Of a stretch of 64,000 nt of DNA, positions 1-64,000 are shown piece by piece (positions within the stretch are counted from its first letter, which is position 1; each line of letters begins with the position of its first letter). The notes beneath the pieces are model-generated. The model was not told where the DNA came from. It ran no database searches and saw only the letters and a program-made list of their open reading frames with translations. Position numbers and translations under genes: made by a program. This DNA is from Oikopleura dioica. Its lineage: Eukaryota; Animalia; Chordata. Location of the stretch: assembly GCA_907165135.1 (NCBI GenBank), contig OU015568.1, positions 16,937,208 through 17,001,207 on the forward strand. Direction: 5' to 3'.

Positions 1-75
1 AGCAAAATCTCCTTTATCCCTCAAGAATTAAAAAATATCATTTTAGAAAGTTCGGTCATTGAATTGTCTTTGGAC

Positions 76-2401
76 TTAATTTTTTGGTGTTGAAGTTTGA
101 ACAGGCTCAACTTCAGATTTTGCTATTTTGGGTAAATGCGAGTCTGCCTCTTCTTTCGACGGTCGCTTGAGGGCTTCTTTGCGCTCAAATTCCTGCTTTT
201 CCCATTGTTTTTCTGCTCTAACGCCGGTAAAGTCATGAACTTCCAGCGTTTTCAGCCACTCCACCATGCTTTCTTCCTCTGAAATTCATTTTTAAGTATT
301 GATAGAAGAGTAGACATACATCTTTTTCCTACTTGAGAAGGCTCAAAATCAAGTCCGGCTAATTGTTTTCCATTCCAATTAAAAGTTCAATCTCACCTGT
401 GTCCATCTTGAAAATGACCGGGAGAATATTTTCCTTTGCAAAATTATCCATGTCACTTTGCTTATCGCTCCATTCTAGCGTCTTGCGGTTGTCCGTCCCG
501 TAATCCTTGTTGTACACATCGTAGTGCACTTGCCGCAGCACTAGTCCATTTCCCGGCGCCTTGGGGACGTCTTCAAAGGGTCTCTTGAACGCTCTCTCCC
601 AATGATCATCCTGGCTAAAAAATCTTGAAAGATTGAATTAGGGAATCGAATGTCTTTGATATTTATTAAAATGCCACGTTTTCGGCGGCCGCATAACCCA
701 ACATAAGCGCCGTGCGAGAACTCTTGCCCGGGGCACCATCGCAAAGCCATTCGTACATCCCTCTCTGCTGGTGCTAGAATTTCAACAAGGGACAACGACA
801 TAACCGCTTATCTCGGCTTTAAAATTTGATAAAACGGGAAATTTTCTCAAAATAAATTTCAAGAGGTTCTCTTCCTTGATTTCAAAAACGATTGTGGCAT
901 TTCCGGAATGCGGCGAATGCTGATAATGAACTTACCAGTGATCCCCGGCTCTGGCAATAACTAATCCAACCATTTTTCTAATCTGGTGGATCATAAAACT
1001 CTGTCCAACAACCCTCAGCTCCACATATTCCCAATCATTGCAGATAAAAGGCTCTCCTTGAATCCGGAAGTCGAGAATGTGTCTCTTTGCCGACTCATCT
1101 CCTTCGAAAAAAAAAGGTCAGCTCAGAAGTTAATCGATAAAATCAGACCTTGACGCTTTCCTGACGTGAAGTTGTGATAAGATTTCGTGCCGGTGTACTT
1201 TTCAAGTAGGCTTTTGACGCATTCAAGTTTCTCGTTTTTTATTCTAAATGAACTTGGTCGATCCCAGTCTTCTTTGCTCCCGAAGCAGATTGTTGGGCAG
1301 TAGTAGCTGTAGGTTCTGTGAGTACATCGCTTCTTTGCGCAAAAGCCTGTTTTTTAGTTGGAAAAATTGAAAATGGAGAAAAATGATGATTCTTCTGAAA
1401 ATTTGCAACTTTCCTTTGGTGACCAGTTCAAAGCCAGTGAGTCGAATATCGTCTGGCAGGTGTTTATTGACCAATTCGCACAGATTTTTCGGAATTTTAC
1501 ACTTCAACGAAGCAACATTCCCGATCGCCGAGACGCCCTAAATAGAGTTGAAATCTGAGATGGAGAAAGAAGTGGAATTTGTGTCTCTGTGATTTTCCCC
1601 TGGGCCGGGCTTTGGCGCTTCTTCTTTCTCAGTCACGGTGATTCTGGCGTAATCCGATTTACGAACGCGTCCAGTTAAAATAATACCGCGCATTATTTTG
1701 TTTAATTCAGCGGGAAATCAACCTTACTGCAGCTGGGCTTGACAGCCTGTGCAGAAAACCTGGGTAAGGGCCTGAGAGATCTAGAATCACTCCAGCCTAT
1801 TTGAAAGATCTGGCGAAGCCGCAAAGCAGCTTCGTTCTTAAAGCCGCTACTCAGCTTGTCATTTAAATCGTTTCAAACCCTGAGTCAGACTCTATTTCTT
1901 TAGCAAGTCTAAATGATTACCTTATCAGTTCTGCTGCAGGATTGATATGCACATTTCTTCCTATCTGTAATAACATTAGAGTAGACAACCTTTGCAGCGA
2001 CAAGGGCCTGGAAAACTCGTTTTTCAATCGTATCGACCTTGTCGTCTCCAGGGTTGTGTTGAAGGCCGTGGTAGTTTTTGCCACAGTATGATAGGAGAAT
2101 CGCGATTTTTTTCTGCAAAGAATGATGATCAGAGTCATTGAATCGCGAAAACTACCTTTGGTCCATCAATAAGAGTCTCCTTATCCTTCAAAGATCCGTT
2201 TCCTCCATCCGTCCACTGCCGCGACTTTTTCTGTTTTACCAAATTTTTGTAATCTTTTTTCGAGCAATTTCTTGGAATCGGAATTGGAACGCCGTTAATA
2301 TCCGTTTCTTCCTTTATTTCTTCCTCTATTTCTTTTTTAACTTCTTCGCTCTTCTCTTCCTTATCTCTATTTTCAGTTTTCTCATCGCTCACATCTGCCA
2401 T
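76..2401 (-). CDS. PUS1: tRNA pseudouridine synthase A / PUS1 (multi-exon)
   Basis: Exons read KKIAILLSYCGKNYHGLQHN...CSRTDK|GVSAIGNVASLK...VTK|GFCAKKRCTHRTYSYYCPT and C-terminal QVHYDVYNKDYG...EWLKTLEVHDF, matching TruA/PUS1 motifs including the RTD catalytic Asp. ATG at 2401 follows ttttgtaga. Confidence 0.92.
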
Positions 2402-2765
2402 TCTACAAAATTAGCGGGTCAGCGTCTCGCTGAATAAATTCTAACTTTATTATGCGGCAGTAAAAAATTTTGCGCCAAAAGGAACTTGCAAGCGCTCTTT
2501 TCTTCTCTTCAAGAATCGCTCAGATATCGCCACAGACCTTTGAAAAGGATCCTTTGTTTACTCCGATTGGATTTACGATTTGGGGATTTATCGGTCCGGG
2601 AGTTGTTGTCGGTAAAATTTTTACTGTCACGATGGTGAAATTAAATACGGCAACTTCTCAGGAAAGAAAACGTCCAAAACCAAAACAACATATTGCCAGC
2701 TGAGCGGGATCTTTTTGTTTTGATGCTTTTCGCGCATTCTTGAAATTTGAAAATTCTGCCTTAAG

Positions 2766-3421
2766 GACCCCCCCATCAAGAATCGCGAAAATAGGGCATC
2801 TTAGTGAAAGTTTTTCTCCAAAACTATCTTAGCTAGACCCTTAATTTTTATTGGATCCTTTAGATCGAACCCTCTACTGCAACCGTTCCCCTTAAGATGA
2901 TCTCTCGACGCCAAATTTAAGGGTATACAGGCCGTTAAAGGTAAAGTTGCTTAGTGAACGTTTTTTTCGGGGTTTTCGTTGGGGTATGCCCTTAATTTTT
3001 TTTTCATGGTAAAGTTAAGGCCCTAAGCTACGACCGTTTGCTTTTTGAGAGTTTTTTGTCTACAAACTTAAGGAGGACAGCCCCTTTAAAATTTTATAAG
3101 TCGAATCTTAGTCGAATTTCAAGATTTACATTTTCAGTAATCATTGCCTAAATTGCCCTGAATTACGTTTTTATACTCGTGTTTATGATAGAAATAGTTT
3201 TTATGGTTGGTAAACCCTTAATTACCATTAAAAAATAGCGAACTAAAGATTTTTATGAAATGTAAAAAGTTAATTTTCAATTTTTGAAGTCAATTTCTGC
3301 CAAAATTTTCTATAAGATCAAAAAAATTTTCTGAATAAAAGTTGTTCCTCGTGGTCAAAACTACCCAAAAAAGCAAAAAAATTTTGAAAATTTTGACTTT
3401 TTTCATCTTGATGGGGGGGTC
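2766..3421. mobile_element. Putative MITE-like insertion with 15-16 bp terminal inverted repeats
   Basis: GACCCCCCCATCAAG (2766-2780) is the exact reverse complement of CTTGATGGGGGGGTC (3407-3421). The interior is AT-rich and non-coding. No convincing TSD. Confidence 0.5.
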
Positions 3422-3999
3422 ACAAGTGTGATTCATTTTCTGCTTTTTCATGAAACAACAAGTGAAATATCTTTTTAGTTAAATCGATATTTTCAGTAAA
3501 AACTTTTTGAAATCATGTTTTTATTAACAAAAACTTTTTTGCATCGGAAAAAATACACTAGAATAAAAAATAATATTGAATGAGCTGTTTTTTTGTACGA
3601 AGACATTGATTGTGTTGCAATTTTTTTCATGTAAACGGATAAAAGATGTTGATAAAAAAACAATTGAACTGTTGGGGATAAGTCTAATAAAGTGACAATA
3701 ATTAAAGTAATTACTTGTTATATTTGTTATTTAGCAATTTTTTTTTTTGGAAAATAAAAAAATGCGAAATTCTGTTTTTTTATATTTGATAAATATAATT
3801 AAATTTAATTTAATTGATACATTGATGAAGGCTGAGGTACATGATAAGAATTTTAGTCTTTTTTCTTTTTTGGATGAATGAATAAGAAAAAAAGAAGAGT
3901 TTACTAGCGAAGATGAGATTTGTGTGATCAGTGGTTGATAGCCTCTTGAATTTGGACGAGGGAATGAACTTGAATGAAGCTAGACGGAAGCAGCTGTTT

Positions 4000-5392
4000 T
4001 TAGGTCTCTGAAGCAGGAATTTGCGGATTTGCGGTGGCTTCTTCTGGCTCGCTATTATCTGAAAAACAGGGCTCAAATCAACTCGTCCCATTTCAAATGT
4101 AATTAGTACCTGGGGAAACATCATCGTCAGCGCAAATTGGACTCGCGGATCTATCAATCTTCCCTTCCTCCGTTTTGATGACTTCGAGCAGTTGATCGAT
4201 TTCAGCCTGGAAAGCTTCATTCGAGAGGTCTTCGTTGATTTCCTCTTTATCCTCTTCTGTTCCCTCGATTTCTTCGTTTTCAATCGGATCAAAGCCGTTT
4301 TCGACGATCGTGCTTGCATTGGACGACAAACTTATCGTGTCTTCGTCTTTTTGAACCGACTGAAAATGATGATTATCAGTTGAAAATAAAATGAGTCTAC
4401 CTCAATCTCTAAAAACGATTCTTCATTTTCCGACCGCTTATTCTCCTCTGCTAGCTCTTTTTGTCGAGAATCAATGGCATTTTTGACCATTGCTTCGATG
4501 AAATCATGGAACGGGGGTCCGTCGACGACAGGATCGGATTCGTCACTGCATTTCTCAGAGCCATCGTTCGAAAGGACGGTGTCATTGGAAGCTGTGCTGC
4601 TAGTTTCTGCCGATTCATCGTCAGATTCATCAGAAACAGCGATTTTGGTGGGCAAAGGGTCGGTTTTTTCAACAGGACTCAGCATATCAAGCTTATGCGA
4701 TCCATTTCGCTGAGAAAGAGCTAACAAGGAGCTAAAATTTTATTGAAAAAAAAGTTGAAAGAGGTAGTTTTACCGAAGACCCTGATTTTCATCTCTAAGT
4801 TGCTTCAACTTCGTTTTAGCTTGAAGATACGAGTCGTTGTCTGTGGGATACTTGCTCGCCGCCATCGTCATAATTGTGATCATGTCTCCAACTCTATCCG
4901 CCAGCTTTTGGTTTTCCTTCTAGGAAAAATGATGAGCAAATTAGTCGGTTCAAAGGGAAGTTGACTTACTCTTAGTTCATAAGTTTTATTCGCAGGAGCG
5001 AGGTGGGATCGCTCCCGCTCCAGTTTAGCTGCGTGAGTCGAGACTTTGCGGAATTTATCCATGACCATTTCTAGCACTGTTTGATGCTCAGCGAGCGCAT
5101 GCCGTAGTTCCTTGTTTTCTGCCATGATCTGAAATCATGGAGGAATCTCCAAAAGAAAAAAAAATAAATGAGACTTACCCGTTTGTTTTTCCGCATTTCC
5201 CGTTTTCCCTGATTGATTATTCTCGGCCTCGCTGGTCCGTTTAAGTTTTCATTCAGCTCGTCGATCTGTTGTACAGTCAGTTTCAAGGGGGAAAGATGGG
5301 AAGTACTGTACCTCATTTTGCGCGGTCATATCGTCGTGAAGACCTTCCGCCATGCTCAAAAGTCTGTCCGCAAAAGAGTCTATTCTCGACAT
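4000..5392 (-). CDS. FGFR1OP2: FGFR1OP2/SIKE-family coiled-coil protein with acidic C-terminal extension; 5' end uncertain
   Basis: ENKELRHALAEHQTVLEMVMDKFRK and KLADRVGDMITIMTMAA...KQLRDENQGLR match the SIKE/FGFR1OP2 pattern. Spliced stop at 4000-4002. Possible further exons near 5480-5850. Confidence 0.75.
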
Positions 5393-6170
5393 TCGTTCTT
5401 CGAGGCAGATATCTCCTCGCAAGTCACGTGACTAATTTGAAGGATTAAAATAAGGTAAAGAGTGAGACTCAAGTAATTACTCTTGATATTTGAATGTTAG
5501 TTGCGTGATTAGTAGAATTGCTCGACTCATGCGATTTTGATTTAGCCGAGATCGAGATTGGCGGTGCTGAGATTATTCGCTTGACTTCAATCTGGTGGAA
5601 AGTGGGATCATCTGCCCCGCGAAAGTGGCCGAAATCAGCTGTTCCTTCCTTTCGAGGATTTGGCAATTTCCGCGACTAAGTTTTGGCAATCAATGATTTT
5701 ATAAATACCATAAGCAAATTGTAATAAGCAAATTGGTGGACTACAAAACGAACTACTGAATGGAACTTACAACCGGTTGTTCCGATGCCTCAGGCAGAAC
5801 CTTGAAACTAGATGTCGTCGACACTGTCACTCGTCGACTCATCTCATCAATCACAAATTCTTAAGAAATAGTGTTAGAACCTTCGGTGCTCATATTTTTT
5901 ATGAATTACACTGAGAGAAGGCTGTGCACCTGCGTGGCCACCGATATTTTTCAATAGTTCAGTTTTCAGGGGAGAGAGAAAAAGGCAGTAAAGAGGAGGA
6001 TGGAAGTTTTTCTGGAAAGTGCTGGCAATACATGTTTTTTCGTTTTTTTTTTTCTCGTCTAAGGGAACGCGCTGCGATTGAGCTTGATTGTTGTCCGGTT
6101 GTTTTTGCCTAATTTCTAAAAATGGGGTTGAAGAAGGGATGAAAAATTATGAAAGAAGGACTTCTGCTAG

Positions 6171-6904
6171 GATGATTTTCGAAAAATGTTTTCAGGCCAG
6201 AAAATCACTTTTTAACTGTTAGTGCCATCTTCACCGCCGTCTCAAACCGAGTCGAACGGTATATGTATCGCTTGAAAATTCTAGAGTTTCGGGTACTTCC
6301 GGTCAGATTTACGAAATTCTAGTATTCCACTGCCGTTTTTGATACAGAAATGGTACTATGGCATATAGCATGTCAAAATGACCGCTAGAACGTGAGGAGT
6401 GCAGGGGTCTCAAAAAATAAGTACTTTTGCAAAGAAAAGTACCTAAAAAAAATTATTTTGTGATATTTTAGCACTAAAAATATCAAATTTGACGGAATTT
6501 TCGATTTAAATGTAGTTTTCTTTGTAGATTTATTTATAAGAGATAAAACTTGATTATACATCTGCTTTCTGCCCGAAAAAATTAATAATTGATATTTTTA
6601 GTGCTAAAAAATCACAAAATAATTATTTTTAGGTACTTTTCTTTGCAAAAGTACTTATTTTTTGAGACCCCTGCACTCCTCACGTTCTAGCGGTCATTTT
6701 GACATGCTATATGCCATAGTACCATTTCTGTATCAAAAACGGCAGTGGAATACTAGAATTTCGTAAATCTGACCGGAAGTACCCGAAACTCTAGAATTTT
6801 CAAGCGATACATATACCGTTCGACTCGGTTTGAGACGGCGGTGAAGATGGCACTAACAGTTAAAAAGTGATTTTTTGCTCTGAAAACATTTTTCGAAAAT
6901 CATC
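6171..6904. mobile_element. Foldback MITE, ~315-bp near-perfect TIRs, 3-bp TSD (TAG)
   Basis: 6171-~6485 is the reverse complement of ~6590-6904 with few mismatches. TAG flanks both sides (6168-6170 and 6905-6907). Confidence 0.9.
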
Positions 6905-6967
6905 TAGGGTGGAAAAATTCTCGAAGGGGTGCTGACTTGGCTCCCCAACCTGCGAAGAAAACCTGAG

Positions 6968-7938
6968 TCAGGGTCTAAAAGAAAGTTGATTGAAAAGGTA
7001 ATTTTGCGAGACCGCTTTGAGATCTTCCAGAACCTGACTCGGGCTTTCTTCGCCGGTTGCCGAGCCCAGACTTTTCGAACCATTATTTTTTGCCACCCTA
7101 GATATGAAAGAAAGCATATTACATTTTATATAGAATTTTTGAGATTTGAACCTTGAGCGACTTTCGAAGATCAGCATTATTGGCCTCCGTCTCTTTTAAC
7201 CGCTCCTTGTAAGTGTAAGTTTCGCCGATTTGCGAGGCATTTTCCTTCTCGAGTTCCTGCAAGAGCTAAGTTAGAAAAACAAAGATTGCAAAAAACAAAC
7301 CAAGATTTTATTCTTTAGCGCGATTTCGTCTTCTTTTATCTTTTTCTCGAGTGATTGTTTCTCTTCTTTTGAAGATGCTTCCAGCGTTTTGAGTTTCTTT
7401 TCTGCCTCCTCGAACTTGCTTTTCAACTCTTCCGCTTCTTTGCTTTTCTCGCTGAGCGCAGTTTCCAGGTCTTCGACGTTTTTCATTAATCTGGCGACGG
7501 TTTCTTTTTGCTTTTTCAAGTTTTCCTGCTCTTGCTCGGTCTTCCAGGTGTCGCGGAGAACCATCAAATCGTCGATATTGTCTGCAGGGAGCTTTTTCTC
7601 GAAACGAACATACTTTGATATCTGAAACCAAAATTAATTATTCACAAACCGGCAAAAATGCATTTCCAAAACCCGCTATACGGCAGATTTTAACGCTCTT
7701 TTAGCACCCTGGGTCAGGTTTTCACACAGGTTTCGACCCGAATGAAACTTACCCAAAGTAAGAGATTCGCGTCGAGCATGGAGATTTTGGCGAAATTGTC
7801 GTTTTGCTTCAAATCGTCTCGCATCCGATCCAAATTGCTGAAAGCGAGAAGATTTTTCATCGCTCCCAGTTGATCGCAAACTTCTACGACGCTTTCCGAG
7901 AGGACTTTTGTCAGATACTCTTTTAGCGCTTCATCCAT
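6968..7938 (-). CDS. Uncharacterised coiled-coil protein (multi-exon; 3' end uncertain)
   Basis: Exons MDEALKEYLTKVLSESVVEVCDQL..., KQKETVARLMKNVEDLETALSEKSKEAEELKSKFEEAEKKLK..., ELEKENASQIGETYTYKERLKETEANNADLRKSLK, with GT-AG junctions and heptad character. Family not recognised. Confidence 0.55.
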
Positions 7939-8021
7939 TTTTTCTGAAATTGACATTTTTAGAGGATAAGAAAAATATATTTTAATGGTAAGAAAAGAAA
8001 AGATATCGGAATGTTGAGTTT

Positions 8022-8715
8022 TTAGAAATCGACGTGCTCGAGCATGGTCTTTTTAGATCTGAGGACGTCGTGGAGCCACTTTTCTCGGAACACATGACGG
8101 CCAGGCTGGAAGACGAGACGATTGCCCTCAACTTGATAGACGACTTCAACAGGATAGCTTGAAGGAGTTCGTTAGTGAAAGAAGGGAGGAGAAATTATGC
8201 TACAAAAATGCGACAATGTTTTCGTGAGTGGGCATATTAACTTCTGATCTGCTGGAAATAGAGAAATAGGATGAACGGACAATTTTTGAGCGACAAAACG
8301 GACCGCCCCTACAAATTTAGTCGCGAAATCTTTTCAAGAGTCTTTTGAGTCTTACTTGTCTGGTTCTGTTTTTGAAACTCTGATGAAAAAGTAAACGGAT
8401 GCAGATGCTCGTGGAATCGGATTCATTTTCGTTGGAATGGAAAATCGAACTCGGTAAGTGTGCAGTGTTGAAAACTCTTCGTCGGTTTCTCCCAGATAAT
8501 CTCAAAAATAAAGTCAAATTTGAGTGGATATGCGTTGATTTACCAGTGCAGCGGAGCCATTGCTCGCTAATCTCCCATTGCTTCACGAAGTTGTCGATAT
8601 TATTAATTGCAGTGACAGTACTGTACTCTCCCTTGCTTCCCCAGTTGCCCGAGGGGCCAGTCGGGCAAGTGCCTTCGATCGAAACATCGGGCAGCAAATC
8701 GAAAGTTGCTTCCAT
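8022..8715 (-). CDS. AKAP14: A-kinase anchor protein 14 (AKAP28 domain)
   Basis: Exons NIDNFVKQWEISEQWLRC, HTYRVRFSIPTKMNPIPRASASVYFFIRVSK and YPVEVVYQVEGNRLVFQPGRHVFREKWLHDVLRSKKTMLEHVDF* match the AKAP14 family. ATG follows ttttcaga. Confidence 0.85.
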
Positions 8716-8766
8716 TCTGAAAAGAGCTCTTTTTGTCGCGTTTTTTGAAGAATCGTGGAAGAACTT

Positions 8767-10339
8767 TTAATTTTCAGAATTCCCGTAAACGATACTCTTC
8801 ATATCTCGATACCAGTCAATTAAAATCCAGTGTTCAGATCTTCTCTCAAACATTTCGGGCTCATAAGTGTCCAGGAAGTTTAAAAGTCCAAAGATCTCTA
8901 CATCTGCGAAATTGGGCTTTTCTCCGCCGAAATAAACATTTTTCGATTTGATTTTTGCTTGATTCAAGGGATGAGAAATTCAGCTTCACGCTTCAATTAT
9001 TTGAAGAAAAAGCTTAGCAGAGCACGAAGAGAAAAGCACCCCGGGCCTAGATCGGCGATTTTCGAAGCGATTTCGTTCCAGATGCCTTCAGATTCGAAGC
9101 CCATCAGCGTTCCGTGGTCGGCCCCTTTTTCGCCGCTTTCGATTACCTTCCTGCGTCCGGATAAATAGTCTTTGTAGTTGCTTTTGCGGGCGTGGGCATA
9201 ACTTGCTAGAGTGAGATGTTTTGAGTAAAGCGGGACTTCGACGTTTTCGTAAAATTTTGAAGTGTTGCGGAAACTAAAAATCGATGATAAAGCATATGGT
9301 GACTTTGCAGTTAGGAATTTATTTTCAACAAAAATTCTTGACCCATATTATCAGTGTGACATTTATTTGCTCGTATTTGCACATGTAATTCATTTCCAGG
9401 ATGAGATTTTTTAACCTTGATCGACGGATTTTCTCTACGGCTTATTGATTCATTTTATAAATTGAAACGGAGAATTTCAAAGAAGACTTTCATGTGCGCC
9501 TATATTTGCTAGAAACTCTATTTATTCTCAAAAATAGAGCGTCACCATAAAATCTGCAGCTTCCATCTGGACAAAACAAGACAGCTGCATACTTCGCCTT
9601 TTTCATGCAATCTACCTTATGCATCTTTGGAAAATTGTAGGGACATGAAATTTACCTTTGAGAATAATCAAGATGCATTGTATGCAACAGCAGAGGCTTT
9701 AGTTCTTCATCAGCCAAAGTCCTCGCTTTGTTAGCCCTCTTCGTAATTTTATGAAATCGAAGAGTCTCTTTATCCATATCAACGTCCAATTTATCCTGAA
9801 CGGGATGAAGCGTCCAGCATCTGTTCATAACTTTTTCTTGGGTGAATAAAAACTTGTTGAGCGCACTTTCCATGGTTTGCCAAGCCACTTTTACTTTTGG
9901 AAATCGTTTCTTCAGTTCTTCTAGTGAATAAAATTCGTTGTTTCGCGCGAAGTTTTCTTGGGACTCTAGAATCGATATGGCGAGGCTGGAGCCAGAGATG
10001 TAGACCCCGTCTTCTTCCAAAACTGGGATGTCAAAGGGTGTTTTAGCATCTTAAATTCCGATAAAACTGGCTTTGAAATCAACAAAGAGAACTTACCGCA
10101 GTCAGTATCGGCAAAAATGCTCTCAATTTTGAGCGGATTGACTTCCACTCTCTCAAATGGAATATTCTTCCACCTCAGAAACGTTTCCAACGAATGGGTG
10201 TCAGGAATTCCAATGAAGCCATAAACCTTTGTTGCGCTCGTTTCTTCCTTCGCGCTGACCATGTTTTTGAAGTTTGATAAATTCCGATTCCGATGCCGGC
10301 GGATGCGAAAAGTGATCGGCATCCCATGAATCGACTCAT
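8767..10339 (-). CDS. PTGES2: Divergent prostaglandin E synthase 2-like GST-fold protein (CPFC motif absent; apparent N-terminal frame discontinuity)
   Basis: FLRWKNIPFERVEVNPL...VPVLEEDG...SSLAISIL and YFGGEKPNFADVEIFGLL...LIDWYRDM match PTGES2 N- and C-terminal segments. The CPFC position reads IPDT. Confidence 0.68.
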
Positions 10340-10453
10340 TCTTAAATCGCGTTCGCTTATGACTTTGGATTATATACAGTTTATATTCACCGGAAGTATT
10401 GCACAATAACAGAATGTAAAGAAACAGTAGATTTAGTAGGCTAAGTCGGCTTT

Positions 10454-11144
10454 TCATCGTTTATCTCTTCGCGGAGGGCGAAAGGGATTCAGCTTGACGC
10501 ACTTTGCCATCCACTCGATTCCTTCTGTGACGCCTGCTCCTGTCAGACCTGAGCAGGGGCGAATCATGCAATCTCGCGAGCCGATTCTGTTTGAGCAGTC
10601 GTGGAAGGCGTGTTTGATCTCAAGAATAGGCAGGCAACCGGAGATATCTTGCTTGTTTCCGAGAATCAGAAGTGGGGCGCTGTCCAGCGTAGAAAAGCTA
10701 TGTAACAGTCATATAAATCACCATTTACAATCAAAAAGGTGTACCTAAGAACATGGTCGAAAGCCCTTTTTGATTCCAAAAGTCGATCTGGATCAGCGGA
10801 GTCAACGATGAAAATGACCCCGTGACAGTCGCTGAAATACTTGTCCCAAAGACTTTGGAGCTCTTCCTGTCCTCCGAGATCCCAGAACATCAGTTTCACT
10901 CCTTGCGTTGTGATTTTTCCGATATTTAGGCCGACCGTCGTGGTTATTTTATTCAACGGCATTCCTCGGTACTCTATGTCTGATGTCATGGAAAGAAATA
11001 AAGGAGTAATTTACCTTTACTGAACTTCGTCTTCGTTTGCTCAAGAAACGTCGTTTTTCCCGCATCGTCAAGTCCCAAAATCAAGATGCAATATTCATCT
11101 TTTTGAAAATAATGCCGATACGCTCCTGACAAAAGAGTATACAT
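10454..11144 (-). CDS. ARFRP1: ADP-ribosylation factor-related protein 1
   Basis: MYTLLSGAYRHYFQKDEYCILILGLDDAGKTTFLEQTK, KITTTVGLNIG, MFWDLGGQEELQSLWDKYF, CSGLTGAGVTEGIEWMAKCV closely match ARFRP1. Confidence 0.96.
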
Positions 11145-11443
11145 TTCTAAAGATCAAAAATTAACCGCTGTTTTATGAATATTAGAAGAAATAATACGAT
11201 CGATTTTTTCAGAAATGCTCAAACAGAATAACTTAAAATTTCAAGAAGGCTTAGAATTGGGATTCAAGACAAAGTTGAAGAATAAAAAAATGAACTGGAC
11301 ACAGAGTCGTCTTTTTTCGCTGAGAAAGCTTTTTTTGTGTAATGCAACTCAACAGCTCATTGCTGTTTTTAAATTAAGAAAATGAGTTAGATTAAATAGT
11401 TTTTTTTTCAAATTATTTATATAAAAAAGAAGAAACGAGGGTC

Positions 11444-24302: not shown

Positions 24303-24327
24303 CTAATTTTGGAAAAATGAAGAATGT

Positions 24328-24441
24328 AACGTAACAAAAAGGTTTTCGTTAGTATGGAACGTAACAAAAAGGTTTTCGCTAGTATGGAACGTAACAAAAA
24401 GGTTTTCGCTAGTATGGAACGTAACAAAAGGTTTTCGCTAC
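24328..24441. repeat. 30-bp tandem repeat, ~3.8 copies
   Basis: Unit AACGTAACAAAAAGGTTTTCGCTAGTATGG repeated head to tail at the host/accessory junction. Confidence 0.92.
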
Positions 24442-24899
24442 AATGTAACCGAAAAAAAGGATAGATGAAAATCTTGATTTTTCTCATTTCTTTGCATAAT
24501 TCCTAATTTGCAAAAATAGATTTTTGGAAAAAAAGAGAAAAATTCCAATTTTGTATATAAAATTCCAAAAAAAGAAAAATTAAATTATGGAAAAAAAAAC
24601 TGGGTTTTCGTAGGCCGGTAGGCCTTCTGCGCCTGCTATGTTTTTTTGCCCTAGGGAACCTGTTTATCATAGCTTAATATCTGTGTCTAATAATTCACTA
24701 TTATTCTGACACTTATTTTCCGCGTCATTTTATTACAGATAGTTGTTGACAGGCTCAGTTTTCCGCATTGTTTATCATTGTCGTATTGTCTCCGCATGTG
24801 TTCAATCTCTATTGCTTGTTGTTATTTTGTGTTTATTTTTTGTTAATGTTACCTTAGTTCTCCATTAGTGGCATGATAACTTCGATTTCACCTGCCCAT

Positions 24900-26123
24900 A
24901 GGGCATCCATCAATTTCAATTTTTTTTTGAACTCATGTAGAAGTCCAACTTGCGTCTTTCGTTCTTCAAGTATTCGTGCGAGATCGTCGTCGTTTATTCC
25001 GATACGTGCAACCTAGAACTTATTTTTGTCGTGTTACAGGTGTATCATACCGTAAGGAGTGTCATCCACGAAGAATATGCCTCATTTAGTCTTGACATCA
25101 GACCTTGTAAACATATTACAACGCTGGCTGGCGTCACAGTTTCTTCACCGTTCACGTATCTATTCAGCTGCACAATCGTTGCATCTGCATATTCATGGAA
25201 TCGAACAAGTACATCGAAAGCTTTTTCAGAGTTCGAAATTTACGCGGCTGCCGTTCGCATCAGAGAGTATATACGGCTGCAAGTGTTAGGATTAAACGAA
25301 TTGACGTTTATGTTTAGCCGCGGAAATATTCTCATGGTGCCGGTGCCTGTTTCGTTTTGTGCAAATGGTGCATTTCGAACTATTACTGGCAGTGAGTTGT
25401 GAACTTCTGTTTTCCATGTTTCCATTTCTCAGTCTTAAAGTTTTTCTATCTGTTTGTTGGTCTATTAATATCCTGTTGCAAGTATGTTCCATGTAGTATT
25501 TCTACTGAAACGAAAGGATACAGTTGTACTTTTACTACAGTAAGTGGCGACTTTATAATGACTTGAATTTGAACTTTTTCAATTTTAGCCGCTTCTCCGG
25601 TGTAGGTTGAATTTGTCGCATTCTTTTTATTCCTTTTTCTTCACGACCAAAGTTACCTTGGGTGGTATTGTCCGAGCCATCTTGTGTCTCGTCGTTTTGT
25701 GGTGCGCCTTAAGTTTCTTTCGCTTGTTTTGTCTATATATTTACCTAAGTCCGCGTGGTTTTCAACAGGCGTTTCTTGGACAACATTTGGCGTCGCTGAT
25801 TTTATTTTATCCAATTATTTCTAAGTACGTCTGTTACCTGAGCCTTCTGGATCTCGGACTTCGTTTTCACCCGTTGGAGCCGATTCTACAGTATCCATGC
25901 GTGTGATGAAAGTGATATCACTCTGATGGAACTTCGTCAGCTGATTACAATCTGGCTCTGGACACCGAAAAACTGGCGGATGTTCTCCTCTTGGGTTGTA
26001 ACCTTCTTGATGGTGGCCTTTTATGGTTCTTATTGTACCGTTTAGTGTATCTATGATTCTCCTATTATTTTGCGGAAAATCCGCAGATTTTTTCACTGAA
26101 AATCCGCGGGAATTTTGGCTCAA
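24900..26123 (-). pseudogene. Orphan multi-exon gene remnant(s) with an in-frame stop
   Basis: ORF 25240-25425 continues in frame past TAA (RTAAA*ISNSEKAFDVLVRFHEY...MTLLT then GT donor). Upstream exon has FRCPEPDCNQ. Confidence 0.35.
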
Positions 26124-26479
26124 TGACGAGTGATTGGCCTGCTTGATTGAAAAAAGAGGCGGAGAATCACGGAAAATAACTTCAATACTGATTGCGTTTA
26201 ATTTCTAAGGTTTAGATGAACCTTGCCTGTGATACAGGTTAAGCAGCAAATATGCTTGCAGTGGAGATTAAGAACTTCTCGTCGAAATTCCTTGTCCAGT
26301 TCCTTTTTGCAAACGTTGCATATATTCAAATCCGTGTAAAATCGATTCATATTGTTCTGAATTTTATTTGTATCAACGACTTATATGTTTCGCCGCGGCA
26401 GTTAGCTACAGTTTAAATATTCGCGTTTAACAGTTATTACGCTTAATTACAGTCACCGCATGAGTTTTCAGATTATTAA

Positions 26480-26929
26480 TTTCAGTTACTCCTCCGCATT
26501 TGATTGTTTCTTTGGTGACTTTTCCTCCAAAGCTTTGATTAAAGTCCGTCCCTCTTCCGCCATCTTTTTCATCTTATCCCATGCAACCATTACTTCGTTC
26601 ACTGGGTGTCCGCTTTCATAAACCATTTCTTTGATTTCGCTTAAGCCTTTCGGTTAAGCCGTAGTTAAATGATTGTTCGCTTACCTCATAGTATTGCGAG
26701 CCATCCCTTTTACATACGCGTCCATGAGTTCTCCATTGAAATAGACTTGCTTTTTCTGCCTTTTAAGCCCGAATTTCAATTGCTCCATCATTTTTTCCTG
26801 TTCTTTTGTCATGCAATGTTTATTACATTTCATTTCCTCCAACTTTACGATGATGAGCTTGAGCTCATCTTCATCTTTTTTGATCAATCCTTCTTCGACT
26901 CCTTTTTTCGCGAGTTTAATTCGTTCCAT
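26480..26929 (-). CDS. Orphan charged protein
   Basis: MERIKLAKKGVEEGLIKK...MARNTMR ends at a gtaagc donor; a downstream exon reads EMVYESGHPVNEVMVAWDKMKKMAEEG. Confidence 0.35.
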
Positions 26930-27044
26930 TGGGAATCGGTCAATCTAAACTATTTTTCTTATGTTTCACTATTTTTTATTAAAGGATAAAGGTTTATTTT
27001 ATAAAAATATAAAAAGAGAATGTTTCGTCTAATCTGAAAAGTAT

Positions 27045-29143
27045 TTAAGATGATTTCAGTTTTTTTAAGAATTGGGGTACAGGATCTCCATTTTTCTCGC
27101 AAGTTTTTATTAATTCTGCCGCGTGTTTCTTGTCTTCTGATGATATGAGACTGATGGCTCTACAGTTTTTCGTTTCGTTGACTATTCGTTCGATTCTATA
27201 CAATATTTGTAATACCTAAATACTGTGGACTTTTACTTACTGATGATTGTAGTCTTTTACTTTAATTGGCAATTCGATATTGAAAATAATGTGCACATTT
27301 ATGATTGGAAGACCTCTCGCGATTCCTTGTGTTCCGACGATCATGCACTTTTGTTTTGTCTAATGATATTTTTACGCTACGTCTTATGAAAGGACGAATG
27401 TTATACATACCATGAGTTCTTGGATTGTTTGATTTCGGTCGTGTTGATTTTTACCTCCGTGGATTGTCATGACTCTGTGTCCGTGTGTGTTGAGAATTCC
27501 TGCGATAATTTCTGCATATTCTCGTGTGTCTGTCAGAATGAGCACTTTTTTGTCTCTTATTTGATCGCAAATTTGTATTGCTCGACTGGCTCTGTATATT
27601 TGTTCTATATGTTCGAAGCTTTGTATTGTTCGAATTAGGGCTGGCAAAGTTGTTAACCTGGTCAAATGGCCTTGACAGCTTTTGGGGTCGGCAAGCCACC
27701 AAGCGATTGTAGGTGGTGATGGGTGGGTTGAGGAGAGAATCAGAAATTTAATTGAAAAAGCTCATCATTTTCACTATTATTTTCGAACCAGCTGGTCATC
27801 GTTTTTATACTCTTTATTTCTCAACTTTATTACTGAGTTACACCTGTTGCCAGTCCTAATTCTGACCAGAGGTGGCCATTCGGGCAAAAAATCGTCTCCT
27901 AGCCGTTCTGAGCCGAGAAATTCAAACTGTCCGGAAAAGCTGCATGACAGTTGGGCAATAATTTTCGATTTGAAGTGAACAGAATCGTGGATAAAAATTT
28001 CGATAGATAGGAGCATGAGGGTAAATATAGTTCAAACTTAGGAATTTTCTTTGGCTGCAGCTTGACTTTCTGTCCGAAATTGCTTAAATTCCCGAAATGC
28101 CCCTTTCTGCCAAATTTTAGCCGTCAGTTTACATGCCGAACACATTTTGCCTTTAAATTACCCGGTGTCGCTGCTCGAATGGTCAACTCTAGTTCGGACG
28201 CTTGTCTGTTTAACGACACCTATCGACAAAAAGACATAGTTTTCTTTAAGGAATCTTGTCGCTTGTTTTTGCAACAATTCATCGAATGTAGATGAAAAGA
28301 TTGCTGTTGTTCTGTCATGACCTTTCCTCTGTCGTAGATACCAGTTGATATCGTTTAGATCTTTATCGAGTCCTTCATCTATCATACAATCCGCGTTATC
28401 CAGAATGAAAAATCGACAAGCTTCGCCGTCAATAACCGCTTCTGATAGCAGGAATTTTATTCGACCCGGAGTACCGATCACGATGTTGCATCCTTCATTG
28501 ATTTTTTTGACTTGTTTTTGAATACTTAATTGAATAAAAATTAAATAAAAATGTCGTTTATACTCTGTTCCACCGCAGACAAGGATCGGAACAATTCCAG
28601 TGTTTTCACAAAACTTGCAGCTTTCACCATATAATTGTGCCGCGACTTCTCTTGTTGGTGAAATAATGATGCAGTCGACTCTTCCGTTTGTGTTAATGAT
28701 CCGTTCTTTAGTATTATTTTTCATTAAATAATTAATAATTGGAATCATCATTGCAGCAGTTTTTCCTGATCCGGTTTGTGCGGTTGCCATCATATCTGTT
28801 CTTTCTGCCAAGATTTTGAATGCGTATTGTTGTATTGGGAAGGGCTGGGCGTATTTCATTCCCCGCAAATTCTCTTGAATTTCTCGGCAAAGATGCATGT
28901 CTTCGAATTTTTCCGCATAGTATTGTTCCGCGACACTTTTAATCTTTCTTTCACTCAGGTCGTATTTCGTGATATTAATTGGGATAGTGTTGAGCTGTGT
29001 CATGGTTCTCCTTTCTATTTCGGCATCTGGTGTCTTAATTTGTTAACTCATGTGTGTCCAACCGAACTTACATGTTTTTGCTTTGAGGTCATTGACATCG
29101 TGCTGGAATTGTTTTTCGCGGATCTATTTAGTAGTCTGTTCAT
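27045..29143 (-). pseudogene. Vasa/DDX4(DDX3)-like DEAD-box helicase with degenerate ATPase motifs, interrupted by a hAT-like MITE
   Basis: INITKYD, FEDMHLC...PFPIQQY, DMMATAQTGSGKTAA, SPTREVA, GGTDIQKQ..GCNIVIGTPGRI, motif II DNAD (28389-28400), SST, IHGGKNQHDR, ARGLP, motif VI YRIERIVN (27177-27200), RAISL...VPQFL. Confidence 0.85.
27636..28191. mobile_element. hAT-like MITE, 556 bp, imperfect 8-bp TSD, inserted in the DEAD-box exon
   Basis: Ends TAGGGCTGGCA... and ...GGTCAACTCTA; flanks GTTCGAAT (27628-27635) and GTTCGGAC (28192-28199). Removing it restores KQTSVRT-IQSFEHIE in frame. Confidence 0.78.
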
Positions 29144-29277
29144 CTTAACATCGTAATAATTAGTTAATCAATTATTACAAAAGGTGGCAGTAAGAAATTC
29201 CTTCGATTGGCAGGCAAAACAATTACATTCGCTTTTTGATCGTGAATAGATTGGTCGGGTTACTACAGTCGCGGGCC

Positions 29278-30584
29278 TTAAGGAAACATTCTATTGCTTC
29301 TCCCTTTGCTTCCTGCATTTCGATTCGGCCTTTTTAGGGTTTTCAAATTGGATACTTTATTTTTCTTTTCAATTTCAAGTCCCTTGCCTATTAACAAATC
29401 GTAACGTTTTTTAAGAGAATCATTGTTTTCCGCACTTTTGACTTTATCTAGCAATTCTTTTACTTCTTCCGCTTTTTTTTTCCATAATTCTGTCGCTAGA
29501 CGTAAGTTCTTTATTTTTTCTTTCTTGATTTTGTTAACGTCATTTTTTAATTCTTTTCCATCGCTCTTCATTCTAAAGTTCTATTGTTGATTCTTTCGCA
29601 CACTTAGGTTGATAGAATAAAGTTGATCAAACACCATAATTTGTCGCACAAATATTCAATATTGGTTTTTATTTTAAATTTTTGACGTTTTATTTGCCGC
29701 GTATTTTTTTTTCAGAGACATACGAGCCGTTTAAGTGGATTTGAAGTGGTCATCATCGATCGTGCTGTAGATATGCCCTGTAATTTATTTATGAATCGTT
29801 TCTGTTTTATTTTACCATTGTTTGAAAGTTCATTGAGAATCTGGCGCAACTCCGCTTCTTCGAGGCTAAGGTGGCCAAAATCATGGATGACATTTGCTCC
29901 TTGTTCACTTTCGTTGCTAGTTGAGTGTTTTTATCTAGTGAATTTGAAAATTTCATACTTGATCACCACAGCTAGAACATTTCCGGTTCGTTGGGAGAAT
30001 TCGTTTGAGGCGAATGGTTTTGGTGGCGACTTAGAATCTTTATGTCTTGTTACATTTTATACTTACCTTTTTTGGTTCTTCCTTCACAACTGTGTCATTC
30101 GCTGCTTGTAATACAGTGAAAATAGCTTCTAGCATGAAGCAGCTCATCACTGATTGGTAATCCTCCTTTATTAACCGGATAACATTTACTACGACGATTG
30201 TGTTGCCTATAAATTTTTATTTTTGTTATTTTCTTTTAAGCATACCGTTTTTATTCAGTCGTATTTTCCCAAAAACTTTCACCGCATCGTCTCTTTTTAC
30301 TTCCGTTAGTCTATTTACGTCGACGAATTCATAGGTGCCTGTTCCGTCGTCAACAGTAATTAACCGCACTGGTATAGTGTTTCGCTCGGCCTCCTGAATG
30401 GCATAAAGCTTTGTACAACATTAAGTTTGAACCTTGACAAGTAATACGCGGCCGCAAAAACAGCTACTCCTATCTTCAATTGTGTTTTTGCAATTTGATG
30501 TTGACCCTCTTTGTCGACAATATTCGGTTGTTTGAGAGCCGCGATTGTCACGTGAACAATTGTTTCTGGTATTCCCTTGTTCAT
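29278..30584 (-). CDS. Two or three short orphan genes (coiled-coil ORF 29278-29571; ORF 30360-30584)
   Basis: ATGs at 29571 and 30584 are each preceded by acceptor-like tttaga / tttaaga. Lys/Glu-rich heptads; no domain recognised. Confidence 0.35.
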
Positions 30585-30602
30585 TCTTAAATTTATTTCA
30601 GA

Positions 30603-31259
30603 ATGTTTGTTATGGAAATCTCTCCCGCCGATGCTAGTGAATTAATTTCTCATGTCCGTGAGAAGATCGCAGCCGATAATAAGAAATTTCTGGCTAACGT
30701 GGAATCTTCCAACTTACTGGATGTTCTATCAGATGAGTCCCGACAAGTTTATCTCAAATTGATGACTACGGAGACACACTCTACTTCAGACAGCTTCGAA
30801 TCCGCGCCTGATAATGTTGGTACCGAGAATGGTAATATTTCTTTCGATAAAATGAATTGTTATGTGTATGTTTAGATCTGTCTTCGTCTAAAGATGGCAC
30901 CGTTTTGTCTTTTGCCGCTTCGGAACGTATGATATTTTTCTTTTTTAAACAATCATCATTATTTAGATTCTACCCAATCTTCCCCGCGTAAATCACCATG
31001 CTGCCGCGAATATGAATTGGCTATGATAAATGATGGTTTTGAGGGTCCATGGACCGATGGAGTAGGACCGTGTCAATTTCATTTTCATATGTATAAAAGC
31101 TGGCATGAGTCCATTAAGAAGGCGGAAGCCGCGAAGGCATCGAAGAAGACTTTCCCAAAGAAAACTTTTGAGTCTCGCTACGAAGATTTCTACGATGACT
31201 ATGATGATTATTTAAGTCAATTTGGGGCTGTTTATTCTCAGGGTTCTTCTGATCAATAA
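30603..31259 (+). CDS. Orphan plus-strand multi-exon gene
   Basis: tttcagaATG start, ORFs 30603-30875 and 31017-31259 (GPWTDGVGPCQFHFHMYKSW...DDYDDY) with GT-AG junctions between them. Confidence 0.4.
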
Positions 31260-31444
31260 ATTACTTACTTGAAAAATTGCTGTGCTCAACTTTCAGTTAT
31301 AACCAGCTGCTAATTTCCGCGGCAATTTTAACAGCTGGATACGATTGGCGATAACAGTCTGAATAAAATAAGGTCAAAATAGAGTCAAAAAATTAAGTAT
31401 TATTTTTGAACTCATTGTTTCAATCAAGTTCAAGAATTGCTTTT

Positions 31445-32281
31445 TCAATTGTCTGGTTCGATATTTTCTTTCTCGATCGCATAGATTTCTCCTAACACTT
31501 GAGTGTGCATCGCTGCATAATGTCTACGGATCTCATCTCGTCGATTTGAAATCTTCGTACATTCTTTGTCGGGGCATTTGTACTTTCTAGTTGATTTTTA
31601 TAATCGATCTGTTTAATGTGTTACCTTTCGGTTGAGTGGAGGGCAATATGTGAATCAAGGTCCTTCTTCGTATTTGTTTTAAATTCACATCTGCTTTGAT
31701 CTTCTTTTGTATAATCGCATCCATAAGGTTTCCATGACAAATGAATTCTCGCATGGGTAGTCACAACGGAAAGTCTTTTGTTGTTGATTTTGTTTTCACA
31801 CTTATCATAGAGGCAGTGCCAATTTGGTTTACAGATCGGATCACATCGTCTTTCGAAGTGAATTTTCTTTTTCTCCTTAACTTACTCTTAGAAATTTGAC
31901 GGATGTTTCCTTGTACCCATTCAATATATGCTTTGGTTCCACTGTCGTTTTTCTTTGTGACTATTTTGTGTTCTTCCGCGATGTGTTTATCGAGAATTTT
32001 TGTACACTGAAATGTCATCCCGCAGCATCCGCATTTACAGCTAATTACCACGGAAGTACTCTGAATTTACTGCGATACGAAATTGAAAAGAGTTTATGTC
32101 TTACCTTTCTTGTCTGTTCGATCTCGATCACATCCCTTTCCTTGATTTGTTTGTTTTTTCTAGTTCCATTCACTTCTTTAAGTTTGTTTTCCACTTTCTT
32201 ATTATTCCCGAGGAGAGGCTGATTTGGTGATATGGTTACAAGTGGGTGGTTTTCAATGCAATCATAAGTTCCGACAAACAT
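31445..32281 (-). CDS. C2H2 zinc-finger protein (about 4 fingers)
   Basis: CGCCGMTFQCTKILDKHIAEEH; HCLYDKCENKINNKRLSVVTTHARIHLSWKPYGCDY...CEFKTNTKKDLDSHIALH; YKCPDKECTKISNRRDEIRRHYAAMH. 5' end uncertain. Confidence 0.78.
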
Positions 32282-32485
32282 CTGAGGCGCGTCTTTTTTC
32301 CATTCTTAATAGTTATGATGATTTTCAGCCTATATTTCTGCATATATTATTGAGTTGCAGGCTTCCCAGTCATCTATTTGACACAGCATCAACGACTTTA
32401 GTTGCGTTTGTTCCCAATTTATCGTGAAACTAATGATATTTGTTATAATCTGTTTGTGTTAAGGTGATTGCCTTCGAAACGTATC

Positions 32486-32602
32486 GGGTGAGGCCCATTA
32501 GGTGTAAATCCCATTAGGTGTAAATACCCATTTAGTGTAATTTTCTAGAAGGTGTAACACACCTAATAGATATTTACACCTAATGGGTATTTACACCTAA
32601 TT
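32486..32602. repeat. Left TIR of the MULE, made of CCCATTAGGTGTAAATA-type repeats in both orientations
   Basis: Three forward units, a central TTTTCTAGAA, then about three reverse units; matches the reverse complement of 41297-41413. Confidence 0.9.
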
Positions 32603-33089
32603 GTTCAATATTTTTCAAAATTATTTTGTAAAAAAGGGATCGACACAAGCTGTCACACATTCTCGACGACCCCCCAACGAGCATTTTTTTTTGGAAAAAT
32701 ATTTTTTTTTAATTCTTTCTAAATTGCACTCAAGAAACAAAAAACATCTTTTCGAGCAATTTTCGAAGTCAAAATTTGAAAATCGCGCGCTATCGATGAG
32801 TAATCGTGACAAGCTGAAGCGTTTCGTCATTTGCGCTCAATGAATTATCATTTTTCTTTCCTTTTTCAAACGAGAAATCTTTCTGCGAAATATGTTTTCT
32901 TGCCGACGTTTATTTAGCTGAAGTTTAATCTATTTCCTGCAATTTTTTCTGATAAATTTTTATATTTAAAACTAACCCGTAGGACCTTTAATGGTACCTT
33001 TTTTGATTACAGATAGATGATCAAATGTATATTCACAAAAGAGAAGAAGAATTGAAGCTTAATGAAAACAGCCCGGCTGAAAAATGATG

Positions 33090-33930
33090 AGTCCAGGAGC
33101 AGAAGAGAGATGCTACTCCGAATCAAGAGGAAAGTTAATATTCGCAGAAAAAGGAAGACCAGTTCATCAAATCGTTGAGAATCTCCCTCGACCGCTGACT
33201 CATGAACTTGAGGTAATCTTTTAGAAGGGATTTTTGAAAATAAATTGTAAAATTCTAGCGTCGAACGCGAAATCCAGGCGGCGCTGATGACCAATTCCTC
33301 GAGAGCACGAACGTCTGTCACGAAGAACTTTCCTTCGCGGAAAATGTCGACCATTTTTGGCAAAGTTTTGAAGCCGATCCACTCGCTTTCTTGGGACCCG
33401 TTCAGCTCGCTTCTGGCGCTGAGTTCGAAGAACGCGACTTTTGTCTAAATCTGGGACTCGGATCGAGAAGAACTTGTTCAGCGACAAGTTGGAGCTTCTT
33501 GTGTTGCCTTCGTCGGATTTAGTAACTTGGGAGAGAAACTGGTCGTTTCTGAAAGCGATTCTATCGCCATTTTTAGGTAAAACTGCGCTCAATTTATGAC
33601 CAATAAACTGTTCTTTAAGCTGCGTAACCTGGACAAATGAAGGAACCTGGTGCAATTTGGAAGGCCCTGCTTTGAACGTCTGTTGGTCACATGACGATCA
33701 AAAGATCATTTTCGCCATCAAAAACAAGGCAAGTGCTCCGTCCATGTTTACGATTTCTCACCCTCATTTTAGATCTTCATCGCGTCTTTCGAAGGAATCA
33801 TGGGCCCGGACGAAGAAGCTCGCGAAATCGAAGGCTTCGAACGCGACGTCCTCCAAATGTCCTGGCATAATCAACGCCTCGCAGTTGCGGTTGAGGGGCT
33901 CAGCGATACGCTTTTGTACTCGAAAGTAAA
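33090..33930 (+). pseudogene. AAAS: Captured WD40 fragment resembling Aladin (AAAS), introns retained, premature stop
   Basis: KPIHSLSWDPFSSLLALSSKNATFV*IWD, CVTWTNEGTWCNLEGPALNVCWSHDDQKIIFAIKNK and RDVLQMSWHNQRLAVAVEG follow the AAAS repeat order as recalled. Confidence 0.62.
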
Positions 33931-34017
33931 TAACTGAATAAATCTCTGTTTCTGATTATGTTTATTTAAGAAAAAGAAGTACTGGAAAGTAAAATCTTAC
34001 AGCTGGTTCGCCAAACA

Positions 34018-35883
34018 TCAGGTACCAATCATTAATTCGCCAGTGGATATGCACGCTGCCAAATTTAGTCGTAAATTTTTGGAGCTCTCCTTGAGTTTTG
34101 TTGAATAGTTCTCCAGATTTAGGCACACGATGAAAAATAATCCATACGCCACATTAATGCCGCAGTCCATGTATTTTTGTTTTGGGCATTTTTGATATAT
34201 AGGAGCCCAGTCCTTTTCGTCTTCTTCGAATACTTCAAGAAACACTTAATTAAATTTCCAATTGCGCTTATGATACGGTTAATTAATCTAATATTTTTTG
34301 AAATTTGCCTTGATAGACATCTCCATAATCTTCGAAATTCAAAGAGTCGTAAATTGTAAATATTTTTTCCTCTCTATCCGCCTTGACAATTATCCAGTGT
34401 CCAACTCGACCAGGGATAAAGACAGGGCAAACAAATCGTTTTATTTCTGATGGATGATAACCAGTACCAGCAAAATTTTTTCCTTGAAAGACCATTTGTG
34501 AGAATTTCGTGTCTTCAAGAATAATATCATTAGTTTGGTGTTGCTGTTGGTAATGTCTCATAATGATGATAAACAAGTCCAGAATTTTGTCTTTTGTTTC
34601 TGTTCGAAGTTTGTAAAGTGGCAACAGATCTCGGACGCGAACTTCCTCCTTTTCTATTAAATTGACCAGCTGTCCTTCAGGCCATTTTTGTATATTTTTA
34701 GCGATATTTTCTGCTTCAAATGACATCTTGTAGCCATTAAACTTTTCAAACTTGAAAGTTGGAGTTTTGAACATTTTTCTATCAAGCTCGTTTTCGTAAC
34801 TCATTGCATTTTCAGATTCCTCAAGAAGAATGGAATTGGACGATTCATCGTTGTTTGTTGCTGACTTAACTTCTGTGTATTCCGCGGCTTCTTCAAGGAC
34901 ATCAATACGACGCTTTTCTTCCTTGATTTCATCTGTTTTCCTCACAAAGGCGCCGCTATGCTCGCCCATTGCTGGAAGGTTCTCTTCGTTGATTTCATGA
35001 CCAGGTGAGCCCTTTTTCTTTTTTGCGTTTTCTTCTTTCTTTTCGACCAAATTGAAATTCATTCCAGCGAGAAAAGTCTCAAACACTGGATTTCTGCGAT
35101 CCAGGTCACAAAGGAACTTGTCAAGTGCGTCTTTTGAAGAGAGTAATCTTTTTGCCTCGGTCGACGCCCCTTTTAGATCTTTTGAAGTCGATATTACAAG
35201 CTTTTTCAGCTCAGCATGGCTTATTTTTAGAGGCATGGAAGAAGACTGTCGATCCAACTTTCGATAGAATCGTTGCATAGCGTTAAATTTAACCATCCAT
35301 GTTGTACCAGTTTTTTGCGTTGTTTTTATTGGCCATTTTCCATCTTCAAGATAGCTCAACTCATCGTTAAACGTCGTTTTCTTGCGATTTGTGATCACTT
35401 TGCAAAGCTCTTGAACATCAGGCTTAGACTGCAGACCGCGCAAGAGTCGTGCATTTACACTCTCGCTTAATCTTGGTTCATCGTTGATTTCAAAAGTTAA
35501 TTGATATTTTAGAAACGAGTCAAGCTGTTGTTGTCGCTGGTCATGAAGCTGATGAGAAGCGCTGCTCAATTCGAATAAAAATAGAGAGACCGTGGTCGAA
35601 ATCATGGAGAAAAATTTAGGTAAAAAATGATCAAACCAAGCCTGGCGTTATTAGTGCTATCGATTTCCCCAGTTTTGATCATATTGGATGATTTATCGGC
35701 CCATTCACTAGGCTTGAATGTGGCGTCTTCGTTGAAATAGTTCTTGAGGAGGTAGTCGCGATAAGCAATCCATCCATTCTTCTTTTTCTTCTTTTCGCCG
35801 TCATCAACATCCACCTTTTCTTTCGCGTTTTCGTCATCATCAACATCCACCTCTTTTTTCGCGTTTTCGTCATCAACATCCAT
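34018..35883 (-). CDS. Ulp1/C48 SUMO-type cysteine protease (element-encoded)
   Basis: 440-aa ORF ending FVCPVFIPGRVGHWIIVKADREEKIFTIYDSLN, plus a last exon CPKQKYMDCGINV, giving the His-Asp-Cys triad and the oxyanion Gln. Confidence 0.85.
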
Positions 35884-36077
35884 CGACTCAACAGCATTAC
35901 CGTCGATTTCAAGATTTTTTTGGCACTCTTCTGTGATGATTTCGATGAAAACAGCCCGAAATTCATCTTGTCCAACAGGGAAATAAGGCGCAGAATACAG
36001 ACAATTCCTTATTGATTTTATAAAATGAAATTAACTGACTTTCACAATACTAATCCCCCTTTTAGAAACCCTCAACG

Positions 36078-36750
36078 ATGATCAATAGATCAGAACAAAA
36101 AGCTCAATCAAAAGGAAATGTTGAACATGATCCGTCACGGAGCGAGAAAGATCTTCGCTGGCGAATGCACAGGAGCTCTCGATGTCAATCTGAACATCGA
36201 GGAAGTCCTCAAAGCCGGAGAAAAGAAAACGGAGGAACTTGCGGCCGAATTTGACAGTATGGGCTTGTTTGAATCTTCAATTTGCTAGATTTCTTTTAGA
36301 AATTGGTAAGAACGCGGCGCAAAAGTTCACCTTAGACGAAAACACCGATCACACTTGTCATGTTTGGAACGGCGTCGACTTCCGAGACGAGAAGAAAAAA
36401 GAGAGCAAGTTGATCGATGTCTGGATCGAGCCTCCAAAGCGAGAGCGAAAGGCAAACTATGCTGTTGATTAGTATTACAAGGAAGCTCCCCGTGTCAAGT
36501 AAGCCCTCTTCATGCTTCTTTAGTCCTTACAACATGTTTTAGCGATCCCAAAGCGCCAAAAGCACCTCTTCCGCCAAAACAACTGGACATCAAAGACTTT
36601 CAGTTCTATCCCCACGAACTGATTCCTTTTTTTGCGACAAGAAGTCCTGGCCTATCGAAAGCAAGTCAACTACAAAGTCTCTATCGATCCAGACGCCGAG
36701 CATCCTAAGAAAAAACAGAAAGCGGAGCAGGAGAAAATCGACGAATCCCT
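36078..36750 (+). pseudogene. SMARCA5: Captured ISWI (SMARCA5/SMARCA1) fragment, post-ATPase linker and HAND region
   Basis: KEMLNMIRHGARKIFA...KAGEKKTEEL, WIEPPKRERKANYAVD*YYKEA, PKAPKAPLPPKQLDIKDFQFYP, EVLAYRKQVNYKV...KAEQEKIDE; contains a nonsense codon and a frameshift. Confidence 0.9.
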
Positions 36751-36756
36751 CGGGAA

Positions 36757-37450
36757 AATCCCTCGAGCATCTCGCAAATCGCTTCGTTACCAAGGCCAGA
36801 AACCGTCCAGAAACTATCTGCATCCTTGGAAATCTGTTCTCGTACAATGAGCGGCGCGACAAAGCAACGACATATTTCTCGCGCGCTGTGCAAATCTGCG
36901 ATTCCGATTTCACTATGCTTTCCACTTGTTGGGACACGAGTATGTTCTGAAGGAAGAAAACGACAGCGCAATCAAGTGCTTCAAGAACGCAATAAAGCAC
37001 AAGGCGAGATTTGTCAATGCGTTGACGAGCATTGGTGATGTTTTCATCAATGCAGAGAAGTACGACCTTGCAGAGAGTTATTTATTAACAGGTTGAGAAA
37101 TTTACAACTGAATCTTAATAAGAACTGTTTTCTAGCGCTGAGATACTATCCAAAGAACGCTACTGTTTGGTTATACATGGGGCAGATTCGCCACAAGAAA
37201 GGAGAACTGAATAAAGCTCTCCAATGCTTCAATAAAGTACCAAAGCTGACAAATTCTAGCCTCATGTAATACCTTTGTTTCTAGGCGCTGCAGTTCGATC
37301 CAACACAAGCGAACGCGCTCTTCATGAAAGCAAACATGTATTATAATCTCGGCGACTATCGGAAATCGCTCAACGAGTTGATACATCTCGACAAGATTCA
37401 CCCCAAACTGGGGCGAAACCATCATTTGAGGCATACCATCATTTGGGGCA
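36757..37450 (+). pseudogene. CDC27: Captured CDC27/APC3 C-terminal TPR fragment
   Basis: [84 protein letters not shown]; frameshifted, introns retained. Confidence 0.85.
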
Positions 37451-37659
37451 GAAATATCTCGGCAACAAGCATATGCAAATTGCTAATCAGCTCGATCCAA
37501 AAGGAAATCACTAGCAAAAAGGTAAAGCTCTTGATGTTTTCCATGTTTCAATTGAAAATTTCAGCTCACGATTCATTAGAACTGGCAGACATTGCCAATT
37601 ATGAGCGGGATCAATCGATGGAATCTTCAATTTCTGTAACTCCGACGGCGAATGATAAA

Positions 37660-38030
37660 ATGATAAGAACTTACGACGACAATTCCGCGCTAGCAACTAC
37701 TAGTCCACGACTCGAGTTAACACCTTTATCTGCACGATGCCGATGCGCTTGGAGGAATCAGATCCAGCTCAACCTTTCCGACTTTACTCAACGAGCGTAT
37801 GGCACTAACTACATCGAAACTCTCCGAGTTCAGGTAAAATTTAAACAGTCAGTCAGGGACACTGAGTCAGGGCCTGAAAGCCTGGAATTTCCCACCTATT
37901 CTTAAGTCATCACAATAAATCTCTTTTTCAGATCCACGCTAATTGCCGAATCCGTCGCGTTTACTTCTTCGACCAGCTTTATTCCGAAGACGAGCTTCCC
38001 GCCGAATTCAAGCTCTACCACCTGGAATCT
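37660..38030 (+). pseudogene. CFAP20: Captured CFAP20 (BUG22/GTL3) C-terminal fragment
   Basis: [55 protein letters not shown]|[29 protein letters not shown], near-identical to CFAP20 apart from a nonsense codon and a small deletion. Confidence 0.93.
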
Positions 38031-38422
38031 CTTGAAAACATAACCGCACGAGCTGAGCAAAACTACAAGTCCTTTATTAAGTCAACCAAGAGCGCAAACT
38101 AGCAACAAAAAAAAATCAAGTTCATCGATACTATTTGCCAAGGTACGAAAATACGTCAGAATTTGATTTTGTGGACGATTTTTAATTGATTTCAAATAAT
38201 ACCCATTCTAAGCGCACAGTTATCAATACACACCTCCAATGAAGACCAAAAGCGCCTGTGTATTCTTCATTTTGAAGCTCAGTCAGAAAAAATTCATCTT
38301 CCGCAGAAGATTTGCCCGAATGGCAACCGAAACCTCAAGCGAGTCGGACAGCGGAAACTTATCTACAAATCAGCTGATGCTAAAAGATCAAAGGTAAAAT
38401 AGCAAATGTTAGCAATCTCATT

Positions 38423-40268
38423 TTATAAAACCTTCCTGATGACTTGTGTCCGTTCTTCCTCCCAAGCCTTCAAGAGGCCTTCCTGTCCTGCCCGGCGTTT
38501 CCAGGATTGATACAAGTGGAAGGAACACTTTATATGAATAACGCCGGGCAGGACAGTTTTGTGAGCAGAGATAAAGGATTTCTCCCAGTCACTGCACACA
38601 TAGCGAAGATTAGGGAGCCCATTCGTTTGGCTTTTGAAGAATGCCCATAACGCTTCATATGTTTCCGCTTTGTGATCTTTGAGGAGACAAGTCATTCGGT
38701 CAACGCAATAACCCTTGACAGGTTTTTTTAACGCACCGTCGATTTTTGATGATTACCCCGAAAACAAAAGCCCGAATAAGCGACACCAAGCGACTTAAAT
38801 AAAAAAAACCCGACCTTGAATTTGTTCGATTGATCGCGGCAAGGTTCGGTTACCATCACAAGTTGTGGCCACTGTTTTTTGACGGCACTCACGACACTCA
38901 TTATTCCATCTTTTCGAGTTTCATATTTTTTTTTCAGATCACGAGCGAACTCACAAACAACCTGTCTCATCTACAACAACAACAACTCAACTGTACTCAA
39001 TAAAGGTAAAAAACTCTTCCTATATTGAGACTTGATGCATATTCACTTCGGCGAGCGTCATGGTCCAAAAAAAACACTATATTGTGGCGCGTGAAATCGT
39101 TGCTAAGGGAAGGGAGTCGTGAATCCGCCCACCATCGTTGAAACATATATAAGAAGTGGCATTTTGTCGGCACAATTTGTTTTTCCTTGGCAGCGACATT
39201 TGAGTTTTTAAATCGAAGCGCCGCTTTTTTGGCATTCTTTTTGGCATTTCCACCGAAAATTCGATTTGAAATTTCACTGTCAACGACTTCATCTTGCAAC
39301 AATTCAAGCATTTTTCTCGAAGTCCGGGGCTGTGATTCAAGCTCGTTTCGACGGAATCTGTAAACCACATATCTTTTCCAACAATCAATCAGTGCATTCA
39401 AATGACCACCAAAGCCACAAACTTCAAACGCCACATGAGATTTTCTTGGATCGTAGATTATAAAGTTTTCAACATCGTAAAATTCTTTCGATTTGTAATC
39501 AGAATTTCGTACAAGCACCGATATTTTCGCTTTACAGTTAGATGTTTCCAGATTCTTTCGAACGTGGTGGTTTTGACAGTTGAGATTCATTCTTTTCCAT
39601 CCTTTTTAACAGATCTCAAAATGATAATTTTTGATTTCAGCGCACGAAAAAACCGTCACAATTCCAGCATTTTGGCAAGCAACAGTGCCAAAGCGATGTC
39701 CACAACATGATTTACTCGATTGAGAAGCGTTTTAGGTAAGTTAATGCCCTAAAGATGCATGCCGTATATATTAAAGGGTAAATCATTCTATTTGACCTGC
39801 TCCTGGATATTTTGCTGCTAGTTCTTTTGGAAGATCTTGAAAATCGTCTTTATTGCGCGGAGTATATGAGAACAATTCATTAGGTCCAAAGCAAATAAAG
39901 AAAATGAAATTGACCATGCTTGTTGCCAATTGAACTGATATCAACTATTTAGTGCTCTCAAGATTTCAATTTGATGATGAAGAGTTCTCCGCGAAAGGGT
40001 TGCTCATTTCTGACCGAGGCTACTTGGAAGTTTATCCTTACGACAAATTGCAAGGTAATTCAATTATTAATAAAGAGCACTTTTCCTTTGGATCGGTACT
40101 GGTAGAATCATCGATGATTTCTTGAGTTTCAATCATCGTTGGGGGACGTTCAGGCGTAAGCAAGTCTTTGAGCTCAAGTTTAGCTTTTGGCGCTTTCTTA
40201 ACCATGTCGCTGACTTCTTTTGTTAATTCCAAATCCTCATTCTTTTCATCATCCTTTTTACGCTTCAT
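38423..40268 (-). CDS. MULE (MuDR-family) transposase, multi-exon; C-terminal catalytic Glu exon not found
   Basis: KIDGALKKPVKGY...CLLKDHKAETYEALW...YVCSDWEKSFISAHKTVLPGVIHIKCSFHLYQSWKRR shows the first two acidic residues and the CxxH motif. Upstream exons at 38800-39590 and probably 40038-40268. Confidence 0.8.
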
Positions 40269-40438
40269 TTTTATCTCTAATAATAAGTAGACTCCTGCTG
40301 AAAATCGAGAAGTAAATGTTCAATTTTTATGAAAATATCTGTAGACTTAAGTTCTAGAAGCACTAGAATTCAAATTCATATAGTCAATATAATTGTATAA
40401 CAGTGTTTTAAGCAAAACGACAACGCAGCTGCAAATGG

Positions 40439-40939
40439 ATGAAGATCTCAATGAATACGAAAGTACCAGCTCCGAAAGCAGACCTCAACCTCAAAGATTC
40501 GATGGCATATCTTGAGAAATACTACAAGTCCTCCTCAGCAGCTACAGCGATTTCTTTTTTCACAAAGAGCGAGAAACTGACACAGAACTCCCGACCACTT
40601 CTGCTCACCATGCTTAGTCACAAAGAAAACGACGCGATCGTGATTTAGTGCCTGAAATTGCTCCAATTTGGCTGCGTCACTTCAGAACTACTACGACCTT
40701 TGTACAGTATTGTGCGCACGTCAAAATGTAAAGATGTCGTTAACGAGTCGATGATTATCCTGTCGCAGCTTAACTCGGAAAAGTCGATTGCAACTATTGG
40801 CTCGTTAGGATTCATTCATGAGATTTGTCTCTTCATCGAAAAGTACAAATCAGGTACTGTCCTACTTCGTGACGAATTTCCTTCTATTGTCAATTATTTA
40901 GAGAGGGAAGTATTCAAAAACTGTGTAAAGGCATTATGA
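40439..40939 (+). pseudogene. Divergently oriented helical (ARM/HEAT-like?) ORF in the MULE, split by a stop
   Basis: ORFs 40439-40648 and 40658-40939 are in one frame separated by TAG (NDAIVI*CLKLLQFG); Leu-rich helical pattern. Confidence 0.35.
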
Positions 40940-41413
40940 TCGGCTTGTATAAACGAATCAAACGCAGAGCTCGCTTCCAAAGAAAAAGTTCGATGAAAAA
41001 GGTTTTGATGGAGCAAGTAAATTCAAGTCTGATGCTTTGGTTCCTGCAGAAGTCGTTTCTTTTTATAAAAATAAAGAGGCTTCAAGGACTATATTATCAA
41101 AGAGCTTCCTTCTTGACCGGTTTTATTGAGAATCTCTTTTATTCGTATTATTTATATTCAGGCAGATCAAGGTTTTTTTTCTTGTTTTTCTTTGTATTTT
41201 CTCGTCAGCAGTCGGATTTCGCAGTGTTTTTTCGATCGAAAGAAATGAATTCGGCAACAATTTACACCAAATGTCCCAAAACAAAGAATTTTCACCCAAT
41301 AGGTGTAAGTTCCCATTAGGTGTAAATATCCATTAGGTGTGTTACACCTTCTAGAAAATTACACCTAATGGAATTTACACCTAATGGGTATTTACACCTA
41401 ATGGGCCCTACTC

Positions 41414-42705
41414 AAACGTATCTGGTATTCCTTCGCAATTTTCGCTTGATATTGCTGCCGTTCCACCAATCCATGCAAATATTTCTCGTAGTTCTGTCTT
41501 ACTCACAGCTTTTCTCAGATGAGGTAGCCCTTCTTTCGCATTTGACTTGTCCAATTTGTTGCATAAATTGTATGTGATTACGTGCAGAACTTCTGAATTT
41601 TCATTATGTATAGTTCCAAATTTCACTTTTTACCTTTCACGTAAAAAGAGCAAAGATCTAAACGACCAAATGTGCTGTGACGAAAAACTCTACACTTCCT
41701 ACAATGTTGAAGGTGGCTGTCTACGCTGCATTTTCGGGTCGGTGTATCAAAATGACCCTAAATTGATTTCTTGTATGGTCGAATTCGAGCTGTACCTGGA
41801 GGTTCAGAGTTAATTCTTCGATTATAGCTTCTTTTGCCGTTGTCAAGTGCCATTCCGATATCATATCTGTTTCTTCTTTTAATGTTTTTCTCATTGATTC
41901 CGTCATTCGAAATCCAAAGGTTCGTCGGTAATTTTCGCATTTTGCTGCTCTGAAATTTTTTATATTTATTGGTTCGTTAAACCTACTTTGACAAAACAGC
42001 ATTCATCGGCCATTTTGCAATTGGGAGGTTATGGCTCTTGTAGTTGTAACTGTGTTTACTTATAAGCGTCGCATACTTGTCACTGCTTTGATTTTGAAGT
42101 AAAAGACTGAATTTTTGATTAACGGATCGCCCGCAGAGGGTGACAGTAGAGGACGAAGGGAGGACTGTGCCACCACCGTACCTCATAAATATTTTGCCAT
42201 TCACGTCGGTGTCCACATCCATCAACTCCCATATGTTTTTTTTTACAGTGTATGGCAAGCTTGGCAACAATGATGGACCCGTTTGGTTTGCCGCGGCAGT
42301 ATACTGATAAGTTTCATATTTTCCGAAGAGCTCACGAAAATTTGCTAGTGCCCTTTTAATTGCCGCGGAAGAAGTAAATTGCTAAAAATATTATTATCCC
42401 TAAATAACTTTTCATTAACTTACCTTGAATTCTAATGTCGGCGGCAAAACGTTATGAAGAAGCTCACAAAGTACAATGTCATGACTTTTTACACGGCTTG
42501 CTTAAATTTTTCACATTTTCAATTAACTGTTACTCTTACTGTAAACTGCCCATTTCGCGTATTTTTTTGCGAGTTTTTCACTATTCTCCACTCTGAGAAA
42601 ATAACCCCACGGCCGCATGTTATTAACGCTCCAAAATGCTACATTGTCTGCTTCCTTTGATAACCAATTTGCGACGGTTTTTTTAAACCGGATGGACTCA
42701 TCCAT
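41414..42705 (-). CDS. Orphan multi-exon gene whose exon runs through the MULE target site
   Basis: Five exons splice in frame via GT-AG (MDESIRFKK...; QFTSSAAIKR...; AAKCENYRR...; GHFDTPTRKC...; EVLHVITYNL...GIPDTF). The codons DTF are the TSD. Confidence 0.6.
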
Positions 42706-42791
42706 ACTAAAAATAAATTATCTGTTATTTAACGTTATCTCTAACTAATTAAGCACGCTGAAAAAAAAGAACGAGAGCGAGCACGGGCAAT

Positions 42792-43625
42792 TTAGCAGTT
42801 GTTTTGCAGTTTAAGGCTTGCTATTTCTCTCTTGAGAGATTGGTTCTCTGTCTTTTCTTCTTCCAAAAGCTCTCGGAGATTCCCATTTTCAGTAGTCACA
42901 ACTTCGCCTTCACTATATTATTCGTTAATTATGTTTCTTGTTACTTATCGTTACCTCATCAATTTTTGAATCTTACGTTCAAGGCTTTTTGTTTTGCTCG
43001 TTAGTTCTTTCTCGATCAATTTTTGTTTTTTAACTTCATTTTCCGCGTCTTGGATAGCTGCCTGAAGTTTCTTTGTTTCAGTATCCGCATTTTGGAGCTT
43101 AGCCTTCAATTCTTCCGTGTCATCGTTCTGCTTTTATAATTTTTTATTTAAATTAAAGTAAATTAATTACCTTGTTTGACTCTTCGACAGGGGTATTTTT
43201 TTTGGCATCAAAAAGTGCCTGCATCAGCGCATAATTGTCCCTTTCAAGATCTGCGTTTCTGTACAGCGTCTGCAAGATGAGTTGTTCCACGTTGTTAAAA
43301 GTGGTTATTCGATCGAGGATTGTTTTGATATTCTTTAAAAAAAAACTCAATGGACTTCTGGTGAATGATGAAACCTTTACTATCCCGATGCTTAGCAATG
43401 GGATCTTTACAACCGCATCATTTGTACAGCGTTTGCATTTCGTATTGCTTTCATTAAGGGTAGTTAATTGTAAATGCAGTATGTTGACACGTTACTTAAT
43501 AACCCCTCTCTTGATTGCAAACATCCTTTGCAGTGTACTTCTACACAGCATGTTGTAAGTTGCAAGTTATCAATGTCATCATTCTTGCATTGGATACAGT
43601 ATCCGCCGAATTTCCTATTATCCAT
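42792..43625 (-). CDS. RING-finger-like plus coiled-coil protein
   Basis: tttaagaATG-DNRKFGGYCIQCKNDDIDNLQLTTCCVEVHCKGCLQ, then SNTKCKRC after a probable short intron, then heptad-rich exons to stop 42792-42794. Confidence 0.62.
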
Positions 43626-43664
43626 TCTTAAATCAGTTTGTTTACAATATGGGCAATGTTTTAC

Positions 43665-46048
43665 GCTAGTAATTCATTGAGAAAGACCCAGATGGACCGC
43701 AGAATTGATATTTTCTTCGCGATCTCATCCGCAAGATCGTCATCTTTGCTTTTCCAGAATCGACGTTCTTCCTCCATACGATCAACAACCTCTTCCTGGC
43801 CGGAATCTTTTCAAGTTACAAAATATCTTTTAATTTTTTCTTATCAATCTATTTGAAGCTTTCCTGGATAAGCCATAAGTAGGTCAATAATTTTTTCTTT
43901 CCAATCCTCCAATTTCTGTGGTAAGTATTGTAATCAAATAAATTAACATTGTACTTATTCCTTATTCACCCTAATTGTTGGAGAGGTTTCGCAATCAATG
44001 CATGTGCGAATAAATCGCCTTCGCTTTTAAGATTCGGATTTTTTTCGCAACACGAAGTTTTTTTATCAAAATCTTTCCTTGGTTCAGAAATTTGACCCAG
44101 TCTAGAATTGGTTTTGTGCTGTCTGGCATCAAGCAACGAGTCATTGATGAAACTTCACTGGTCACAGTTGTCTATTTTATCACTTTAATTTTTAGTTTCC
44201 TGCACCTTCCTGAATCTCGCGTGCAATCTGATTTTTTGGTTCATTTTACTTGCCAATTTTTCTTCGAATGTTCTATCCATCTTTCTATTAAATTTCCGTG
44301 TGAACAATGAGTACGAGTTAAGGTGAGTTTGAAATGCCGCGGTAATATGTGGGAGCAGATAAGGTCATTGCCGCGTTAAAATGTGGAAGCAGGGGTAAGT
44401 GACAATATAAAATGCCGCGGAACATGAGAGAAGCTGTAATAAGTATCAATGAAAAAAACATGGTTCTGATATGAGGGTTTTCTTCGGCCGGGAGGCCTAT
44501 GCTTTATCGCGTATTTCTTATCACATTTTTGGGAATCTTCTGCGCAAGGTAACGTGCATATTCGAGTATATTTCTGTGGTTTGTATTTTTCTATATTTTT
44601 TAATTCATGTTGGATATTGTTATTCGGCATACCTCGTCGTGGGGATAAAGTGGTGGGTGTTTATATGTTGTTACGTGTCTCAATGCCCGCATGCCCCTGT
44701 TGTTTGCAAGTGTTATTCGTCCTATGTAGATTTCGCAGAATCCTTTTAACATTTGTGGATATGCAACTAGATTTTATTGTTAATGTTCGAATTTGGGCAT
44801 TTACCATCGTTGTCGGAGCTCACTGCTGGGAGTCTTGTTATTGGTTTTTGGCATGTGTCCATGTCTATTTCGACTCCAATATATGAAGCTGCGGGTACTG
44901 CGATCTGGATTTTTGTGTAATTATTATTGATTTGTGTTTTTACCTGGTAGAATTGGAAGTTAAAAAAACCAACTCGAAGCAAATTCTGAAGGCCGTAGAG
45001 TTCAATTGTGTTCAGGCAGTCATATGTCTGGAACATAGCGTACTCCAATGCATTGCCCAATAACTTCTCGTATCGAAAGCAACACAAAAAGAGGATTCTC
45101 GCGATGAGAGACTGGCATTGTTTCGGCCCGAGTTCCTTACTTTTCTTCGTTCTTATCCACTCTATAAAATAATTACTTTGTTTGTTTTTTTATTGTTTCT
45201 TACTTCCTTTATTCGAGTAACGTTTATTATTTACTTTAACAGTTTCCGTTAACTCGAAGTAGTCTTCTAGATTCATGCTGGTGACGACATGCCAAAAAAA
45301 AGAATTGGTTGTCTTCGTTGTCTCCCGCTCCGGATCTAACGCTCCCACGCTCATGTAGACTGTCTGATTGTTATTCGCGATTTGGTTCTATTTTTATTTA
45401 TTAATTTGTTTCAGTGGTGTTTTTACCTTTGTTACTGACATCACATAAAAAAGGCTACACAAACCTGGTTTGTGTAGCTTGTGACTATCGATTCCGCGCT
45501 CTGAATGAACTCCTGCAAGTGTATGAAGATCGGTATCGCTTAGTTCAAACCACCAGTTGTACACTGACAGTATTGGCATCTTATGGTAGAGGAAGAGCAT
45601 TGCGAATTTTTCCGCCGTGTATGAAAACGCTGATGCTCGTTCTTGTTTATTTGCCCAGTAGGACGTTGCGTCTGGTGGCAGTTCTTCCCATCCGTATTTG
45701 TCAAGGTGTTGTGTCAGTCCCTCTTTCGTTGCAATCCATAACTCCGATAGTGATGCATTTGCTGGTATATTTACTTCCACGTACTCGCGTTTTAAATTAT
45801 CTTGTCCCGGCTCTGGTTTTCTGTGTATCTATTAACGGTTATTTTACTTCTTTTTATTTTTTTTTAACTTTTATAAATGTGCCAACGTTGATCTTTCCAC
45901 CATTTCTGAATTTTCCTTCCGACGCAGTCTTTCCGATTCCCATATCTTTGCAGATCTTTATGTTTGCTTTCGTATTTTCTAGCGTCATCGTGTCTGGATC
46001 TCGAAAATCTCTGTCGTGGCCAGTGTACTCGATGTTGAGTGAGTTCAA
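43665..46048 (-). CDS. Orphan multi-exon gene(s)
   Basis: Coding-like exons (LCCFRYEKLLGNALEY..., MEVNIPANASLSELWIATKEG..., MNSLNIEYTGHDRDF...) with GT-AG junctions; gene boundaries unresolved. Confidence 0.35.
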
Positions 46049-46473
46049 CAGATTATCATGTTCTTCTGTGAAGCGTGAAGTCTCGTAGATTTCGTTAACT
46101 TCTTTTTTGAACTTATTGTAATCGAACCGATGGAATGAGATGGGAAATCTTAATGTGTTTATTCTTTCTTTGCTTTGTTTCTTTATTGCCGCGACAAATA
46201 ATTAGGTTTAACTCGATGCGAATTTATTATAAGCACAAGGAATAGTGGATTAATGGACTAATCTCACTTTACTGTTATGCCGCGACAATATTATACTGTA
46301 CAGTGTCGTGTCTTGCCCTTAAGCAAATCTTGTATACGTCCGCCTATTGGTTTTGCATGGAGTAGCGCATTTCTCTTTTTTAAATTAGAGAGAACAACTT
46401 TTTAAATTGTTGTTATTGCTACTCCAGTCAGGATTTATCGGTAAACGTGTCTAAATTTTGATTTAGAATTCGT

Positions 46474-47601
46474 ATGAGTGCTGCCTCGGGTGAAAATTTA
46501 ACAGTTACTTCCGGAGGTTGAATAAAAATTCATGGGCGCAATTATATTTTTCTTTAGCTAAGGCTGATGCGCATCCTGTCGGTGACGCTGATCCCTATAA
46601 AAGAGCAGTGATGACTGGTTGCCCGCCCAAGAAATTTGTGGATTCTATTATGCGTGTCAAATTTATTTCTGAAGAGTGCGAAAAGTCAAAAGTCAATCGG
46701 GATTATATAAAACGCATAATTGCTATTGTTTCGAATCTTGTCTCATGCAATGAGTATCTTGCTGAGGAATTTGATCCGGTATGACTTACATTGACATCAA
46801 CTTGCCGTAGATAATTTCATCGTTGTCGTTATCGCTTGCCATTCTAAATACAATTGTTTATAGGAACGTCGAATAAACTACTCTTTCGTCAGTGAAATTA
46901 TCTTGGCGAAGGCGACCGAAGAGTTGGTGTATGAAATGGCAAATTTTTCCGGTGAATCTCCCGCTACAAAATGGCGATTCGAAGTCAAACTTGAACGCGG
47001 AATGGTCTCGAAGGTATTTCTCTTTTATTTTAATACTATTAAAGAATTTTAATCCAATCATTATCAAACTTTGGATGACCTCTGACTCTTTCGATGGAAG
47101 TGCCAAAGTTTTTTACGAAAAAAAACTCTCAGCCTTGTCTGTTGATTCGTTAGTGCAGAGGGCTACACGCGATCTCGACAACTTATTTCGTGAATTTGGA
47201 GTTGAGCCCGTATCTCGAGATGCGGTTCCACAAGTATTAATGGACAACAACGAGTGTCGCCCCCTTCTGGAGAATTTACTGTCTTCAAATGAGAAAATTT
47301 GCAATTTGGTAAATTTTTTTTTTATCAATAATCCTAATTTTAGTAGTTTAAATCATCACGGTCTCATTTGCACGAAGTGGCTAACTCAACTACTTCAACT
47401 ATTGCGTCTGTTCTTGAAAAACATAAGATCTCCTATCAATTGATGTCATTGGTTGATCAGCCTCATGCTAAACAGTCAAGCGTTGTTGTGTTATCTGCTG
47501 ATGGGACTGTTCGCTGTTACAAATTGTCTCAAAATGGCCAGGCTCATCAAACAAAGCTATGGTCCAAAGCCTTTGGAGACATATTTTCTACTATGAATTA
47601 A
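46474..47601 (+). CDS. Orphan plus-strand multi-exon gene (possibly decayed)
   Basis: ORFs 46518-46784, 46892-47443 and 47368-47601 overlap or abut with GT-AG-bounded gaps; no domain recognised. Confidence 0.4.
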
Positions 47602-47772
47602 AATGAATATTGGCACCATTTTTAAGCTTCCGTTGTGGGCTGCTAGAGCGTCCATAAAATTGGAGAAGAAACGACCAAAAAGGCGACATGATCAGACAGG
47701 GGTGGATGTTGTGATTCAATAATTTTCAAAAACTTGTAATGGATGTTGACAAATCAATATCCATCTCTGTAT

Positions 47773-47964
47773 CCGGGGTTCGCAACTAGCCACGAAATGC
47801 CGCGACTAGGTTAGTTCAGTTAATAAGCCATGGTTAGTTGGTTAATGGGTTTTTGGCTTGTTTTCGCTAGTAGCCGACGGTTAGTACAATGGCCTATATA
47901 ACGCTGGCTAGGCTAGACTTGACTAGTCATCGGCTATCGGTAGGCGGCTTGTTGCCGACCCCAG
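47773..47964. mobile_element. hAT-type MITE, 192 bp, 8-bp TSD
   Basis: TIRs CCGGGGTTCGCAACTAGCC / GGCTTGTTGCCGACCCCAG; flanks CTCTGTAT (47765-47772) and CTCTGTGT (47965-47972). Confidence 0.85.
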
Positions 47965-48172
47965 CTCTGTGTAAAGACTCGTGATGAAATCCGTGACGAT
48001 AAAGACGATCCCAATTCTGCAAAAAAAGTAAAAACTGACCGCTGAATGACATTGAAATAAATCAACACTTTTAAATAAAACAACACTTTTGTCGCCGCGT
48101 GTGAATTATATTAAAGTGAACAGTTAATAAAGTTTCGCATAGGGAGTAATAAATTGCAGTTAATGTTCAGGT

Positions 48173-51100
48173 CTATTCATCTAGTAGAAGGTATTTTTTG
48201 CTGCATTTCGTTGGAAAGTCGACGGATAGGGATACCGTGTACTCTTTGTTGTTTTGTTTGAGCCGAAACGTTCTGAAAAGTGGGACTTCCGCGACTTTAT
48301 GCTTCGTTACTGCTTGTTCAACCGGATTGCGGAACATTCCGAATACTCTAACCGCAAACGTTCGAAGGATGCATTCCGCGTCATGAGCATTCCATCCTTT
48401 ATACCCGAGGTATGTAGTGAATTTGTTCGGAGTATTGTGGAGGAAAGTACAGTTTTCGATCTTCATAATCTCTGAAATGAAATTGTTTTAAGTTCAAAAT
48501 CAAAAAGGTAAAAATGTCACCTTTTTCGTATTTATGCATTTCTGCCGTTTCGAATTTGCTTCTTGCCTCTTCTAAAAATTGGTCTCCGCGGTTGGGGTTG
48601 CGATCGCTTGTCGCGTATTCTTCGACGAGTTTGAATAATTCGTCTTTCACGTCTTTGTTTGCTCTGCAGTCCGACCGCGTACAGAAAGGTATTTTACATC
48701 CTAAAATTACATTTATACATAGCTAAATTATGAGTTAAGTGAGCGTTAATGCTTGGTTTTTTGTTACCTTTTGTTGATCTTTTAATGAGGGTCACGGGAA
48801 ATATTTCTCCGAGATACTCTTCAAAGGTCGAATTTTCGTGGTGGAGATCGAGCACGAGCGCTTTAAGATGTCTTATCATGGTTATGATTTTTGATAATTC
48901 TGTTCATATTTTGATTAAAAGATAACCGATCCTGTAAAATTCTTTCTTTCCGAGTGTCTCTTCGTGAAAGCATTTGATGTTGTTATTCAGAAGTTTCTTT
49001 CTATAAAAGATATTTAAACTTTAGTTCTACTGTTAAAGTGATGAATCCTTCGATGTAATTACCTAAGATCGTGTGCTCGCGACATTATTTCGTTTTCCGG
49101 CTGATACAACCCGATAGTTGGGTTACCGTCTCTCATCCAATCCATGAATCTATTGTAAACCGCACGTGCTCCTTCTTCAGTTATGTTGTTGAGAAGAAAG
49201 GGATCTTCGCTCGGCGCAAGTTCTGCTGGAAGTGGCAGTTGTACGTCTTCAACTAAAGGAAGGTTTGCGTAGTCGTAGCCGCCTCTGTTGTACAACGGGT
49301 CCATTGCCGCGATAATCATTGTGTAATGATAAAACAACTTATTAAGGTTCGCTTATAACCATGTTATGATTGGTTAATTTGTTAAATTTATCTGTATTGA
49401 TTAGTTTGATGAACCTTTCCGTTATTTCATCCATGGAGATCGACGAAATATCAACGCTCACATCGCCTGAAGCCGGTATGTAATAAGCTCGGATATTGAA
49501 TTTTTCCAAGAGCGCGATGCATACTCCGACTTCGTCTGCGTAGTCTTTGAATTCTTGTGAGTTCTTGTCCGCATACTTTACGAGAGGTGACCACCACACT
49601 CGTGTGAATTTGCCCACAGTTGGGAAAATAGGGTGAAGTGATGCCTGCATTGTTTCCGCCAAATGATGTTTTCTAAATGAGCATGAATGTTTCCAAAAAG
49701 TTGTTCTGTTGTCCAGCATTCCGATTCCAAGTTTTTCTAATCTGTTGTGATCTGATTTGTGTTTAAATAAATAATGATTATTACCCGCAAAATAAATCTC
49801 TTGTTAATTAGCCGCGGCAAACTTAACATATTATTTAAACATTTCCTTGTCTTCGCCAGCATCGCGTTGAGGCATGTTCGAAAGCATATCGATGATTTCC
49901 GTGAAGTGCATTTCTGTACAATCGTTCGGCCATCGCTTTGAATGCTCCGATTCTATTTATTTTAAATAACTTGTTTTTATTTTTTGCATACCTTCCAATT
50001 ATGCCGAAACTGATTGCATTATTTGCGAAGTGGCATTTTCCCGATGTTTGACATTTGGCAGACATACAATGAGTGTTTTGGTAAGAAGCTCGTCCTAACA
50101 TTGCGTTCGACTCGCAGTATAAAACCGGGACGAATCTATTCCATAAGAATTGAGCAATTTCCGCGTCGTATCTTGTGTGTTTGTTTAGGTAATAGACAAA
50201 CATCACAATCTAAAATTTGTAAGCTAAAAAGTAGTTGATTGTAAAGCTTACATTTTTCGCATTTTGATAATCCTTTTTAGGATCTTCGTCTTCGCTTTCG
50301 ATATTGGAGATTATAACTGCGAAGTCCAGCTGCTCTCTCTCCCATGCCGAGTCGATTTCGTGGTGAAGTGCATTTTTTTCCCATAGTGCTGGAGCAACTC
50401 CTTTCACCGTCATTGGTTGTTTAAGCGCGTCAGCTTCTCTTGGATTTGCTCGAAGATATGTTTCAAGGGCTTGGGCGAAATGTTCAAACGTGACATCTTC
50501 TTGTTTCAGTAGATTCTTAATTCCGTCCGAGATTTCTCTTATTGAAGAGTAGAACACGCGGATGGCCGATTCGATATCTTGCGTAAGTGGTCCGCGAACA
50601 CCGTTGATCGTATGCTTGTCTGCCGCTTCAACTAGCTGTCCAATGTCGTAAAATATTCCGTGGAGGTATTTCGTAGCTACTGTTGTAGCTGTAGGTACCA
50701 TATGATCCTTCTCGTAGAGACTAAAAAAAAAATTGATAATACACTTTTCTTCGGCCGGAGGCCTATAGCTTACCGTTGACAGGCTTTTATAACAGTTCCA
50801 AGTCGCCCGTTTTTGAAAGGAACGTTCAAACTTGTAATTGGGTTGTCCGAAATATTCATGATCGATGCTGGTCCTGGTTCAATAACGCGTTGAAACCCTT
50901 ATTATGTTATTGTTGTAATTTTTCTTATGTTTACCTCTGTATTTATCGGTCGTCGGTCGGTCTCTTGTTCTTTCAGGCAATCTTCTTCCTGAGTTTATCG
51001 TGGTTCCATAGCGAATCGCATCGTTTTCTGAGCTATTCATGCTCGATCCACTTGAGTCGCTTGGTCCGCTTGAATCGCTTGATGCTATCATTGCAGCATT

Positions 51101-53705
51101 TAAGTCTACTCCGTCTTCTTGTAGATTAACACCCTCGGCTATACCGTCAAACGGGGGATTTTCTTGCTCGTCGTTGGGTGGTTGCTGCTCATTTTGGTTT
51201 TCGCTTGGTGGCAGGTTTTCGTTGTCTGCTGCTGGTTGGTCGATGTTCGCTGGTGGTTGTTCAATGTCAGCTGGTGGTTGTTCAACGTTAGCTGGTGGTT
51301 GTTCAACGTCAGCTGGTGGTTGGTCAATGTTCGCTGGTGGTTGTTCGTCGTTCGCTGGTGGTTGTTCGTCGTTCGGTGCCGATTGTCCTTCTTGGTTCTG
51401 GTGGTGATCCGATAAATTGTTTCCTATGTCGTTGGTGTTCGCATTTTCGTTGGCTTGTTCGGTATTTCTAGTTGTTCCGGTGGCGTTGTTTTGATTTTCG
51501 ACTTGGGTATTGCCACTGTTTTGGCCGTTTCCGTCGTCTTGAGTATTCGCCTGAAGGGGGTACGTGACCGATTCGTCGATAATAAGTGCGTCGTCGTCGC
51601 TATCCACTTGAGGTACTTGACTTTCACCGTCACTATCGTATTCCGCGTTATTGGCGAAGCCGATGTACGCTTCGATCGGCAAATCGTCAAGGTCTTCTTG
51701 TTGCCTTGTTTGATTAAAATCGTTTCGCGTCTCTGTGCTGGATCTTTTCGGCATTTTTGATGGATTAGCCGATTGTGATGCCGTTGATGCCACTATAAAT
51801 GCTTTTTATTTTTTTTATAAATTTATACTTTGATTACCTCTTTCCCTTTTTTTTGACCTTATTGTCAAATCAAGAGGTTGAAGTGACGGTACTCTGGAAT
51901 TCGTTGGCATCTGGAAATCAAACTGAGCCATTTGGTGCAAATGAACTGCAGGGTGACTTGTAGTCAGGCTCGTTGTTGGCTGTTGAGTTTGGGTGGTATT
52001 ATCTTCCGTTAGATCAACAACTGGTATAGCCGCACGTTTGTTTCGTCTTATGTCGGCTGGGCTTGGTTTGTCTTCGGCCGGAGTTACCGTGGAGGAGACT
52101 GCGCTTATTGTCGCTGCTGCTCCAATGTCGACAATTTGTTTCGTTTTACCGGAGTACGTTTTCCGCATAGTTGTAAGGAATGCTCCCAAACTTTTGCTGT
52201 AATCAGGGCCGTGTCTTTTCTTGACTTTCTCAATCAGATTTCTGAATGTCGAATAGCTTCTCGTGTTGAATTTTCTTCCATGGACGATAATTCCCGCTTT
52301 TCCGAGAGCATCCGCGACAGAATCTTTTGTGGATTAATAACAAGTGACAACCATTTATATGTATCATAATATTTAATAATCATTCCTGATGCCGTGTTAA
52401 GGTGCGTAATTAAGCACTCCCGCATTGGTGAATTTTGTCGACCATAAAAGGCGCCGAACGCAGTACCAAGGCAGGCTATATCTAGATCGCTTGGCTTCGT
52501 TTTCAATTGCGCGTGTACCAATCGCAACCCGTTGATGAGTTTCTTTGTTGCGCCGATTTTTTTGCTTTGGATCGCCGCATCAGCTCCGCGAATCGTGTCT
52601 CGAAGTCTTAAATTTTGTCATTTTATTTTTATTGGTATTTAATTGCTAATTTTTCAACACTTACATTTTTTCAAGATTTGTTGATCGCAGAATTTCATTG
52701 ATTTTAGCCGTCTCATTCGGCTTAATGCAGCACATTGCGAGCATGAAGTCGAGAAATGCATTAATCGCCAAGTACTGGTTGTCCCGGATCACTTTGACTT
52801 TTTCCGCGGACAGTTTGCTCGGTGTCATTGCAAGCAAATTCCGCGTGTACATCGACGTCGAATAAGTCACGGCCTCCGTTGTGTAAGAGTTAAGCAGAGC
52901 GATGAGTACTCGACTTCCTTCATTTACTTTTTGATGTTACCAAATATTTTTTACACACCCGAGTGATTAGTGCCTCGTTTTCCTTTTGGGATAAGTGGTT
53001 TGATTTTGATTATTCTAGATTCAATTCTAACAATTCCTTGGATGCTTTTCATCTCCTCGCTGTCAGTGTTGATGATTGCCGCCTCTTTTGTAACCGTTAC
53101 AAAAAACTGAATAAAACTTTTATTTGATTTATATATTAATGTTGTCCTGACCTTTTTAATAATGAGAATGAACTCATATGTTCCCGCGTATTGGACATGT
53201 GGTTTAGCTGTTTTACGAGCTGCTGAGTAGACCGGCAATTGATCAAGTTCATCAAGGCGCCGTTGGTTTTCAGCTTCATTTACAGAAAAAACCGTTCTGA
53301 GAATCTCTTCACTTTCCTTCGACCGCGTTACTCGTTGATCAGCTGCCGAGAATCGTTGAAATCCTGTTGCCGAAACTAATGGCAGGCTTCTTTATATTAA
53401 ACAAATCGTTCTTGTATCACTATTATTTTAAAACATAATTTTGTTTATTTGAAATTGTTTAATTTTCCTTCTTTTTTCATTAGCCTTGTTGATTCCATTG
53501 TTTGATGGTTCAGGGTTGCTTTGTGCCGCGTCCTAATTGTAATTTTGTGCTCTAATTTAATAAATTTTGTTTTACCTTTCCGTGTCCGGCCAGAATTTCT
53601 GCGTAGGTTCTTGCCATGGTAAAGAATTCGCAAACGTGTGTCTGCGTCGTGTCCAGAAGTTGAACTGATTTCACTTTCATTAAATTCCCAATATCGAAAA
53701 CACAT
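48173..53705 (-). CDS. Large orphan multi-exon protein with SIM-like (VVDLT) and CtBP-type (PLDLT) motifs and an acidic heptapeptide repeat
   Basis: In-frame splices: KKRERG|VASTAS, ACQR|LYEKDHMVPT, and a GA-AG intron 52324-52385 restoring SG|DSVADALG. VVDLT at 52007-52021, PLDLT at 51863-51877. A possible lesion near 53290 is unresolved. Confidence 0.55.
51178..51375 (-). repeat. 21-bp coding tandem repeat (N/D-x-E/D-QPPA)
   Basis: NDEQPPA NDEQPPA NIDQPPA DVEQPPA NVEQPPA DIEQPPA NIDQPAA in ORF 50879-51793. Confidence 0.9.
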
Positions 53706-54120
53706 TCTAGAAACTTTTCTATTACTGTCGAGTTCTCACAATTTGGCTTCTTTGTTAATTTTTCTGCTTTTTTTTCTTGTTACCTTACACTATGTTAATT
53801 TCTTCTTATGTAATATACGAACTAGAGCTGTAGTTTCAATTTTGTGTCGCTATTTTTAATATTATTTTTTTCAATTGCTATTTACACCCCTTTTACATGT
53901 AAAAATGCCTTTTTTTCTCGTTTAAACTTTATTTTTTAATTTTTTTTTTATTATTTCCAATAAATCGCCTAGTTCTCAAATAATTGGCAATTGAATTTTT
54001 TTTATTTATCTAATTAATTTAGTTTAATATGAAATTTATTGAATTTTTTTTAAAAATTTTTTTACGATTAGCTTAAATCAGTTTTCTAGAATTCATTTGA
54101 ATATATTGTTTTTCTTTTTA

Positions 54121-57100
54121 TTACAATCTCGATTTACTTCGCTGTCCGTACAGGCAGCGAACAAATCCCGAAATAATAAGTAACTGCGTTTCATTGTAAT
54201 TCCACTTCTTCATTCTCGCAATGAATCGCAAATTGGACATATTCGCAGGGAAGTTTTTGCTCGCGTCTTTCAAGTTTTGCGCGATCTCCGTTATTTTTTC
54301 TGCTTTATGTCACAACTAAGTCTTTGTTGTTATTCGAATTATTGCTGATTACATTATTAATTCTGACATTCCTGCTGTCAAATCGCCGAGACCAAAATCT
54401 TCCAGCTGTATGGGTTTACCACATGCTATGACTTCCGACATGATGCCGGCGATTCGGTCGTGCGTGGCGTGTTCTTTCAGCGCGATTTGCTCGATGGTTT
54501 CTCCATCAAGGTAGCGTTTGTAAATCATCCAGCTGCGCAATCGCAGTTCTTCGTGAGCTTTATTCAGATTTTAACTAGTCGGCTGGTTTTTACTTACGTT
54601 TTTTTTGCGCCCAGGTTTTTGGTGGGTTTTTCATCATTTCATAGGTAGCGTCTTCTTCCTCGTAGATTTGTCTATCTACCTCAAGCTCTGGGCAAAGATT
54701 CTTGTATTTTGCTGTGTTCAGATAGAAACTCTGGTACATTTTGGCCGCCGCTGCTGTCATTCTTGGAATTTTACACACTAAATAAGTTTTATTTTTTTTT
54801 CTTCTAGGGACGCTACTTGATTCTTCCGTTGTGGGCCGCCATAATATAACTCGTTCCAATAGCTCTCTGCTGAAAGGAAGTTGCGGCTTTTTACGATCTT
54901 TGTATTGCTGCGTCACATCCTCCATAATTGCGTACATCATCTTTCGATATGATCTTTCATACGCGTCCTCCTTTTTTTTCTGTGGCTCTTCAGCTCTGAA
55001 GATTTCTATCTTGCCGAACACTGCGTTCTCTTCTTCCTTCTGTGCCTTCAGTTCGCCTTCTGTTTCCATGATACAGTCGCGGCTTCCTTTAGAAATTATT
55101 CTTGGCGTTTTCATCTCAGTTGTCAGCACTTTTTGTATTTGTTATAAGCAGTTTCAAGATTGACTTACCCGTGATGAATTTTTTTTTGGGCGACTGCATA
55201 AAATCGTACCCCTTTAGCGACACAACCATTCGAATCGCTCCTTCTCCATCATAATGCCGAAGATTGAGGTAGTCATTAATGATGAGCGCCCTTGTAACCG
55301 CATAAAAGTGTTTTTTCTATAAAGTCGGTTTATCAAGTTAACTTTTTTTAGACATACCGGTTTCATTTTCTTTAGGACATTAGCCATTGTTGCTTTTTCC
55401 TTGCAATCAATAACCGCCTCCATTATGATTATTGCGTCGTTTCTGAGAGAAACATAGTGTTTCAACTCAGCTTTATATTCTTATCAAGGATAAAATAGCT
55501 CGATTCTTTATTTTGGTATTTTATGTTAATTCTTCATTATCTATATTCCCTTTACTTTGTTCCGCGACAATTCTTCATTCTCCCGACGGCAATGATCGCA
55601 GCAGTTTGGAAGGCCCGTTGTTTCAGACTCTTCTCCTCTATTGAATGTCGCCAGTAGGGTTTCTCGGAGACAACCTCGCTGTTTCAATGCGTATTCGCAA
55701 TGAAATAATTCCAAGTATTTTTGTATCTTCTCTTCCGTTCTAGGTTGTCTACTCGCGGTTGACTTGTGAAAAGAAGTAAGCTCATCATTCATAAATATGA
55801 TCGTTTGAGATTGTTCTCCGTTTCGTCCGCATCGTCCGCTCATTTGACTGAGCGATGAGAGTGATAAAGGTGTTCCCCAAAGAACTGAATTTTAAATTTG
55901 GTTTTAGGTGAATATGTTTACCCGTCTTTCGCAATGTCCGATCATCATGACCCATGCCGAACGCAACGGTTGCGATTATCGCGTCAAGTTTGCCTTGCGT
56001 GAAATCTTTGACCGTTTGCCTTCTTTGTGCATCATTTACCCGCGGCGCATTCTTTGCAGAATCATTCTTCGACGATCTTAAAGAAAAATAAAACAAAATT
56101 AATAATTTATATAGTACCCGAAGTATTTTCCGAATCTTTGCATGTCGAAAAATCGGCTAAGATTATCGTATAGAAATTCGCCTTCATTTCTCACATTGAT
56201 GTATATGAGAACTCGTTCCTTTAGCCGATAGAGCTGTCGGTTGCTGAATTACCGTTTTGTAAGAATTTATCGTTATATTATACTTGATTATTTTGTCGGG
56301 TTTAACAAGTCCAGCTCTCTTCAAATCATTAAACAAGGCCTCTGCCGATGCTTGTTTTGAGTTGTTTCTTGCCGCATTTGTCTTCGTTAGAATTCTGTAG
56401 TAGATATTCTTTCGGTCAGTTGCGCCTTTTATTATCTTGGGCTAAATTATTTTATTTATTTGCTTCAACTCAAGTTTATCTTACTTGTGTCATCCGCAAT
56501 GTCTTCTTGATCCCTCTTTCGACGTGTTTTGTAGCTGTGGCAGTACACGCTAGAAATGGTGCACTCGCTATTTCTCTAGCAAAACCGAGAAATTTCATCT
56601 CAGTTCTGAACGAGCTCCACTCAATGCATGTATGCACTAAATAAAGTTAATGTTAATTACTGTCCCGAAGAGTAGATTTACCCTCGTCAAAGATAGCCGC
56701 TTTCATGGGGTGATGTTCGTTGAGAAGCTGGAGCACAAGATGGTTTTTGTTCAAGCTTTCAGGAGATGCAAAGATGACGCGATAGTTTCGTAGCCTCTTC
56801 CACTCTTTTATGGCCGCCCATTCAAGAAAATTTGTGTCTCTCAATTTAGTTTGGCTGATTCCAGAGTGATCCAGAAACGTCATCATGTCTTCGCGAATGT
56901 TGTTAACCGGAAGAACAATCAACGTATATCCTGTTTGTTGCAGAGCCGCGTAGGTGAGAAATACTGCAGATTTTCCGCTTCCTGTGCACTGTACTATCAA
57001 AGTATCTTTTCCCGCACCCAATGCTTCGATCGCTTCATACTGCCAGCTCCGCATATTTTGGTGGCCCATCACTTCTTTAAATGTTTTCTTGACGATTTTG

Positions 57101-57183
57101 TATTGTTCTTCTGCGGTTAATAATGGATCCCCGAAAAAAACTTCTGGAGCTTCGTTCGACTCATTCGACCGATTTTCGTTCAT
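54121..57183 (-). CDS. WRN-like RecQ helicase (helicase core, Zn/RQC, HRDC-like, C-terminal HTH; no exonuclease domain)
   Basis: GHQNMRSWQYEAI, QCTGSGKS, ASPE, DE|VHTCIEWSSFR, ACTATAT, VLIYINVR, IIATVAFGMG, QMSGRCGRNG, CLRETLLATF...CCDHC, RALIINDYL...SLKG, RPTT, YLDGETIEQIA...GKPIQLEDFGL. The exons I could trace splice in frame. Confidence 0.85.
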
Positions 57184-57256
57184 TCTTAATGTGAAAATGA
57201 TTTTATAATTTGTTTCCAATCAATCAGTCATTCTGTCAATGTTCTCTCCAATTCCA

Positions 57257-60200
57257 TCAATTTCTTTCTCGATTTTTCCTGAAAAGAACAAATAAACTTT
57301 TGTTGACTTCAATTTTACTACCTTTACACTCTTGAATTGTTTTTTTCAAATCAATCAGTTCGCGGGACCTTCTATTTTTTTCCTTCTCTAATAATTCGAC
57401 GTTTTTTCTTGTTTCCCGCAACTTCAGTGCATCTACTTGATGTTGAAATTTTCTTTTTACATTTGAACTTTCAAACCTCTTTTCATTTGTGCTCTTACCC
57501 CTTCGAACCAGCCTGGCGCGTTCACGTAATTGTTCGCCGCGACTTTTTTGCACGATGGACACTCTCCAGTTGTCTTGGAAAAATCATCCGAGCATTCTTA
57601 TATTCTTTGATTTTTTATTTATACTTCCTTTTACCTTTGCATAAAATCGTGAAGCATTTTTTGCAAGTTTTTGAGCCCTTGTTAGGGTAGATCTCACAAA
57701 TACCGCATAGGAAGAAAGAATTTTTCTTGCATGTTTTTGTTGACCGAGACATTTTAGAACGCCAAGATGAAAACCGAGACAATCTTAATTATTTTCTGAA
57801 TAGCATAGTTTTTAAATAAATTGGTTTTGATTAATAAAATCAGAGATTTCACAATTCAACGCGTCTAATTCACTTTTTCGGCTCGATTTCGGGTTGGTTG
57901 GTCTTCCATCAAGCCTTTTTGATTGCTGAAAGAAATCGGTTGGATGCCGCACAACAATTTTCCTGGATTTTCTCTCATTCTCCGTAAGTCCTCGTCGTTT
58001 TGCAAGATAATATGCACAGACGCGTTGAGGACCGCCATTCTGCTGAAAGAAATCCACTGTTCCCCAATCTACCAAATGAATGTCTTCAATATCTAGTCAA
58101 GAGGTAATATAATGTTTTTTTTTTGTTTCAATAACCTTTTATTGTCGTGTTGTTAGCAAATGGACATTGAAGTCTGCTGTCGTGCTCCTTCATTTTCGAT
58201 ACGCATCCATAAGCATTCTACTTTTTTGTTTGAGCTTGTATATTATTAATTATTACCATTGAATGCTCGTTACTGGAAATCCAATTTAATAGATGTTTAT
58301 CACGTTTTTTTTCATTTTTTGTTGCTCTCTCAAAGATTTGGTTGTAAAGAGCGTTTACTTTTTCCCCTGGTAAACTTATTAAGTATCATGAACTGTTCTT
58401 TTATAATGCATGTTGAACACATTTAATACTTTCCCAATGTTCTTCGCGAAGGAAAACAGATGTAATTTCATTAAATTTGTGGATAATGAAGGATCGCTTA
58501 TGATTGAGTCGATTAGCCGTACTGCGCTATGAATTGGTTAAATATGAGACTTTTTGTCTATTTACCATGGAGGGAAGTTTTTTTTAAGAATAAAGAAATT
58601 ATTTTCGTTGATGTTTTGATTAAATTCCTCCTCTGTAAAGAAGACAGTCATTAACATTTCAGCAGCTTCGTATATTTCTTTTGAAAAGTAACCTTCCGCA
58701 ACAGTTATTTCTTGAGGGGCAATCTTCCGTTCAAACAAAACTTTTGCATAAACCGTAAGCTCTTTCTCGGTGACGACAAATTTTTCTTTTTTAATTCTTA
58801 CTGCGAAAAGGTTAAATCGGAAGGTAAATCAAAACTTATGAATTTTAACCTATCCTGCGGGAACGTTCCAATCTGAAATTTCACTTTTCTTGATACTGAT
58901 CTCGTAGAGACTGTTCATATGTCTTGTTTGGGTTAGCCCTTGCGGATTTATCTTATTTTGGAAATCTAATTTATTTAAGAAAATAGCTGAGGTTTCCCGC
59001 GGATCTCAATAGCAAACGTTAACCCGAATGACCATGGATTTTTTGAATTTCTGATATAGCTTTCTTGTTGGCGTTGATATCATGCTTCTTGATTTCTCCG
59101 TCGAGATAATGAATAATTTTAATTTTTTCTTCTTTCTTTAGATTAGTTATGCGAAAACCGAAGAGGCAGACTTCCGCGGCGATATATTTCTTAATATGAG
59201 TTATTTAGCAGAAGAATTGATTCTATGATTTTGACCTTTTTGATTTCTTCTTTTAATATCTTTTTTGTTCCTCGAAGTAGCCAATGGACATATCCGTCTA
59301 CCATTAACGCATGATTATCTTTCTTGTTGGATGTTTTAAATAATTGGTTAAATTATTTTCACAAATTAATCGAAACACCTTCCGATAGACACCATAAATC
59401 TTGTTTATTTATCTCCAGAATTGATCGGGTATATTCATATTTTTCTTCATCTGGGGATGTTGACAGATGGTCGCACGACTCTTTGATTCTTTTAATTTTT
59501 TTTTCAATTTTCTTTTTACCGCATATAATTTTCATAATTTCCAGACGATCCGATGAGTATTTCAGAAGATCTTTTTCTTTTATATAAATTTCAAATTTAT
59601 GATAATTAAAATCAGCGATAGATAGAGTAAACACTTGTTTGATGAAAATGATGCGGTCAGTATTTGAAAACACTGTACCAAACGCCCTCCCCCCCCCCGA
59701 GCTCGCAAGAAATCTCGGAGTCGGCCATCGCGCCCGCACGCGGAAAATGTCGCTTGAATATGGACTAAAATGTTTACTCTGTATCTGGCTCGCATAATTT
59801 ACTTTTGGCTTAAGGAATTAAGGAATTTAAAATGGAAATAATTGAGCCTTCCCTACGTAAAGATGATTTTCTTGATAGACATTTTCAAAGTCAATTTTTT
59901 GCCGCGATAAGTGTTGGTTCAAGTATGGATACGCTGAGCAAAGATCATAATCGGACATTCTAAATTGCAAATTTCTATTAAGCTTTATATTTAAGACACA
60001 TCTGTCTTCAGTGTAGGTAGTGTCTCCATGGGAAACTGAAAGTCCGGATAGTCTTCCCTGAATTTAAGAATCTTGACAAGTCTTGCGCTTGCCAACGTGG
60101 GCGCCTCCGATCCGATGAATTGAATGTCACTCCCAAAACAAGCTAGATATACTTTGATAAAATGAAATATGAATAAGCAACTTGCCTAGAAAGTTCCCGA

Positions 60201-60617
60201 AAATCAAGTCCCCATAATGATTCCCAGGTTTGATTGCCCACTCTTCGATGTTTGCTTTTGATAATGGATGTTTGTTCACCTTCCATCCTAAATAAAAAAG
60301 TAAATAACCATATATATAAAAAAAAACAACAAGGTAGGGTTTTCGTCGGCCGGCAGGCCTTACCGTATCCTAGTATGTTTCTTTTGTTGTCTTTTTCGTT
60401 TGTGCTGACCACTGCTGCAAATTTGATTTTTTCCGCGAGATCGTTTTTGTTCGCATCTGATTTCATTGCAAGTGTGTTTTTTTGTTGTTCTACCTGTAAA
60501 ATTATTCCACACAAAAAGAACTAGTTTACAATTATCCTTTTTTATGAGGATTTTTTTTTCAATGCTATATGTTTCGATAATTTTTGTTTTCATCTGTTCG
60601 AACCTATTGTAATTCAT
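57257..60617 (-). CDS. Several orphan multi-exon genes
   Basis: Coding-like exons (coiled-coil 57257-57562; FFQQ-repeat ORF 57812-58075; ILGY|GWKVNKHP...GNFL|VYLACFG...) separated by short introns; models incomplete. Confidence 0.35.
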
Positions 60618-60716
60618 AAGTGCATTCTTAATTTATTTTTATAAATTTATGGCAGTAAATAATGCACAATTTGCAGGCGAGCAATGGGGAGGGGTACGTT
60701 ATTGATTGAATTGACG

Positions 60717-61236
60717 TCAGTTCTCTTCGTTGATGTCGTCGATGTCACTGTCCTATTGAGAGTTTTATTTTTAATTCTTTTTTTTTTACCGATTCGTTGT
60801 CGTTCTTGAAGAAGTCATCCCTCTCTTGATTGATTTCATGCAATCTTTCCTGTCGTTTTTTAAGTGCTTCTTTTGCTGTCATCTGATTTGGGAAATACGG
60901 ACCGAAAAGTTCTGGGTTTTTGCTTTCCTCTATGATTGCTGTGCGCGCATCGTCATATTCATAGACTACATAGTGTATTTAATTTGATTTGATTTTATGA
61001 AACCTGTTTTGTCATCTCGATGCGTTGCCATCCTTTTGGCTAGTATTCTGATGAAGTGTGTACTTGCTTTTGATTGTTTTATCATTTTTATTGTAGTGTA
61101 TTATTGTAATTATATGATTTAACTTTCCTATTGCCATGGCCTCCTTTGAATCTTGTCCGTAATTCATCACGTGATTCGCCATTTTCATTATCTTCTCCGT
61201 GCTCGTTACTGAGATTCTCGTTTGAGATTTTTCCAT
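60717..61236 (-). CDS. Histone-fold protein, CHRAC1/POLE4 (H2A-like, NF-YC class)-like
   Basis: Spliced product MEKSQTRISVTSTEKIMKMANHVMNYGQDSKEAMAI|ASTHFIRILAKRMATHRDDKT|VYEYDDARTAIIEESKNPELFGPYFPNQMTAKEALKK...DNES|DSDIDDINEEN* aligns by eye with CHRAC1, including the acidic tail. It requires a GA-AG intron at 61067-61127. Confidence 0.68.
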
Positions 61237-61346
61237 CGTTTTTCTGCGTTTATATCTTTTCTAAAGATTTATGATAAGTTTAAGAGCATTTATCTTTGAA
61301 AAAAATTATTGTCCTTTATTTTGAATTTGTTCAAAATGTTAGCATG

Positions 61347-63275
61347 TTAGTATTCATACGATGGATTGCAATTAGGGGATGTGTTAAAATGTGTTTTGTA
61401 CAGGTCTGTGTTATAAAAAGCTGATTTGCACATGTCGCAAAATAACCAGTTGTGGTTTTGGTGGTCGTTTTGCTTTTCAACTTGCTCCGCGACCATGATG
61501 AGAAAGTTGTAGTCTGGCATATCTGTCTGTTGATTGTCTGACACCGTCAATTTTGGCTCTTTCTTCTGCATCTTTGGGGCAAAGGAATTCAAACAAGGCT
61601 TTTTCTGCACTACTTCATTGAATTCACTCTCCTGATCTGTCTTTCTTTTGACGTTCCCTTAAAATTCTTAATATTTATACTAAATTGTAGTTTTACCTTT
61701 CCAGATAATTTCCAGCCCATCTGATGCCATTGTTTTGTTTTCGGGTGTCATGTTATTCGTCGTCTCTTTTGAAATCGGCACTTTTTTCGTGTTCGTCGGG
61801 CTTGTCGACAGTGTAAAAGATTGAGGCGTTTGTTGGGAGCTGATGGGCGGGATTGTTATGGGGGCGTAATAAGGAAATCCATTTGCCATGTAGTAACATG
61901 AATTTGCCGCGCTCGTGCTGTAAATGGGATTTCTCATCCAAGCCGGTCCCGTTGCAAATTCGCTGTTTATTGGCATACATTGATCGTATTGCTGTTGTGG
62001 TGTGAAGCAATCTATTTTGTCTTTCTGTTCTGTGCGTTGGCTGTGGTCCAATGGTCGCATTTTATTCTTGGTATGATGACTCTGGGTCACGGCCGGATTA
62101 GAGAATTCTTGGTGATTCTTGTATTTTTTCAAGTAGATTGACTTTTCATGGCCGCTTCCGATCATATGTATCTCAGCAGTCTTTCGGCTGACGCTGGCAA
62201 AACCACAAATGGTGCATCTATACGGATGATCGCCGTAGTGCTGCCGTGTATGTGCAATGACATCTTCATAATTTCTGAATGTGTACTTGCAGCAATCGCA
62301 CGCGTATGTTACTTCGCTCTCGGTCACTGGCAGAATTTTGAATGGTTTCAAATATTCTGGAATCATTCCTGTTGCCTGTTCAACAACATAAACCGTCTGG
62401 TATGCAGGAGCTCGCTATAAAAAATTCATATATTGTTATGAACCTATTATTTACCGGTACTGAGGGAGGTAAGTCAATTGGTTTGAAACTGTTCTGACCG
62501 TTGTAATACGGTTCGGGTGATTTTCTTTTAAGATGTTCTCCCGGTTGGATGATTTTGGACTCCTTTTCGCGTGGAAGTTGATTATGCTTATCTGCCTTGC
62601 GATTTTCTGTGGCAGAAGGGTCCGGCTCTTGTTTATTTACATCCATTGTCGATTCAGTCGGAGGCTCTTCGCGTTTTGGTCCTTCAATTTTTTTCATACC
62701 GCTGTGCCCCGTGCGAATGTGGTGGTTTTTGAGGCCCGATGATGATACCTAATTATTTAAACTTAAATTTTTATACTGCATATTACCTCAAAATAGTCGC
62801 AATCTGGTTCGGTACATTTAAATGGATAATCGCCGATATGTCGTCGAGCATGTGAAATGATCGAAAAATGCCCTATATATTAAATAAGTGTTCGTAGATC
62901 TTTTTGAGTAAAACCTTTTAGATGATTTTGACAAAAGTTGCATTCATAGACTGGTCTTTCAGGATTGACTGACTTCCCGATCAATTTGTAGGGTCTGTAA
63001 TACTTTGGCACTAGCCCTGTATTTTCCCATGCTGCGAAGCTTACTGAATATTTGTGATCGAGCTTCGGTCTCACAAAATCCATATTCGGCGTAGTTTTGT
63101 ACTGAGTTTTCTCAGGAGCGACGTTTTCGCATGCATTGGTGACGATTCCTGAGTCCTCACTGTCCAGGCGGGATTTTTTCCTGTTTCCAACGGTGGGACA
63201 TTTATCTTTCGGCTTCTCTTTTTTCTCGAGTTCTTCGGGGCGTTCGAAAGTATCGTTGTTGGTACTTTCCTCCAT
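61347..63275 (-). CDS. C2H2 zinc-finger protein with an internally duplicated two-finger module
   Basis: TGLVPKYYRPYK...YECNFCQ...HARRHIGDYPFKCTEPDC...HHIRTGH and GMIPEYLKPFK...YACDCCK...HTRQHYGDHPYRCTICG...HMIGSGH, plus a terminal FCDMCK...H finger. Confidence 0.85.
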
Positions 63276-63420
63276 TCTAAATTAAGTTAATTTATGCAAT
63301 TTGTCTTTGAATTCGAAAAACTGTTCCCGAGTGATTAGAAGAAACTTGACATTTTCGTAGTATCTTCTTCTTGTGTGTGAGGTAACTTAAAAATAACGTC
63401 AGAAAAGATAAAAATTGAAT

Positions 63421-64000
63421 GGCCCGAGCCATTGCTGAAGATATTTTCAGCGGCTCCGTGCCTGAATTAAAGGAGCCATGTACCAGTCATTAGTCAGGGA
63501 CAGGTGTCCAACTTTCGTGCGTACATGGTCCCCTTGGTATTTAATTTTTTCTTTGCATGATACATACTCCCTGAGTTGGAACTTCGGGGTGTCCCGTTAT
63601 TTGCCGCGTCTTTGCGTTCTTTTGGAAGCACTGCTGATCGTTTCGCGCTTCGAGAGCCGGTGAGAAGTTCTCTGAAAATGACGTTAGACTTTGATAACGC
63701 TAAAATGGCCTGAACCATTGCTGAAGATGTTTTCAGCGGCTCCGTGCCTGAATTAAAGGAGCCATGTACCAGTCATTAGTCAGGGACAGGTGTCCAACTT
63801 TCGTGCGTACATGGTCCCCTTGGTATTTAATTTTTCTTTGCATGATACATACTCCCTGAGTTGGAACTTCGGGGTGTCCCGTTATTTGCCGCGTCTTTGC
63901 GTTTTCTTGGAAGCACTGCTGATCGTTTCGCGCTTCGCGAGCCGGTGAGAAGTTCCCTGAAAATGACGTTAGACTTTGATAACGCTAAAATGGCCTGAAC
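63421..64000. repeat. ~285-bp tandem direct repeat (two full copies plus the start of a third, running off the window)
   Basis: Units start at 63421, 63707 and 63992 and are near-identical. On the minus strand each holds an acceptor (tttaattcag), an open frame (TEPLKTSSAMVQAILALSK...SNSG) and an intron-like AT tract. Confidence 0.92.

Follow-up and report, generated by a model that had tools for sequence, protein, structure and literature searches.

A duplicated vas2-type gene of Oikopleura dioica with degenerate catalytic helicase motifs and an insertion in its linker exon

The DEAD-box protein eIF4AIII, locked on RNA within the exon junction complex, shows how a core without ATP turnover can act as a stable clamp. 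It keeps all of its motifs, and its inhibition comes from partner proteins. In Vasa, MVH and GLH-1, the catalytic glutamate of motif II has been engineered to glutamine, and the resulting proteins are described as DQAD mutants (PMC5481186, PMC9887883, PMC9463143). These are laboratory changes of a single residue in full-length proteins, and motifs V and VI as well as the termini are intact. Utp25/Def is a validated DEAD-box-like pseudohelicase with a two-RecA fold and degenerate catalytic motifs, and its function, where known, is independent of those motifs (PMC9539457). Utp25 is ancient, essential, nucleolar and present throughout the eukaryotes. Vasa has a specific C-terminal end that is acidic and contains a tryptophan (PMC4400588). 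Oikopleura dioica has four vas genes, one of which is vas2 (Olsen et al. 2018, PMC5830320), and the supplement of that study holds nothing on the motifs of vas1, vas3 and vas4.

The window analysed here, a stretch of 64 kb, was 100% identical to PAR scaffold OU015568.1 of the O. dioica assembly OKI2018_I69 (Okinawa). On its minus strand, from 29143 to 27045 (OU015568.1:16,964,252-16,966,350), we modelled a Vasa-type DEAD-box gene with five exons and four GT-AG introns of 38, 39, 51 and 45 nt; all features of the gene given below lie on this strand. With an insertion excised, the modelled protein is 453 amino acids long, and the frame is open throughout the 453 codons. The putative exon 1 (29072-29143, MNRLL...KQKH) was read from the sequence; TTAAG lies immediately 5′ of its ATG, and an ATG at 29003 is another possible start. 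A putative 38-nt intron 1 (29034-29071, GTAAGT...TTAAG) separates it from exon 2 (28564-29033), which carries the Q motif, motif I (AQTGSGKT, 28781-28758), PTRE and GG. Intron 2 (39 nt, 28525-28563, GTATAA...TTAAG) follows GGT, which is an intron site in vas2. The first part of exon 3 (28192-28524) carries TPGR, motif II (DNAD, 28400-28389) and SST and continues to the linker SIGVVKQTSVRT, and its second part (27411-27627) starts RecA2 (IQSFEHIEQ...IHGGKNQHDRNQTIQELM), in which motif IV is degenerate and QxxR is retained. Intron 3 (51 nt, 27360-27410, GTATGT...CATTAG) has the position and phase of the vas2 intron after INDLK. Exon 4 (27241-27359) carries motif V (TQGIARGLP, with ARGLP at 27320-27306). 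It also encodes the beginning of motif VI, namely the His and the first two bases of the Gln codon. Intron 4 (45 nt, 27196-27240, GTAAGT...GTATAG) likewise matches, in position and phase, the vas2 intron inside HRIGRTAR, between HR and IGRTAR. Exon 5 (27045-27195) contains the remainder of motif VI (QIERIVN, 27195-27177), the C-terminus and the stop codon. An AATAAA was read 47-52 nt 3′ of the stop (26993-26998), and the next minus-strand ORF begins at 26929.

The preliminary description of this stretch had recognised a Vasa/DDX3-type DEAD-box gene here. This was borne out by a match to Pfam DEAD (PF00270, E=6.6e-31), by Helicase_C (PF00271) with 26.9 bits on the exon at 27384-27665 (cut-off 23.5) and 15.7 bits on the exon that follows, and by the top solved-structure (PDB) matches, which were planarian, Bombyx and Drosophila Vasa and DDX3X (E=1e-41 to 1e-35, best 1.6e-41). 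The strings that it had listed (INITKYD, FEDMHLC, DMMATAQTGSGKT and GCNI) were found, as were DNAD (codons GAT AAC GCG GAT), ARGLP and spliceable introns, and there was no stop codon in the frame apart from the insertion. It was also right that the Q motif, motif I or Walker A (AxTGSGKT), motif Ia (PTRE), GG and motif Ib (TPGR) are retained, and QxxR is intact as well. Motif II reads DNAD and not Asp-Glu-Ala-Asp, with the catalytic Glu replaced by Asn, and motif V (ARGLP) has lost its Asp and retained the Thr and the Arg-Gly. The loss of motif VI had been noticed too, but the wording YRIERIVN came from an unspliced reading; after splicing of the intron at the conserved vas2 position, motif VI is HQIERIVN, which departs from HRxGRxGR by R404Q, G406E, G409V and R410N. 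What remains of the motif is the His, the Ile and the middle Arg; both Gly have disappeared, as have the first and the last Arg. Further changes are SAT to SST, IHGD to IHGG and DEADRMLD to DNADCMID. The losses extend beyond the hydrolysis motifs. RecA2 is broadly degenerate: 22/51 family-invariant columns are retained in RecA2 compared to 53/75 in RecA1 (Fisher p=0.003), and vas2 retains 43/51 and 65/75 of the same columns, respectively. RecA2 is collinear with vas2 with zero indels. Only about 40 residues lie N-terminal of the core, none of them RGG, and no RGG-coding ORF was found upstream of the gene. The protein ends in ...VPQFLKKLKSS, and an acidic, Trp-containing tail of the Vasa type was absent in every frame up to the next gene. 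The encoded protein is predicted to be hardly able to hydrolyse ATP, as it lacks the motif II Glu and has only one of the three arginines of motif VI.

The nearest relative of the gene was O. dioica vas2 (CBY18436.1), which was recovered as its sister with 100/100 support. The identity to vas2 was 42%, and all other comparisons gave 33% or less. Both have lineage-specific strings such as MATAQTGSGKTAAMMIPIINY, GCNIVIGTPGR, VDCI and KFC, and the gene and the vas2 genomic loci have three intron positions in common, after GGT, after ..L(K/M) and between H(R/Q) and I. At the last of these, the context is CAC AG-intron-A ATC in vas2 and CAT CA-intron-A ATC in the window gene. The retention of three intron positions argues for copying of vas2 at the DNA level. 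In contrast to the window gene with its DNAD, SST, ARGLP and HQIERIVN, vas2 has canonical DEAD, SAT, ARGID and HRIGRTAR, together with an RGG N-terminus of roughly 480 amino acids and an acidic ...DAESEW tail, both of which the window gene lacks. The branch of the window gene is also about 7 times longer (1.57 vs about 0.2). The two genes occupy separate loci, and a positional orthology to vas2 was rejected because the neighbours differ, the Bergen vas2 neighbourhood having nothing further in common with the window. A quick tree under a mixture model placed the gene and vas2 as a pair within the Vasa clade (SH-aLRT 97), and a more careful LG+G4 tree placed the long-stemmed pair outside both the Vasa and the PL10/DDX3 clades. 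Against all three vas2 lineages, in a reference set to which Okinawa vas2 did not belong, synonymous sites were saturated (pS 0.72-0.80, pN 0.30-0.42). An AU test rejected neither a position outside all vas2 (p=0.39) nor a position as sister to vas2 lineage C (p=0.30). The dS of Okinawa-Bergen orthologs was about 1.4.

Paralogues or element copies of the gene were not present in the 64-kb window. In word-indexed searches, neither the RecA1 ORF nor a profile of vas2 plus this ORF retrieved an ortholog; the matches were only vas2 and generic Vasa/DDX3, and the same was true of an all-length representative library and a metagenome scan. An exact-sequence look-up did not find the 281-aa ORF in the protein collection, and the relatives above 40% identity were vas2 fragments only, although proteins from the same assembly are indexed. 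The protein searches repeatedly matched vas2 and gave no annotated product or transcript-derived fragment of the gene. Judging from these protein searches, the gene appears to be unannotated.

The coding exon 3 is split by a 559-nt insertion (27633-28191) at the linker between the two RecA domains, with the 5-bp direct repeat CGAAC on both sides (28196-28192, the last 5 nt of the first part of exon 3, and 27632-27628). Excision of the insertion restored the frame at exactly the vas2 length and in exact collinearity with vas2. Reading through into the insertion adds 10 residues before an in-frame TAA (28158-28160), resulting in a 302-aa product with RecA1 only. The RecA2 frame 3′ of the insertion is open for 147 codons and its two GT-AG introns are intact, so the insertion is either recent or removed from the transcript. 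It had been described as a MITE. The flanking repeat agreed with this, but classic terminal inverted repeats were absent, and the ends of the insertion pair not with each other but with adjacent halves of a central segment (27847-27886). The 5′ end (28172-28193) is complementary to 27865-27886 at 18/22 positions and the 3′ end (27632-27647) to 27847-27862 at 15/16, and such a pair occurred in 0/60 shuffles. No second copy was seen in the 64-kb window or the fetched loci. A known RNA or a tRNA-derived SINE was discarded as the source, as there was neither an Rfam match nor a tRNA match, and a special overall fold was not supported, the fold energy being ordinary (z=0.06). The non-canonical, MITE-derived introns of Fritillaria borealis are described as abundant, with terminal inverted repeats, AG-AC or AG-AT ends and demonstrated splicing (Henriet 2019, summarised in PMC11282704). 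The window insertion resembles them in sitting within a coding exon at a position specific to the species, in its short direct repeat and in an internal pairing that joins its ends. In contrast, only one copy was seen, the pairing runs from end to centre, it lacks such ends for precise excision, and it is known from DNA alone. This structure makes the insertion a candidate case for transposon-to-intron conversion in O. dioica.

The 453 codons and the four introns are intact despite the saturated synonymous divergence from vas2 (pS 0.72-0.74), and this shows that the open frame was long maintained by selection. In simulations of neutral decay of the full CDS, the probability of finding no stop was 0.05 at 0.05 substitutions per site, and any neutral decay above roughly this value was thus rejected. 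The gene has lost 22 of the 43 invariant RecA2 residues that vas2 keeps. The preliminary view that the divergence is not plain pseudogene decay was upheld. We give a probability of roughly 0.5 to the reading that the gene is a lineage-restricted vas2 duplicate, for long a pseudo-helicase and now recently disabled in the sequenced genome. According to this reading, vas2 would have been duplicated at the DNA level within the O. dioica lineage, and the copy would then have lost its RGG N-terminus and Vasa-specific C-terminal tail and evolved at about 7 times the rate of vas2. RecA1 would have stayed fairly conserved, keeping the Q motif and the P-loop for ATP binding and motifs Ia, GG and Ib for RNA binding, and RecA2 would have become broadly degenerate, retaining QxxR and the motif V Thr and Arg-Gly but only one of the three motif VI arginines. 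The pseudo-helicase would have been long-lasting, because the frame and all the small introns were held by selection through most of the divergence, and its product probably bound ATP and RNA without hydrolysis or cycling. At a later time the insertion, with its target-site-like repeat and its stop, would have split the linker exon. The locus would then most likely now carry a young allele, null or truncated, that is becoming a pseudogene, and neutral decay since the disabling event would not exceed about 0.05-0.15 substitutions per site. The earlier proposal of a pseudo-helicase under selection was thus partly borne out for the past of the gene, by the open frame and the motif losses; the stop-bearing insertion in the sequenced allele speaks against a function at present, as does the lack of a product, ortholog or transcript-derived fragment in the searches.

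Compared to the DQAD mutants of Vasa, MVH and GLH-1, the window gene similarly has an amide in place of the catalytic Glu, and its RecA1 has kept the P-loop, the Q motif and the motifs for RNA binding. Its amide is a natural Asn and not Gln, however, and it differs further by the two lost motif VI arginines, the lost motif V Asp and the broad divergence of RecA2. It is like Utp25/Def in its two-RecA fold with degenerate catalytic motifs, but it is a young, lineage-restricted Vasa duplicate known from sequence alone. eIF4AIII would serve as a model for a clamp-like role, but the window gene, unlike eIF4AIII, itself lacks the catalytic residues. The locus exemplifies a duplicated germ-line helicase that loses catalysis yet long retains an open frame. 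If it is merely a recently disabled duplicate, it would be a commonplace result of the turnover of gene families in a genome that evolves very fast. If it were expressed and conserved, it would be a new pseudo-helicase, and the DQAD Vasa mutants with which piRNA amplification has been studied would have their first counterpart in nature.

It is hardly credible that the gene is an old and dead unprocessed pseudogene in which the motifs changed by random decay. The very long branch, the degenerate RecA2, the interruption by the insertion, the apparent lack of annotation in the protein searches and a GC3 that is down to 0.37 compared to 0.51 in vas2 would all fit such decay, but a frame of 453 codons with neither a stop nor a frameshift and four intact GT-AG introns have persisted despite the saturated synonymous divergence. 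At 0.1 substitutions per site the simulated probability of a stop-free frame was under 0.005, and at 0.2 and above 0/2000 runs were free of stops. This explanation was thus already disfavoured. It is also quite unlikely that the selected product is now the 302-aa RecA1-only protein ending in the insertion, with RecA2 reduced to a decaying 3′ UTR. The conservation of RecA1 is far above that of RecA2, pN/pS is higher in RecA2 than in RecA1, and the open RecA2 frame would tolerate neutral drift of up to about 0.15 substitutions per site, at which the simulated probability of no stop in RecA2 alone was 0.055. However, the loss of invariant RecA2 residues exceeded the ~29% estimated under this bound (p=0.002), so most of the RecA2 change predates any release from constraint, and both RecA2 introns have kept GT-AG. 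Moreover, a stop codon that precedes the poly(A) signal by more than 1 kb and is followed by two introns would usually target the transcript for decay.

A stronger rival to the recently disabled duplicate, although still the less likely of the two, is that the gene is a currently functional pseudo-helicase whose insertion is removed from the pre-mRNA, and whose product would bind ATP and RNA but not turn over, serving in germ cells as a clamp, scaffold or decoy. One route would be splicing through a cryptic pair, GT(28161)...AG(27658), with a GTAAT donor that overlaps the stop and a CAG acceptor; this would remove most of the insertion in frame and add 20 amino acids to the inter-domain linker. 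As 110 GT/GC-AG pairs can be formed around the insertion and 30 of them keep the frame, the pair was uninformative, and we rejected it as functional evidence. The other route would be a transposon-derived intron with internal helices that unite the exon ends, as in F. borealis. The intact frame and introns 3′ of the insertion, the pairing of both insertion ends with the central segments, and the retention of the ATP-binding and most RNA-binding residues in a protein without the catalytic ones speak for a functional gene. Precise removal would, however, need non-AG endings (CG..TT, GA..TC, AA..CG, AC..GA, CT..AA or TA..AC). Denoeud in 2010 reportedly found that non-canonical introns of O. dioica still end in AG. 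The ordinary fold energy of the insertion and the lack of a product of the locus in the indexed annotation further speak against a functional gene. Also in favour of a functional gene, MITE-derived introns have a precedent in an appendicularian (PMC11282704, with reference to Henriet 2019), and 11% of the introns in OKI2018_I69 are non-canonical (PMC8008620). The more specific proposal of a naturally hydrolysis-dead Vasa paralogue with DNAD and a single motif VI arginine, selected in the Okinawa lineage to bind RNA or a partner in germ cells without cycling and freed of its insertion by the end-to-centre helices, is unlikely. A recently disabled duplicate is also more likely than the piRNA suppressor that had been put forward in the preliminary description, a transposable-element-encoded or selfish anti-silencing factor that would act as a dominant-negative, DQAD-like Vasa and trap piRNA amplification complexes. 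DQAD clamping depends on an otherwise intact ATP site. The window gene does carry an amide at the Glu of motif II, as the engineered mutants do, and its fast evolution is like that of many germ-line conflict genes; but it has lost two of the arginines in motif VI and the Asp in both motif V and IHGD, more than half of the RecA2 invariants are changed, the RGG N-terminus and the tail are missing, and the allele is interrupted by the insertion. Piwi and active Tor elements exist in O. dioica (PMC4402516). Any link of this gene to PIWI or piRNAs is purely conjectural. Flanking direct or inverted repeats and LTRs were absent from 22-36 kb, as were transposon ORFs or domains within 7 kb on either side, and the proposal that the gene is element-encoded was accordingly not supported; an anti-silencing role of this kind is very unlikely. 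In the corresponding Bergen block, synteny was gone upstream of an RRM gene and a helicase remnant was absent from the block, and the Okinawa locus that was fetched from VCIP135 ended 650 bp short of the gene. The neighbours of the gene are ordinary host genes, and the VCIP135 block among them is syntenic with Bergen.

The minus strand of the window encoded, at 29143-27045, a DEAD-box helicase core that three-frame translation found divided among a few ORFs. The largest of these (29003-28158, 281 aa) matched Pfam DEAD with E=6.6e-31, a second gave a Helicase_C match above the Pfam cut-off, and the top solved-structure matches were planarian, silkworm and fly Vasa and human DDX3X (E=1.6e-41 to 3e-35). 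In the gene model built from the sequence, four GT-AG introns (38, 39, 51 and 45 nt) separate five exons, in a frame of 453 codons with the last at 27045 and an AATAAA about 50 nt 3′ of the stop; exon 1, with its start codon, is a prediction. The domain and structure matches and the spliceable frame thus bore out the Vasa-type gene proposed in the preliminary description. The annotation of OKI2018_I69 combined AUGUSTUS with RNA-seq (PMC8008620). Protein searches spanning 155-870 aa and an all-length library returned no product of the locus, although proteins of the same assembly were indexed, and look-up of the 281-aa ORF gave no record. Judged from these searches, the annotation therefore probably holds no model here. 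The retrieved Okinawa locus matched window 3757-26390 at 100% identity, which places the window on OU015568.1, the pseudo-autosomal scaffold. Adding 16,937,207 to a window coordinate gives that of the record, and the end of the scaffold is about 126 kb away from the gene. The window as a whole (16,937,208-17,001,207) occupies the stretch 91-155 kb in from the telomere-less end, which the assembly paper assumes to join the sex-specific regions.

The only relatives with more than 40% identity were the O. dioica vas2 cluster (CBY18436.1 and fragments); Olsen et al. 2018 (PMC5830320) named four vas genes, of which vas2 is one. Over the full length, identity was 42% to vas2 and at most 33% to all others. 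In trees, a check suggested in the preliminary description, the gene was sister of vas2 with 100/100 support, on a long terminal branch (1.57-2.46 versus ~0.2-0.3 for vas2). Comparison with vas2 genomic contigs placed three of its introns at exact vas2 intron positions, with equal phases where checked, so the gene is a DNA-level duplicate and a retrocopy origin was rejected. Since the neighbours of the Bergen vas2 locus differ from its own, it is a paralogue at another locus. In contrast to vas2, it has neither a long RGG N-terminus nor an acidic tail ending in Trp; in Drosophila the equivalent tail is specific to Vasa and needed for function (PMC4400588). Three O. dioica-type vas2 lineages, deeply diverged from one another, were present in public metagenomes and read assemblies (L010-L013, P0001 and P0224; L002-L004; L005, L006 and L009, all handles of retrieved loci or sequences), with a dS of 0.5 between A and B, a pS of 0.70-0.76 for A-C and B-C, and canonical motifs in all three. 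The window gene was slightly nearer lineage C (amino acid identity 0.49 versus 0.46), and its comparison with the vas2 lineages gave three-point dN branches of 0.37, 0.02 and 0.11. A second helicase-like ORF at 56653-57219 (minus; Pfam DEAD 1.3e-12 and ResIII) appeared RecQ-like by eye (TGSGKS...FDE) and is no kin of the vasa-like gene.

Aligned with vas2 plus 12-30 further Vasa, DDX3 and Ded1 proteins, the core was collinear and free of indels. The Q motif (F, PIQ) was intact, as were motif I (AQTGSGKT), PTRE, GG and TPGR, confirming the retained motifs listed in the preliminary description; QxxR was intact as well. Motif II had changed from DEAD to DNAD, keeping the first and last Asp, with the next Arg replaced by Cys; SAT had become SST (motif III, Ser and Thr kept), IHGD had become IHGG, and ARGLD had become ARGLP (motif V, Thr and Arg-Gly-Leu kept). 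The earlier reading of DNAD and ARGLP was right, whereas its YRIERIVN was a read-through of intron 4; the spliced motif VI changes from HRIGRTGR to HQIERIVN, keeping His, Ile and the middle Arg. Roles were assigned to these motifs from established knowledge (ATP: Q, I, II and VI; RNA: Ia, Ib, GG, IV, QxxR and V; summarised in PMC9539457), and given the kept and changed motifs the product could plausibly bind nucleotide and RNA, but ATP hydrolysis is implausible. The changes extend beyond catalytic residues. Across 126 columns at least 93% invariant among 30 references, the gene retained 53/75 in RecA1 and 22/51 in RecA2 (Fisher p=0.003), versus 65 and 43 in vas2.

Synonymous sites were saturated against the three vas2 lineages (pS 0.72-0.80; pN 0.30-0.42), and dS was ~1.4 even between Okinawa-Bergen orthologs; GC3 fell from 0.51 in vas2 to 0.37. 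In simulations that let the present coding sequence accumulate neutral substitutions, it remained stop-free with a chance of 0.05 at 0.05 substitutions per site, dropping to <0.005 at 0.1; for RecA2 alone the chance was 0.055 at 0.15. Of the 43 invariant RecA2 residues that vas2 retains, the gene had lost 22, exceeding the ~29% estimated as allowed by the 0.15 bound (p=0.002). Because of the saturation, the stop bounds and this excess, most of the divergence, including most motif loss, arose while the open frame was preserved. A long-dead pseudogene was rejected, since the frame is open despite saturated synonymous sites and the simulated chance of this is low. The proposal of a pseudo-helicase shaped by selection rather than random decay was supported in part, for the past of the gene.

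The interruption is a 559-nt block at 28191-27633, between ...SIGVVKQTSVRT and IQSFEHIEQ..., with CGAAC on each side. Deleting it with one CGAAC copy leaves a linker of exactly vas2 length, and vas2 has no intron there, so the block is an insertion into a coding exon. It adds 10 residues and then TAA, and the interrupted frame would give a 302-aa product with RecA1 only. Its earlier description as a MITE fits the flanking CGAAC repeat, but not the lack of terminal inverted repeats; no second copy was present in the 64-kb window or the retrieved loci. The structure of the insertion is unusual. Its 5′ end pairs with 27886-27865 (18/22 positions) and its 3′ end with the directly adjoining 27862-27847 (15/16). 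This end-to-centre pair occurred in 0/60 shuffles; the overall folding energy was ordinary (z=0.06), and Rfam and tRNA comparisons gave no match.

The original observation holds, with these corrections. We propose that a vas2 duplicate, fast-evolving and non-catalytic, was long retained as a protein-coding gene; it is now interrupted by the insertion. The present gene would then be a young null or truncated allele, to which we give a probability of about 0.5. The main rival, in which the pseudo-helicase still functions and splicing removes the insertion, we regard as rather unlikely. A splice from GT(28161) to AG(27658) would take out most of the insertion in frame, but this pair proves nothing because 30 of 110 candidate pairs around the insertion are in frame. 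Exact excision would call for ends other than those finishing in AG. MITE-derived introns are documented in another appendicularian, Fritillaria borealis (PMC11282704), so the insertion may be removed from the transcript. The transposon-encoded, dominant-negative piRNA suppressor of the preliminary description draws its sole support from the motif II amide and is highly improbable. Nor did the surroundings favour an element origin. The ORFs lying up to 7 kb away on each side encode a coiled-coil protein, a RING-like finger, a C2H2-like finger and a Cys-rich protein, none with transposon domains, and there are no long flanking repeats.

The neighbouring VCIP135-like ORF is 99% identical to a protein of the Okinawa assembly OKI2018_I69 and 88% identical to the Bergen protein, and it belongs to a VCIP135-BSD-RRM block that is syntenic between Okinawa and Bergen, with synteny stopping ~6 kb before the vasa-like gene. 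The two genomes are syntenic across the SIKE...UCH-VCIP135-BSD-RRM block but, as compared between window ~21000-26400 and 1-6000 of the retrieved locus L008, have nothing in common upstream of the RRM gene. The vasa-like gene is on the far side of this breakpoint; no helicase remnant was found on the Bergen side. A tRNA-Val (AAC) gene at 21034-21106 (minus) lies near the end of synteny, between the RRM-protein and Cys-rich genes. The flanks of the vasa-like gene also carry a tandem repeat at 24321-24458 (30-nt unit, ~4 copies) and a palindrome at 32513-32601 (43-nt arms, 3-nt spacer). At 34283-35605 (minus), a 440-aa ORF with no Pfam match resembles by eye, at its C-terminal end (...GHWIIVKAD...IYDSLN), an Ulp1/SENP-type protease core. 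A 316-nt inverted repeat at 6171-6904, 98% complementary with a 102-nt spacer, falls inside the interval covered by an annotated gene of 222 aa (18453-20332 of the retrieved locus L007).

Follow-up and report, generated by a model that had tools for sequence, protein, structure and literature searches.

The window, by which we mean the whole stretch of 64,000 nucleotides that was analysed, lies on the PAR chromosome of the Okinawa-lineage Oikopleura dioica OKI2018_I69, a host ORF sharing 99% identity with a protein of that assembly, and contains an 8.9-kb Mutator-like element (MULE) at positions 32486-41413. Its two termini are directly abutted by perfect copies of the 9-bp sequence AAACGTATC (32477-32485 on the left and 41414-41422 on the right), a length within the 8-11 bp that characterise Mutator/MuDR target-site duplications, and this duplication is probably the product of a cut-and-paste insertion at this site. 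The left terminal inverted repeat (TIR; 32486-32610, plus strand) consists of 16-nt subrepeats that occur in either orientation. This end was the one folded, and it forms a hairpin by itself (z = -9); the right TIR (41284-41413, minus strand) contains the same internal inverted repeat. The two TIRs align over ~117-125 nt with ~89% identity, in line with the about 100 bp or more that are typical of Mutator ends. Nine copies of the subrepeat with at most two mismatches were found in the window, exclusively at the two ends of the element, against 0.02 expected by chance. The TIRs of ~117 bp and the identical 9-bp duplication described in an earlier note on this DNA were thus both confirmed. Comparison of the subrepeat and the TIRs revealed no second copy of the element ends within the window, and metagenome scans with the doubled subrepeat or with the reconstructed empty site gave no matches.

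The transposase-Ulp1 gene

A transposase and an Ulp1-like protease are encoded between these ends by one multi-exon frame on the minus strand, which in our exon model spans a minimum of 951 codons, none of them a stop. The stop-free stretch consists of 359 + 592 codons, the sole interruption being a block of host-derived cargo that is described below. The frame begins with two putative exons and intron 1 (39797-40268, with an ATG at 40268), followed in the model by two exons (39601-39015 and 38970-38758) split by a 44-nt GT-AG intron. The latter exon is followed by either a 44-nt GG-AG intron or an assembly error in a run of G. The core of the MULE domain is found in the next exon (38434-38713), which carries the second Asp of the transposase ('CSDWE') and the C-x2-H motif. 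This exon aligns with a diverged sister MULE on chromosome 1 (L002) and falls in a Pfam MULE match on the minus strand (38426-38752) with an E-value of 1.2e-5, although its 26.1 bits are just below the cut-off of 27.6. Beyond the cargo block, the exon at 35642-36030 ('YFPVG...WADKS...STNN'), which aligns to residues 81-156 of the single L002 ORF at 9180-9662, is joined via a putative 170-nt GC-AG intron to a large exon (34309-35471). This large exon, which has relatives in P0121, P0122 and P0123, contains, besides a linker, the C-terminal 'SES.N' Glu motif of the transposase and two Ulp1-like boxes, one with His (GHW) and one with Asp (YDSL). The last exon (34021-34244), supported by a colinear tblastx match to L002, provides a Gln...Asp-Cys-Gly box and the stop codon. 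Of the residues and motifs of a MURA-type DDE transposase (D, D, C-x2-H, E), the element shows C-x2-H, the second Asp and the Glu of 'TNN..SES.N'. No Asp could be recognised at the first catalytic position, where a Glu aligns.

In the spliced model the Ulp1-like boxes follow one another in the order of the family (His, Asp, Gln, Cys), with the core split by an intron. Pfam and PDB sequence searches with the pieces from the window returned no Ulp1 match, and database support comes from a paralogue, L003, which matched Peptidase_C48 (E=0.0069), and from a three-sequence Ulp1 profile, which retrieved ChlaDub2 from the PDB as its best match (0.018) and SENP1 at 0.23, the ten best matches all being CE-clan proteases. 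The Ulp1-like part is read as belonging to the transposase and not to the cargo; Ulp1 recurs as an accessory domain in the Mutator transposases of hydra and lancelet (PMC2836005).

Homology searches recovered only two diverged relatives among the annotated proteins of the genome and one in an unrelated read assembly. The 202-aa N-terminal ORF of the transposase had no Pfam or PDB match, exact look-up of a 197-aa transposase ORF found no record, and a homology search with a 440-aa ORF, restricted to 0.55-1.75 times its length, gave no matches. An exhaustive HMMER search with a 454-aa ORF returned three weak relatives and did not return the query itself, which indicates that no annotated protein corresponds to this ORF. 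Between the start of the transposase and the right end, a segment rich in plus-strand ORFs (40412-41283) could not be assigned; the ORFs of 40412-41316 showed no match in Pfam or the PDB. An antisense piece of 27 residues resembling TOP3A (~39973-40053), in or next to intron 1 of the transposase, was considered as a fifth host fragment and left unconfirmed; the two matches, both weak (Pfam 0.031, PDB 0.036), fall on the same residues.

Host gene fragments within the element

A transposase exon is interrupted by a single 2.4-kb insertion composed of fragments of SMARCA5, CDC27 and CFAP20, all on the plus strand. In L002 the C-x2-H motif and 'YFPLG...WADIS' belong to one ORF, and in the window the block separates their counterparts by 2.4 kb. 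An 11-bp direct repeat, ATTTTATAAAA, flanks the block (36015-36025 and 38420-38430) at no more than 5 nt from either breakpoint; an 11-mer shared anywhere between the two boundary zones occurred in 3% of shuffles.

The SMARCA5 (ISWI) fragment (36026-36752) starts within an intron, retains two introns of ~44 nt and matches residues 691-745 of human SMARCA5 (E=1.4e-7), its HAND domain being divided between two reading frames. It is damaged by a TAG (36470-36472) and by a frameshift in a run of seven T (36627-36633). It is followed, at a junction marked by the 9-nt repeat AATCCCTCG, by a CDC27 (APC3) fragment (36753-37658) that extends from the TPR region to the C-terminal tail with about four retained introns and matches residues 589-657 of human CDC27 (E=2.5e-13). 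Here the lesions are a 1-nt frameshift at ~36905, a 17-nt tandem duplication (37418-37451) and a TAG (37512-37514). The junction with the CFAP20 fragment (37659-38102) is marked by a tandem 8-nt repeat, AATGATAA. Local direct repeats of 8 nt or longer are few in the element, and two of them coincide with the internal junctions of the block. The CFAP20 fragment runs from about residue 98 to the natural stop, retains a 98-nt intron and matches the CFA20 domain (E=5e-12 and 7e-8); it carries a TAG (37701-37703) and a deletion with frameshift at ~37745. Lastly, the block includes DNA apparently carried along on the plus strand from 3' of the CFAP20 stop (38103-38419), with no Pfam match, in which a segment ending in GT (38239-38397) may be the first exon of the gene neighbouring CFAP20.

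Judged by these protein matches, the identities of SMARCA5, CDC27 and CFAP20 are firm. A search for the CFAP20 parent with the chimeric 206-aa ORF retrieved 699 CFAP20 proteins, and none of the 120 listed was recognisably from O. dioica. The retained introns were recognised as stretches with G[TC]-AG ends at which the protein homology is broken; at ~44-98 nt they fit the median intron size of 49 nt in O. dioica (PMC8008620). Altogether, reading of the cargo in three frames revealed these introns, in-frame stops, the 17-nt duplication and the deletion, the single-base homopolymer frameshifts being unsafe in a Nanopore-based assembly.

A further fragment (33251-33925, plus strand), antisense to Ulp1 and located beyond its stop codon on the side of the left end, probably derives from AAAS (aladin). 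One of its ORF pieces matches Pfam Beta-prop_Aladin (8.8e-4) and Xenopus Aaas (6.4e-3), and the other pieces of the region had no match in our searches. An in-frame TAA interrupts it at 33446-33448, and it has kept a GC-AG intron (about 33731-33770). We discarded a 9-nt repeat found on either side of the AAAS region (32908 and 33960), as we estimate that such a pair would arise by chance in about two cases out of three. Of the fragments of four host genes that had been proposed from the letters, three are therefore secure and AAAS is probable. The accompanying statement that everything lies on the plus strand and carries stops applies to these four fragments; transposase and Ulp1 read from the minus strand without a stop.

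Since fragments of unrelated host genes keep their introns, they were apparently captured at the DNA level, as had been suspected for this genome. L002 provides a second case, with a SMARCC-type and a Sec61alpha fragment on the strand opposite to its transposase, indicating that capture is no one-off in the O. dioica genome. L002 has no recognisable target-site duplication, and it includes a perfect palindrome of 1161 nt that is possibly an assembly artefact. Its Sec61alpha fragment has been annotated as a gene.

We also asked of these data how well the cargo could be explained by chimeric long reads that fused real genes with a real transposon, so that the cargo would be absent from the animal. 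The assembly is based on Nanopore reads polished with Illumina data, with an error estimated by its authors at 1.3% (PMC8008620), and the palindrome of L002 does look artefactual. A chimera of functional genes would nonetheless not be expected to show stop substitutions, a tandem duplication of 17 nt or the loss of several bases. The junctions also have short direct repeats, an 11-bp duplication of transposase sequence is present on both sides of the block, and the surrounding 22.6 kb (locus L001, 100% identical to the window) contain full-length gene models. We hold such an artefact to be extremely unlikely.

Proposed origin and consequences of the captured DNA

The carrier and its cargo differ in their state of decay: the 951 codons of transposase-Ulp1 include no stop, whereas the cargo has five or more over about 765 codons (Fisher p=0.017). 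This contrast bears on whether the element is a classical Pack-MULE, namely a non-autonomous element that took up cargo between its ends, is moved in trans and retains decayed remnants of transposase ORFs. The TIRs, the duplication and the host fragments would all suit such an element, as would the missing first catalytic Asp and a transposase exon that is broken by the block and remains one base out of frame after its virtual excision. The 951 stop-free codons, set against the stops of the cargo, represent a degree of preservation that is unexpected in a long-dead coding region, and the remaining introns are short, in line with the O. dioica genome. We therefore consider a classical Pack-MULE unlikely. 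The earlier label of Pack-MULE-like was apt in that host DNA lies between MULE ends; with its stop-free transposase-Ulp1 frame, the element falls outside the strict definition of a Pack-MULE.

It was also suggested that the perfect target-site duplication betrays movement after the cargo had begun to decay. This does not follow: the 4-5 stops in about 2 kb correspond, as a rough estimate, to ~5% neutral divergence of the cargo, which would leave all 18 duplicated bases unchanged about one time in three, so that their perfection is no proof of post-decay movement.

Alternatively, the block could be a nested insertion, in which another mobile element, be it a Helitron or a further TIR element of Pack type, brought in all three fragments and left the 11-bp repeat as its own target-site duplication. 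The size of this repeat would be that of a MULE-type duplication, and cargo more decayed than its carrier could have been old on arrival. At its left end, however, the block begins directly with SMARCA5 intron DNA and at its right end it finishes in sequence from beyond CFAP20. Its ends lack terminal inverted repeats, and direct reading of both strands there found none of the Helitron features (5' TC, 3' CTRR, 3' hairpin, A|T target); Helitrons moreover leave no target duplication, and this block has one of 11 bp at its flanks. Insertion of a preloaded element thus appears very unlikely.

Based on these observations, we propose that the element is probably a transposase-encoding MULE with transduplicated cargo, in which the block arose through double-strand break repair with filler DNA. 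The three-gene block looks like a repair event within the element rather than cargo enclosed by the termini of a stripped one. The element would have received copies of host genomic DNA on two occasions or more. In one event, a 2.4-kb block assembled from three unlinked loci, in the order SMARCA5, CDC27 and CFAP20 with downstream DNA, would have landed in a poorly conserved linker of the transposase exon, flanked by an 11-bp target duplication; in another, the probable AAAS piece would have been placed beyond the Ulp1 stop, on the side of the left end. The most likely route of capture is a double-strand break in the element, at which repair synthesis would have switched templates at microhomologies (filler DNA or gap filling), the initiating break being perhaps the excision footprint of another element with a long target duplication. 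We infer the capture boundaries, the divergence and the microhomologies from the side of the element only.

The cargo is presumably non-functional and antisense to the transposase, whose frame would be otherwise intact. Either the block would be spliced out as an intron, or the element would need transposase supplied in trans. No pair of canonical GT-AG sites was found that would remove the block in frame and the only fitting pair is a non-canonical GA-AG, so splicing of the block is put forward as a suggestion. A bolder scenario would combine a still-functional Ulp1-Mutator lineage in O. dioica, repeated and invariably antisense capture of pieces of essential genes, tolerance of the block, the largest of these acquisitions, as a new transposase intron, a mobile source of antisense or small RNA and a record of filler-DNA repair. 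We think this combination distinctly improbable. If it were true, the element could supply, from wherever it moved, antisense transcripts or small RNAs directed at SMARCA5, CDC27, CFAP20 and AAAS, and filler-DNA repair would have been recorded naturally, with target duplication and junction repeats preserved.

The genome of O. dioica is among the smallest and most transposon-poor known in animals and is under extreme pressure toward small size. In this genome 44% of the repeats are unclassified (PMC8008620). The element offers several handles on the capture process, namely a block within a transposase exon, its 11-bp flanking duplication, the repeats at its joints and a cargo-free paralogous exon. 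It also illustrates, through the Sec61alpha fragment of its sister, how gene annotation can be misled by elements of this type.

Comparison with known systems

At plant Ac/Ds and Mu excision or double-strand break repair sites, filler DNA results from ectopic sequence copied into the break. Short direct repeats are found at the joints of such filler, and duplicated target bases are retained at its flanks. The Oikopleura block similarly has repeats at its joints and a flanking target duplication; unlike these cases, its filler would be kilobases long and drawn from three loci, with an initiating break that is itself deduced.

Animal Pack-TIRs and Ssk-FB4 of Drosophila are comparable in that a TIR transposon takes up host sequence at the DNA level (Tan et al. 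2021, PMC8277862). Animal Pack-TIRs have been proposed to originate by gap filling or template switching, and Ssk-FB4, with its 9-10-bp duplications, has been argued to be MULE-like (PMC8277862). The same survey of 100 animal reference genomes reported no Pack-MULE and a median captured segment of 224 bp. In contrast, the Oikopleura cargo comprises a three-gene block of 2.4 kb and one additional fragment, and resides in a transposase-encoding element.

A putative Ulp1-like protease (C48, CE clan) is shared with KI-MULE and other Ulp1-bearing MULEs of Arabidopsis, melon and rice, and with the MuDR-type elements of hydra and lancelet (PMC2836005), a study in which host fragments in animal Ulp1-MULEs are not discussed. 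In Oikopleura the protease reads as the C-terminal continuation of the transposase and, unlike in those elements, is too diverged for a Pfam call on the window copy.

The plant Pack-MULEs of rice and other species (Jiang et al. 2004; PMC5861414, PMC13317346) likewise combine Mutator-type TIRs and a 9-bp duplication with intron-containing internal fragments of unrelated host genes, arranged head to tail and mostly non-coding. Whereas those elements lack a transposase, the Oikopleura element keeps a long transposase-Ulp1 frame and bears its main cargo within a transposase exon, and its host is a tunicate. Plant genomes have been shaped by Mutator gene-fragment capture; the Oikopleura element represents a clear multi-gene case in a chordate.

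The element and its ends

The 9-mer AAACGTATC was found at 32477-32485 and again at 41414-41422, directly outside both termini of the element, whose ends align as inverted repeats with 89% identity over about 117-125 nt; the terminal inverted repeats (TIRs) of ~117 bp and the identical target-site duplication (TSD) described in the earlier note are thereby borne out. A 16-nt unit of the TIRs is present in nine copies (≤2 mismatches; chance expectation 0.02), restricted to the two element ends and in both orientations within each. The left end folds alone into a hairpin (-34 kcal/mol, z = -9), and the right end contains the same internal inverted repeat. No second element-like sequence was found elsewhere in the 64-kb window. 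The element is a real, well-delimited Mutator-like element (MULE) carrying captured host-gene fragments, in a tunicate.

Window positions 3757-26390 are 100% identical to a locus on OU015568.1 (GCA_907165135.1), which places the window on the PAR chromosome in the assembly for Okinawan Oikopleura dioica; the record coordinate equals the window position plus 16,937,207. A 494-aa host ORF at 14909-16390 (minus strand) shares 99% identity with Oidioi.mRNA.OKI2018_I69.PAR.g13214 and 88% with the Bergen O. dioica orthologue. The OKI2018_I69 assembly was built from Nanopore data with Illumina polishing and has a median intron of 49 nt (PMC8008620). The window also contains a long palindrome or foldback at 6167-6907 (~740 bp matching its own reverse complement at 91.6%), a smaller foldback at about 24321-24460, an ORF whose peptide carries 'EQPPAN'-type repeats in tandem at 50879-51793 (minus) and, judged by its translation, an ORF resembling a RecQ-like helicase N-terminus at 56653-57219 (minus).

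The transposase gene, its probable Ulp1-like part and its relatives

The exons of the element's minus-strand gene were modelled using the diverged paralogue at L002, a sister MULE locus on chr1, as a guide. Exons 39601-39015 (followed by a 44-nt GT-AG intron), 38970-38758 (followed by a 44-nt GG-AG intron, or a G-run error) and 38713-38434 join into 359 stop-free codons, while 36030-35642 (followed by a putative 170-nt GC-AG intron), 35471-34309 (followed by a 64-nt GC-AG intron) and the last exon, 34244-34021, join into 592. Putative introns at 34245-34308, 35472-35641 and 38714-38757, and one in the cargo at ~33731-33770, have GC-AG or GG-AG rather than GT-AG ends. Non-canonical introns are frequent in O. 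dioica.

The Pfam MULE domain was matched at 38426-38752 (minus; E=1.2e-5, slightly below the curated cut-off). Mutator-transposase motifs in the model comprise the second Asp ('CSDWE'), C-x2-H and the 'STNN..SES.N' Glu; the first catalytic Asp was not located, a Glu aligning with the paralogue's 'DG'. At the C-terminus, Ulp1-like His (GHW), Asp (YDSL), Gln and Cys (DCG) boxes were recognised. Ulp1 was not called on the window pieces by Pfam or PDB sequence search; one paralogue gave a Peptidase_C48 match (E=0.0069), and the best ten matches of a three-sequence profile against PDB were ChlaDub2 and SENP1 (lowest E 0.018). Judged from sequence, the C-terminal part of the gene is likely to be an Ulp1-like protease. 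Mutator transposons with Ulp1 domains have already been described in hydra and lancelet (PMC2836005).

Exhaustive HMMER searching with the 454-aa ORF returned three relatives only, two of them in the same genome: chr1.g3204 (L002) and YSR.g17053. The latter, at a Y-specific locus (L003), is an Ulp1-part remnant amid many other mobile elements (1-5166 and 11274-17588), including, from ORF translations only, a gypsy-type gag-pol (minus) and a long retroelement-like ORF set (plus). Relatives of the family also exist outside the OKI2018_I69 assembly, since a contig from an unrelated public read set (Logan ERR13954067, 1306 bp) encodes a 223-aa ORF with 31% identity to the linker region of the window protein.

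At L002 the transposase-Ulp1 gene is colinear with that of the window at 30-40% identity and lies within its own subrepeat-bearing ends; no clear TSD was found there. Two host fragments lie inside these ends, antisense to the transposase. One is SMARCC-type and SWIRM-associated (E=4.7e-10); the other, from Sec61alpha/SecY (E=2.5e-15), is annotated as a 160-aa 'SecY' gene (L002:12474-13217). All identified fragments in both elements are antisense to the transposase; over 4-6 independent events the estimated sign-test p is about 0.06-0.02. The chr1 element also has, inside its right end, an inverted duplication (L002:14136-16501; 1161-nt arms, 100% complementary, 44-nt spacer): a foldback insertion of very recent origin, or else an artefact of the Nanopore assembly.

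Captured host-gene fragments and their joints

All cargo in the window element lies on the plus strand. The SMARCA5 fragment (36026-36752; human residues 691-745, E=1.4e-7) begins with the 3' end of an intron, encodes the HAND domain as two colinear pieces in different frames, retains two introns of ~44 nt, and carries a TAG at 36470 and a frameshift in a T7 run. The CDC27 fragment (36753-37658; human residues 589-657, E=2.5e-13, with TPR matches) retains about four introns and has a 1-nt frameshift near 36905, a 17-nt tandem duplication (37418-37451) and a TAG at 37512. The CFAP20 fragment (37659-38102; CFA20 domain, E=5e-12) extends from about residue 98 as far as the natural stop, with a retained 98-nt intron, a TAG at 37701 and a multi-base deletion near 37745. 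A further 317 nt of downstream DNA comes after it and may include the first exon of a neighbouring gene. A probable AAAS fragment (33251-33925), with a TAA at 33446, was identified from one ORF piece (Pfam Aladin 8.8e-4; Xenopus Aaas 6.4e-3), the remaining pieces of that region giving no match.

In L002, the C-x2-H motif and a 'YFPLG...WADIS' segment lie within a single ORF (9180-9662). Their window counterparts are 2.4 kb apart, and the gap is filled by the SMARCA5-CDC27-CFAP20 block. An 11-bp direct repeat, ATTTTATAAAA, flanks the block at 36015-36025 and 38420-38430, ≤5 nt from both homology breakpoints; 3% of shuffles had a shared 11-mer anywhere across the two boundary zones. The SMARCA5/CDC27 joint coincides with the 9-nt repeat AATCCCTCG (36744 and 36757) and the CDC27/CFAP20 joint with the tandem 8-nt repeat AATGATAA (37651 and 37659), these being two of about nine such local repeats in the element outside the TIRs. 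Virtual excision of the block leaves the transposase halves one base out of frame, inside a T/A run. The block ends in host intron DNA on one side and downstream DNA on the other, not in transposon ends; neither terminal repeats nor Helitron ends were present at its boundaries, and its arrival as a separate mobile element is unlikely. The flanking and junction repeats fit a gap-filling class of mechanism, which Tan et al. favoured for single-copy Pack-TIR cases (PMC8277862).

Decay of the cargo and comparison with known systems

The transposase-Ulp1 gene has no in-frame stop in 951 codons, against at least five in about 765 homology-supported cargo codons (Fisher p=0.017), and the cargo has indels in addition. 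Frameshifts in homopolymers of the cargo might stem from assembly error, an unlikely source of the stop substitutions, the 17-nt duplication and the deletion. The contrast may reflect selection on the transposase since capture, which would need the block to be spliced out; the sole fitting splice pair is the non-canonical GA-AG. Possibly the cargo was old already on arrival, or the difference arose by chance. The earlier note suggested that the loaded element moved after cargo decay began, which a perfect 9-bp TSD alone does not imply.

Like Pack-MULEs, to which the earlier note likened it, the element transduplicates host DNA, but Pack-MULEs by definition have no transposase, and this element keeps a transposase-Ulp1 frame over the 951 codons. 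Among 370 Pack-TIRs in 100 animal genomes, Tan et al. found no Pack-MULE except the Drosophila Ssk-FB4 family (PMC8277862). MULEs with captured host fragments are a kind already known; the internal architecture of this one is informative, and the element, with its probable Ulp1-like part, matches the Ulp1-bearing MULEs of plants, hydra and lancelet.
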